The notes: generated by a model from the letters alone, not told the origin. DNA of 64,000 nucleotides from Marsupella aquatica (GCA_973895155.1 OZ316899.1:16147974-16211973); one strand, 5' to 3'; numbered from the stretch's first letter, positions 1 through 64,000 are shown. Numbers and translations: made by a program.

Positions 1-2556
1 TCGCGATCAAGAAACTCGACCACGCGGACTATCTCAAGGAGCATCAGTTGGAGCAGTTTGCTCACTTGCTATGGAGACCGTGCGCAGCCGGGCCAAAGGA
101 GATCTGTGAGTTCATCTCCAATTTCAACATTGACGCATCAACCACCAAGGTTTCAGGACAAACCTTATCACTCACAGAGCATTGGCTAGCACAGATCTTC
201 TGCCTGCCAACTAGGTCGGTGTCGGTTGAACTCCAAATTTGGGATAAGGAGTATACACCTCGGCACTTCAAACTCGAGGGTAAGACAGACAATGGATACA
301 AGCAGGGGTCATGCACCAACTTACTCTGTATGGAGCGGCTTAACTTCATACGGACTACCCTACACATGATTGAGCCACGATCCGAGATCTCCCTCTGCAC
401 GATCGTACAGGTGGAACAGTACAAACGGTGGAACTGGGCCCAATTCTTTTACCGGAGGTTCTCGGGGGAGCTTAAGCAGGCTCAGGGAGGTATGGCTATC
501 AGGGGGAGGACTTACCTAGGAAGTCATATCGCCATCATCCTCGCCTGGTACAAGGCACGGCGGGAGGCCAGGGGAAAGAATATGGCCACCTCAGCCCCGA
601 CTAATGTCACCCCCACTCCGGAGGAGGCTACCCTGAGTGAGCGGACTACCACACCTGGGGAAAACCCAGAGCCGGAGGCCCCGACTAATACTCCGTCACC
701 TCCCCGGGTTGAAATTCCACCGCCCCCTTTCGTCGAGCCTCCGCTACCCCCGGTACAACCACTTCCAATCCCTCCACCACCTGAAGAAACCTTCCCCTCC
801 CCATTGCAGACTACGGAGGAGCTCACCACCCCACCTGAGGAACCGCCGGTACCCGAGAGGATGGAGGACTACCAAGTAGCCCCGGGGACCATGGCCTACG
901 ACCTGGTCCAGAAGTTTAGTCAAACTCTGTCAGGGGAGCTGGCGACGTACATCGGACAACAAGTCTCAACGTACTTTCAACCAGCCTTCTTCATGTTTGA
1001 GCACCAACCACGGATCGTAAGCCACTTGGAGGAAGAACTCATGGCGAAGGGGAACAAGATTGGGCGCCTCCAAATGCTGGTAGAACACCTCGAGGAGGAG
1101 GCCACTACCCACCGTGAGGAGTTAGCCCGCACCGTCAAACAGCGGGACGGACTAACCTAGGATTGAGCGGGGCGCAAATGGATCTCAAGAAGCTGGATGA
1201 CACCGTGCTTCAGCTGCGCTCGGAATCCTCGGCTCGGATTACCAGCTTGACCGACCTCAACAACCAATTCTTGCAGGCAGCTCAGCAGGTGGCTAGTCTC
1301 TCCGCCAAACGGGATAAATTGCTGGCGCAAGACCAGGCCTAGCGTGACTCCATTAACCAGCTCAACCTGGAGGTAGTACGGCTCCAAGCAGAGGCCGATG
1401 AGGCGGCAAACAAGCCAGAGGAGGCGGTATGGGATAACAAGGCCTTGCAGGACCGCGTTACTCTGCTCGTCCTCCAGCGGGAAAGACCTGGGCCCACCTC
1501 TGATCAAGGCGGCTCAAGGTCTCGCCCCGACAAGGGGAAAAACCCTGGCCCAACCACAGCACGCACGTAAGGGGTGGTTATCGAAGGGTCTGAGCAGGCA
1601 CCGCACAGGGCAGTTGAGTCAGCAGCATCTGTCTGATTAGGCTTAACAACAGAAGGGCTGTCATTAGGCGCCAATTAGCGGCACAGTAGGAAGAATTAGG
1701 ATAGGATCAGTTAGGATCAGCCAACGTAGGATAGAGTCCATCAACCGACTAGATTTTGGTCAGTAGACTTAGCTGCTGCCACCCCGGTCAGTGCCCCTGC
1801 CGCCGACGGTCAACCGGTCACAGGAGTGCGGCCGGTTAGTCAGAAGGTAGTTAGTCAATAGGCATTACCCCGGAAGGTAGTATCTTCCGGTTCCCTTCCA
1901 CAACCATAGTATTTAGGCTTCCCCTTCCGCTGTGGGAGGGGGGAGAGGGCTTAGTTATCTCAGCGCAAGAAAAGGCAAGGCACGGGGAGTCCCGGCCTGA
2001 GCAGGGTCAGAGTGCACTAAGGAGTGAGAGCCAGAGTCGAGCTTGCTAGGCAAGCATGGGGCGGGGCCTCGAGAGACTGGGCATCAACTGCCGTTAGGCC
2101 TGCTGACCCCCTTAGAAGTCGAGTCAACTATGTAAACTGATTTCTTGCTAAGTAAATGTAGTCTTTTCCCCCTGATTCTATTGGGGGTAGCTGGTGTTGT
2201 GTATGTTTTGTCTGGGCAAAGGCGTCATTTCAAGGGACGTACTGGGTGCAGACTAATGGTAGGGATTGCCACCCATTGCATACTACAAGGTTATGTCGCG
2301 TCGATGGCTTGAAAGCCCCAAGCCGGGAGTTAGTCCGAGTCACTAACTGTGGGAATATTCCAGCGGTGGAAAACAAACATACCTATGGCCAGTACGAGTT
2401 GTGTAATTATTATACCGGTAAGTATATTGACTTAGCCCGACTTAGGGCTAATCGAGGCCACTACACACCTCCTTGCCCAAACCCTCACCCCTACTGGTGG
2501 TCGAGGTCGCCCCATGGAACTAAACTGGATTTAAGGCCCGGGTAAGGGGCGCGACA
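1..2556 (+). mobile_element. Right part of an LTR retrotransposon LTR/3' region (probably Ty3/gypsy); left end lies outside the window
   Basis: Ends in GGGGCGCGACA (2546-2556), directly abutting MULE coding sequence. Contains an ORF homologous to the one inside the TG..CA unit at 5097-31423. Confidence 0.6.
48..1505 (+). pseudogene. Retroelement accessory ORF (plant-mobile-domain-like region, Pro-rich linker, coiled coil), 5' truncated
   Basis: ORF 48-1160, with coiled-coil-like sequence continuing past stops. Aligns by eye with 16249-17231 (NGYKQGSCTN..NFIRTTLH vs NGFFRNQCTN..DFLRVTLH; YLGSHIAIILAWY vs RLGYHLQLLCQY). Confidence 0.6.
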
Positions 2557-5096
2557 ATTGGAAGACGCACAACTGAATCCAATATTTACTAGATTTACTA
2601 GGGTTGTTTTCATGCGTCGCAATCAAAATTTGTCTTCCCCATCCGTTTCCTTGGATGATCTTTTCACAAGCCACAATCCTCATTTGCTCTTCATTTGCAA
2701 ACTGAATCCTTTTAACAAGTTTTGCAGTGAAGTTGAAATGTTGACGAGCACCCTTCCCATTTTGTGTCCTCAGTTGTCTATTCAAATAGTTACATCAACC
2801 TTTTATGGGAAAGAGTTAGCGTCAATTTGAAGTTCCACATGACCTGGAGGAGCAACACTGCCATCTGGTTCACAATCCGACCATCAATCTGAAAACCCAA
2901 GCCAATCAAGAAGCTGATTTCAGGAGGAGTTAAGTCTGTCCTTGAAGAACTTTTAGAGATGAGGGTACTATGGGAAGTTGGGCAATTGACTTGCAACCCC
3001 TGGTCTTGTGGCAGACATTGTTTGGGCAAAAGTATAAGAATTGAGGATGTGGTGAAGTCATCCTCAAACCATGGATTGCAACCCCAACCACACCGCAAGA
3101 CCGAGTATGATAACCTACTTCCTTGATTAAGTTTTGACAGTCATCTCTTCCAGAAATGGTCCGATCCATAGACCCATTGCACACTGGACCATTTCCTTTC
3201 TTGCACCGCCTTAAGTGCCAAGTACCAAATGGGACATCAACTTCATTTACTGCAGGAATTCTCATTGGTGAAACATAAATTGGTTCCTCCGAACAAACAG
3301 GAGATATATCTTGTTGTGGCAATGGTTTAGGAATTTCCAAAGTGTCATCTCCTGAGCTCTCAGTGTCATTCCTTTTGTTATCGGAAAGAAGAATCATGAT
3401 GGACGGATCTGGACAACTAGAGAATGTTGAAGGATGGAGTATGCCCAAAGCTTCCTTCAACTCGTCGCTCTCTTCCATGACATTGACACCCCGGAAATCA
3501 GAATATAAATTTCTTGGATGTACGCCTCTTGTCACCGCCTCCATCCAATCACCTTATCATGTCGATGAGAGTCTTCAGCACCAACTCTAGCCAAAGCTTG
3601 GCCCTTTCATTTCCAGACTTTGTGCACAGATCTCCATGAAGTGGTTGAGTGCGATGGAAATCATATTTTGGAGATGATTCAAGCAGAAGATTGGTTGCTT
3701 TCTCAAAAACATCAAGGGATCCTAGTGTATCTACATTCCTATATGCAAGCTCAAATATGGTAGGTCTGTGTCCCCTGTGGCATCCTTCAATGTACGCAGC
3801 AAAGGCAGCAATCTGCCCACCAGCACAATTTTGATCAAGCTCACAATTTCTATCAGTCCAATCTTCTTCTTCATTTGACAAGCTCTCATTGAACCATGTA
3901 CATATTTGGCTCCAGTTTAATTAGGCATCAATTCTGACTCCTTTGTTGTTTGAGTCTGAAGTTGAGCCAGAAACAAACACAATCATTGGGAGGCACATAC
4001 TTGATTTCAAGATTACATTCAGACAAGAAAAGAATGCTAGCAACATTGCTAGCCAAAAAAGATGGTTTACTTACCAGTTTGAAGAAGTTTCCCCACTGTC
4101 GCCATCAGACAACCCACCAAGCAATCTAGCCTTGCAAAGATCTCAACTTTCCTGGGTGACAATTTCCACACTTTCACCACTCTTGAATATTGTTAGCTAC
4201 CCTGTACGCTTGAACATATGTGGGTGCGTTCCTAAATTTCTCCCACATTTTGTAATGTTCGAAGTGTTTCCCTTCACGAATTCCCTCCACCGTATGATGT
4301 CTTAGTGACTGCCAGAAATGGAATGCATCACTATGTTCTTTCTCAAGGAGACGAACACCATCAAAGAAAACATTTCTCACAACAATCCATCCAGCTTCAG
4401 CATTGTCAGCCATAAAACCAACTATGTTTACATTGGAAATACCATTCTCAGCAGAGTAAAGTTACATCATCAGTTATCAATAGTTTCCATCAGTTGACCT
4501 GATATCAGTTGCCACATCATCTTAGAGAGGCCGCCAAGATGCGGCGCCAAAAGAAAATGCAAAAAAAAAATTAAAAATTGAAATGTCGGAATGTCGGATT
4601 TTTTTTATTTTTTATTTTTTTTTGAAATTTTTTTGTTTGAAATTTTCAAAAAATTAATTTTGAATTTTTTCCCCATTTTTTTTGTCCGTACACCAATCTC
4701 GACAAAGTCAGCTAAGATTGACTTAATCTCAGCTGCCTAGCTAAGATGCGGGGAAGTGCAAAGTCACCATCTCAGTTGCTCAGCTGAGATTCAAAAATTT
4801 CAAGGCGGAAAAACTGATAGCTAATATCAACGGCTGATATCAGTTATCAGCCACTAATAACTGATGATTTTTGCTACCCCTTCTCAGAAGCAACTTCCAA
4901 CATTAAATGCCATGCAGTTTCTAGTGACTCAACATCCTTGGCTTTCAATTCACAAATGAAGATAGTATAAAGAGCGCGATAAGTGTGATCGTATACATGA
5001 GCACTAAAAGTTAACCAACCAATAGTTATTCTGTGCATCACATAACTCACCCAAGCTCCCTCTAAAGTTCCACCTTTTTGCATCCGATTGAGAATG
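2557..5096 (-). pseudogene. Mutator-like (MULE) transposase, catalytic and C-terminal Cys-rich part
   Basis: Motifs GWLTFSAHVYD and IVGFMADNAEAGW, Cys-rich C-terminus, several stops and frameshifts. The frame rejoins across the MITE (EVASENGISNVNIVGFMADN) and across the LTR to 31424 (GSGVDILNRMQKGG). Confidence 0.75.
4452..4880. mobile_element. Non-autonomous TIR element (hAT-like MITE)
   Basis: Subterminal inverted repeats ATCATCAGTTAT/ATAACTGATGAT. Flanking direct repeat TTCTCAG (4445-4451, 4881-4887). Removal restores the MULE frame. Confidence 0.8.
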
Positions 5097-8000
5097 TGTG
5101 ATGCCTTGCCAGGATCACGAAGTACTTAGTTAAGCCTAAAATAATGGCTAAATAAAGATAATGGCTAAATAGTATAAGGTAGGAATAAAGACTGAAGCCG
5201 ATTGCAATGTGTTATAAGGAGGATTGCGATAAGGTAAGATCCAACGGTCGCGATTGAGCGGGATTAGGGTTATGACCTAATCCAAGCTTGATCAGGCAAG
5301 CCATCAGGAGGCGGCTTCGCAGGGAGGGGACCGACATTCTGTACACTTGCTCATTTGCTTGTTCGATCAACCTACACTAGAAGAAATCCACCCGTTTTGA
5401 GACCTAGAGATGTGTGACTTGTCCAAGACCTTCATGAAATAGCGACTCCAAGGTTGTTGGTGTCATGTTAGTCACACCTTCTTGACTGAGTTTTGGTGAA
5501 GTTTTGCCAAGTCATGTTTACAACTTTTAGGTAAGTTGCAACTATAACTTAGTTAAGGCAATTAGGGTGAAGTTATACAAGTGACTCTACATTAGAGTAC
5601 AACTTATGAGACCACTACATTTGAACCCTTAAACCTTAAAGTATGGGATCCGCGACCATATACATATGATTTTGGATACACCATATGTCATTCCACATCA
5701 ATTTAATAATAGTTTAGTCATACCATTCTAAACCATAATTACTCCTGACCCCATTTAGACACAATGAAGCCTCAACCCCATTCAAACAAAAAAGGCCGGC
5801 TTTGTCAAACCTTGTTATTAACCTAACTTAATGCTTTTTGTAGTCAATCTCTAATTTTCCCCATCTTTACCACTTGTCCTACCCTCTATACCAGCCATAG
5901 AACATTGGATGTCCAACTACTATATTTTTGCATGCTATATATATATGCATATGAAGAAGGCTTGATCTTAGATAGTATTATTTTTCTTTTAGGCTCATCA
6001 TTTGTGCTCTTAATTAACGAACATGCAACAAGGCTATTGTAAGGTTAATCCTAGCCCTGTGCATTCATTTAATCTTTGCTCATATTGTGTTGTGTCAAAT
6101 TTGCTTTAGGGTTTACGGCTCATGTCAACGCAAAGTGGTCGAGTGTCACTGGGTTCAGTTCTCTCACTAAGTGTTAAGGTATGCATTGTGCGTGAGTTTG
6201 CCTTTGGATACGAGTTTAGGGTGGGCGGGTTTTTCAACAGGAAACACACTAGCAGAGTGCAAATGGGAGTTGAAGGTGCGCGGGAACTCAGAGGTTTTTG
6301 TCAAGGAAAAACTCAGATGTCCATTGTGCTTACCAACAACCATCATTTAGGGCGAGGAGCTTTACGGACTTCACTCCCGCTTGTCGTGCTTGAGTGTACA
6401 TCTGCCCTCTATACTTTTGGGAGCTTTGGACTAGAGCAGATGATCGGAAGCCTTGGACGAGAGACACAGACTCCAATATCCAGCTCGTAGATCAATCCGT
6501 GATTGATTTTGTCAGGTGTGCGACCTTCAAGCTCTTCTCCATTGTGCGCTTCCAGTTGAATGCTGCAAGGTCTGAATACTATCGGGAGCTCGCATTTGGG
6601 CCAAGGTTTAGGTATTTTGTCATTGGAGGACTGAGCTGTGGGTTTAGGCCAAGTTACTATGAGCTTATGTTGTTGCAACTGTGACCGATAACTGAGGAGT
6701 TGCGACCAGGAGCTTATTTTGTTGCAGCACTGCCGTGGGCAAGGGGTTGTGGAGAATCGGGGAGCTGCGACGTAGAACTGAGGAGCTACGAAAAAGTGGG
6801 GAGTGATCTTGAAGGCCAACTATCTAGCGTGAGGTGGATCATCGTGGTTGCAACAGCGATCGGGCCCTTTTTTGCATTGGCATTGTCAGTAAGACAATCT
6901 GTGGACACGCGAAAGAGTCGCAAGGAGTTGTTCTTGTGGGCAGAGATTGGAGTTCACATTTGGTAAGTCCACCTCAATAATGACATACATTGTAGGTGGA
7001 GGCAATGTTATGGCCTCTTGTTGTCTTTAAACTCATTCTCCACTCACAAGAGAATGAGGATTGATTGTGTCCTGAGAAGCTTAACAATTTATGTTGTTGA
7101 CATCATCCACATTGAGTGACGGTGAGCTCAAGTCAGTGAGTGGCCGATCGAAGGGGACATTTGTGCTCTTCATTACATGCTCGGGCAAGAGTGATTGATC
7201 TACTAATCGCAAGCGCTCCCAGGTATCCATTTGTCGTTAAGGCTTGAAGCTTCACCGGGAGCTGCGACCGTCAGTGGGGAGGAGTTGGAGGTTGTGTTGC
7301 GCTCGTCTTTGGAGGCGAGAGGTGAAATGCCGTAGCTTTGTTCAGGTGATGCAGCCATTTTTCTCAGGCAACAAGGTAAAATCTATGAGCTTCAAGCTGT
7401 TGGTGAGCTAAGCAGCCACTGTGTTTATGCAAGCTATTGGTGTTTATGCAATCTTTGTAACTCAATCGTGTGACAATAATCTTTGAATCTCCACTAGACT
7501 TGGGAGTGATAATGCGGACTTGTGTTTGCCGCATTTCTTCAATTTCTTAAGGCAGCGGGAAGGAATAGGTTTGTGAGGTACAGGATACACATGTATATGA
7601 TTCCCAACGATTCCTGCTAATGAATTACACGTTTGGTTGCAGCAAGGAACAAAAGATTGAAGCCATTTCTTGGGTCTCCCGGAGTAAGGTTTAAGGTCAG
7701 TAAGGATTCCAGTGTCTCACTCATAGTTGAATTCTTGCACCTCCGCTTGCATCTTCCAAACATTCTACTATGAAGATAATATAGGAATGAGATGCAAGGT
7801 TTTAGGTCATGTTTCTCTTTGCAGGACGGGTTTTCTCCGCTTTGCGCGTGGGAGCTGAAAACTTAGAGTTGAGGCATCAATCTTTAAGGGAGCTTGGAGT
7901 GGAAGCCGACAACTTGGAGCGGGACTTCGAGTTGCTGTTACTAGCTACATTGGACTTGTGAGTCATGGTTGCAGCTACGTCTTGGAGCTGAAACCTGGGA

Positions 8001-11000
8001 GCTAAAACCTGGGAACTTAGAGTGGGCCAACGCAAGCTCTATACAAGGCAGGAGTTGTGCAATTTAAGGTGAGAGTCAGTAGCTTTTGGGATTCACCATC
8101 TTTCATTGTTGTCATCGCTGCTCTCGTCTATCGCTACGGCCGATTGCTGCTCTGCATTTTTGCCATGGGTTGCCAGTCTGCCAAATGCTGAGTGAGACAG
8201 AGGCTACAACCTGGGTGCGCGGAGGTCCTCACTAATCCCATGGTTTACAGTTTGCAAAATGTGACAGCCCCAGTGAGAGCTTTCGGCTACAGTGAGGTAA
8301 AGGGTGTTCTTACTCGTGCTACAGTTGCTTTGACTTGCTGAGTTCCAGCAAATTGAGTTTTAGGTGCGGTCAATGAGAGTTGAGCTGTTTGAGCTGCAGT
8401 CACTGAGAGTTTAGAGTTTGAGCTACGGTCACTGAATGCTGGCATTGAGGTGCACGCCCTTCACATTGATCAGTGAAGGCTACGGCCGGGGTGATTATGA
8501 CAGTGATTCCAATGCAAACCGTCCAGGTAGGATTTATGTGACATTGTGTACAATGAAAGTGGCCCTGCTTATTGACTGCTTAATGTTTATGTTGCAACTG
8601 GCAGCAGATGCATGGAGTGCAGCGAAGGGAGGCGCTATTCATGTGAGCTGACAGGGGAGCTGGACTTGTGAGCCATGGTTGCAGCTACGTCTTGGAGCTA
8701 CGACCTATGAGTTGTGGCTGGAGCTACGACTTGACCTGAAGGTGACGCATGAAGTGTAGAGTAATTTTACAATCCATGAATGTTTGTACTCAATGTTATA
8801 GATGCATAGGGTGGGTGTTGCATTTTGTTACTGTAAAATGTCCGTGATGTCGTGAGATGTTCTGTTCCTTGGATTGAGACGATCTCTGCATCAGCAATTA
8901 TTGTATGTCATGTCTCACCTCAGATCATGAACGTGATTGGTTGGAGACTATATTAATTGGGGAGGAGCTCCAATCCGTTGTCATTGCTTCTCAGTGGAGT
9001 GTTCTTTTAGTAAGCTGCAGGGGGCAACAGAGCGCAAGTTGCTGCTTGCAAGTTCCCGCCTGCTACCTGCTACCTACGACTTCCGCCTGAAAGGTATGGC
9101 ATTCACATATGCGCATTTCTGGTCTCCAGTTGATCAATGTACTTATTCCCGCTGCCTTGAAATGGACCTCAAATTTCCATGCTCCAATACGCTACTGTGA
9201 TCGAAGCCTATCACGATGCAAAAACAAAGGAGAGGCAGAATCAGAGCCCGGACACCAACGTGTACAGATATCATGAAGCTAAAATAGAGGAGAGGAAGAA
9301 TCAGTGCTCGGCTCGGACACCAAAGTGTACAGACATCATGAAGCTAACTACAAGCTAGCAGATAGGTCAAATGCTCCCAAATAGAGTCAGAGGAAAGTTA
9401 CTAAAACTACCTTCACAACTCTCAAGTCTGGAAAGTAAAAATCAGCCTGAGACACGCAGCAAGAACTGTTGTTTGCTAGGAACTGTTGTCTGCTAGGAAC
9501 TGTTGTCTGCTTTCTTGGGGATCGTCATGTGTATGTAACTGCATACACATTCTACCTGAGGGGAGTATGACTGTACACCTCAGGTAGAACCGAGTACTAT
9601 CTATCGCATGATATAATTCCTCTACAATTTTGTATTAATGTTGCCTAAGTGCTTTGTTGTATTGTTTTGGTTGTAATGACGTCACTTGCATTTCATAGTC
9701 AGTCTTAGTTGGTTGGCTTGGTACTCATTTGCTTTTCACTCCCTCTGGCTAGTGAATTTGTCTATTGTTGCTGAGTTTTTTGCGTAAGAACTACATGTTC
9801 TTCACTTTCTTGATTGTACTCTCTCCCCTATGGAAGACTATTGGCTTGGGCTGCCAGCCTTCTCTCTGTTTCAATTTGTTGTCCCTATGGTCAAACACTA
9901 CTTGGTTAGTGGTTTTGCTCTATTTTTGTCTGTTTTGCCTTCAAGTAGGACATGGATGAATTGAGCTTGGAGGCAACAAAATGGCAAGGCCGAATCTGAA
10001 TGGTTCCAAAAGTATGTGTGCTGCATTTTGATCTGGAGAACCAATTGTAGAGTTGACTCTTTTGAATGTTGTAGTCTATTTTGCCTTGAACTGGGCCATG
10101 GATGAATTGAGCTTGGAGGCAGTTTTTTTCATTCCCATCTTCCTGAAGCCTTGTTTGCTTTCTGCCACCCCCTTGTGGTGGGGACTTTTCTTGAAAGATC
10201 CTTATTGTGAACAGAGTTTGTACTTTGATTATGAAGTTTGACTGAGTTTCTGTTTACTGAAAGAATGTGACTGTGTAAGAGTTTCGTTTGGCAGTGGATT
10301 GGTTGAAGCACTTCCTGCTAGTGTGTTGTCCACAGCTCTTCAACCAGCTTTTGTATTCCTTGTCTTTCACCACTTATGGTGACATCAATTCAGCTAAGAC
10401 CATAGAAGGTTCCAAAGCATCTAACTTGTAAAATCGCATTCTGTTACATCAAGGACTAAGGTGTTGGGTGCCAAAGGAGACAACACAGCAAACGTGCTGA
10501 AAAGACTTCAGGACTGGGTTCAACAAGGTAGTGAAGGTGCTTAGAGCCATAGTAAGTATGCATTTTGTATCCTTTCTCTGTTGATGTGAGCTTGTGCATA
10601 GTAGGAGTTGTAGTTGGCAAGAGTTCCATAAGGCCAAATATGAATAGTTCCAAAAGTATGTGTATGAACCAAGTGTAGAGTTGACTCTTTCTAAATATTG
10701 TAGTCTCTTTTGCCTTCAACTGGGCGATTGAGTACTGCTAGTGTATTCACCCCAATGAGCAATGCTTCTCCATTCAATCAGGTGAACGTACAGTTTGGTA
10801 GGGCCAATGCCATGTGATCATGTACTTGCTCTATAAAATTCTGAAGATATAAGCATTGTCTGTTAGACCAGGCAACTTGGGAGTTGCTAAGTGTCACTTG
10901 CATCTGAGGGGCTACACCAGGGGCATCAGTGGAGGTTCACTTGCACAACACGACAACCAGTGAATTTTCTCTCTGCTGCAACCTGCAAGGTGAGACTTTC

Positions 11001-11136
11001 GGTCTTTCTGGATGAAAAAACAGGATTTTAATATGATTGATAGACATGTCCGTCGAGAACATGGGTTTATCACCAAGCTCTTTGTCTTAGGAAACTCATA
11101 AACTCAGAATCAAATATGTACTATGCACGTTTCATG

Positions 11137-11694
11137 CTATGTGTATACTATGACCTGTAGTTGGAACCAAGACAGTGAGTGGGAACTGATTAGTTTAGGT
11201 TGGTTGTTGTTGGCGAGGCAAGTCAACCTCCTGCTTGCCTTGCTCATCAAAGGACGTGAATAGAGGACGTCACAACGAAAGCAACACTTATGGTGAGGAC
11301 CCACAACGCTGAACATGTGCGACTTGCACGCAAGGCAGAGATGTTGCCTTGAGTATGTCAGACTTGGGATCCTTCCAGCCCAGTTTGCATGGTACTTTGA
11401 GTACCCTGTTGTTTCCAGGAACAACTACAGCCAGCCTCTACCTGCTTCACTACCCTTCCCGACATCCTTGGTATTTGTGTCTCTTGTACATGACCCGCCA
11501 CAAATTAGGTGCCAAGGGTGTGTGCACAGTTGCCAATATGACTGTCCTGCCTGTAGGGCTTCTGGCCCAAAATTGGATGACCGTTCTCTTGGATGCCGAT
11601 TTTTGCACAGAGCACAATGTATCATCTGGAACCACTCGCCATCCTGTAGTGTGCCTGGTGATGTCACTTGTCCTGCCCTCCCAGACCCCACCAT
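11137..11694 (-). pseudogene. Cys/His-rich fragment with RING-H2-like spacing inside CACTA 1
   Basis: Two same-frame ORFs separated by one stop: CALC..CTHPWHLIC..CLAC..CFRC. Confidence 0.35.
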
Positions 11695-12355
11695 TGGTGG
11701 CTTTGGTGTCTACACATGTTTGGATCACATGCTCTAGAGGACCACTTGTCACACCACATGCATAGACCAGATACCATTGACCTATAGCTTAACACTCTGC
11801 CTTCAACACAGAGGATATTTACTTAAAATTTTGATGTATGAGCAATTTTGGGTCCAGGGTTTAGGGTCAACAGTACATAACTTATCCTATTATGCCTGCA
11901 CTAAGCAAAATATCCTAATTTAAGAGGCTAGCAAATTAACTCGCTTAAAAGTCTCTATTGAAAGACTACTTTAATATTGCTTTAACCTGGTGAACATTGC
12001 AACGTTGAATGAATTAATGGGCCATGTGATAACCTGCAAAATGTGATTTATGCCTCACTTATTTGTCTCAGCCACTATCATAGCCTATTTAGGATGTATA
12101 AATTTCAACCCTTATGACACTGCTTCATACCAATCCTCTTCGAAGAATGCCTGTTTTACATGTCACGACTATTGTATGTGATTCAAATGCATGAAATATT
12201 GTTGCAGATCTCCTTTGGTGAATCATAGCCACAATTAAAATTGTGGTGTTGGTGGAGAAATTGTATTAGGGGATCAGTTTTGTGTGTGGGCTCAACATAC
12301 CAAAAGTATGTGTGCTCTGCATCCTTGTGTGGCCATTCCAATTCATTGCAGTAGC

Positions 12356-12498
12356 AAATGCCTTTGTACCTTAAATGCTAAATATATTTTACTTTCTGTG
12401 CAGTCTGCTAAATTGTAGAGTCTATCTAAATGCCTTTGTACCTTAAATGCTAAATATATTTTACTTTCTTGCAGTCTGCTAAATTGTAGAGTCTATCT
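12356..12498 (+). repeat. 72-bp tandem duplication
   Basis: AAATGCCTTTGTACCTTAAATGC... starts at 12356 and at 12428. Confidence 0.95.
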
Positions 12499-12509
12499 CA
12501 TGCGCAGGC

Positions 12510-15163
12510 ATGGCACGACCTAAAATTCAAGCCAAAAAGCGTGTGATAGAGGTGAGAAACACAGGTGTACTAAAATACAGTACCTACAAACGCTGGAAGA
12601 GGGGCAGGTAATGTCTGATCTTGTCAGCAATGGAAGAACTCATTATATGTGGAGTCCATTGACGTGGGGGGGATTCTGCGCATGTATAATAATAGAAAAT
12701 GTATGTGTGCAGGTTGGACAATCAAACCATCAACTCAAGTATTCACTAATGCCCCTATGCAGATGCAGCACGGAAGTGGGCTAGGTATGTTGGTGAATGT
12801 TCATATGTTTTCCTATAGTTTGTACTACGTTTTTAGTACATATGTTTGCAACCACATACCTAGAAAGTGACATCATCCGGCCCCTGTACTAGGCTGGACA
12901 GGTGGTCCAGGGTCACAACAATTCCAGAGTGCAGTACCTGCACAGGCATCTACAGGCAGAGCTACAGGTATGTATGTTTGAAGAATTTTTCTTGAAGTGA
13001 AGCATTGAATGTTGCCGTCATCCATTATGCTGTATGTAGTTCTCAAGCATGAATGGCATTGTATTTTCCCAGGTGGCTTCGGAACCCCAGGTAGGGTGAA
13101 TGAAGGGGTGGCCAATACAACGCCCAGTACTACTGAGAGCAGTGCACAAGGGGAGGTGACAAAGAAAGGGAACGTAAAGTTGAATGAGAGACAATGGGTG
13201 GATGCTGAGTGTCCTCGTAAGAACCGATGGCATGCTGATTTGAAAGTTGAAGTATTGCGTTGGTTAGATTTGAGAGTTATTAATTTTAAAAAACAGCATC
13301 CAAAAGATTGGAAGACTATATGTGAAAATGTTGCTGCCAAATGGAATTATGTGACCAGTGATGATGGTGTGGACATAGGTTGCCTAGAGAGTACAGCAGG
13401 TAAAATCATAAAGCAAGAGAGGTGGAGAATGCATAAGGCTTGGAAGGAAGGTGGGGAGAAGCCAGATATGCCTCCACCAGCCAGTTGTGATGATAAAGTG
13501 TGGGCAAGGTTAGTAGCTTATTTTGTAATAGATGCTTCGAAAAAGAAGAGTTCACAGATGACCGAGGCCAGGTTGAGTGTTCAGAACCCTAATCTGACAG
13601 GAAGGACCGGCACTGCACCGACAGCAAAACGTTTGGTAAGAATCAATGGCCTAGCTATGTAATTTATGCTACACTATGTACTGTTTATAGTGTAAACCCA
13701 TACATGTAAACTTTGTTTTTTAGTGTACGTTCCCTGAATAATAATGATAACTTGTGTTTGCCATGCATGTGCAGAAAGCCCAATTGGGGCAAAGCCCTTC
13801 AAAAGAAGAGTTGAGGGCTGAAATTGTGAACACCCGGGCTCAAGAGGGTGCATCTGAATCCTCCAAGCATGTAAGTTATGAGTTCTGATTGGTAATTGAA
13901 TGACCTGCGTTGAATTTCAGGTGTACACTTTATATAACATTGATTGTGCATATATTGCCCAACATTTCATATGGAGTGATTGAACCTATACCCCTGTGTC
14001 ATGTAGGGAGGTGGATCTTCACTTACAGAGATAAGTGGTCATTTGAAGGCTGTTGAAACATGTCTTCCAGAGATCAATGAACGTTTGAATTCATTGACTG
14101 ACTTGTTCCATGTGAACTTCAAGACATTAATGGAAGCTGTTGTGTCGGTGAGAGATAAAATTGATTCCAATTCTGCAGGAGTTCCACCATCACCACTTGA
14201 GGTGGCAAAGTCGATGCACTCTTCTGGCATGCCAACGACATGTAGGCTTGAAGGTAAGGCCTTTACAACCGTGTGGGATATGATTAGTAAATGTATAGTT
14301 TGAATTGACATTGTTTGTTGAATGTGTTATTTTCAGTAACATATATTGTGGTTGTTGTGTCCATAGAGAATAAGGCAGGTGTTGCAGAGAAGAAGTATGA
14401 GAACCTGGCAAATACTCGCTGTAATTTAGAGGCAACAAAGTTGCAGTCTATACAAGCAACTTGTTTGACAGAGGGCAGTCAACCATGTTTGGATGAGGAC
14501 GACATTGGCAAGGGAGTGGATGATATCAATGTTGGGGCAAATGAGGATATCAACAAGCATGACAATGATACCATTGAGCCAGATTCATGCTATGTAGATC
14601 TTGACTCCATTGCTGAGATAAATGATTTGCAGAATGTATCATTCTCAATGACAGGTGTGCCTCTTGTTGAGATAAAACCAACCAAAGAGTTAGTTGGTAT
14701 GACACTCCCAGGTGATGAACCTGCTACTGTGACAGTCCTAACAGAGGAACCTACTGAGCCTAGCTTCACTACTGTGAAGAGAGGAAGCATGCGCACACGA
14801 AGCAAGTCTGCTGGTGGGAGCAGAGCCACATCAAAGGTTTCATACAAACCTCCAAGAACGGTGCTGGCAGAAAGATCTAAGGTGGAAGTGGGGAAAGCAC
14901 CTAATGCTGAGGGACAAAGTGGCTTGTTAGTTGTTGATGAGAGTGGAACACGAGTAGGATTTGGCAGAGTGCAGGTTGGTTCCACAACGTTCCATGGCAA
15001 GAGGATTCCCCCAGGTTATTCAGTAGTGTTAGTCACATTACTAGTGAAACCTAAAGCTGTCCTTCCCATTCCAAACACAAATGATGATCCTCCTCAAAAG
15101 ACACTTGGAGATGCTGCAGGTTCTTTGGTATTATGGCCAAGCAAGTTCATAGAGGATCCATAA
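12510..15163 (+). CDS. Multi-exon CACTA TnpA-like protein
   Basis: Exon ~13073-13635 has VWARLVAYF..KKSSQMTEAR..TGRTG (Ptta/En/Spm-like). C-terminal GFGRVQ..FHGKRIPPG..LPIP..LVLWP resembles the Tnp1/En/Spm C-terminal domain. GT-AG introns; exon borders and start are approximate. Confidence 0.7.
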
Positions 15164-16021
15164 CAATGTCATGCCATTATTTGTTTGTAGTGTGAGTCAT
15201 GTTATGTAGATTTTAGATGTCAAGAAGGAGTACAAGAATCATGTCCTCTTGGAGATTCATAGTATCATGCATGTGCTTTCAGTTATCTCATCCTGCAGTC
15301 ATCAATTATGAGTTCCTGTTTTGTCTGAATTACATTGATCACATTGTAAACTATTCCATTGGAATTCAAATGATCTAAATTTTAGAGCAAGATTGTGATT
15401 CTGTTTAATTCTTATGAATGTTTTATGTAGGATTTGCTTATATGATGCTTTGTTTGATGTGGATGTCATTCATGCTATGTTCATTTCTTGTATTCAATGT
15501 GTTATATTTCTAAAGTTAGAACATCAGGTTTCTATGTATTGTAATGTGGAGTGCTCTCTCTCCTTATAAACTGTCCCTCTGTGTTCATTAGTCATGGTTA
15601 CAACTTGCATGTGAACCTTATTAGTTATAAACATGAGTATATAGAGTCCCAAATGGTTCTGTTGTGTGACCCGGGCCAGGGTCTCCATTAGTCTCTCCTG
15701 TGACACTAAATGGTCACACGCTAGTCGTTGTTGAATGCGAGCAAGTCATGTATATGACTTACCATGTGACTCGTTAAAGTCATATTGCAGTCACGTAGAA
15801 ACAAGGCTAGACTCCACAATAAAGTCACAGATCAGTCACAAATGGGTATCAAGCAAGTTGCAAAGCCCAGTATCAAGAGTGACTTCCATTTTTTGGTCTC
15901 AACTTTTGCAACTCCAAGGGTCACAGCGTGGGTCAAGTCACGTTGAGTCACAATGAAGTCACATGAGCCAAAATGAGTCACATATTGTGGTCTCAATTCA
16001 CCTCGGATTCTTCTATTGCTA

Positions 16022-18299
16022 GGACCGCGGAAGCAGCTGTCAATCGATTGAGGGAGGTGGTCAGGGAATTGTTCAAGCTCCCTTTTTTTGGTGGAATGAC
16101 CACGGTGAATCAGGCGGCCAAGTTCTGGGGCTGTTTGCTTGAAGAAGCACGGGAGCTCATACCAACTTACGAAGACATCGAGCCGGAATGAGTAGCAAGG
16201 GAATGGGCGGAGCTCGCTCGGTTATGGGGAATTGATAAGACGACATTTGTGGGAACGGAGGAGGTACTTGAGAAATTCATATGGATTCCCACCAGTGCCG
16301 AGCTTGACAAGTTGCTGATTAGAGAGAATCGAGTTGTTGGAATTCAGGAGGCGATTAAGAATGTTGGGCAGCCGGTGTGGGAGTTGAAGGGTCACACTTT
16401 GGCTTGGTCCAAGGAAGCCATTCTTGGAGATTTCTCAAGAACTGAAGAGATGAAGCGTAAAGGTAGTTCGGCTTCTGCAACACCAGCTAAGCGGAATCGA
16501 TCGGAGAGGCTGGCCAAGGCTGAAGCCGTGCCAGTTTGTGATAGGGCAGTGGAGGATAAGTTTATGACGGGTTGGGCGGATAAGCTACCTGCCAACTTAC
16601 AACTACAGTTTGCACAAGAAGAAGATGAGGTCTTCTGTGCTATCCAGGATAACAAGTATTCTGGATACATGAACGACACTGGCTTAGAGGGATTTGTTCG
16701 GTTACCATGGCGGTTAATTGACATACCAGATGAAGATCTATTAGACTTTGTAGGATGCTGGGAGGCTTCTTCTAACATGACACTGATGTATGGGAAGGTG
16801 GTGGAATTAACGCCAAGTGAACACTAATTGAATCCGTCTTTGCTCTTCCACAAGGGAATAAAACTAAGGTGGAGCAGCGAAAGACATTGCCGGATAATCA
16901 ATTCCGATCATTTCCAGGGCCCTCTACTAAGAATGGGTTCTTTAGAAATCAATGCACTAATCCACATGTGGGGCAGTTGATTGATTTCTTACGAGTCACG
17001 CTACACTGTACATTGCCAAGAGAAGAGATCGACAAAGCCCAGGTATTTTTGGTGGAGACTATCGATTCAAGCCAAGACTACAATGGCTATCTTTTAATGC
17101 AGTTAAAGAAGGCATTGAATGAAGAGAAGCAGAGTGTTGGGGAAGGAGAGGTATCCAGACTAGGGTACCATCTGCAATTACTTTGCCAATATGCAAGAAG
17201 CCAGTCTTTTGCACCCATGTTACCACTATAGGAGAGGATGCCGATTACAGCACGAGTGGAGGAGGACGAGCTGCCCCTGAACAAGCAACGACAAGAGAAG
17301 AGGCCGGCAATACAAGCAGTCCAGGGACAGGAGAAGAGGCCGACAACACAGGCAGTCCAGGGACAGGAGAATTCCCCTCTCAAGGAACCAGAGGTGGTAA
17401 CATATGATGTGGTGAGAAATCCGTTGCGACGGCCTACTCGTAATAACCCATATGCAGGTATTCAACTAGTAGAGAGGAAAATGACTGCCAAAGAAAGAAA
17501 GAAACGACATGAGCAAATGGATTTGGAGTCAGAAGACGAAGCTGAGGCCGTAGTCAGGAGAGGCCAGTCCTTAGAGCTTCTAGCCGGTCCCGAGTGGAGG
17601 AACCGGTGGAGGTAAATCAACCAATGGCAGCCCAACAATACTCAATGGAGGAGATTGGGGGCTTTGCAAAAGAGGCCAACATGCTCGGTAGTCAGGTTAA
17701 TGTGGATGACTATGACAATGATTATGTCAATCATGGGGAGAGACCGGTGCCAGGAGTGAGAACGTTGGGAAGGTTTTGTAGAAGACTTCCCTCAGTCTTT
17801 TATGGCAAGCCGGAGGATCAAAAAAACCCAGAGTCTCCGCCACCGGACGTGACACCATTGGAATTTGACCGAATGAAGGAAGCCGAGGCAGGTTTCAAGG
17901 AGAAACTCGACAAGTGGAGGGCCCAAAATGACATACAGGAGCGGCAACTACTAGGCGGTGATTGGCCGGAGGAAATAAACGGCTTAGTGAGAAGCAGGCC
18001 GTGCCTCTCACTAACTTCAATCAGTTACGAGCAGAAGCTTGGGAGAAACGGCCTCATTGGCAGATGCCAGTATCACCTGGCAGGTCAAAATATGCGACGG
18101 ATTGGGCTAGGGAGTATGGAGACATGTGTGGACTTCTAGCCTTAGAAATCTTCGGCAATGAGTTAGAATCCAGACCATTTCTTAGAAAGGAAATGGCTGA
18201 CCAGACAAGGCTGGAGGAGGCAATGACGTTGGAGCAATTAAAGAAGGAGGAGGTAATCGCTCGGCTTTGCTCCATGGAAGCCAAAGTTGCTAAGATGAA
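16022..18299 (+). pseudogene. Middle part of the LTR-borne accessory ORF (probably starts at ATG 5272)
   Basis: Chain of frameshifted ORFs 15973-18321, homologous to 48-1160. Continues in frame at 26425. Confidence 0.7.
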
Positions 18300-18620
18300 A
18301 ACAAGAAGCCTTAAGGGATGAGTCCAAAGCCTTATTTCTCTTTTCAAAATCTTCATGATATTAAAAAGTGTATACCAAAAAACCACCAAAAAATGGTATG
18401 TATTTTCCAAACTAGACTCAAGAGAATTTTACCACCAAAATCTAAGCATATCTTATATGATATTCTCACAATTGTATAAACCTTGAAATATGCACTTTAT
18501 AAAAGTAATCAAAATCAAACTCATCGATCAGAGTTTAAGTCAAACTCAAAGTTTTACAAAATATAACCCAACTTAAGCCCAAGTGGTTTCAAATGCTACG
18601 AGTCCCTCTATTTATCTAGT

Positions 18621-21600
18621 CTAATCCAAAGGGACCGCTTCCCCTTCCTCGGTTCCAGAAGTCCCTGTCGTCAATTCTAGAACAATTGTGGCATCGTCAA
18701 CCACGCTATCCTCTCCGGCCTGAGGAATGTCTTCCTCACTCTCCTCATCCATCTCCCCCTGTCCGTCTTCCTCTTCAATGTTATCTGCAAGGTTAAGAAT
18801 CCTCCCTTTCAACACACTGCTCTGTCGCTCGTCAATCTCAATGGCAACGCAATGTGTCCCCATGGCCAAGGAGGAGGTTGTCCCAGTCCCTGATCCTGAA
18901 CAAATATCCAAAACCCAGTCTCCAACCTGACTAAAATGACTCACTTCCCAATCTAACAATGCACGTGGTTTCTGATAAACATTCATTGCCTTGTTATCCC
19001 CGTTGTGTTTCAGCTTCTTAGTCACAGCTGCGCATACAACCACATTGTTCCTTGATTCATTTGTGTCAAAATTGAAGTGCTCCAATGACCGTTTACCATC
19101 CTGGCTGTGAAAGCCAATTGTAAAGCACTCAAAGTTGCTGTTCAATCTTGGTCCACCAGCATTCTTCACATTATCCTTAACCCTGAAAAGTCACAAAAAG
19201 TCAAGGAGTTATTTAAACTGAGAAACATGGTTCATGAAATCATGAATAACTAATAGTTGTTTTTTTCAAAAACAAATATTTCTTACCACACACAATTCTG
19301 GAACCCTCCATTACACTCCGCTTTCAAAACGGTCTTGATGGCCTCATATTGGTCAAGGCTGTGGTGAATGATAATACGCCACAACTTTGCAGTAGTAGCC
19401 ACCTTGAACGATTGGACCATTTTTGTGATCTCCTCAGTTCCCCATCCAATAGTGTCTTCATGAAGACATCCAGGCAATGCAAACCCGTAGGGAATATCCA
19501 CTAAAGCTAATGTGTAAGCCCGACCCGGAACCACCTCATGTAATCGCTGAACATCATGAGTAAAAATATCATAGTGCACATCACCAAACTCTGGATGCTC
19601 AAACGAATTTGGATGAAGTTCCCCCTCTTGGGTTTGCCGACTAGAAGTCTTCATGGATAGCCAATTTTGGGCTTGCACAATATGCGCATTGAATTTGTCC
19701 GGGAATGACTTGAGATCTTTGCCTTCCTCATCTCCCTTCTTTTTCCGGGAGGTGGTATCTTTCTACAAAAAGGAACTGTAGAATTAGAAACAAGGATTCC
19801 AAATATTAAACGAATTCAAACAATCATTCGAAGAAAGGTGACAGAATCTTACCCATGTCTGGAAAACAGGTACGAAATTCTTAAGCACATTGTCTGTGCA
19901 ATGCTCAGGGTACTTGGTTTTACAACCTGACCAACTCTCCTCGTGTAGACACGTGAGGAAGGCCTTCTGCACCTGCATCTGAAATTTGTGTCGAGTAAAT
20001 TCGTGACCCATTTCCTGTAAAGAGAGTTCTTTAGTAAGAACTCTCTGTAACACTGGGCAAATCATATCAGGATCTTTCAAGGCCTGCATGTGTCTCCACT
20101 CTGTTAATTTCATGTCCTCATAAGGCAATTTGGCATCTCCAGACTTAGAGACTTTCTTCTTGCCTTTGTCTCCTTTTTGACCTTTGATCTCACACATCTC
20201 CCACTTGTCACAAATCTGCCTCACAAATGACCACACAGGATCTTGTCGGAATGCCAACTGAAATAGGTTATCATTGGCATTAAGAACCTCAGCATCCTTT
20301 TGTACACCCCAATCCTTGAGATTGATTTTAGTAGCACACTCTTTCTTGAAATCCTGGTTGGACGACAATCCATTCTCAACAAATCTCATGTGAATATAAT
20401 TTACTCTCTGGATTGTCGTCATCTGTTGTCAAAATTCAGAATCAATATTGTGACTCCACGCCAGGTTTCTTGCCTCTTGCACACTCAATCCCGCAAATAT
20501 CCAAGATTGCACTCTCCGAAATGCCTTGTTGTTAGGGAACTGAAGAGCAAGGTCTGCTTTGGCACAGGCTGAATGGTTGCCCCCAATCACATAATAATGG
20601 TAATCACCTTTCCTTGAAAAATCAAAGTCTTGCCTAGTAGCACACTCCTTCGGATCCACCAAGAGGACAAACGGAGCTGCAAGTGGACTGGCACCTACAG
20701 TCTTCATCCGCAAGGTCAATTGGGTCAAGAAATATGGTTGGATGTGTCGGACCTGGTAAATGGGCAAGCCCACAGCCTTCTCTCTCACTGGAGGGTAAAG
20801 TTGACCAATGTCAACGGTCACGGTCTCCTCTTGAACACCACATCTTCCCAGAATCTCCTCCTGGTACAATACCCGTGCATCCATTGACATTGATTGAGCC
20901 TTTTGCTCCAAATGCGTTGGAATTTTCTCCAAAGTCTTCTTTTTTGACTTTGTAGCACTGGGCTCGGTAGGCTCAGGAGTCATAGCAGGTCGCTTCTTTG
21001 AAGAAATGCGAGTTCTAGTCGTACCTTGTGCCGACCCACCAGTCAAAGCCGTTCCCTGGGATGATCTGCCAACTTGAGATCCCCCTCCAGATGCTGCTGC
21101 TTCCCGGGAGGTTGTAGGCGCTACCACGGTCAAAATATCATTGGGTAAAATGCTAGGCCTGGATCCAGAAGGAACACCGGAAGCCCCAGATTTGGGTGGA
21201 CGACTTACTCCCTTCTCTGCCGACCTTTTCCGGAGAATCTCTCTTGATTTTCGGATTGCACTCTTTAAAGTGCTAGCGTGAAATTCAAACACAAAACCGG
21301 AAATCTTTCCCACGACGTCGTGGTAACGTTCCTCACTCGAAAGAGACTTGATAGTCTCAATGATGCTATCGATGTCCTCATCGAGATAGCAGGTGGTAGC
21401 CGTTCCAGAAAACCTCTCCACATCCACGACAATCAAAGTTGATGTTTCCTTCGTTGTGATCAACATGTTCACAACTTCGTCGCCCCGTCGAAATACATCG
21501 ATGCGGCCGTAATTTACCCACCCTAATGCCCCCGATGGAAGCCCCTCAAATACACACAGCATTAGGAAGGGCTTCTTCCATATTTCCGTCCCTAAGGAAA

Positions 21601-21682
21601 TCGTCCAGGATGAGTTGTGGAAGTCCGTCAAAGGATGGCGCGAAAAGATGTCATCCACCAGCTCTTCCTGCGACATTGTCAT
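18621..21682 (-). CDS. ParB/Srx-like domain fused to a beta-class N6-adenine/N4-cytosine DNA methyltransferase (~955 aa, one in-frame stop)
   Basis: Exons 21682-19853, 19762-19287 and 19182-18621, joined by phase-compatible GT-AG introns. ParB-like YYVIGGNHSACA, motif IV LVDIPYG, CVWVK, YQKP, motif I VLDICSGSGT, CVAIEID. TGA at 20429-20431. Confidence 0.85.
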
Positions 21683-22461
21683 GTTTTTGCCTGATCTTCA
21701 AACCTGAGAACATACCACAAAATCAGTCCACTTCAACCCCAACCTGCGAGACAAAGTGCCACAGAACCAAGGAATGTGCCAACAAATGGCTACTAAAACC
21801 GTGTCCTTACGGATCTAACAACGCTCTCGGCCACCCCAGGACTCCTATCATGAATTCATGAAGGGAGTCTCCCTCTCGCTCCGACCTTCATGAATTCATG
21901 AAGGGAGTCTCCTCTCTCTTTGCTTGTACACCTCGGTGATGCAGAAGGGTATTTAAAATAGGGTTCGGAGGGGGGTGACGTGAAGAAATCACCCAGGGCC
22001 TAAATTACTACCTAAAACAGGATCGAAATGAAGTGCGACCGCGACAACTCGCGACACGTCGCCGATGAGTGCTGAAAATGGCACGAAATTGGACAGCAAG
22101 ATTGTTTTTCATTCTTTTACAAAGGAAATCCAAATGACATTGAGTGAAAATGAATGGGCTGCCCCGTGTTCCTTGGTTATACATACTAATCACGGATCAG
22201 GCGCGACTTAGTAAAATTAACCCCGAATCATGATAAATCAATGTTTTCGGGCCAATTATTCATGAATATTTCGGGGTATTAACGGGAAAAAGCTTGCAAA
22301 TTTCATGAATATTTGATATTTTTGAAGTTAAAAAGTCCCAACAATCCGTGAAAAACTATAAATAGGCTCGTTTATTCATGACTCTTGGTCATTATTTTGA
22401 GAAGATTTGTTAGATTTTACTGATTTTCTGAGTTTCTTGTCAATTTGCACTAGTTTTTCCA
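21683..22461. promoter_or_regulatory. Divergent promoter region with TCATGA palindromes
   Basis: Lies between two head-to-head genes. TATAAATA at 22357, perfect 20-bp palindrome CCTTCATGAATTCATGAAGG at 21885-21904, eight TCATGA sites. Confidence 0.6.
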
Positions 22462-25400
22462 ATGGCGGCATGTTACGAATCAGATGATTATTCAGATGGA
22501 GTTTCTGATGATGTTTCATTGCCAGATGGCCCCTGCACAGTGGTTGGCCCAGATATCCCTGGAATAACTACTGTTTTAGATATGCCACCCCCCACCCCTA
22601 TGAGCAAGTTAAAATGTAGTCCTTTACGACTTGCAATTAGTGGGAAGAAATCATTGGTCGGTGGTAAAGAGAGGTTAGGGAGCTCCTCTGACTCCTTGGA
22701 GAGTATTGGTCCCCCTGGACGTCAAGTTGTATCTCCTTTGTCACCAACAAAGGACAAATTGGGGAGTAATCTGGAAGGTTCAATGCCTATTTGGATGTCT
22801 GGGAAACGGTCTCATGAATTCATGAAGACTGGATTTGGAAAGACGAAGAAGGCACTAAGTGGGGAAAATGACAGAGATTTTTGCAGTCTCCAAAGTGTTC
22901 AGCGGCTGAAGCAAATGCCAAAAAGTAAAACCTTTGGTAAGCCAACGTCGGAAACATTTCACAGGGGGATGAGGGAAGAAACTAGACGACCAGTGTTATT
23001 GAAAAGTATTCCAGAAAAGAATTCTAATGTGCGTTCCTCAGTTTTACCTAGGAGTCATGGTGTTGGGGCAGGGAGCGGATCAAGTCACGGAAACTCAAAC
23101 AGGGAAACCAACCTGGTGGAGAGGGACCCTAGGAAAATATTGAAAGGGTCCCTACACGGTAATGGAGGGATTTCTGAAATACGCCCAGGTATTCCAAGGG
23201 TGCATAGAGTGAAGGAAGAGCCTCCATCTCCGAAGGCTGCAGGTCTGGAATCTAGGCATGTTCAGAAGCAAATGTTGGTGACCATTTCATCATCGAATGA
23301 AAGCGAGTCTTCGGAGAGTGGGGAGGATGATGATGTTCCGGTGGCATCTAGTCGTTACAAACGTACGAGCAACGCCACTTTGTGTGAAACAAAGTTGAAA
23401 GAGGAGGATATCAAGAAAACAAATAGTAAGTACTGTTGTCAGAGTCATTGTCTCCTAAGTCTATCTCCAAAAGAAATTCGTGAGGCGCGTTCTAAATTTT
23501 TGAGGCAGAAATCTCAGGATCGATCTTTATCTTTGCAGTGGCTTATAAAGCGAGACGGAAATGAAGGAGGGAGGCAGACTATATCTTACACGTTTGGTCA
23601 AAAGAGTATTTGTCGGAAAGCTTTCAAGCTTATATTTTGCGTTGGCAATCATAGATTAAATAGAATTTTGAAATTAGACAACCAAGACTTAGGATATTCT
23701 AAACCAGTTGGACGCCCTCCATCTGTTAAAAGATTAGTCTTGGTCAGTTGGCTTAGGTCGTTTTTTGAGACACGCGTGGAAACATTGCCAAATAAAGAAG
23801 TTTCACATTTACCGGATAATTATTCAAAGCTGGAGGTATGGAAGATCTACGACTCCAACTATGCCAAGATTGATGAATCTTCAAAAATATCCTATCGACA
23901 ATTCTTGAAAGTTTGGGTTCAAGAATTTGGTCATGTGAAGATTCCTCCAGTCAATCGATTCAGTGCTTGCGCGGATTGCGAGGAGTTCAAATCAATTCGG
24001 GACAAAGCTGTCTCGGAGACCGAAAAGAGTAAGTTACTTACAAGTTTGACAAGTTTTTGTTTCAAGAATATGGCTTAACACATGATTTCTAATTTTTTTT
24101 GAAGAAACTAACAAGTTGTTTTTCCAGGGCGAGGGGAAATTATGTTACAAAAACATAGAGACCAACAATCCAAAGAACGTGAGAAACTCGCGAAGCATCG
24201 TAAGAAATGTTTTTCAAATTCTGATAAATATTTGGGAGTTGTCATTGATGGGATGGATCAGAAGAAGACAAGGTTGCCTCATTGGCCGCGGCCCCCAAAA
24301 TCGGTGGACGAAACATGTTTGATCCAAATGCACGTTGTCGGATGCCTGGTTTTCAATGGTGCACTATTTTCAAGAGTGTTTCTTAATTATCCTGTATTGC
24401 ATAATGATGGAAACTTGACAGTCACAATCCTGCAAAGGGTGTTTCACGAATGGGAAGAAAAGCCTGGTGGCTTGCCGCCTGTTCTCTATCTTCAACTTGA
24501 TAATACCAGTAGAGAAAATAAAAATAATTTACTCTTTGCCTATCTTCATATGTTGATTCGAAGAAAGGTTTTTTGGAAAATCAAACTAGGATTCTTGTTG
24601 GTTGGACACACACACGACCAAATAGATCAAATGTTCAGTCGATTTTCTAAACGACTAACAAGGTTTAAGGCATTCACATACGAAAGCCTATGTGATATTA
24701 TTTGTGAATCATATCAACCCCAACCAAATATCACTCTTTTAAAGGAAACATATGATTTCCGTCAATATGCCTTCTCAGATCCACCTTTAGTCATTGAAAG
24801 GATTCGAAATGTTACCTTCCACCACAAGTACAAATTTGCATTTGACAAGTTGGAAAATCAAGTTCCAACCCAATGGGGGAAGAAGTTTTCCACGGACTCA
24901 ACTTGGAAACCTGACGGAGGCGTGAAATTTTTGAGGGAAGAGGAGCTAGAAAAGGTGATGGGTTGTGCTCCCGGATTACCCCTTTTCAAAAAGGGGGATA
25001 AGAACGTTACAAGGACTCAACCAAATATGTCTAGTTCTTCAAGAATGACTTTGAAGGAGATGGATGATTCGTTAAATGAGATTCAAAAGGGAATACTTGC
25101 AGTTGAAACTTTATTCTCAGAAGAGGAAGTGAACTGGTGGAGAATGTTTTTTGAAGAGCAACGGGAATTGAATAAATCTTTGCTCCTTGATCAAAGACCA
25201 TTGATTTTCCCTTTTCAATGGCCACGCTCCCAAAGGGAGATTGTTGTTGCTGCTGAAGTTCCCAGAGTCCTTGTCAATGAAGAGGAAATTGAAGAGAGAG
25301 TATACGGACCTACCAGAGATATATACGTGGGTCCTTATCGGAATCAAGGAAAGATAGATGCAGAGAAGGAGAATATGGAAGGAGACTTTTCGGATCTTGA

Positions 25401-25860
25401 AGTCAACACTTATATTTCTGTTGCTGGAGAAGAATCGGAAACATTTTGGGTGGCCAAGGTGGAAAGAATTGACCAGCGCGACGAGTTCAACATTCCAAAA
25501 ATGATTTATGTTTTATGGCATGCTACAAAAACCGGGTCAGATCCTTGGAAAGCCAAGTACTTACCAGAAGTCTTAAACTACGAAAAGAAGAAAAGTGGTC
25601 GTGGGAAAGGAACTTTGAAACCAATATGGTTTCACCAAGAGCTTGATTTATCTTCAACGACTGTTTTTGCTTACAACTTCATGTTGACAAAATCTGATAC
25701 ATTGTACAAAAAGACAGTAGATCGAATCAAAATCCGATTGACTGAATTTTTGGCAGAAGAGAAAGAGCAAGAACAAGAGAATGGATCAACTAGAACCCCG
25801 CTAGGAGATAAATCTAGGGATATTTCGTTTCAAGAATTGAGGACTTCTGGATCTGAGTAA
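22462..25860 (+). CDS. Intact Sola-like (DUF7869-type) DDE transposase, ~1099 aa
   Basis: Exons 22462-24028 and 24128-25860 (GTAAGT..ACTAAC..CAG intron, frame preserved). Motifs FSACADC, VIDGMDQ, YLQLDNTSRENKN, FLLVGHTHDQIDQMFS. Confidence 0.88.
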
Positions 25861-26424
25861 TGAAAAGTAGTTATTGTTTGTGACATTACCATTGAAAAAC
25901 ATGGATAACTTGAAATTTTACAAATTTTCAAAATGCCTTTACCACTTATTCATGAATTCATGGTTAAAGTTTCTTGAGAAATTTGTAGTTTAATATTATC
26001 TTAGTGGGTTGTGTTTCAATTCAATTAGATGGTGTCATTTCTATTCTCCTTGTCTTCTTTTCACAATAATGTGTATCAGGTTAAGTTGTAGTAATTTATT
26101 TTCTGGTTTTTAAATGACAATGGCTTTTGGAGGTGATTTAGTTGTTGTTTCAAAAGACACCTCGTGTAATTGTGAGACCATTGTAGATAATAGTGTTGTA
26201 TTTGAGATCATTTATTGGTGGAATGTAACTTCAGATGAATTTGGTCATTTTTAGGTGTCAAAACATAGCTAGTTTATGTCATATTTTGTTCGCTCCATAT
26301 TTTTGCTCTAAAATAGGTGCTAATTTTTGCACTTTTTTTGACTTTTTCGTTGTTTTTCTGATTTTTTGGCTAGAGTTCCTAAAGTATGGGCTTGTTACTC
26401 ATCATTTAAGGCTTCTTGTTTGAA

Positions 26425-27561
26425 GTTTGATCAACAAGATCTCTTGGCTAAGCAGCAGGAATTGGAGGTGGGGAACAACCAATTGGAAAACTACCAATTG
26501 GATAACCAGCAGATCAAAGAAAAATTGATGAAAGTAGAGCTAGAGTTAGCCGATTCAAAAGTAGAGGTGCAGGGTCTAAATTGGCAAGTCGAGAGCCTCA
26601 AAAAGATGGCAAAGGACCAGGCCACCCAGAGCGAGAAAGCCTTGGTAGAAGCCCAAAGGAAGTATGACAAGTTACTCAACCGGTTGGAGGCCATACGAGA
26701 GAAGCATGAGGACGCCACGTGCACTACGGCCAATGATCACCTAAGCCGAGTTCAACAGATACGCAAGGGCTGCAGGAGGAGATAACCCGGACAAAGCAAG
26801 CATGGACGGATGAGGTCACAAAGCTGGAAAGCATCAACGATTCCCAAAGAGCCGCTTTGGATAAGCAGGAGTTTCAGATCGTGTAGATCTTAAACGAGGA
26901 GCTCAAGACGGCCAAAGAGGAGGCGCATCGGCTCAATGAGGAAGTTGAGGATTTATCCCAAGAGCTGGAGGAGGCCAAAGACAAGATGATCGGCTTGCAG
27001 AGGCGTGCAGATAATCAAACAGAGAAGTTGCGGAAGTATGCCAAAGCCGGGCACGGATCACCAACTGGACGGTCTCCCGCTAGTGGTGTGGTAGCCGGAA
27101 ATACTGAAGTGCCAAAGCCGACATCTATATTGTCAAGAGTAACTGGGGGTAAGGCAATGCAGTTGGTAGTAGATCTGGCCAAAACATTCATGGGGCCAGC
27201 AGGTACTGTTGGGTACCTCTCAAGGCCACTCCAGAGGAGGTTGAGAGTATGACTGCTCACATTTGTGGGACTGTTGCTACGAAGGCAGTCGTGGTAGAGA
27301 TAAGTAATGCCGATGAACTTGGAGCTACGGTAACAGTTTCAGACACCGGTACAGCCACCATGGACTACCGATTGGAGAGCAGGTTTGGATTGAGGAAGTA
27401 AAGGCCAATGCTATCCAAGCCGTTTCCCAAGAAGATGCCGCTGCCAATGCTAGGGTCAATAAATCAGAACCCAAGGTCGAGGAAGTCAAAGGGATCAAGC
27501 CGGAGCCGATGGCAGGAGAAAGTGCAGAGTCGGAAGATTCGGGCCTACCGCCGGTCATCTG
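26425..27561 (+). pseudogene. Coiled-coil C-terminal part of the LTR-borne ORF
   Basis: In-frame continuation after the TGAA TSD. E/K/Q-rich heptad sequence with stops and frameshifts. Confidence 0.65.
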
Positions 27562-27945
27562 ACAATTAAGGAGGGCCAGTCATCGGTTGGAAGGAGGACG
27601 TGGCGGTAGGAGAAGGGCTTGGGCCAGAAGGGCGCGACCGTTGTAGGATGGGACAGGGCAAGTAGCGCCCTGTCGGCTTAGGTTGTATTAGATGCGCGGT
27701 TCCTGCAAGGTTCCGGGTTAAGTCAAAATATGTTAGGTGTTAGTTAATTAGCTGGATTTCGGGGTGGAGGGCCGTGATTTGTGGTTCGGATTTCCGTCGA
27801 TTCCCCTGGACGCGCTGCAAGGATAAAAACCTGGGCAGCGTGGCTCGGGGGCTTTTTCTTAGTCAAGACTCTAGTGTAAAGTCTGTATTACTAGCATAAC
27901 CTCTTGGCTAAAATCTAGACCGCGGATTATCAATAAACCACAATT

Positions 27946-28088
27946 TGTTGTAACTCATACTTGAGTTAAGTCTACCTTTGGGATAACTACCTATGTAACT
28001 ACCCTAACTACTTAGGCCGTAGCCACATGTACATATTCTACCAAGAGTAAAGATGGAACCAACTCTTTGTCTCATTTCTCCCACAACA
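27946..28088 (+). repeat. 5' LTR (143 bp)
   Basis: Identical to 30766-30908. Confidence 0.97.
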
Positions 28089-30765
28089 CGTTATCAGCAC
28101 GAGCCTAAGACTGGCTGAATTTTTTTTTAGGCCATGACTGATTCACTCTAAGACGAAGAAAGAAGGGAAAAGACGTGATTCGAATGTGCCAAAGTTTTTT
28201 TTTGCGAGAGCTGCTTGAAGCGCTGCACGAGCAATTTTTCTTTGGAAGAAAGGCCAAGGAAGAATTGATCCCAGCTATGGTGAATTGAATATCAAGGCGC
28301 CATCTTATTAGGTGCACGCTTTTCAAGTCAGTATAGCAGTAAGGCAATAGCAACAGTCAGTCAGAGCCAATGTTGTTGACGCGTTCACAAATCTGGAAAC
28401 GAGCCAGCGATTGGAACTCCAGCCATTTCGAGGAGTCGGAAGTTGGTGGCCAAGGTGTTTTCTCACTCCCTGGCGAGCAAGACCCTCACACCAACTACAT
28501 CTTTTATTGATAAGATTTCTAGCGAGCACCAGCTCACTGACGGCTGGTCGTGAGCGCACAACAGATTGGAGTACGACAACCTACTCTATTTCCTGTGTTT
28601 GCTTCCAGTTCTACTCGAGTCTACCGCTGGAGGCATTCGAAATGGACGAAGCAGTAACAGGATGTTGTGATTTCTCCCTAAACCCTTTCCCGACACTACG
28701 CTTTCCCGACACTATGCTGACAGAAAAGCAGGACAAACATGGGGAAATTAAACCCGTTGGTCGCATCACTGGAAAACGAAAGAAGGATTTGGAGCAATCG
28801 CGTAAGAAGTGCAAAAAGAAGCAAGTGAAGAAAGTCGCGACTTACAGACCATAGAAAGTAGCGACCTCCACTTCAGGCAGCGAGATCATCACACAAGCAA
28901 ACCGATCCAAGGCGCAGATCACAGCCTCAATTCCATAAGGAACTCGTAAGGATAGCAGGAGATAAGGAAATTTTTCTTAGAAGATTCGAAGAGAACTCAA
29001 GAAGAAAGCAGAACAGAACGGAAGTCTATCCCCAACCGAGGATCACAAGATTACATTCTTCGTTAGTCATTGATGAGTCTTTTGCCCTTCGAGAGTAACC
29101 GATCTTGAAAAGCAGCATTCCCCTCCAGGGTGAAAAGGATAAGAAGAGCAAGACGACAGCAATAGAGAGAAGACGATCGAAAAGCGTAGGCAGGTCCCGT
29201 GAATTACCCTCATTCGCCGTTGCCCCTTCTGGAGAGCAACGATGGGTTTGTTCGAGAGCAGCTGGTACCCTGAAGGAAGATGATAAAGAAGAGGAAACCG
29301 AGCTACTGGATGCTCTAGTTTCTAAGCCGTACTGCGATGATGACGGCCTTTCCTACCGGCATTCTCACCAGACTTTACTATGTTGATGGAGACACCAAGA
29401 GCTTGATCGACTTTACACATCCATGACAATGGAGATTGAAGGAAGATTTCACATTTAGGGAGCACGAACAAAAGACCCTCGGAGAAAAGAGGATAAGAGC
29501 ACGAAGGGAACGCGCGCAGCAAAGAACAAATCTCGCAACAAAAATGCTGAAACGTCGAGAAAACGTCGAGAACATACCGCTAAGTGCAAACCCTCCTTAA
29601 TTGCAAAACCCGTCAAATAGATTTGCGTATACAAAGAACAATGTGCACTGAACCAGGGAAACACACATACTAAGAACGGGGACGAAATGGCATTAAAATG
29701 AAAGATATCTATTGGGAATATTACCATATAAGAATTGCCATTCACAAATTCAGGGGGAGAATTGTTTTTCCCAACGTGCCTACTGCACTTAAAAGTTAAG
29801 CTCCGTGCCTACTACACATGGAAGCCAATGAGTGCCTACTGCACATGGAAGTAAATGACAAATTGAGGGGGAGACCTCAAGTAAGACTTGACATCAAGCA
29901 ATGTAACCCATGGGATGTGCCTATTGCACAAGTGCCTTTCGCACCAATGAATACCTAAAAATGGAACTCTATTCCATGCATATGGCAAATCATGAAATCT
30001 AAGGAATTTTTATAAATGATTGAATATGGTGTTAACACAATCACTTACCAATACTTGATGAGGTATACTGGATATTAAAGTACCATATGATAATATGAGG
30101 TACAGTACCAGGTCATAAGGTACCATAAGGTGAGACATGGCATGGTAAGGCACCATAAGAGATGGTGCGCCATACCCCAATATGATAACCCTACGTTGTG
30201 GATATGGTACGTGATGTGGTGCAAATAGGTTATGCCCACACCAAATCTAGGGTTGGACACCCAATCCAATTCCAAGGCCATGGATTACACCATATCATCT
30301 TCGTTTTGTACTAATACTTTACTTTGTCATGGCATGTAATCGGTGACCATCAAGGAGTCTCCATTTCCAGATTGGAAGGAGACACGAGAAACAATCAACC
30401 AAGGAAGATCTTCAACAAGCCTATAGTGTTGACAAACACCTTAAGAGACTTTGTAGAAATTACACATACACTATATTCTTAAACCCAATTATGTTACACC
30501 CATGGGGATGGTAATACTCTTTCCTCCCACAAAGAAAGTAGGGGAGGTTTTAATGAGGTTACATCCCCCACTTACACTTTACCATGCAACATGAATTATA
30601 AGACATCTATTAGGAGAAGCTTGACATTCATTTATAGTAGACTTGAGATGGCTACACCATTTATAAAATAGGCTAGACATAAACAAAACCTATTGTATAC
30701 CACTGAATATACCCAAAGTAGACTCTTGATTGTAACATTTCAACCCCAATGTTACAAAGGGGGAG

Positions 30766-30908
30766 TGTTGTAACTCATACTTGAGTTAAGTCTACCTTTG
30801 GGATAACTACCTATGTAACTACCCTAACTACTTAGGCCGTAGCCACATGTACATATTCTACCAAGAGTAAAGATGGAACCAACTCTTTGTCTCATTTCTC
30901 CCACAACA
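30766..30908 (+). repeat. 3' LTR (143 bp)
   Basis: Identical to 27946-28088. Confidence 0.97.
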
Positions 30909-31423
30909 CAATTTCCATTTCTGTGCAATTGTTTGAATTGAGTTGGCCTTGTTGCCTAGTTCACAGATTCTTCCAGTCATGGCATTGTGTGTTGTGATAC
31001 TTGTTGCTTGATCGATTTGAGTCAGATAGAGCGACTGCAAAGCTATACGATCGCATTGTCTTGATTGGAGACTGCCAAATCAAACTCTGAGAGAAAAGTG
31101 AGGATTGAGAGTGTTTTGTTGGTTAAAGTGTGGGTTGAGTTGGTCTGAGAAAAACCTTCAGCCGGCTTAAGAGATTAAGCCGTAGAGGTACATTTCGGGG
31201 GCAGAATACAAACATACCCAACGAAGTCAATTGAGAATTAGGCGTCTTAGCAATACACAATTTGCAAGCCCATTGCAAGAATCGGTCCAACATAGTGTGG
31301 ATTGAGAGTAGACCGTGTATCCAAGCCGAATGACAGCCAAACCACCATAAGCCGACCATAAGTAGGGGTTCATGGCCGGTTGTAGATAGTTCTTGGGGTT
31401 AGAGGGTTGGGAAACGCACCACA

Positions 31424-32459
31424 GAATGTCAACTCCGGAACCGGGACCTTTGGTACTCGTCTTGAATACATGCGCTTGAATGGACTTGCCAGCCTGGCCA
31501 GGGAATAGAAAACATTGTAGAAATGGAAATCTCATGCGCATTTGCATGTCACAAAGCGAATCCAACTCACCTTTCTTGGGGTTCCCAATCTTAACACTCC
31601 GGAAAATTGCATGGAATTTTGCTGGCAAGGACACAACTTTCATCAAGTTCCACAATTCCACCTCCTCTTCTTTTGAAAGATCATGACATGCCTCAGGGTG
31701 GAGAAGAGATATCAATGTACCTATTGAAATATTCTTCACACGGGAAGCGGTTGCCAAGGAATGAGCTAACTGAACACCTTGAATAACATCTTCCACTTTT
31801 TTTTGGGCAACTCAACACTTCCCCATTCGGATTGGATGATCATGACCTCCCATGTGCACTACGAGTCTAGACATGTGTTTTGAGACATGTGAGTCCAAAG
31901 TTGGCTTTGCATAAACATAAAACATCATTGTTGGACAAGGCCTAACACAATAAGGACTCTTGTCACAAAAGCCACAAACCAAACCTCCTTCCAGAACCAG
32001 ATTTCCCGGCTGGAAGACATCGGTCATTAGTGATCTTCCTGGAAATGCCGCTTCATTGTTCACTCCTGTCTCCTTGAACCTTGAACAATTCAAATTTTGA
32101 CATTGCACAACACCACTGCAATGGACCTTGAAAACAGACCAGTAATTACGTGGCTTCAGGTTAGCCAAAGTAGTGACCAATTGGGTCCAAGGGTAGCCAT
32201 CATTGTCATGATCCATGTCGAGAAGCCCTTGACCACAACCAAATCTTGACTCCACCTGAGGAAGCTCATATACCATGTCTCCATTGTGACTTGTTGGAAG
32301 ACGATCAACTTGGACATCAACCCACGAGACATCTCTTCTAAATCTTGCCAGCTCACTTGCCCCAATAATGCTAAAAAATGCTTCAAGCGCACCAATTCTG
32401 TAGACTTTCTGCAAAAGATGACATCCCGGGGCACTTGAAAGAGGAGTATCTACTTTCAA
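31424..32459 (-). pseudogene. N-terminal part of the MULE transposase with a GCM-like zinc DNA-binding domain
   Basis: DGYPW..HCSGVVQCQNLNC..CGFC..PC..HMGGHDHP matches the GCM domain pattern. Continues in frame at 5096 after LTR removal. Confidence 0.75.
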
Positions 32460-35399
32460 TTATGTAGAACAACTTCCAAAAACAGAATTAGTATCCTCAA
32501 GAGTGGTAAACCTGAAACCAAAGGCCTGGACAATTGTTCCTTGCCCCGGGGAGAGTCCAGGTCTACAAGCACTTTTCCCCAAGGGTTCTGAAAAGGCTCT
32601 GGAAATCATCTTTGCTTGACAAAACCTCAACCACATCTATGGAAGCAACCTCCCAAAATCTTGCACCATGTAGAGTTCTTGAAATAAATATGTCCTTCCT
32701 TGATCCATGAAGTGAAACAAGAAAGAACAACCTCAAAATGAAATCACAGTTATTGAGCGCAAATCTTGTCAAAAGAAAGGCCTCGGTCACATTAGTGATC
32801 TTTCTCATAGATGAAACTTCAAGAGTAACAATGTCTCTAGTATCAATACTTTCACTAATTCTGGACTATTATTCTCAATTTGGATTATTCATAACAACTT
32901 TTTGGAAACAAAAATATAGATAAATAAGAGACTTATCAAAGTCACCCTAGGAAAGTTTTGACCAAGATGTATTAAGCTTAACAAGCTGCTTCAAATGAAT
33001 CTATGCACAACACATGATGTATTCTAGAACTCAAGTTATAGATCAAAGAACACCTTATGTTGGAAATTTCATGATCAACATTTGGACAAAAGAATGTCCA
33101 GAATTAGCGAAATTAGTGATTAGTGCTCCGACGCCAAAAGATGACACTTGGAGCCATCAAATGAGGACCAAGACAAGCATCCAAACACAAACATCATGGA
33201 TGAATATATAGAATAATATTAGGACAATAAAGTTTAGAATAAAATGGAACGTCAGTTTAACGTTGCATATACGACAAAACTTCAACTGCTATAATACCTT
33301 CAAGAAATGAATTATTGCCAGCAATATTGCTGGCCTAAATTTGCTATAATAAATAGGTCCTTATCATCCAGAGTTATATCTGGTAATCTTTCAAAAAATG
33401 ACCTATTTAATGTTGACAACAAGGATGGCTCGGGTTGTACTAGGATGTTTATTGAGCTTGGAGTATACTTGGGATATACTAGGAGGATTACTGAACTTGG
33501 AGCTTTGTGTTTAACAACAGTTTTTGCTAGCAACCTCACTAGACATAATTTAGGTAAGTTTAAGCTAGACTCTGTTCTTCAACCATCTATATTTTAGTGA
33601 TTCTAAAATATGCTTTTCACTAACAAATTGACATTAACAGAGTAGAGGATTTTGAGATGTCCCATAAATTAAACCTTTGAGAAACCCTGAATTAGGCCAG
33701 CGATATTGTAGCCCGAAGCACCAGAAATTAAGGGTAGAATTTTATTTGAGTTTGGGGTTCAAATGAGGGATATAGAAACAAATAAATTTCCAAAATGTCA
33801 TGTTTACACATTAAACATTGGGCTATTAGTATAGTTGAAGTATAGTTGGTTAACGGTTTGAAAGAATTATTTCAAACTTTGAGGAGTGTATTAGAAGCTT
33901 CAGTTGAGTATTTACAAATTTAGGAAAGAATTAAGGGTTCATTTGAAATAACCCCACATCACTTTTAAGCTACCCAATTAGCAGTGGTTTGGCCACCAAT
34001 ATCGTTGGCAAAAAACTGTCTAAATACGTTTCTTAAACAAAGCATGGAGATTGTCCATTTTTCCCTCAACAAGATCCATAATCAGTCATCTAATGTCAAA
34101 ATTATATTACCATTGGAAGGGTTAACTTCATTTTGAAGAGTAAATTTCATAAAAACTTCAGTTTGTACTTCCATCGGCATATTTTGTTATTTTTGAGAAT
34201 GGTTAGTTTCAACGGATACCCAACCCAAGTTGGTCAACTATAGAGTAATTGACTCCAACCAGAATATAACATTTCACTAACTCTGGAGATTCTTTTGTCC
34301 AGAGTTGAAGGATGGAATTTCCAAAACATTCATTTCAAAATTCCAAAAAGGTGATCTGAAATTTCCAAAACTCAAAATTGAAGTTTCCAAAAGCATACTT
34401 TTAAATTTCCAAAACCTAGTCCATTGGATGAATTACAAAAGGCAACGAAAAAAGAGCTCCTTCAAAGGAATGACTGAAATTACATCTTTATAATAAATGG
34501 GACACTAATGGTGGTGCCGTACATATAATTTGATATCCCTTCTCCATGGGACTTCATTGTTGGGTTTTTTGCTAACTGCAACATCATCTTCCGCTAAAGT
34601 GACTACAAAGTTGAATCTCAACCTTGGCCAACACATATTTTACTAGACAACTACACTAATCATATCAAGAATATATGTGAACTAACAAATGAAGGATAGT
34701 TTTGTCATAGACACCCATTTCTCCTCCTTTGCTCTCTTGGGCCCCCGCCGCCCTCGCCCTCTATCCTAAACTCTGCCCATCTTCCAAAACCCCTGCCAAA
34801 GCCTCCCCTCTCCCCTCTGCATTCCGCCATAGCCCAATTGTGTCCGCCTTCAAGCTGAAACGACTCCACCTCTTCTCCTCTCCTTTGCTACTAGGCCAAA
34901 CTGAAAGGAATGATTCCAGGGTTGCGCATTGCCTTTTACCCCTCCCTCCCCATGGGGCTAATTCTAATCTATATGAAACATATTCACTAAATTATATCCC
35001 TAATATGAACTACTATATCCTACCTACTCTTTACTCTAACCTTGAGTTGAGTGTAGAACTCTACAGAATTTTGACGTTTGTCTATGAACGTGGTTGGCTA
35101 CTTTCACAAACTCCCTAAAATTTGTGGCGAATATCCCATGCGCAGCTCCTAGGCCTTTTGCGCATTGATTAGTTTCATGCTTAGTGAAGTCTTCCTTACA
35201 AGATATCCACAATATGATCTCTATGTGCCGAGGAGTAAGTTCTGAAGTTGTCAGTTGGAGAACATCATATTTGTGCACTGGCAAGGACACAAAAATCGAG
35301 TTAGATTCCCTGAACCCCTGGAGTTGAGTGTATATCTGTTGATACTGTTTTTGGTCTTTGACTAAACTCAGACTGGACCATTTTCAAGTGTTTTGCCAC

Positions 35400-36064
35400 A
35401 AATACACACGCACATCTCTTGCCAAGGCTAACTCCTGCAATACTAGTTGAAGTTTGTTGCTTATAAACGTATCTGCATGAAACCCATTATTATTGCCATT
35501 GAAGCAATCACAAAACAACGTCAAGTATTCGGGGTTAAAGATACTTTAATGAGGTAAATCATCAAGAAGGATGGTGTTGCTGTCATTATAAAGTGCATCT
35601 GTCCGATCTCCATTTAAAACGAGGTCATCCCAAATATTTTTCAGTAATTTCACAAAGCATTTTTTCCCTTTGTTTCTTCCAGCCCCATAAAATATCCCAG
35701 TCAACAAGGCTTTCGCTTCAGTTCTCACAAAGACAAATTGATGCTTCTTGTTGGGAAAGACTTTCTCCAAAATCTCATGCACGTTATGATATACAGCACA
35801 AGACCATATCCCCACATCAAATGTCTGAAGACACCATTCAACAAAGCTCCGCATTCCCGGTCTTACATATATGACTCTACTCTTTAGAAACAACGTCTCC
35901 CCGTTTTCAGTATTTTTATCTCTAAGAGACTTTGCTCGCACACCCAATATTTGCACAATATGTAAGACAACATTCATCTCATGTACAAGCAGTTTACGAG
36001 GAACGGTGTTTTGTATAATAGTTGCCATATTGTATGTTACAATATCTGCAGAGTGACAAAACAA
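35400..36064 (-). pseudogene. FCP1/NIF-like HAD phosphatase domain (degenerate)
   Basis: RKLLVHEMNVVL (DxDxT position degenerate), YVRPGMRSFVEWCLQTFDVGIWS, SNTILLDDLPH. Confidence 0.75.
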
Positions 36065-36180
36065 TAAATGAACATCAATATTGTAAAGTCAAAGCAAGAG
36101 CATAACATCAACTATGATGCATTGCAGCGTATGGAAATTTGACGATAACCTATTCCACACGAGAATGGTGTAGATCTAAC

Positions 36181-36780
36181 TCAAATCATGACGATAAAGC
36201 TTAGAACAAATTTCCTCCTTTCAGCATCCATGCCCTTTGCTTTGAAATCAATTGGCTTCTCCTTACTCTGGTAATCGGCAAATTTCATGAAAAACACTCC
36301 GGAGTTGTAGTCATTGGTTTGAAGAGGAATGTCTTTACAAAAGTTTCTCAGCCACGACATAGCATTCAGTTCTTTGTGAGTTCTGAACATGGCTTCATCA
36401 TCTAGATATCTTGCTAGGTTCTCAAGAACTTCAGGGTTATCTCCATGCAACGAATCCAAAATAATAGTCCAGTTTCTTAAGACCCATGTCAATGACGACC
36501 AGTGCCCAATGGTTATGTCCTTGATAAATAGGGACCATGACCATCTCTACATCAGTTAAAAAGTACTCCAATTTTGAGGTCCACATTTAGACGTCCTAAT
36601 ACTTATATCCATCTCGAGCAAGTTTAGAATAGAACCAAGTATCAACAGATGAACTTGCGGGAGCTCGCTGCCCGCGGATTCTGCTCTCAAAGCAATCAGA
36701 CCAAAATAAGCATTCAGAATTTTAGAAGTTATCCATTGCTCAGGACTTGGACATGCCATCTCGCGGCAAGTTATGACGCA
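36181..36780 (-). pseudogene. Ulp1/C48 SUMO-protease domain (frameshifted; catalytic Cys appears as Ser)
   Basis: WITSKILNAYF, MVPIYQGHNHWALVVID (36490-36545), LDSL, IPLQTNDYNSGVFFMKFADY. Confidence 0.85.
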
Positions 36781-39071
36781 TCCACTGATTGTCGACAAAA
36801 AAAAATCCTGATCCAAGTTAGGGTTGAGGCAAAAGTCTATTGCCACATCATTGTTCAGGTTAAGAGAAGTGGGAAAGAGTGAATTGGCACCTGCCTCATT
36901 CGCAGGCTCCGCTGCAAGTTCCACAACAACATCACCAAAACGTTTGATGATGGGCTCAACCTCGTAGGGACCCTGATTTTCTGCCCAAGTGTGGGGAGTG
37001 GATGGATTGACGATGTTAACGGCTTCTTGAACTCTAGTTACAACCCAAAGGTAATCGGAAGGATCCTTAGACACGACCGGTGCGATATCATTTACAATTG
37101 AGTCCACCTCACCAAATGACCCCACACGAGGCTCGCATAGAGGGCTATGAGATTGTGGAAGAGATAGAGCTATCCCACCATCATTGTGTTCTTCCTCCAT
37201 GAGAGGTCCTTCGGAACTCCCTAAGCGGTAAATTGATCTTTGGGCCTTACCAAATTCCCAAGGACGGTGGATCTGTTTGCTGACATTAATCATACCGACA
37301 CAAGGATCAGAAAATCTGTTATCATCTTCTAAACGGGTATGATGAGAGATTGTTCCAGTGATATGATAGTGCCTCCCTTCCTTTGTGCCACTTGCATTAG
37401 AGTTTTGCGTTGAGCTGCCTTCCCCTCCTAGAAGTTTCCATAAGGATTTTGCAAATCGTGTGACACCCTCCACTGACTTGAGATTCTTGGCATAAGTCGT
37501 GAGGTCCATCACATTCGCCCTTTCCAAACAAAACAAGAAACATTCCCTTTCCAGAAGAAGGGCATTCTTTAAAACTTGCCCACCAGTAAAGAAATCCAAC
37601 ATAATTTCTTCCTTTTTGGAAAATTGAAGAATGATTGCCTTGATAATTCTGCTGGGCTTAATGTTTGATGTAAAGGTTATGCCACCGGGGGTCCAAAAAG
37701 GAATGAGTCTTTGCAAGCAATCTCCAAGAGCAAATTTTTGCTTTACTGCAACCTCTTGCTTGGAAAGGCCAGCGTAATCTTCTTTGGCTGGTCTTGCACG
37801 CTCAAGCTGATCCATGAATTCAGCCAAGAAATGACCTTGAAACCCTCTGAAATGTTTTTCCCAATCCGGTTCTTGTTCCTGGGAGACTCCAAGGAAAACA
37901 ATGGACTCAATAATACCCGACATGACATACGATGACCGGACTTCTTTCACACTCTTCCAATAGCTTCCATACTCCAGATGAGCATTATAAATCGAAGGTA
38001 GATCAGTGACAGCTTCAATAATTCTGGCCAGCAAGAGACCTGGGTGCACAAAAAACACGACAGTCACCAAGTCGTTGGCGGGGACATTCACGGTAGTCTT
38101 CAGGAAATTCAACAGGTCCGATTGTGTCCAAGTATTATGAATTGAGTGTGTCATATTGACAATAGCAAGTGATGCCATAATCCTCTCCCTACAACTTGTC
38201 AAATCAAAAGGAGGCTCCGAGGAAGCAAGAAGGGGTCCCAGAGTAAAATATTTGATATGGATCCATTCTCTCATGGAAAGTTCCCCCAAAATTCTTTTGG
38301 TAAATATTTTTGTAACCTATTCTTCAAAGGTTCCGACATTTTGCAAAGATTTTGACTAAACTCTTGAAATAAGCATTGTCAACCATTGTGCAACATCGAT
38401 CCAATTCTTCATTGGTGAAATTAAACTCGTGGACCACGTCTGACCAAATGGCCCCAACATTGAAAACATTTTTGTAGGTCTCACAATAGTACCGCAAGAT
38501 TGCACCTTTGAGCTTTTCCGTATACTTGGCTTTCATCGCAAGATTGGACATTGAAGGTATATCTGTCCTTGCATGTTTTCTCTTCATCAAGAGAACCTCT
38601 CCTAATTTAACTTTATTCAAGATGGAGGTAATGTCGGATTCTTGTGCCCCCTCAAATACCCTTCAAGAATGTCGTCACCGTTAGCTGTTTTGCTTCCCTC
38701 TTCTTCCCAGTCATCTCTCCATTGTTGTCAGGTAAATACCGCACAACCAACTATTGCAGACGGACATCCATAACTTATAGAGGCTCTCTGATGCAAAAAA
38801 GGATCCAGTTGTATTTGCTGATGCTAATCACTTTCAATGTGACTTTGGCCAACCCTTCGTAATCCTGAAACCCAACAACAAATGGTAAGAACAACACACT
38901 TAACCAAACCTTTAGAGAAGGTATCTTGCATGTGAAATCTCAACCAACACCTTAACAGGTGTTGACCCCGTGAGATTCTTGCACAACAAAATTTGAGGAG
39001 GTTGGTAGTCTCAACCAAAGATGGTTGTGTTCAAGAACTCCAAATGATTTTCCTAGCGGCCATAGTCGAGT
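36781..39071 (-). pseudogene. Middle of the second ParB-MTase-like gene: divergent beta-class MTase fold
   Basis: In ORF 36556-38289, IKPSRIIKAIILQFSKKEEIMLDFFTGG..NALLLERE parallels YQKPRALL..HFSQVGDWVLDICSGSG. The motif IV position reads LAIVNMTHS. Confidence 0.6.
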
Positions 39072-39880
39072 CACTGGTACATATTTTGGGTTTTTCCGAT
39101 GCTCTTCTTTCGGTCGGCGACACTTTCCGATACAGAGAAGATCGGTACTCTCCGATTGTCCCCGCATCGGGGATTTACCATACATTCTACATCGGACACA
39201 TACTGTCCCATACTATTAGAATCGGAAATAGTTTCCCATTTAAAAACTATCGGAGAATTTCCCATTCTACCTGCATCGGACAATGAGACTGCCGCGACGC
39301 AAGAGGCGTCCGATAAATAAAATATCGCATGTTGGTTCCGATGAACTGAGGGACGAAACATTTCCGATATTTGTGGAATCGGAAATGTGTTCCGACTTTT
39401 GTCCGAAACCATTACAAACGGACGTTGGTTCCGATGTGGTAAAGATGGAAAAGTTTCCCGATACCTGTAGTATGGCATATGAGTTCCGTTTCTTTTAATA
39501 TCAGAAATATCGGTTTTCAGTACAGCCGGGGTTTTTTGAGGGTTTTATCATCTTCCTAGCTTCTAATTAAGGCATGTTTTGTTTCCGATAGGTTTTTGAC
39601 TCCATTTCCATTTGAAGTATGTGGGAACTCAACTAGGGTCAACTTGAAATGAATTGGAAGCTTTCATTTCATATATATTAAAAGCACAAATATATAGCCA
39701 CAGCTAGAGCCCAGAGATTTAAGTGGTATATATAAGTAAAGTAACATGCAACAAAAAAATGGTAATGACAATGTAGATAACATATATATGCCAAAAAAAT
39801 CAATACATGGAGGGAAGTGGTCATTAATTAGGTCTAGCTAGTGCTAGCTACCTAGATTTTACCATGAAATTCCTAAGTAG

Positions 39881-42800
39881 CTAGTTGTTCTCATTTTCCA
39901 AATCTTCCACAACAACTACATTTGGCTGTTCTTGGACTATGGATCGGGATCGAGGAATGTAAGGCATTACAATGGACCACTCAGGATCATCTGGATAAGG
40001 GAGATAGAATGCCTGCTCAAGATTATGAGGAAATGCAAAAGGATCTGAGGCCCTCCAATTTGAGCTGATGACAGCCCCTGTCTTCAGTCGTGTGAAGCCG
40101 CAAGCATCCTCTTCACATGTTCGATTGTGGCCAACAAGATTCATCCGAAACCATTTGCACTTCAGCACCACCTCTTCCAATGTTGTATGCACATGGTATT
40201 TTACAACAAGGATCTCCTCTATCTTTCCATAGTGAGCTATAGTAGAACGGATGGGATTTGTGTCAGATCTGCTACTTACAGAATCCTGGGTGAACCAACC
40301 CATCACCCCACAATCTTGTGTAGCTGCCCTCTTGTCATCAAGTCGTTCCACACAAAAGTGTCTCCCCTTGGACCACATGGCAGTCCTGGTTGTAACTGTA
40401 AGTAGAGGTCCATGAACCAAGGTGCGCAACTTATCAGTCACCATTGGGAAGTGTGATACACTCTCCCCAGCAGCCACCAAGGCATCCACTTCTAACAACT
40501 TCCCCTTCATGTACATGTGGAATTTGGGAAATAAGCGTGGTTGTCGACTATTGTGCTTATCCTCCTCATAAAATGTGGTCCACTCCCCAACAATCTCTGG
40601 AGAGTTATACAACATGAATGCAGTGAGTTTAGTGCGCTCACTAGGGTCAAGAAGCCGTTCTCCCTTTGCACCTGTCAAACGGTCATCCTCATAGTCTGCT
40701 TCTCTTGATGCCTCATCTATCCACCCACTTAGAGCATTTGAATCAAGTGTAGCAATAATGTTTGTACAATAAAACATGCTCTCTGCTCCAAGATGACGCT
40801 CTGCAATGCTACCTTCCACCCTTGCGCGATTTGAAACATAGGACTTCATCACTCCCATGTACCGCTCTACCCAGTACATCCAACGACAATGTACAGGGCC
40901 TGCAATACCAACCTCACGCACTAGATGTAGTAGAAAATGAACCTGACCATCAAAAAATGAAGGAGGAAGGGCCCTTTCAAGTTTGCACACAACCTCCACT
41001 CCAAACACCTCCATTGCTGCAACCTCATCCTCGTTCATCTCCTTTTGACACACCCATCTCAACAACTTACCCAACAACCAAAGGGCATCATGAAGATCCT
41101 CACTACCCAATCCAATAATAGCAATTGGAATAACATGTTGCAATAAGCGATGATAATCATGGGTCTTCAAGAAAGCTGACCATTTTGGAGAGTCAAGTCC
41201 ACCAAATGCCTTGCAAAGATTGGCACCATACCCTGTAGGAAATCGCATAGACCCTATGCGTTTGCGAAACTCGGTCCGCTCACCTCGTGTCAAAACCCAA
41301 GGAGGATGAATAGTAAGGGGGGCATTATCGGGATCCATAGATGGCCAAAAACCATGAGGGCCATGCATCCCCATCTCTTCACAACTCTCTCTCCAGTTGT
41401 TGTCTTTCTCTCCATATAGGTGGCGAATCAAGGACCTCCCAACATTTCCTTCAATGTGCATAGGGTCAAATAAATGGTTAAGTGGCATCTCAGCCCAATA
41501 AGGCAGTTGTGACAATGCAGACAAACAAGTCATGCCACACCGGGCATATTGCAATGGGTCATCTGGATTAGATACTCTCTCCCATACCTCTTTCCAATAT
41601 GCAGGATCTTTTGGAATAGGTTGTGGTCGTCTGTCTGGTTGGCCATCCTCAGTGTCATATAAAAAGGGATCTCTCCTCCAATCATGGTCTGGAGGGAGGT
41701 ACTTGGTGTGACCAATATACACTATCTTCCTCAAGGTCTTTGACTTTGGCCGCGCTATTCCTTCCAAATCAGGTCCACAAGTTGGGCAAGCTTGATATCC
41801 TGATGTGGTCAGGCCAGAAATATATCCAAACCCTGCATATAAATATATATCCCATGCATAAGTAAATAAGTTTATTAAAAGATATATGTGCTTCTAGCTA
41901 ACTCAATACATAACAAAGTATGCTAGGTACAGTTGCCTAGCTATGGGAAGGGATAATTTAACAAAGATTCATACCTTGAAGATCATGTATGGTCCACATA
42001 AGAATGGCCTTCAACTTAAATTCTCGACGTAAGCCCCACGTTTGCACTCGACCATCATAGCAATCCACACCACTCCAAAGCTTTTGTAGCTCCTCAATCA
42101 ATGGTTGCAAGTACACATCAATTTTTTTCACTTGCTTAGGACCAGGGATAATCATGGAAAGGAGCAAATGACCCTTCTTCATGGACATCCATGGAGGGAT
42201 GTTGTAATTAGTAAGGACCACTGGCCATAGTGAATATGGTTGGGCCTTACCTGCTAGTGCAAATGGGCTGATGCCATCCGCTGCCAATCCTAGGCGAACA
42301 TGACGTGGGTCAGTTCGGAACTCACCCCATCTCTCCTCCACAAACTTGTTTGCAGGGGAGTCAACCATCATGCGCATGGTGGGTGGTTGTGAACTCATAT
42401 CTGAGCGATTTTGGGAATGCCAAACCATATACTTAGCCAACTCAGCACATCTATATTGGTGGCGCAAACGAGGTATAAGAGGAAAGTACCTCATGACCTT
42501 CTGAGGAACTTTTCCCGTCAACATGTCCTCACGATACCTCGGCTTCTCACATGTAGGACATGACGTTGCATCTTTATAAGTGACTCTAAACAGAACGCAA
42601 TCATTCACGCAAGCATGTATGACTTCGTACTGCAGACCTATGGACTTCAACACCTTCTTTGCCTCTTTCCAAGAGTCTGGCAAGTTGTTTCCTTTTGGCA
42701 AGATACAATCATGCAATGTCCGAAAGAGATCATCAAGAAGTAGGTTGCTTGCTCCATGTCTTTGCTGCAAGTTCAACAACAACATTATTGCTGAAAGACG

Positions 42801-44561
42801 AGACAAGCGTGATCCATCAAATATCCGAGTTTGCACATGTTGACGTGCTTCCTCCCACTGTTTGGAGGCTGAACTCCTTGAACCTTCTTGATGTGGAAGT
42901 GGGACCTCAATGTTCTCCCCATCAGCCATGTCATGATCACCATCCTCTATGTCATGGAATTGGTGCATCAAGTCATCCATGGCCCTATCTTCATCAACTC
43001 TTGATTGGGAGGCATCTGGTTCCTGCTCTGGAACATCCGGATCGCCATCTGGTGGTAGAGAGGCATGTCGCCAATCTTCCATGGCCTGCACAAGGTGTTG
43101 GCACATAGCTCGTGGTAACACCCCAACATCCGGCTCAACATATGCATTCTATCATACAACGCACAAAACAGATATATACGTTTGAGTTAGCCCATGGGTT
43201 CCTAAAAAAACTACAATATTCTTATATTACTTCAAAAATGGGGAATACACATATGTGCTAAGTGTGGCCAGATCGAATGCCCATTTTGGGTGCGTTCCAT
43301 TCATAGTCACAAAACAACTCATCACCCGCCCTAATGGTCCGTATGGCTACTGTCATAACATGATCATCCATATGTGTGACATAGTAAGGCGGAGTGGGTG
43401 GGCCAAAAATCTGAGCCCACTCTACATTAGGCTGGAGTCCACTCCCTCTACCATGTGTACTATTGATGTACCCAGCTATGTTATCTGAACGCACAGGGTC
43501 CCCATCAATCATCCTACAATGCCAAGGCCTCCTTAGGACCTCATCTAGGTCTGAGTCCATCTGCAATGCATATACCCCCCAAGCTGGATGTTGGCGCAAG
43601 AGGATGTTCTAACTCTTGGATGTATACACAGGCCCAATGTAAGGGAAAAGGTGTTCCCCATCATAGCCACGACGCCAAGGCTTTGGAGGGACCTCAATGT
43701 CCTCCAAAGCAAATAAGCCTAACCCAACCTCCCCGCCAAGGGTCAATGCCTTCACTATCCATTGCCGACCCCATATATGTACAGGGATGTCAATGGCTAG
43801 GCCACGAGGAATCGCAAAACTCTCAGGGTCAAGATCCTTGAAGACACTGATTGCCTTTCCCGTCACATATGATAAGCCCAACCTCCCTTCAACTTCTATG
43901 TACTCCTCCCCTGGTGGAGGCATAACACTCCTTCTAAAGTGCTCATGGGATGGGTCTGTGTCTAGAACTACATGCTGTTGTCGACGTCTATGAGAATGTG
44001 GTCTTGTGCGTAGAACCCTAGTAGGGGGCGGTGCATCATCCCTACCATGCCCCAACTCTACCACTATGGGTTCATGAACAACATCTGCCTGAACATGTGC
44101 GGGGGTACATGATTGCTCGGGGTCTTCAACTGATGATGCAAGCAACTGTCTAGCACCAGCTAGGAATGCATCATGCCATAGTTGACTAGAGACCAATGGA
44201 GGACGGGCCCTACAACGCACCTATTCAATCATAAACAAACAAAAATTAATACTTGTCTCCTAAAAGGTCTCAAACCAGCCAACTATTATGATAGTGTATC
44301 ATATATAGCGGAGTTCATGTCAAGCAATACCTGGCGAGCTGAATATCCCGGTAAATCACCCTCATGTCGACCATAGTTTTTGATGTGTTCAATGGACTGC
44401 CACGCTTGACGAACCACCAGTCCTTTACATCTAAGACACCAGCATGGAATAGGGCCTAATGGAGGGGGTGCTCGAGGCTGTTGAGGGGGAGGAGGAATGT
44501 CCCCCTCAGAGGAAGACAAGTCAGAGTCGGAATCTGTATCCAAACTCTCAGAAGTCGACAT
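39881..44561 (-). CDS. tnpD: CACTA transposase TnpD (~1118 aa), apparently intact
   Basis: Exons 44561-44331, 43148-41975 and 41832-39881. Motifs IHACVNDC, LGLAADG, IHDLQGFGYISG..ACPTC, DPMHIEGN, LKTHDYH, HLVREV..GPV..RWMYWVER. Confidence 0.92.
43258..44220 (-). pseudogene. SET-domain exon inside the first TnpD intron (one in-frame stop)
   Basis: GLGLFALEDI, YIGPVY, IDG..NIAGYINS, PNV, AIRTIRAGDELFCDY. TAG at 43609-43611 separates two same-frame ORFs. AG acceptor at 44222-44221. Confidence 0.85.
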
Positions 44562-45613
44562 TGTCTACCAATTACACACAAACAAGTCTTTACCAAAATA
44601 CAAGATTGATTCATCACCCTAACTTGAGGTAAACCCAAACAGGAAATATATAGTATGTTAATAATTTGCAGTGTTGGACTTAATTAGTACCTGAATGATA
44701 TCCGCGCTCTACAATGCCTACTAGGCTCTAAGCCTTAGACTGTATGCTAAGGCCAATCCAAAAAAACCTGCACATACAGGCTAGGTGGGGAAGTTGAAAG
44801 ATGAGATGACATACATGCAAACCTAAGTAACAAACCAATAATTAATGAAATTAATAAAAATCAATGACGAGTTGGATGTCCAATTATAAACTCCCACAAG
44901 TAACGCATATATCATGTCAAATATTTCCAATACATTTTGGAGGATCATATATGTCATACCTTTTGGATGCGCGTACTCTTGCTGTGCATAATGCATTGGC
45001 AAAAATAAACCCTACTAAGAAAACCAAGGAAAAGCAACGACCCGACCCTCCAAAAACAAAAAACAAAACTGCACAAAACGGCACTAGAGTTTGTGACTTT
45101 TTATAGTCCCCAAAAGTTGCACCATGCATATAGCATTGCCTCATGGTCAAAATGGGAATCATTTAAAATCAAATTGAAAATAGATCTGGGTACATACATT
45201 CAATGATCATCCATACCCACCAAAAAATAGTGTGCTAGCTTTGTCACGACAACTGTACGTTGATATGCCCATTTTGCGCCGCACACCTAATAAGCCCACA
45301 ATATAGCATAATTAACCCCCAACTAACATAAAGGGGGTCATTATAGTATACATGGGATCCAAATGCCAAAGTCCAAATGCCAAGGTCATGCGATTCACAA
45401 ACCATCAGAAAATACATTGGGAGGGTTAAGTCCGATACTTTGGAGGAGGGGTCCGATACTAAGTCCGATTGACCTAGAATCGGTGTTTCTGATGCAGAAA
45501 GTATCGGACGTTATGCATTTTGGGTTTTTAGGTCACCCGACTAAAGTGCGAAGGCACTCTAGTCGGGAAAAGCATCGGGAGCATTTCACGATACCTTTGC
45601 GGAGCTCGTAGCG

Positions 45614-48401
45614 ATGGAAGGGAATGCGGGAGGGATGGGAGATGGTGCCGGGCCATCAAGCAGCTATGGTGAAGTCACGGCTCAATTGTTTAGGGAGAAG
45701 GTGGGGCTCTCGCCGGAGGTTGCATTGCAGGTAGCTCAGCTCACTCAAGGACTGATTGACAGCTCCCAGAAGGTAGCCATCACTGATGCAGAAAAAGCTT
45801 TCCAAGCCAGACTCGAGGAGGAGAGATTGCAGAGGAAGAGGAAATGTAACACTAGGGAGGATGAGAGAGAGAGGCCAGTGGAAGCCCTATCACCAAGACA
45901 AAAGGAGAAGAGCCTAAGGAGGGAGGCTCGGGCTGTAGAACGACAGAGAATTCAAGAGGAACAAAAGAAGGCAGAGGATAGGGCCAAGAGGCCAAAATTG
46001 TTTCTGAATGAGGGAGGTGCTCCACTCTCCAGGAGTTATCGTTTGTTTGGGAGTCAAGTTAGGCAGATTGTGAGGTCTCATTTTGGCCCGATGGACTACT
46101 GGGGGAAGAAGAAGCAGGATGAGAGATTTCAAATTCGAGAGCAAATCAAAGAGAGATTTTCGAATGGGTTGTTTGTGGACGATCGATTCTTAAACAAAAA
46201 GATCTCAGTCTCACTTGCAGACATGCAAAATCATGTACGAGAGAAGATGCGAAAGTACCTGGCTGAATGCAAACTGGATGAGGAGGTGATCAGGAAAGGG
46301 GGAAGCCCAGCTGGTGAGATTCTTGAGAATGCTTGGTGTGCCTGGCTTGAAGAAGAGTTGCAGGTTCGAGCTTGGCAAGCCACACAACACTGGGAAGCTA
46401 AAATTCAAGCAGCTCAGAAGAAGATTGAACAAGGAGAGATGGTGAATACTGCACCCATGCATCAAGAACTTGAAGAATGGTCAGCAAAATCAGCCCTGCT
46501 TGGAGACCCACCATCCTGGCTAATGAAAGCTCTGCTGAGAGTAACAAAGAGGCCAAAGGTTACTCACAGAATGGGGCAAGGCGGATCACAGCGTCTCAAG
46601 GCCGATTTTGTAAGTGCTCCATTCCCCTCCTCTCCATGCATTCCTTCAGCAGCATTCCTCCTCCCTAATCACCTGAGGCCAATTGACGAATGCCTAACCC
46701 TTCCAAACCCGGGACAGGTCTTTGTATGCCCGTAGGTCGCTCGATCATGCCTTAGTTTTTTTTTGCTTTCGGCATGTAAGGTCCGATTCTAGTCCGATCC
46801 TTTAAGTATCGGATGCAGCATCGGACAATTAAAAAGAATCAGAACTGTCGGTACCGATTCTATTAGTATCGGACATATTCAAATTTTTGAATAGTTTGTG
46901 CATGAATGGCTAAGTGTTCTTATGGGTCTTTGACGGTGAAGGGTTTATATAGGTGTTTAATTAGGCCAGGGTAGGGTTGCTATAATTGACCTTAGTATTG
47001 GGGGTGGCATATGGTTTGGGTGTGTAGGAGAAAGAGCACGGACGACCATTGTTGCCGGCAGAGAGAGAGCTGGCAAAGGAGCATGGTGCTCGGGCGCTGA
47101 AGATTCACATGGACGACATGTTGGCCTCGGTAAGTGCGGATATTAGAATGATTTGAAAGATGGCTTCATGCTGGTACGTATGTTGCGGAATGACATATGG
47201 ATTGGAGATTGTTACTATGTGCAGGTTGAGTCAGGGGGTGAGGAGGACTTGGAGAGTGAGGAGGATGGTGAGGGGGAGGAGGACGAGGAGGATGCGGAGG
47301 ATGATAGTGCTTCAGAGGGGAGTGTGGCCGAGGCTCCAGTATGAGGTTCTACTGGTGCGCGTGGCCGGTCAGGACCCCGAGAGAGTGGACGTCACCAGTC
47401 TGGTCGGGGTGTAGGTGGCTCCACTCGCCGGATGGAGCGTAGAGCAGGTGATATGCCTCCTTCTCGTCAGAGATTAGCCGGTAGGAGTGGACGGAGTGAG
47501 TCCCGGGTTCCAGCCACAGTAGGTCACAACCGAGGGGTTCGTAGTGAGTCTGGAGTTCTAGCCACAGCAGGTGGTCGAGTGAGGACTGGCCCTGGTGTTG
47601 TACCAGGTGGGTCTCGACAACGGGCTGGTGTTCATACTGGTCGTGTCATTGGCCAGTCAGTGAGGGCTGGCCCTGGTAGTGTACCAGCTGGTTCACGACA
47701 GTCCGGGGGAGGCCTTGGTGGTCATGTGCCCACACCATCTCCTATTCATAGTGGTGGTGTAGGCATCCAGTCTGGAGGTTCCGGCCGTAGTGGTGGAGGT
47801 GAGTCTCGTCCTGAGGGGGGTAGTGGTGGAGTTGCTGCACCTCGTCAGTTTAGGGCTGGCCCTGGTAGTGTACCAGCTGGTTCGTGATAGTCCGGGGGAG
47901 GCCTTGGTGGTCATGTGCCGACACCATCTCCTATTCATAGTGGTGGTGTAGGCATCCAGTCTGGAGGTTCCGGCCATAGTGGTGGAGGTGAGTCTCGCCC
48001 TGAGGGGGGTAGTGGTGGAGTTGCTGCACCTTGTCAGTTTAGGGCTAGCCCTGGTAGTGTACCAGCTGGTTCGCGACAGTCCGGGGGGGGGCCTTGGTGG
48101 TCATGTGCCCACACCATATCCTATTCATAGTGGTGGTGTAGGCACCCAGTCGGGAGGTTCCCGTCATAGTGGTGGAGGTGAGACTTGGCCTGAGGGGGGT
48201 AGTGGTGGTGGTGCTGGAGGGGCTTCTTTCCACACTTGTGTCGGGGAAGGAGTGCCTTCCCATGGTTCAGGCGCATCTGGAGGTGGGGGAGTACCAGAGA
48301 TTGCTTCTGCACCTCATCCACATGACGATGGAGACAGATCAGGTAGCCACGACCATGATGTGCTACCTAGTGTGTCAGCCGTAGAGACTCATAGAGCATA
48401 G
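45614..48401 (+). pseudogene. CACTA TnpA-like gene with acidic and Gly-rich repeat tail
   Basis: Exons 45614-46609, 47028-47129 and 47225 onward; HRMGQGG..F/EKEHGRP junction. Stops at 47342 and 47885-47890, poly-G frameshift near 48085. Confidence 0.65.
47663..48208 (+). repeat. 189-bp tandem repeat (~2.9 copies, 63-aa Gly-rich unit)
   Basis: Units start at 47663, 47852 and 48041. Confidence 0.95.
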
Positions 48402-49257
48402 CAGCCTAGTCGTTCCCGTGTGAAGAAGAGGAAGACGCGACATAGCTTGTATGGATAGTGGACTAGGTAGACATGTATAGATCTAGTACCAGGCTAGCGA
48501 GGTGGATAGTTGGAGGGCATTATGTCCATTTGATATGCCCAGCCTTTAGCATAGCTGGCACTATGCATGGAGATGTTCTCCATTTTTTGTACTTTTGCCC
48601 TCAATATTTCATTTTTGTATATAAGATATAGTTACGCCGTGTCATGCCCGGGTTTCAAGGTACATAGTGTGCAATCAAAATTGATAGTCTCTCTTGACTA
48701 AATGACCTCTCTAAACCCTAGATAAAAACTCAGTTAAAGAATTAAATTGCACCCCAATTAAACCCCCAATTAGCCCCCCATTTAAAATAGGCCCAATCAA
48801 GCTCGCCAAATAGTTTCCGGGTAGATACCGATCCATATTTGATGCCACACTCATCGTACTTTTCCATCCCAAAACGTATCGCAAAGTCCGATTCTAATAT
48901 AATCGCAATTTCTGTTCCAAATAACATCAGACATTTTCGATGTTAAACCAATCGGGCATTTCCATGTCCAAAATATCGGTCTAGAATCGGACGCCTCCAT
49001 TAACAGAAAATGCGTGGAACATACATCCGATTACGCGGGCATCAGACATAGTGTTTCCCAACAGTTTAGGCGACGGAACTCCTGAATGTTTTGGTATCGG
49101 TAGTTCTGATTAGTTTCCGATTGTCGTTTTCCGATAAAATTTGTATCAAAAATTGCGATTCTTTTGGTATCGGACAGGTGAGATTTCCGCATCGGATTTC
49201 CTGAAGGCGTCCGATCGAAATACAATCGGTAAAATGCCTCAAAATGTACTAGTGAGT

Positions 49258-51100
49258 GTTGACCACTAATTGCAAAATATTGATACTCGGACAATTTTTT
49301 TGAGTCAAAATCTTTGACTGAAAGATTGATAAGACTGTAAACCCCATTAATCATCTTGTAAGCCACCAGATCTGCAGGCAAAGGTTCTTGACGGGCATTT
49401 GAAATCATCAACTAAACAAGATGGTTAACATGGTCCTTGTTCAATAATTGCTCATTCATTTTTGCCGGTAGAGGATAGATATTCATCAAAGGAACAAGCA
49501 AGAATTTGACAGCCCAAAAGAATACCAGCATTGGTTTTGTTGCAAAGTTTTTTCTGCCCTCTCAAGTCATGCTTGATCAACAACTACTTTAGAACTTGAG
49601 TCAACATTCATCTCAGCATTCATGTCAACCATGTCAACCATGTCATCCATGACATCCATCTCAATCATCTCCACTTTCTTACGTTATTTCTTTGGCATTG
49701 GGACATCGGTTTCCTCAGCCTCTTCCTTTCCCTCAGTCCCTATTTTGCGGCTTCTTCCATGATTGGACTTCTCTAATCTTGTAACCCCAATGTCTGTGGA
49801 TATGTCTTGCACTTGAGTTTTCAACTTTTGAGAAGACGAATTGGGTGCAGATTTTGAGGGCACCTTGTGTTTCACGACAGAGGAAGGCTTTGTAGTGGAG
49901 ACCTTCCTAGATAATTTCTTCTTCACGACACCCTTTGATATGGGTTTTGGTATCTCTTCAACAACAACTTGCTTCTTTTGAACCTTCTTCAACAACTGCT
50001 TGCTTCTTTTGAACCTTCTTCTTGACAGCCTTCTTATGTTCTGGCAATTCAAAAGATTTGGCTGTTGAATCTTCTTCTGTATGGATTTAGGGTTTAGGGT
50101 TTAGGCCTAAATCTGTGGCCCTTTCACCTCAGTTGAGCTTTTGCGGATTTTTGCTTGAGGGCTTTCACTTTCTCAACCTTTTTAGAACCCACAATTTCAT
50201 TCAAAGCAATCTTTGAAGACAATCTTCTCTGGTGTGAAGGAGGAGCGTCTTCTTCAATTTGCTTTCTTTTCTTTTCATTGTGCAAATGCACCTCCATCTC
50301 AGCTTTAGAGTCCTTTTCACCTTCAGCCTTTGAACCTCCTACCTCCACAAGTTCTTCATCCACGGGTTGGAGGTCCTCATCTTTAAAGACCTCATATGTT
50401 CCAACCAACTAAGGACTCAAAGAGTCATTGGGAACAATGCTTGGTTCATTCAATGTACCTTGTGAACTCAAAGATCCTCAATCTGAACTGAACGACGATC
50501 CAGGTTCCTGGACAACTTTGCTTGCCTTGCAATTTGGGCCACCTCCATGATGTCCGTGCCTTTCCTCCTTCAAATTTAAGGCTTTCACTACAAGATGGGT
50601 TTCAACCCAACGTTTAATCCTTTTCTCGTCAACTGGTTCTGGGAAAGCAATGTCCAGAATGATCTCGATCTCTTGCTGCAAGTCATCTTCAGGTAAAGAT
50701 AGAGACGTGACATAAACAACATGCCTGGTTGCAGAAAGGTGAGATTGATAATCTTCAAAGAACAAAAACTAACCCTTCCCAGCCCTGAAACAATATCCTT
50801 GATAGTGAGAACATTATCTGGATCCATGAAACAATGAGTGGATGGATCAAAAAATCCTAAGGAGTTATGTTCATTGTCGCATCATTTGGTCCCAGACAAT
50901 GTGTGCAACAATATTGTTCAATAGGAAGAGAGAACTCTCTATATCCACAATCAAGGCGGTCCTCCACCGTCACTGTCAGAAAGACCTTCCCCTTCTGGTG
51001 CTCTGGTGCTTTTGAAATCTTACAATTGACAACCACACCCACGTACTTCCAAAACCTCTTGGGCTTTGCAATAACAATCCCCCGTAAATAACACCTAGAA
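49258..51100 (-). pseudogene. N-terminal part of the second ParB-MTase-like gene
   Basis: Fragmented minus-strand ORFs, K/E-rich linker and ParB-like EYQYFAISGQHS ending at the CACTA junction. Confidence 0.6.
50086..50105 (+). repeat. Short interstitial plant telomere-like tract (TTTAGGG)x~3
   Basis: TTTAGGGTTTAGGGTTTAGG; a similar tract lies at 59794-59815. Confidence 0.8.
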
Positions 51101-53559
51101 TTGTGGCCCTAGAGACGCATTTCAAAAGACCATGAATTGACAATTGGATTTTGGTGGCTAACCATGCTTTGACTTAGCGGCTGTGGTAGCTGCGGGTGGT
51201 ATGAAACAAACATACAGAAATCCTAGGAAAGAACAAAAATGGAAGATTTTAGAATAGAGTCCAAGATGTCAGAAGAAGAAATTCCAAGATTTTATTATTC
51301 ACAAAAATGGACAATCCGTCCAAAAAACAACTCAATCGATCAAAATGGACTTTGCCCGCTTGATAACCGTCTTCTAATTAAAGTTGGGGCACATATTCAT
51401 CTAGGTGCTTCTATCTCCAACTACACAACTTGTCTGGAACTAAGTCTTGAGAGACATGACTTCTAGAAAAACATATTTCTAGACTGCTTTCTTCTTCATC
51501 CTCTTGATAGTCTGGATGTGGCCTTCCTCCTAGGCCTTCATGATAATCAGTTGCCTTGTGAGCCTTTGAATCTGACTCTCACGAATCTCATCAAGCTTTG
51601 CGGCCTCCTTCATCACTAGGTACAACTCCTAACATGTTGCAAGATGGTTCCGCTGAGCTCAAAAATATCTGCCAGCATATTCCTTTTTAATTGTACTAAT
51701 CTCTTCATCTTTCTCCTTCATCGTGTCTTGGAGGGTCTCAAGTTCCTCTAGGACATCCTCAGTCATTTCGGACTCCTTCTCATGTTTTTCTTTCATTGAT
51801 TTCAAATGTTTCAAGGCATTGTCACATTGGCCTTCAAGGTAACAAATTAGCATGAGGTGAGTAACATGCTCTACACGAGAGTCGCGTGAAAGCAAATGAA
51901 AACAATATTCTCTCCAATGCATTCTAATACGGAAGTTCTATTGGGATGAGGAACGTGTGGGATCTACACAAGAGTCGCGTAGAGGTAGAGATACAAAATG
52001 TCCAATAATGATTTGGAGAACCAAAAAATTCAAGACAAAGACTGAGAGTTACCTTTGAGTATGATTTGAGCATTCACGGCATAGTACTGGAGCTCGATCA
52101 TCTACACGAGTCTCGTGTAGAACACTTAGTACTCGGTCTCGCATATCAACAAAAACTAACTACTAGAATAAATCTACACAAGACTCGTGTGGAAGCAAAC
52201 GCAAAAATTAAACCAAAATCAAACAAATAAAAGGAAAACTCAAGATCTACATGACTGTCGTGTGGAAATACCTTCAACTCTAGTGAATGCTACGACCACC
52301 ATCTCTCAGACCTCCAATTCTGATAGATTTGTCATTAAATTTGTTTGCACGTGTGAGCCAATTTGCAAAATAGAGAAGGAATTGGGCAAAACTCAGTGAG
52401 AGAGAAGAATGAGCAAAAATGCAGAGAACGAGCGAGAGGGCAAAGAATGAGGGAATGAATGAATGAGCGAATCTACCTAAAATATATACCTGACATGAGG
52501 AAGGGGCGAGCGTGAAGAATTTGCATGACGAAGGCTGGGGCCGGTCGTGAAAACATCATTAATAGTGCCGCCAGAAATATTGACAAATCATACTAGACAA
52601 CAATCGTGCAAAGCGATCAGCCTGTCACATTCGAGCATAATTTTTTGGATTTTTGGTAGATGTCCTTATTCTCTCGTCATTCTTTGCCAGTCGTGAAACA
52701 TCATTAATAGCGCCGCCAAAAACATCGGAAAATTGTACCACACGACAATCTGGCAGAGTGATCACCCTATCATTTTGGGCAGAATATTCAAAATTTCTAC
52801 CTGGGATTGGTATTTATTGGGTAGTTGTCTTTATTCTCTCATCATTCTCTAGCAAGACGTGGATGGTTTCGAGGACTATTTTTGGCACGGGTTTGGATCC
52901 AAGGTCTGCTTCCGGGCGCCCAATCAACAGTCATGGTAGACCTTTCTGGGATTTCATTTGTGTCCTAATAGTACATAGACGTTTTTTGTTGTTTAAGATT
53001 TGTTAACTCTGTCACTTCACAACACGACGTACTCTCGGAGAATATTTGTTTAGGACAATTATTTGTACCTCATTTCTTTCAAAAGTGCTACTAAATAGGG
53101 GTATTGTAATAGGATATTTGATTTCAAAGAGGAATTAGATCTCATTTCTTTCAAAAGTGCCCCTAATTGTAGACCTATAATGGGATAATTGGACTTCATT
53201 TCTTCTTAATTGAGGACAATTGGGGGTCCTCTCATGGGTTATGTTTTGGTATTGAGGAATTGGACTTCAATTGTAACAAAATTTATCAGCTTGGGGTTCC
53301 CTTGATGTGATATTACATGGATAATGCAAATTGGTGATTTGTACCCTATTGGAAATGAAGAATTGGACTTTGCTTCTCTCTTAGAATGAAGCATTGAACA
53401 ATAGTGGGTCCTCTCCTCATTCTCTCCTTACTTATTGTGGGATTTTTTGTCATAAATGCATATGATTGTGATGATTGTGATAATTCCATGACTTTTGGGA
53501 GATGTTTAGATTTAACCGGATGCTCTACACAAGACTTGCCTAACCATTGAACTACGTTG

Positions 53560-55010
53560 TGTTTCCAGCTGATGAACCGTATTCCTTAATCATTCTACAT
53601 GAGCCTCGTGTTGAGGGATATTGATGCGCATGTTTTATTCTGTTGACCGCAACGGCAAACGAGGTCAAAACCTGTTGTTGTTGCTCTTTTGCTGCCAGTG
53701 AATGAAACCCATCTTGTCTACACACGATAGTTGTGTCAGAGTTACTGTTGACCTTGAATCGGTCCAAAATATGTTTTCCCTTGGGATTGCGTTCATCTCT
53801 TCTTGAACAATGAACCGGTTGCGGGTGGGACAGTTTTCAGCATTACTCCCTTGCACTCTGGCCGGGACTCTGGCACAACATTTTGATTGGGGACCATTGA
53901 ATCAATGTTTCTGTTCAAGATGCATTCTTCTACCTTGCTGAGTTGCCTTATCCAAACGCAGGGGCGGATCTGGTGGGTGAAAGCTTGAATTCAATAATTC
54001 TGTGGGATTGGTCTAGCGTGAGGCTTGCGGAAAGCAAATTTCCAATTTATCCAAATGAAAACCAAGAGGGCCCAGTCTATCCAAATAAAAACCAAGAGGA
54101 TTGTTTGGACGGTCCTTTGGAGCAAGAATCAGGTTTTGGGGGCAAGATGCCACGGGAGACACTATCCATAGTCAGGATGATGTTCTCATTAGCCCTCACC
54201 TGAGCGATCAAAGTAGGTGGTCCAAGAAGTTTGCTTTGCTTTACGGAGACAATGACAAGACACTATTATTTGGCTCAAGGGTGTATCACCAATCCTCACC
54301 CTCGAGCATCAATTAACAATGAGAGAGTTGGAGATGATCATGTGGGGATCAATATTCTCACACTGGCTGCGGACAACAACATCTCAAAGATGAGGTTCGC
54401 ATATTTTGTTGAGGGAACGCCTTGCACAATCAAATGGTCTTTGCGGAGAACTCGGATTGAGTCTGGAATGCAATTGTTGAGCAATCAATGATCAAAATAA
54501 ATTCCTCAATCCCACCGAGCAATTGTATCATACATTAAACCAAAGCAAGGCTATAATAATCAACATTGCAACCCGCACGATCCTGAGGACAAGGAAAGGA
54601 AGAAGATTCATAGAAGGTGCAGAGCCTATGCCACATCTCCATAAAATTGGAGAGTCTAGAAAGTAGGAGGTTGTGTATAGGGTTCCCATAATCTACGAGA
54701 GGAAAGATGTTTATGAAGAGGCTTGCAAGCTTAACAAGAATCTTGGAGCCTCTTCTCCTATCATCGCTACATTCTACAAGATACTGGAGAACAAGTTTCC
54801 CAATTTTCAGTTTTTGGATCAAAGTAATTTTGCAAAATGCAATCTTTATACTACAATCAAAGAGACTCTTCGAGGCGAGAAGCAACAAGATGTTGTTCTA
54901 GAAATTAAGGCCAAAAGAGAATGCCACATGCTGGAACAATAGTCCCGGAGAAGCATGTATTATGCCACCAAATTGGCAGCAGATCAAGAGCCAGAGAAGT
55001 ATTTGTAGTA
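53560..55010 (+). pseudogene. Truncated Sola-like transposase remnant
   Basis: PIIYERKDVY..TFYKILENKFPNF..SNFAKCNLY..HMLEQ*SRRSMYY..EPEKYL parallels LPDNYSKLEVW..QFLKVWVQEFGHV..NRFSACADC..HRDQQSKERE..NSDKYL of 22462-25860. Breaks off before the first catalytic Asp. Confidence 0.65.
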
Positions 55011-57728
55011 TCACACTAGGAACATAAACAAACATTTAAGACCCTAAATACGGTATTTGTTCCCATGGAAGAACATGTAAGGAATGATTTTATATTGTTT
55101 AACACTTATGAATGACTATGGTAACAAAAACACAGGTTGAACCTTTTACTATGGTTGCTCAGCAAGGCATAGTTTTGAATGTTTGCTTAACATTGTAAAT
55201 AAAATAACAAAATGGAAATAATCAACAAAACACAATGAAAATCTTGAGGTATGGTGAGGGAGCTAGGAAACAACCAAGGTGACTCCTCAACATAACTTCA
55301 TTTGATATGATTTAGGTGGTATATCTGTAAGTGTTTAGGGTTTAGGTGTAAGAAACATTTTTGGAAATGATTACTATACTAGGATGATCACTAAAATGCC
55401 GTCAACATGTTTCAACTTTTCCTTCCAAAGAAACTGAGAAGAAACTACTAATCAACCACTTCTGTATCCAATCGGTACTTTGTATCACGAATAAGAGACA
55501 CTATCATCATCAAATTTGAAGTCATAAATAATTGGTAAATAACAATCTTTGCATCTTGTGCACAAGCAATGTCTCGCCAAAAACTATGCATCAAGAACTT
55601 AGAAATATGTGAAACATCACCAACAAGGACTCTATTTTCATATACTCAAAAGATTAACCTTCACAATGATTTTACTTCAAGGGTCCAAACTTCTCATTCA
55701 TTTAGACTTGAAGGGGGAAGAAATTCACTGTATTAAGTACTCATCGAAGTATAGAGTGCTTGCTACAAATGGAGGTAACAAAGTTGCAATCTTGCAACTA
55801 AGCGCTCATGAAATTTCTTCACACCCAAAATGACATGAGAACTACTACTTATATGCTAGCAAGAACCAAAGGGAAATAAGATACTAAAAGGACATGCCTT
55901 TTCATATCTTAAAGGTCATGGGCTAAAGTAAAATAACAAAATGTGCTACATGAGTACTTATGGTTCACTAAATACTTTTGGCATGTAAAATTAACTAAAA
56001 GATATGTCAAGTGTTAACTATTGTAAAAGTGAAATTGTGATAAAACTAATAAATAGGGGTTTTGTTCTAATTTTAGTTTCTGAAATGAAAGTAATAAAAA
56101 GGTGAGACTTTGTTAGAGTGTTCTCTCATGTATATATATTTCATGCTAGGAAAATATGAGACTTTTCTGAGGTATCTAAGTGCCTTAATAAAATAGGTGA
56201 AAGTGTAACTAAATTACAAAAAATGAAAAATTCAGAAAAGTTTCTTAGTGTTGGGCGCATTTGCGCATAAGTACATAGGTGCATAAGGACATTAGCGCAT
56301 TTGCGTCTAAGCAGAAAACAGCAAAACAAAAACATTCTTAACTTTCAAACCACATGTAAGTTTGAGTTGAGACTTTCAGGGTAGGTTCTACTACGTAAGG
56401 GCTGCCTTCTAGAAAAGTGTGAAACTTTTCTATCTAGATGCTGACTACTTAACAAAAATTGTTGAGATTAGCTAATCTTGAGCTGAAGGGTGGAGTAGGT
56501 CAGTCTTCTTGAAGCAATGCTGTCTGGTCTGGTTGCCAAACTTTTGTGACGGTATTTGTCTGCATAGATTCTCAAATTACATCCATATCTTGAGCATGAT
56601 GCCGATAGAAGGGTAAAGATTTCCGTTGTCATTCAAGATCCAAAACAGGAAGTAGTCTCCGGTGTAGCATCGTATTCACCTTGCTAGCTTGCATGTAAAT
56701 ACCGATGAAGTCGTAATTGCAACAAGTAGCATGGTAGTTTTGTGGAAACCTGGCCATGAATGTCTTAGAGTCTATGGCAAGTGGTAGAAGTAGAGTGACT
56801 TTAGGTAAGAGTTCACGCCACTTCAGAGTATACTCAATTAATTGCTGAGAAGTAATGTTATTCCAGATCCTCTGCTTCTCAGTGATTGGAGTAATGAATC
56901 ATTGGAGGACAACAAGTTGTACTGGAGAAGCTTTGTGATTCATCTGGAACCTCCTCTTGGTTTGTCTTAAAAAGACAATAATGAATTCCAGGACATAAGC
57001 AGGTAGATTCCTGAAATAGGCTAAAGCCAGATCTCCATTTTCCAGTACAATGTGCCCAACCAGGATCATGACAACGAGAATGGGATGGAAATATTCAGCT
57101 TATGTCCAAATTTCATCCATCTCTACTATCTCTAAGCGGGTGACTTCTAACAAATGAAGTTTCAAGATGTAGAGGCATTCAACTCTCTTCTTATGATAGT
57201 ACTTCCAAAATTCTAAGATCTGAAACTCTGACAGATTCAGCAAACTGTTTAATACCCTCCTTAGGGGTTTTTGGATCAATATGCAGGGTAGGGATAAAAT
57301 TGACTTGGCATGATTTATCTTGACTGGGTGGAAGAGTGTCAGGGTAATAAATGGCAAGATGTTCACCTACAGGAGTGATCTCAGGTTCTGGAAAACTAGG
57401 AAAAAGTTGGTTCGGTTGATTTGAAGGACTGTAAGGAGAGGTAGGTGAATGGCTAGAAGGAGGGCTAGATGGGAGAACCTGATGCGAGGTATGATAGCAA
57501 ACTGTAGAGTAAACTTGTTTGGTGTTGTAGCCGAACATCTAAGTGAATCTTTGGACAAAATCTTCACAGTATTCTAAATGCTGATTGTGGTTTGCAGTAC
57601 GAGATAATCTATACATGACCTCGTCTAACACTTCAATCAAATGATCAAAGTTGCACTCCAGCATTTTGCATGTCTCACCCACAAGATCAAAATAATACTC
57701 AGCTGAATGTTGGGGTGAAGTGTCCACA

Positions 57729-58077
57729 ATTTGCGCCCCAAGTGTCCGTTGCCCATGGCGTCAACTCCATTGGCCTTGGGCCCAAAAGGAGCTCTCACTC
57801 AAGCCTCAGAACTCAAGGTCCGTCTAGGGGTCCATACGGTTGACCTTGAGCCCGGCCCTTTTCCCCCTTGACCTAACCAACTCTCAACTAGTCTAAGTCC
57901 TTAGTGTGTGTCACCAGCTTGGCGCCTTGCCTTCATCGGTGCCACGTCTCATTGCCCACAAGTCTCCCCATGCTAAGTCCTCCCTGGATGGCCTATCCGG
58001 GCCTGGACCATAAGGGATCTTGGCGTCAAAGTCAGCGATTCCAGAGCTAAGTGTTAAGGTAGTCAAGTTCCGCGACT
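57729..58077 (-). repeat. ~350-bp LTR-like repeat, copy 1 (solo)
   Basis: Direct repeat of 63051-63398, moderately diverged. Confidence 0.75.
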
Positions 58078-58865
58078 CATTCCTTGACAGTGGCGCATCC
58101 AGTCCGAACTTGGATGAGTGGATGCCATTTTTGTGGAACAATTAAGTTTTGAAGCCATTTTGTGGAGTCTTAAGTTTTTGAAGCATTTTGAGGATAACGC
58201 AAGTCTTGCGTAGATATTTGGCGTCAAAAAATTTAGATGGAGTACACTCTCATTATCATCTGCTTTAAGTCAGTGAAGGAGATTTCTTGATCTGAAAGTT
58301 TTTTGAGAACCAGGGCGTTGGTTTGAGGAATGCCTCTTCCAATAGTGTGATCAAAGATCTTTTATTTTACCCAAATCTCTTTCTACACCACTTTTGCGTA
58401 GAGCGTTGAGGTCCTTTCGTTCTTCTACGATTGTTTTAATTCCCAGATCTTTGTGGTTGCTTTTGGTAGTTGTGGTGGAGTCATTTTCCCATATCACTTC
58501 ACTGTCGCAAAGTTTAAATATAGTTTGTATCAGATGTTATGAAATAGATTTCATTCAGTTTTGGCATCGATGACTTTGATTTGAGGGATGCCTTTTCCAA
58601 CATCAACTATTTTTGTGAAGAATGAAAAGTTTTCCTTTGCAAAGTTGTATGCACGTTGTCAATCACTTGCATGGTACCTTCAACTCCCATGTATCTCGTT
58701 CTTTTGTGTCACCGCTTGTCTCGTAGAGGCTGCAATGTCTGGCTCGTCCAACATTGTGCATTCAGTCGGGCCGTGACTTTGTCAGTAAAGTCATTTCTAC
58801 AAATTGTGCAACATTCCTTCATTTCTATAAATTGTGCAATATTCCTCCAAGAGTTCATCGAGCAA

Positions 58866-60027
58866 CACTAGTACATAATTCATCCTTAATCCAATTCTCC
58901 TCAAATCGGACCCCTTCGGCGGATTGTTGCAGTTTTTACTGATGTTCCGATTGAAGTCGCATCGTATCATCCAATCCCCAAACAATCGGGTTAGCGTTAT
59001 CGGACCAAGATTGGACTTGTCCAATTAAACTAGTATTGGAAAGATGCATTCAATTCAAAAGAAATGGCAAACAATTGTCCAATTATGTGAGAATGGCATG
59101 ACCATTTCCAAGTACTTTGCAATCGGAAACTATTGTGCTATTGTACTACAATGGGACAGGGGTCCCAATTAGAATCAAATCAAAAATTGAAGTGCGATTA
59201 CCCCAATCGGCGGCCCTAGCACTGCCCCGGCCTGATCCTACTCCTCCACGGGTTGCATATCACTAGCTAACTGGTGTATTCTTTTGTGTGAGGCTTCAAG
59301 TCTTAGCAAGACTGTGGGCTACTAGAGAAGTTTGTCCACCCATCCCAAACACTATTCCTCTCAATAGGTGCTTAACTTCCTAGTTCTTAGCTCTTGCGTT
59401 GTACATGCAACCTTAGGCACATTTGATGTTTCTTATAGAGTGCCTGGGGTTTTTATACACCTCTGAGTTCATTTAGATCCACAGTTTGGGCCAATTCTTG
59501 ATGAATTCTTGCGTATCATGACATTGGGTTGCGTGGTCAATTATGAAAGCTCTATGTTGACCATATGGGAACCAATTTACCTATCAATGTTAGATCGCCA
59601 AACAAACCAATGTCCTCCTCAAATTGCTACAATTCCTTTTGGGGCGTGGTTAAGTTCATTTAGGGATACAGTATATATAGAATTTTGACCTAGATGACAA
59701 TGAAGACAATTGTTTTTGTTGACCGCAAGAATTTTTTTCATTGAGTCAAAAGGCTTTGACTTACAATTTAACAAAAACTTTTGGTAACCATTATAGGGTT
59801 TAGGGTTTAGGGTTTCTGGCTTGGACAAACAATCCAACTTTTCCTACATCATAGTGACGGCCCGTTTGTGATTGGGTTGGAATGGTGATAGTCCGATTCT
59901 AGTTTAATGGCAAGGTCCGATATGCGTTGGCTTGGATGGTTGGATTGTACATCCAATTAGAATAGAATTGGAAACCTTGGCATCATCGGAAGGTGAGAAT
60001 TGGACTAGGCCCCAAAATGTACTAGTG
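58866..60027. mobile_element. 1162-bp non-autonomous CACTA (TIR family of element 2)
   Basis: CACTAGTACA...TGTACTAGTG, TSD CAA (58863-58865, 60028-60030), ATCGG/CCGAT motifs. Confidence 0.9.
59337..59387 (-). other. 5S rRNA-like internal promoter segment (A box, IE, C box), Cassandra-like
   Basis: Minus strand reads AGAACTAGGAAGTTAAGC..TAGT..GGATGGGTG, versus plant 5S AGAACTCCGCAGTTAAGC..TAGTACTAGGATGGGTG with similar spacing. Confidence 0.6.
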
Positions 60028-61012
60028 CAAGTAGACTTGATTGCAAGTTCCTTGATAGAGCTCAGCTCAACTCAGATACCTTGCATCTGGCGGCTATCCA
60101 ATCCTTGGGCTCTAGAAGGCCCCCTATTTGGGCCAAGCTTCTGACCCAGAGGCCTTCCTCTTGATATTTTTTTAACAGTTTGAATGGTCTATCTGGTGAT
60201 TAGAGAGGTTGGGGCTTGTATCTTATCTTCAATTCTTCACAAAATGGTCTAAGGGGGGGCTCCTTTCCAAGCCCATACCCTGCCCCAACCAGCCCCATTA
60301 AAGTTGTAATGGGACTCCTCATCGTTTGCTATTCAATATTCAAATGGGTGACCTCAATTGCCAAACTGGAATTTCAATTTCAATGGTGCCCTTAGTGTTC
60401 ATTCCAAAACTCTAATCTGAATATTCCAAAACTCTAAACTAAATATTCCAAGACCTCGTTTAAGAAATTTCAAAATCCATTCTCAAAATTTCCAAAAAAC
60501 ACTTTTCAATATTCCATTCTTGGGAGAATTTTCCAGAATTAGTGAAATGTCTGATTGGAGTTAAATGTACATTTCATTTGACCGAGTTGTTGGTAAGTAG
60601 TAATTAGACTCCGAGTTAATGTTAAATGATGATTTGTTAACGTTAATTAGCACCGTGTATAGCTCTTGTTGAGGGATCTTTGGCATCAAGGTGTTAAATA
60701 CTGATATTCCCTGTCAATGTTAGGTACACTATAGAATGGGTTACTTTGGATCCCCCTAAAATCTTGCTTTGGATTCCTAACACATGTGACTTTATATTCC
60801 TTTGCAAATCACCGTACAAATTCCTTGTATTCCCTTCACATGGTTCTCCTCTCCTTATCAATTGATGGCAACTTCTGCATCCCTTGAGTCTATTTTGTCC
60901 ATTGCCTCACAATCAGCTGCCTCTCAACATTGAGAGACCAGGAGTTCTATGAGCCACAAAGCACTTGCTTTGGGGCTGAAAGACTCCAAGGAGGCAAAAG
61001 CTTGTTGATCCA

Positions 61013-61879
61013 ATGGATATTGTGCCGCCTTCGATGGATTTTGCCAAGTCCAAGCCTTTCTCAGTTGTCATTAACCGGCACCTTTACCAGTTTGGGCCGG
61101 ATGAATTTGGGTATCCTCTTGTTCCCCCCCAAATTCCACTATGTCAAATGCGGAACCTGCAACTTGTAAGGTCTCTTCAAACAGATTGCAATGCAATTGA
61201 GATTCTGAAGAATGAGTTCCGAGCTCAAGGGTACATTGAGGGTGCGCCTCATTTTTATGTGCAAATGACAAATGAGAATGGGGATGTGCAATTTTTGAAT
61301 GACACAATCAGACAAAGCTGGGTCCAGTGTGGTTGGCGCAAAATGAAGCTTTTGAGAGGGAGTGTGATTCGCATCCTGATTTTGCTGTGCTCAAGGATAA
61401 AATGTTTTGTGTATTCGATGGCAATCACCGTCTCTATTTGTGGAACCTACTTGCTGTTGAGAATCCTCATGATGTCAAATATCATCCTCAAGTTGTCTCA
61501 AAGATATTCAAAGGAGAGAAGGATACTTTTGTGTAGATTGAATCTACGATGCATGCTCTCAACCGGTGAGAAGATCTTTGACACATTTGATCTGTTTGCT
61601 TCATTTTTGTGCATGATTTGTTCTTGCTGATTGTTGAATTCTATCCTCAATGTCAGGTTGACACAATGCCACGTCAAAAATTCATGGGTGCTAGAAGTTT
61701 GTCGGGTCCAAAAGAATTTGCGCACAAACCTCTCAGTTTACAAAGATTTAATTGATCCAGAGAATTTCAAGTTATTTCAACAAAAGATGCAAAATGTGAA
61801 GAAGCCGTCATGGTATTCAAAGCATATGACCTTAGATGCATGCATTTATATTCTTTCAGCTGCAAACATAGCTTCATAA
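61013..61879 (+). pseudogene. Third ParB/Srx-like gene fragment
   Basis: IPLCQM..VRSL..LKNEFRAQGY, then a frameshift to MFCVFDGNHRLYLW. GTGAG..CAG intron at ~61566-61657; 3' truncated. Confidence 0.6.
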
Positions 61880-61899
61880 ATTGCTGACTTACTCAATAA

Positions 61900-64000
61900 G
61901 TTTGCACTGAAGGAGGAACTTGGTGAACCTCAGTGGTGGACCTTGCCACCCAGCGCCCTCACCAATCCCCCAACACTCACGCCTAAGTGCCCCTAGTGCC
62001 CAAACGCCTCCACGGAATACCTTGAGCAAGCAACTTAGTGCCCCTTGCATTGCCCGCGGCCCCTTCCATACGAAGCCGCACTTGCTTTCCAACACAACCG
62101 CTACTCAACGGTCCTCACTATCTGCACAAGCAACCAAGCACCTTGGTAAGAAACCCTTCAGGATCTAGAACTTGCCAAGTCTAGCATCCTAACTCAAGCT
62201 CAACAGACATTGGTAAATAGGTCAGCAATAGGTCCTCCCAATGCCATAAGCCAGATTCAGAACCCACGCCCACTGTTCCTCCAAAACAGCTCCTTCCTTG
62301 GGTGCGGCTTGGGTTCCCCTTCGTACCTACCCATCACAAACTCGCCGCCCTGACCCCAGGACATGCTCATGGCCCAAGTAGCGTAGCTTGTCCTAAAGCT
62401 TGTCCCAACATGCCGGGACCATAATGGCCCCGACTCTAGCAACCAACTCCCAATTTGCCTCACTGATGGTCTAGGGGCCGAACACTCTTGGAACTCAACC
62501 TCCACACCTACTTGGGCTTGCCTCCCCAACGCAAGCTCCCTTGGGAGACTGAACGCGGCTTGGCTGTTGTTCGATAGGATTTGGCAAGCGGGCGAGTGAA
62601 CATGCGCAAAAACCAAGAACCCATGGCACCCCAAGACCCAGATGAGCTCTAAAGGACGTAGCCCTCCTCGAGAGCTTTCCAACGCACCCAAGAAGTCCTC
62701 CAACAGACTTCCCGTTGGGAAGATATCGCCATTTCTGTTTGGCGCTTTCCCTTCGTGTCGCGACCGCCGCGGCTCACAACTTTGGTTCGCCCTTGGCCTC
62801 TAGGGAGATACCACTCCCCTCATATATGCCAGTTGATGGCGCGCCCAATATGCCCCTAAACTCCAACTCGGATCCTATCGCGCATACTGGGCGCGCCATC
62901 AATTGGCAACGCCCATAACTTTCTCGTTAGGCATCCACAAGCGGAGTGCCTTAGCCCGTTGTGATCAGGCCAACCCAGTGCTCATGCCTAGGCTCTCAGG
63001 TCTCATCGCCGCTCGGGGTCCCCGATCGGCCAAACCCGGATCAGGCCATAACTCACGCCCCAAGCATCCGTTGCCGATGGCGTCAACTCCATTGGCCTTG
63101 GGCCCAAGAGGAGCTCACACTCAAGCCCTCATAACTTAAAGTTTGTCCGAGGCCCAAATGGTTGACCTTGAGTCCGGCCCCTTTCCCCTTGATCCGACCA
63201 GCTCTTAGCTTGCCTAAGTCCTTAGTGTGTGTCACCAGCTTGGCTCCTTGCCTTTGCTAGTGCCACGTCTCATTTCCCACAAGTCTCCCCATGCTAAGTC
63301 CTCCCCGGATGGCCTATCCGGGCCTGGACCATAAGGGAGCTCAGCGTCAGAGTTAGCAACGCCGGAGCTAAGTGTTAAGGTAATCGAGTTCCGTGACTTG
63401 CACCCCCCCTTAAAAATGGTCACGTCCGCGTGACCTTAGTAAACGTTCCACCACGCCTAGACCACTTTAGGTCTTAAAATTTTTATGAGGTAACAAATCG
63501 TTTGCCCATAAGGCTGATGCAAACCAGGTTGGTGTGCGCATTCCAGACTTAGGAAATTCCAACCTATCCGACTTATCCAAGTAGGATGCTAGTCCAAGCG
63601 GGTAAGCTAACTCCAAACTTGTCGGACCCATTGTCCTTGCCTTGGGGTACTCCCCTTTGGTTTGAACCAGCTTGCTCACAGATGTAAGGCGGACACCATC
63701 AACTTCCACTCGCAAAAAGCAAATTGGCCGCCCAACAACCTCTAGCACCAACGCAATCCAACTTTATCCTTAAGAGGCCGAGAGGAGTGAAACTAGGATA
63801 CAACTCACAAAGGTAGTTATAGTTGCCTATACCAGTTCACAATGGCGGTAGGCCGCTTTGCTTATGATAGCTTCCAAGGATCTCTGAGGCATTACCCAAA
63901 TTTTCTTTCGGTTCCCAAGTACTCTCGGCCTGATCATAGCCAGCCCACTTCACAAAATACTCCAAGATTTGCCTTCCCAACTTGCGTTTGTAACGGTGGT
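61900..64000 (-). mobile_element. Degenerate Ty3/gypsy-like remnants (3' internal region, LTR, gag-like segment)
   Basis: PPT-like AAGGGGGGG just upstream (minus strand) of the repeat 63051-63398. Frameshifted GH..RREC zinc-knuckle trace near 61975-62000. Confidence 0.5.
63051..63398 (-). repeat. ~350-bp LTR-like repeat, copy 2
   Basis: Direct repeat of 57729-58077, preceded by a polypurine tract on the minus strand. Confidence 0.75.

Follow-up and report, generated by a model that had tools for sequence, protein, structure and literature searches.

A Sola-like DNA transposon in a liverwort-type genome carries a conserved head-to-head gene for a predicted ParB-amino-methyltransferase

Accessory genes that unite ParB-like and methyltransferase functions on transposons form a class in algae for which Iyer 2011 is reportedly one source. 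In the brown alga Ectocarpus the Sola-type transposon Sola1-1_Ec32, assigned to Sola1 by its authors, carries a single large gene (1104 aa) opposite the transposase, the product of which combines ParB and N4/N6 methyltransferase domains and, as its authors propose, binds and modifies the transposon encoding it (Dinatale et al. 2025, Genome Biol, PMC12477816); green- and red-algal precedents for such genes stand beside it (PMC12477816). The red-algal Plavaka genes PAG2/PAG3 likewise comprise a PF01555 methyltransferase and a ParB-like protein on DNA transposons, with inverted-repeat arrays adjoining the ParB-like gene, and this cassette moves between transposon superfamilies (Petroll et al. 2025, 10.1101/2025.02.11.637652). 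The locus described here lies in a liverwort-type genome, within a window (the whole stretch of DNA analysed) of 64 kb, and shares the features of the algal class, being a transposon bounded by terminal inverted repeats (TIRs) with an opposite-strand gene for which ParB-like and amino-methyltransferase folds are predicted. It differs from Sola1-1_Ec32, with which it was compared by description only, in its host and in its size of 8.1 kb as against 21.5 kb, and neither a conserved catalytic motif nor a selection analysis nor private palindromes are reported for the Ectocarpus element in that paper (PMC12477816). In PAG2/PAG3 the two functions reside in separate genes (methyltransferase plus SET; ParB-like plus 2OG oxygenase) on EnSpm, Mutator or Zisupton elements, whereas here both domains are fused in one protein on a DUF7869/Sola-like element. 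As a kind of system the design is accordingly not new, since brown, red and green algae all have published examples, and the novelty entertained in an initial annotation of this DNA is superseded by the Ectocarpus report (PMC12477816) and by its precedents in green and red algae. The phage precedent named in the same annotation is a real one, as the phage methyltransferases closest to the plant domain (24-29% identity) include true ParB_N + N6_N4_Mtase fusions (XPP57955.1, Monoglobales phage CHVD 5762), in which a ParB N-domain likewise precedes a beta-class amino-methyltransferase. These phage proteins are about 430 aa long, have canonical motifs and reach Pfam ParB_N, while the plant protein additionally has a PH-like domain, a long linker, a ParB helix-turn-helix (HTH) and a helical domain.

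The transposon spans 18300-26420 (8.1 kb). Repeat search placed inverted terminal repeats of 33 nt, 85% complementary, at 18299-18331 and 26389-26421, the left TIR occupying 18300-18331 (+ strand) and the right one 26389-26420 (- strand); their outer 15 nt, AACAAGAAGCCTTAA, are identical, and without mismatch this tip occurs in the 64-kb window at the two element ends only. A perfect TGAA duplication flanks the element at 18296-18299 and 26421-26424, and removal of the element together with one TGAA copy joins ...AKVAKMK to FDQQDLLAKQQ... in a single host frame, so that the bounded element initially proposed was confirmed in its TIRs, its target-site duplication and the closing of the host frame upon excision. 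No empty paralogous insertion site was found within the 64-kb window. The element, which belongs to a multicopy family of cut-and-paste transposons of the DUF7869 (Sola-like) type, is young and inserted recently, and gene models together with three predicted GT..AG introns bear out that it holds exactly two large spliced genes, arranged head to head.

The transposase, of the DDE type and 1099 codons long, has all family-invariant acidic residues. Its first exon (22462-24028, + strand; an ORF of 522 codons plus 1 nt) is separated by a 99-nt GT..AG intron in phase 1 (24029-24127) from the second (24128-25860), which encodes the DUF7869 catalytic core (Pfam E 3.4e-50; IDGMDQ, LDN, GHTHDQIDQ) and retains every invariant column of a 13-sequence plant and animal alignment. 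Relative to L001, a further element carrying the same gene pair, exon 2 is 61% identical and the C-terminal 236 aa of exon 1 are 54% identical; DUF7869 transposase relatives occur in liverworts, ferns, Chara, amphioxus, echinoderms, a sponge and corals. In the 'intact Sola-like transposase' of the initial annotation, the term 'Sola-like' is based on literature and the 4-bp duplication: TGAA is found on both sides next to 33-nt TIRs, a 4-bp duplication is stated for Sola2 (PMC3627910), and the Ectocarpus element of like design is Sola1 according to its authors (PMC12477816).

The accessory gene, on the strand opposite the transposase, comprises 955 codons in three exons with two predicted introns. 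Exon A (19853-21682, - strand; 610 codons) encodes a PH-like N-domain, a disordered linker, a ParB N-domain (YYVIGGNHS) with HTH and a helical domain, as assigned from homologues and the AlphaFold model of one of them, P0004. It is followed by a 90-nt phase-0 GT..AG intron (19763-19852), by exon B (19287-19762) with the N-terminal half of the beta-class amino-methyltransferase domain, by a phase-2 GT..AG intron (19183-19286) and by exon C (18621-19182; 186 codons plus 1 nt, stop at 18621-18623), in which Pfam, NCBIfam and alignments of relatives place motifs X (NVYQKP), I (LDICSGSGTG) and II/III and an acidic tail. The motif series YYVIGGNHS, DIPY, QKP, DICSGSGT was recovered in exactly the order first described. 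The intron 2 junction, ...CVW followed by VKDNVKNAGGPRL, agrees with the natural intron-less ORFs L005 (...CIWAKPNVKNSGGPRL) and P0050, and at intron 1 the ORF stops just past W followed by GT in all homologous loci too. Contigs of public runs are DNA-like and have no joint at the predicted introns, and a word-indexed protein search with P0004 for full-length spliced relatives returned exon-sized ORFs only. A relative from another lineage of this gene family, with degenerate motifs, lies in the same window.

The copy in the window does not encode the open protein of about 955 aa that had been claimed, as codon 418 is an in-frame TGA (20429-20431, - strand), just past the ParB N-domain, at a position that is Arg in all homologues (NIDSEF-R-SxMTTIQRV). 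Four public runs were checked at this codon, of which three (X1, X2 and X5) were informative and the fourth had no contig at the site; the informative contigs read G at 20431 on the + strand, that is, CGA on the - strand. A mini-intron over the TGA was considered and rejected, as there is no GT..AG pair of plausible length, homologues align through the site with Arg and other copies have CGA. Because the TGA is private to this copy and contigs of the other runs read CGA, the accessory gene of the window copy is a fresh pseudogene. The stop has a CpG context, which suggests that this copy is probably decaying by 5mC deamination: a CpG C-to-T change would have turned Arg418 into a stop, at most a fragment with the PH-like domain and ParB N-domain would be made, and for function this copy would have to rely on intact sisters acting in trans.

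On predicted structure, the C-terminal part of the accessory protein is a beta-class (CcrM/MboIIA-type) amino-methyltransferase with an intact SAM-binding motif. Exon C scored 31.4 bits (E 2.3e-7) against Pfam N6_N4_Mtase (PF01555), above the gathering score of 26.7, and 4e-9 against NCBIfam CcrM, while homologues reached 35.3 (L005 ORF) and 39.9 bits (P0050); Pfam and NCBIfam searches with exons A and B gave nothing useful, and a PDB sequence search with exon B no methyltransferase or ParB match. The permuted order inferred at the outset, motif IV before motif I, holds, with DIPYG in exon B preceding NVYQKP and LDICSGSGTG in exon C. The fold was modelled on a natural contiguous homologue, L005:2070-3191 (374 aa, 45-46% identical to the window exons; AlphaFold pLDDT 78, pTM 0.72), and this model matched CcrM in Foldseek (1.5e-14) and in VIA (6pbd, Z 25.0, rmsd 2.7 A over 236 residues), followed in VIA by M.BceJIV, MboIIA, HpyAVI, rotifer N4CMT and RsrI. 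CcrM, M.BceJIV, M.MboIIA and M.RsrI (VIA Z 25.0 to 20.7) share the fold, the motif order (IV ... X, I, II/III) and the Asp of motif IV; these CcrM-type N6-adenine enzymes have D-P-P-Y where the window has D-I-P-Y, the identity is 17-23%, and the protein here comes from a spliced gene on a eukaryotic transposon. Permuted amino-methyltransferases of the PF01555 type are also encoded in eukaryotes by Marchantia DN4MT1a/b and rotifer N4CMT (fold match Z 21.2), but these are host genes with TSPPY or SPPY and demonstrated 4mC activity; they lie outside transposons and lack a ParB domain, the motif of Marchantia DN4MT1 being TSPPY and not D-[IV]-P-Y (10.1101/2021.02.12.428880).

The ParB/Srx-like module of the initial annotation likewise found a match in predicted structure, and the accessory protein has, by this modelling, a ParB N-terminal fold and a HTH. 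The AlphaFold model of P0004, a 43%-identical homologue (pLDDT 71), matched ParB/Noc 6sdk in Foldseek (E 1.4e-5, probability 1.0) and PadC 6ryk in VIA (Z 8.8, 3.0 A, 96 residues), its residues 330-613 matched MxParB 7bnr (Z 9.1), and KorB, a ParB-family repressor, was among the fold matches; sequence searches against Pfam ParB_N and PDB, including one with an exon-A profile, gave no ParB match. Residues 27-153 appear PH-like (VIA Z 4.3), and an RFTS-like N-terminal domain was set aside at Z 3.2-3.4 only. KorB (RK2) and chromosomal ParB/Noc, which have palindromic operators or parS sites, resemble the accessory protein in the ParB N-domain with HTH (predicted, on P0004), and the element carries 16-bp palindromes in promoters and nearby DNA. 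They have the arginine-rich CTP-binding box GERRxRA, whereas the accessory box reads V-I-G-G-N-H-S-A-C-A, and the palindromes here are candidate sites; because GGNHS replaces the GERR arginines, CTP-dependent clamping by this domain is doubtful.

The same gene pair is kept in L001 (61% transposase identity), in a second element, L008 (31%, with 28-nt TIRs), and in Riccia sorocarpa, where the two are the neighbouring genes R1sor_010795/010796. A clean second 4-bp duplication was not found at the L001 ends, which form a perfect 20-nt inverted repeat, or in the L008 flanks, which have GATAT on both sides at a 2-nt offset. dN/dS of the accessory gene was 0.07-0.18 for exons A, B and C in three locus pairs, a range drawn from the six of nine exon comparisons with estimable dS; these values indicate strong purifying selection on the gene. 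Its pairing with this transposase lineage has outlasted deep divergence, and the ParB-methyltransferase design is probably functional in the family. Members of the accessory family were found in Chara, liverworts, a fern and Ginkgo, a distribution that points to an old presence in streptophytes. A search of viral and genome contigs with family-specific peptides yielded no relative, and so a recent phage or bacterial origin was rejected; nor did we obtain evidence that such elements are a vehicle by which amino-methyltransferases enter plants, as had been suggested, the family being old in streptophytes and having yielded no close viral or prokaryotic relative in that search.

A 16-bp palindrome, TTCATGAATTCATGAA, has five matches with up to three mismatches in the 64 kb, where 1.03 are expected over the whole window, and all lie inside the element. 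Two full copies (21847-21862 and 21887-21902) and half-sites at 22259 and 22302 fall in the divergent promoter region (21683-22461), and the others are in intron 2 of the accessory gene (19231-19246), in transposase exon 1 (22811-22826) and 3' of the transposase gene (25949-25964, equivalent to 503-518 of L001). The two further elements examined for repeats, L001 and L008, each have a motif of their own at equivalent positions (14 matches against 0.06 expected and 8 against 0.01, respectively), these positions being non-coding and the motif a short palindrome or inverted repeat in each examined element. The palindromes of the window are few and cluster at the promoter and not at the termini, which would be as compatible with repression as with targeting.

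The explanation we consider best, and rather probable, is that transposons of this family carry a conserved, divergently transcribed ParB-amino-methyltransferase gene, for which self-targeted DNA marking is proposed. The accessory gene and the transposase would be transcribed from the shared divergent promoter; the ParB-HTH part would recognise the private palindromes of the element, as ParB does parS or KorB its operators, and so guide the methyltransferase onto copies of the element itself, on which it would deposit N6-methyladenine, favoured by the Asp of motif IV, or N4-methylcytosine. Such a mark might control the divergent promoter, set the timing of transposition or work against silencing by the host. 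The copy in the window, with its stop codon, is itself incapable of this. That intact members act in a land plant as epigenetic writers that target themselves, placing 6mA or 4mC on their own copies through a palindrome read by ParB-HTH, with a non-5mC mark that controls the promoter or the timing of transposition or opposes CG/CHG silencing and with a recognition sequence co-evolving with the protein between lineages, is a more tentative proposal. The published parallels propose the same mechanism (PMC12477816, 10.1101/2025.02.11.637652).

A conceivable, if on balance doubtful, alternative is that the protein is a pseudo-enzyme, its methyltransferase fold serving as a DNA- or SAM-binding module without methylation, in a ParB/KorB-like regulator of the divergent promoter or an assembly factor of the transposition complex. 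Such a role would fit the match to the repressor KorB, the concentration of palindromes in the shared promoter and introns and not in the TIRs, and the degenerate relative in the same window. It would also fit motif IV, which in the window departs from canonical (D/N/S)-P-P-(Y/F/W) in having Ile for the first Pro, with Asp, the second Pro and Tyr retained; D-x-P-[YFW] is present in 63 of 90 relatives and absent in the other 27. Ahead of motif I the sequence reads LD[IL]C, not LDPF. Nevertheless, DIPYG of the window aligns on DPPYG of M.BceJIV, and the family motif is D-[IVLAFP]-P-Y-G, Ile or Val replacing Pro and canonical DPPYG occurring in distant members only. Lineages with only about 30-40% identity to one another still have QKP, the G-S-G of motif I and, in motif IV, the Asp, Pro, Tyr and Gly, and the catalytic exons have a dN/dS of about 0.1. 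In solved amino-methyltransferases such as M.TaqI, the residue after the Asp or Asn touches the target amino group via its main-chain carbonyl, and a change of side chain at that residue therefore need not abolish catalysis.

Methylation of RNA or protein in place of DNA, as has arisen repeatedly in amino-methyltransferases acquired by eukaryotes, seems very improbable. Eukaryotic N6A-methyltransferase clades have undergone several independent shifts to RNA substrates (Iyer et al., PMC4738411), and the METTL3 and MTA1 folds were matched, but far lower (VIA Z about 14) than the best matches, all of them beta-class DNA methyltransferases at Z 20-25; moreover, the methyltransferase is fused to a predicted ParB DNA-binding module and its gene sits in a DNA transposon with private DNA palindromes. 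That the gene is a one-off capture from the host (a Pack-type passenger) or the product of an assembly chimera, and plays no part in the element, is essentially refuted. Only the frequency with which plant DNA transposons capture genes in general speaks for it. Against it, the two genes stand head to head in independent assemblies whose transposases are 61% and 31% identical to that of the window, and as neighbours in Riccia sorocarpa; the accessory gene is also under apparent purifying selection and is covered by contigs of four public runs, X1 and X2 at high likeness in all bins.

Self-targeted marking by a ParB-amino-methyltransferase, as favoured here, gains from these elements comparative data that go beyond the brief algal mentions: a conserved D-x-P-Y-G motif, a dN/dS of about 0.1, a transposase that has diverged together with the accessory gene, and repeats private to each element at equivalent sites. 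With these data, binding and methylation can be framed as a concrete hypothesis open to test. With two genes in 8 kb and one defined 16-bp site as candidate, the family is also a small system to work with, and its host group includes model species widely used for genetics, such as Marchantia. If the enzyme is active, land-plant transposons would carry their own bacterial-type DNA-marking system, and this would bear on the disputed existence and importance of 6mA and 4mC in plant nuclear DNA.

Bases 18300-26420 make up an insertion with defined ends. A repeat search recovered a single long inverted pair marking them, at 18299-18331 and 26389-26421 (33 nt, 85%), the outer 15 nt of which, AACAAGAAGCCTTAA, occur free of mismatches at just these two ends within the 64-kb window, and TGAA directly flanks the element on both sides (18296-18299 and 26421-26424). 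Excision of the element with one TGAA copy brings the flanking coiled-coil ORFs into one frame, ...AKVAKMK running directly into FDQQDLLAKQQELEV..., so that the coordinates, terminal inverted repeats (TIRs), duplication and frame restoration described in the initial annotation proved correct. The transposase gene is predicted on the plus strand as two exons, 22462-24028 and 24128-25857, separated by a 99-nt GT..AG intron between 24028 and 24128, and totals 1099 codons. Exon 2 matches the Pfam family DUF7869 (E 3.4e-50), and all columns that are invariant in an alignment of 13 plant and animal sequences are kept, including IDGMDQ, LDN and GHTH-x-x-IDQ; the range of this transposase family, which includes animals, is much broader than that of the pairing with the accessory gene. 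Other repeats in the window are a tandem array of three 189-nt units (47663-48230), a 144-nt repeat at 100% identity whose copies lie 2.8 kb apart (27946-28089 and 30766-30909), and two pairs of direct repeats 5.3 kb apart at 87-89% identity (57724-58077 with 63046-63398), which may be LTRs.

The accessory gene is predicted on the minus strand, head to head with the transposase gene, as exons A (21682-19853), B (19762-19287) and C (19182-18624), with both introns GT..AG; the junction of exons B and C (...CVW joined to VKDNVKNAGGPRL) is backed by homologues that naturally do without that intron, namely the metagenomic locus L005 (...CIWAKPNVKNSGGPRL) and the protein P0050. Its 955 codons agree with the protein of about 955 residues proposed previously, but the frame is not open, as a TGA at codon 418 (20429-20431) interrupts it; all homologues have Arg at this codon (NIDSEF-R-SxMTTIQRV). 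This stop was checked against contigs of four public sequencing runs over 18560-21760 (3.2 kb), and in every covering contig of X1, X2 and X5 the plus strand carries G at 20431, giving CGA (Arg) on the coding strand; the fourth run, X3, had no contig at 20431, so that the stop comparison comprises three of the four runs. Fifteen positions were found in this interval at which all covering contigs, from at least two runs, differ from this copy, and at 12 of them this copy has a C-to-T or G-to-A change (10 of the 12 in CG or CHG context), the premature stop being one such change. The pattern looks like 5-methylcytosine deamination of a silenced copy. The contigs over the gene were short, fragmented and deep, as expected of a multicopy family, and the search for public runs turned up none of RNA. 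Because only this copy carries the stop, it is, judged from these contigs, a pseudogene of very recent origin, and the gene is otherwise open; the open reading frame was thus the part of the original observation that failed, while everything else in it held.

The same head-to-head pair was found in other loci. L001, an 8.8-kb Logan contig from another sample, carries it at 61% transposase identity and about 43% identity over the ParB exon. So does L008, an 8.9-kb contig of metagenomic origin: its transposase is 31% identical, its 28-nt TIRs likewise start AACA, and its accessory gene is one intron-less ORF of 789 aa encoding a ParB-methyltransferase. In the annotated liverwort genome of Riccia sorocarpa, a DUF7869 gene, R1sor_010795 (P0217), and an N6_N4 methylase gene, R1sor_010796 (P0067), are numbered one after the other on a single chromosome-scale contig, which suggests the same two-gene element. 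A one-off capture of the methyltransferase gene is essentially ruled out by the pairs in L001, L008 and Riccia sorocarpa. The ends of L001 (1-20 and 8810-8829) form a perfect 20-nt inverted repeat, with the TIR-like AACAGGAAGTTTGAC from position 31; no clean target-site duplication was readable there, and the end repeat may reflect either the assembly of the element ends or a nested copy.

For domain assignment the exons of the window were searched singly, and whole-domain work was carried out on natural contiguous ORFs from other loci. Exon C alone passed the Pfam N6_N4_Mtase gathering score and matched the NCBIfam model CcrM. In L005 the entire methyltransferase domain lies in one natural 374-aa ORF with 45-46% identity to exons B and C, the AlphaFold model of which (pLDDT 78, pTM 0.72) matched CcrM (Foldseek 1.5e-14; VIA-align Z 25.0, 2.7 A over 236 residues), with M.BceJIV, MboIIA, HpyAVI, rotifer N4CMT, RsrI and PvuII next at Z 20-24. 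The modelled fold matches beta-class amino-methyltransferases only, METTL3 and MTA1 scoring far lower (Z about 14). The motifs are ordered IV (D-I-P-Y-G), X (NVYQKP), I (LDICSGSGTG) and II/III, with DIPYG aligned to the DPPYG of M.BceJIV. When 1.84 billion representatives were searched exhaustively with phmmer, 460 relatives came back in all; those with a named source are from Chara braunii, the liverworts Riccia sorocarpa and Calypogeia fissa, the fern Adiantum and Ginkgo. Among the top 150, D-x-P-[YFW] is present in 63 of the 90 that cover motif IV (x being I, V, P, L, A or F), the canonical form, DPPYG, is seen in distant relatives, and QKP and G-[ST]-G are likewise retained. Because these motifs are kept and dN/dS was 0.07-0.18 in the six comparisons with estimable dS (exons A, B and C, three locus pairs each; dS was saturated in two comparisons), the methyltransferase of this lineage looks selected and potentially catalytic, subject to the effect of the substituted first proline of motif IV.

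The ParB assignment is visible at the level of predicted fold only, with no ParB match in Pfam and PDB sequence searches. The exon-A protein of the homologue P0004 (about 43% identity to the window) was modelled at pLDDT 71. Over residues 330-613, the HTH included, the model can be superposed on ParB and Noc in their CTP/CDP-bound form (Foldseek 1.4e-5, VIA Z 9.1); PadC (Z 8.8, 3.0 A) and sulfiredoxin are matched by the ParB N-domain taken by itself. In the accessory protein GGNHS stands in place of the GERR arginine box. Residues 27-153 of P0004 (approximately window 21600-21200, minus strand) form a conserved N-terminal domain, predicted as a beta-sandwich plus helix and weakly PH-like (Rtt106, TFIIH p62, PLC-gamma, Z about 4.3), with weaker matches to the DNMT1/MET1 RFTS (Z 3.2-3.4), and residues 177-309 are disordered in the model.

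Five copies of the 16-bp palindrome TTCATGAATTCATGAA (at most 3 mismatches) were counted in the window, each of them within the element, against 1.03 expected per 64 kb: in the methyltransferase intron (19231), twice in the divergent promoter (21847 and 21887), in transposase exon 1 (22811) and 3' of the transposase (25949). It was absent from all related loci retrieved. In L001 a different palindrome, TTCAAGCCGGCTTGAA, is present 14 times at equivalent places (503-7861; 0.06 expected) and has the outer TTCA...TGAA in common with that of the window, and L008 has eight copies of a third motif in the transposase intron and promoters (2266-5916; 0.01 expected). The repeats of these three divergent elements thus occupy equivalent positions (divergent promoter, transposase intron or exon 1, methyltransferase intron, 3' of the transposase), and fixed positions with a changing repeat sequence are the pattern expected if a protein and its site co-evolve. 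The main rival is a ParB/KorB-like regulator that is catalytically silent; the altered motif IV speaks for it, the low dN/dS and the retained motifs against it. Most likely, we infer, a ParB-methyltransferase guided by the palindromes would act on its own element, in self-methylation or self-regulation, with the ParB-HTH part as the obvious candidate reader of the private palindromes.

Among phage proteins, those that best match the methyltransferase domain (24-29% identity) include true ParB_N + N6_N4_Mtase fusions, such as one of 427 aa from Monoglobales phage CHVD 5762, and the architecture is therefore of phage or mobile-element type, as had been proposed. A family-specific peptide search found no relative in viral or prokaryotic genome collections. 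The further idea that the element is a vehicle for amino-methyltransferases entering plant genomes was unsupported, as occurrence from Chara to Ginkgo points to a long stay in streptophytes and not to recent entry. Marchantia DN4MT1 has the motif TSPPY (10.1101/2021.02.12.428880), whereas D-I-P-Y is found here, and in the present data it is without link to the accessory family. Published parallels comprise the 21.5-kb Ectocarpus family Sola1-1_Ec32, in which a 1104-aa gene running opposite to the transposase encodes a ParB and N4/N6 methyltransferase protein proposed by the authors to bind and modify its own element (Dinatale et al. 2025, PMC12477816), Plavaka, Mutator and Zisupton elements of red algae with accessory PF01555+SET and ParB-like+2OG genes and inverted-repeat arrays (Petroll et al. 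2025), and ParB-HTH-Dam fusions in chlorophytes and chytrids (Iyer et al., PMC4738411). A second cargo-carrying transposon in the window (around 35546-44220, minus strand) recalls the Plavaka methyltransferase+SET cassette; it comprises CACTA/EnSpm tnp2 transposase ORFs (39881-41767 and 41958-43121; PF02992 9e-40, DUF4218 1e-29), a SET-domain ORF (43258-43599; PF00856 1e-6), a NIF/CTD-phosphatase-like ORF (35546-36064; PF03031 2e-6) and a 577-aa ORF (36556-38289) that is a degenerate relative, with a methyltransferase motif X/I remnant only (KPSRIIK...LDFFTGG). In the interpretation offered by the initial annotation, architecture, folds and conservation stood, and intactness, gene entry and novelty did not. 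In view of the published parallels the system is of a kind already known; no land-plant example was found in the published literature.
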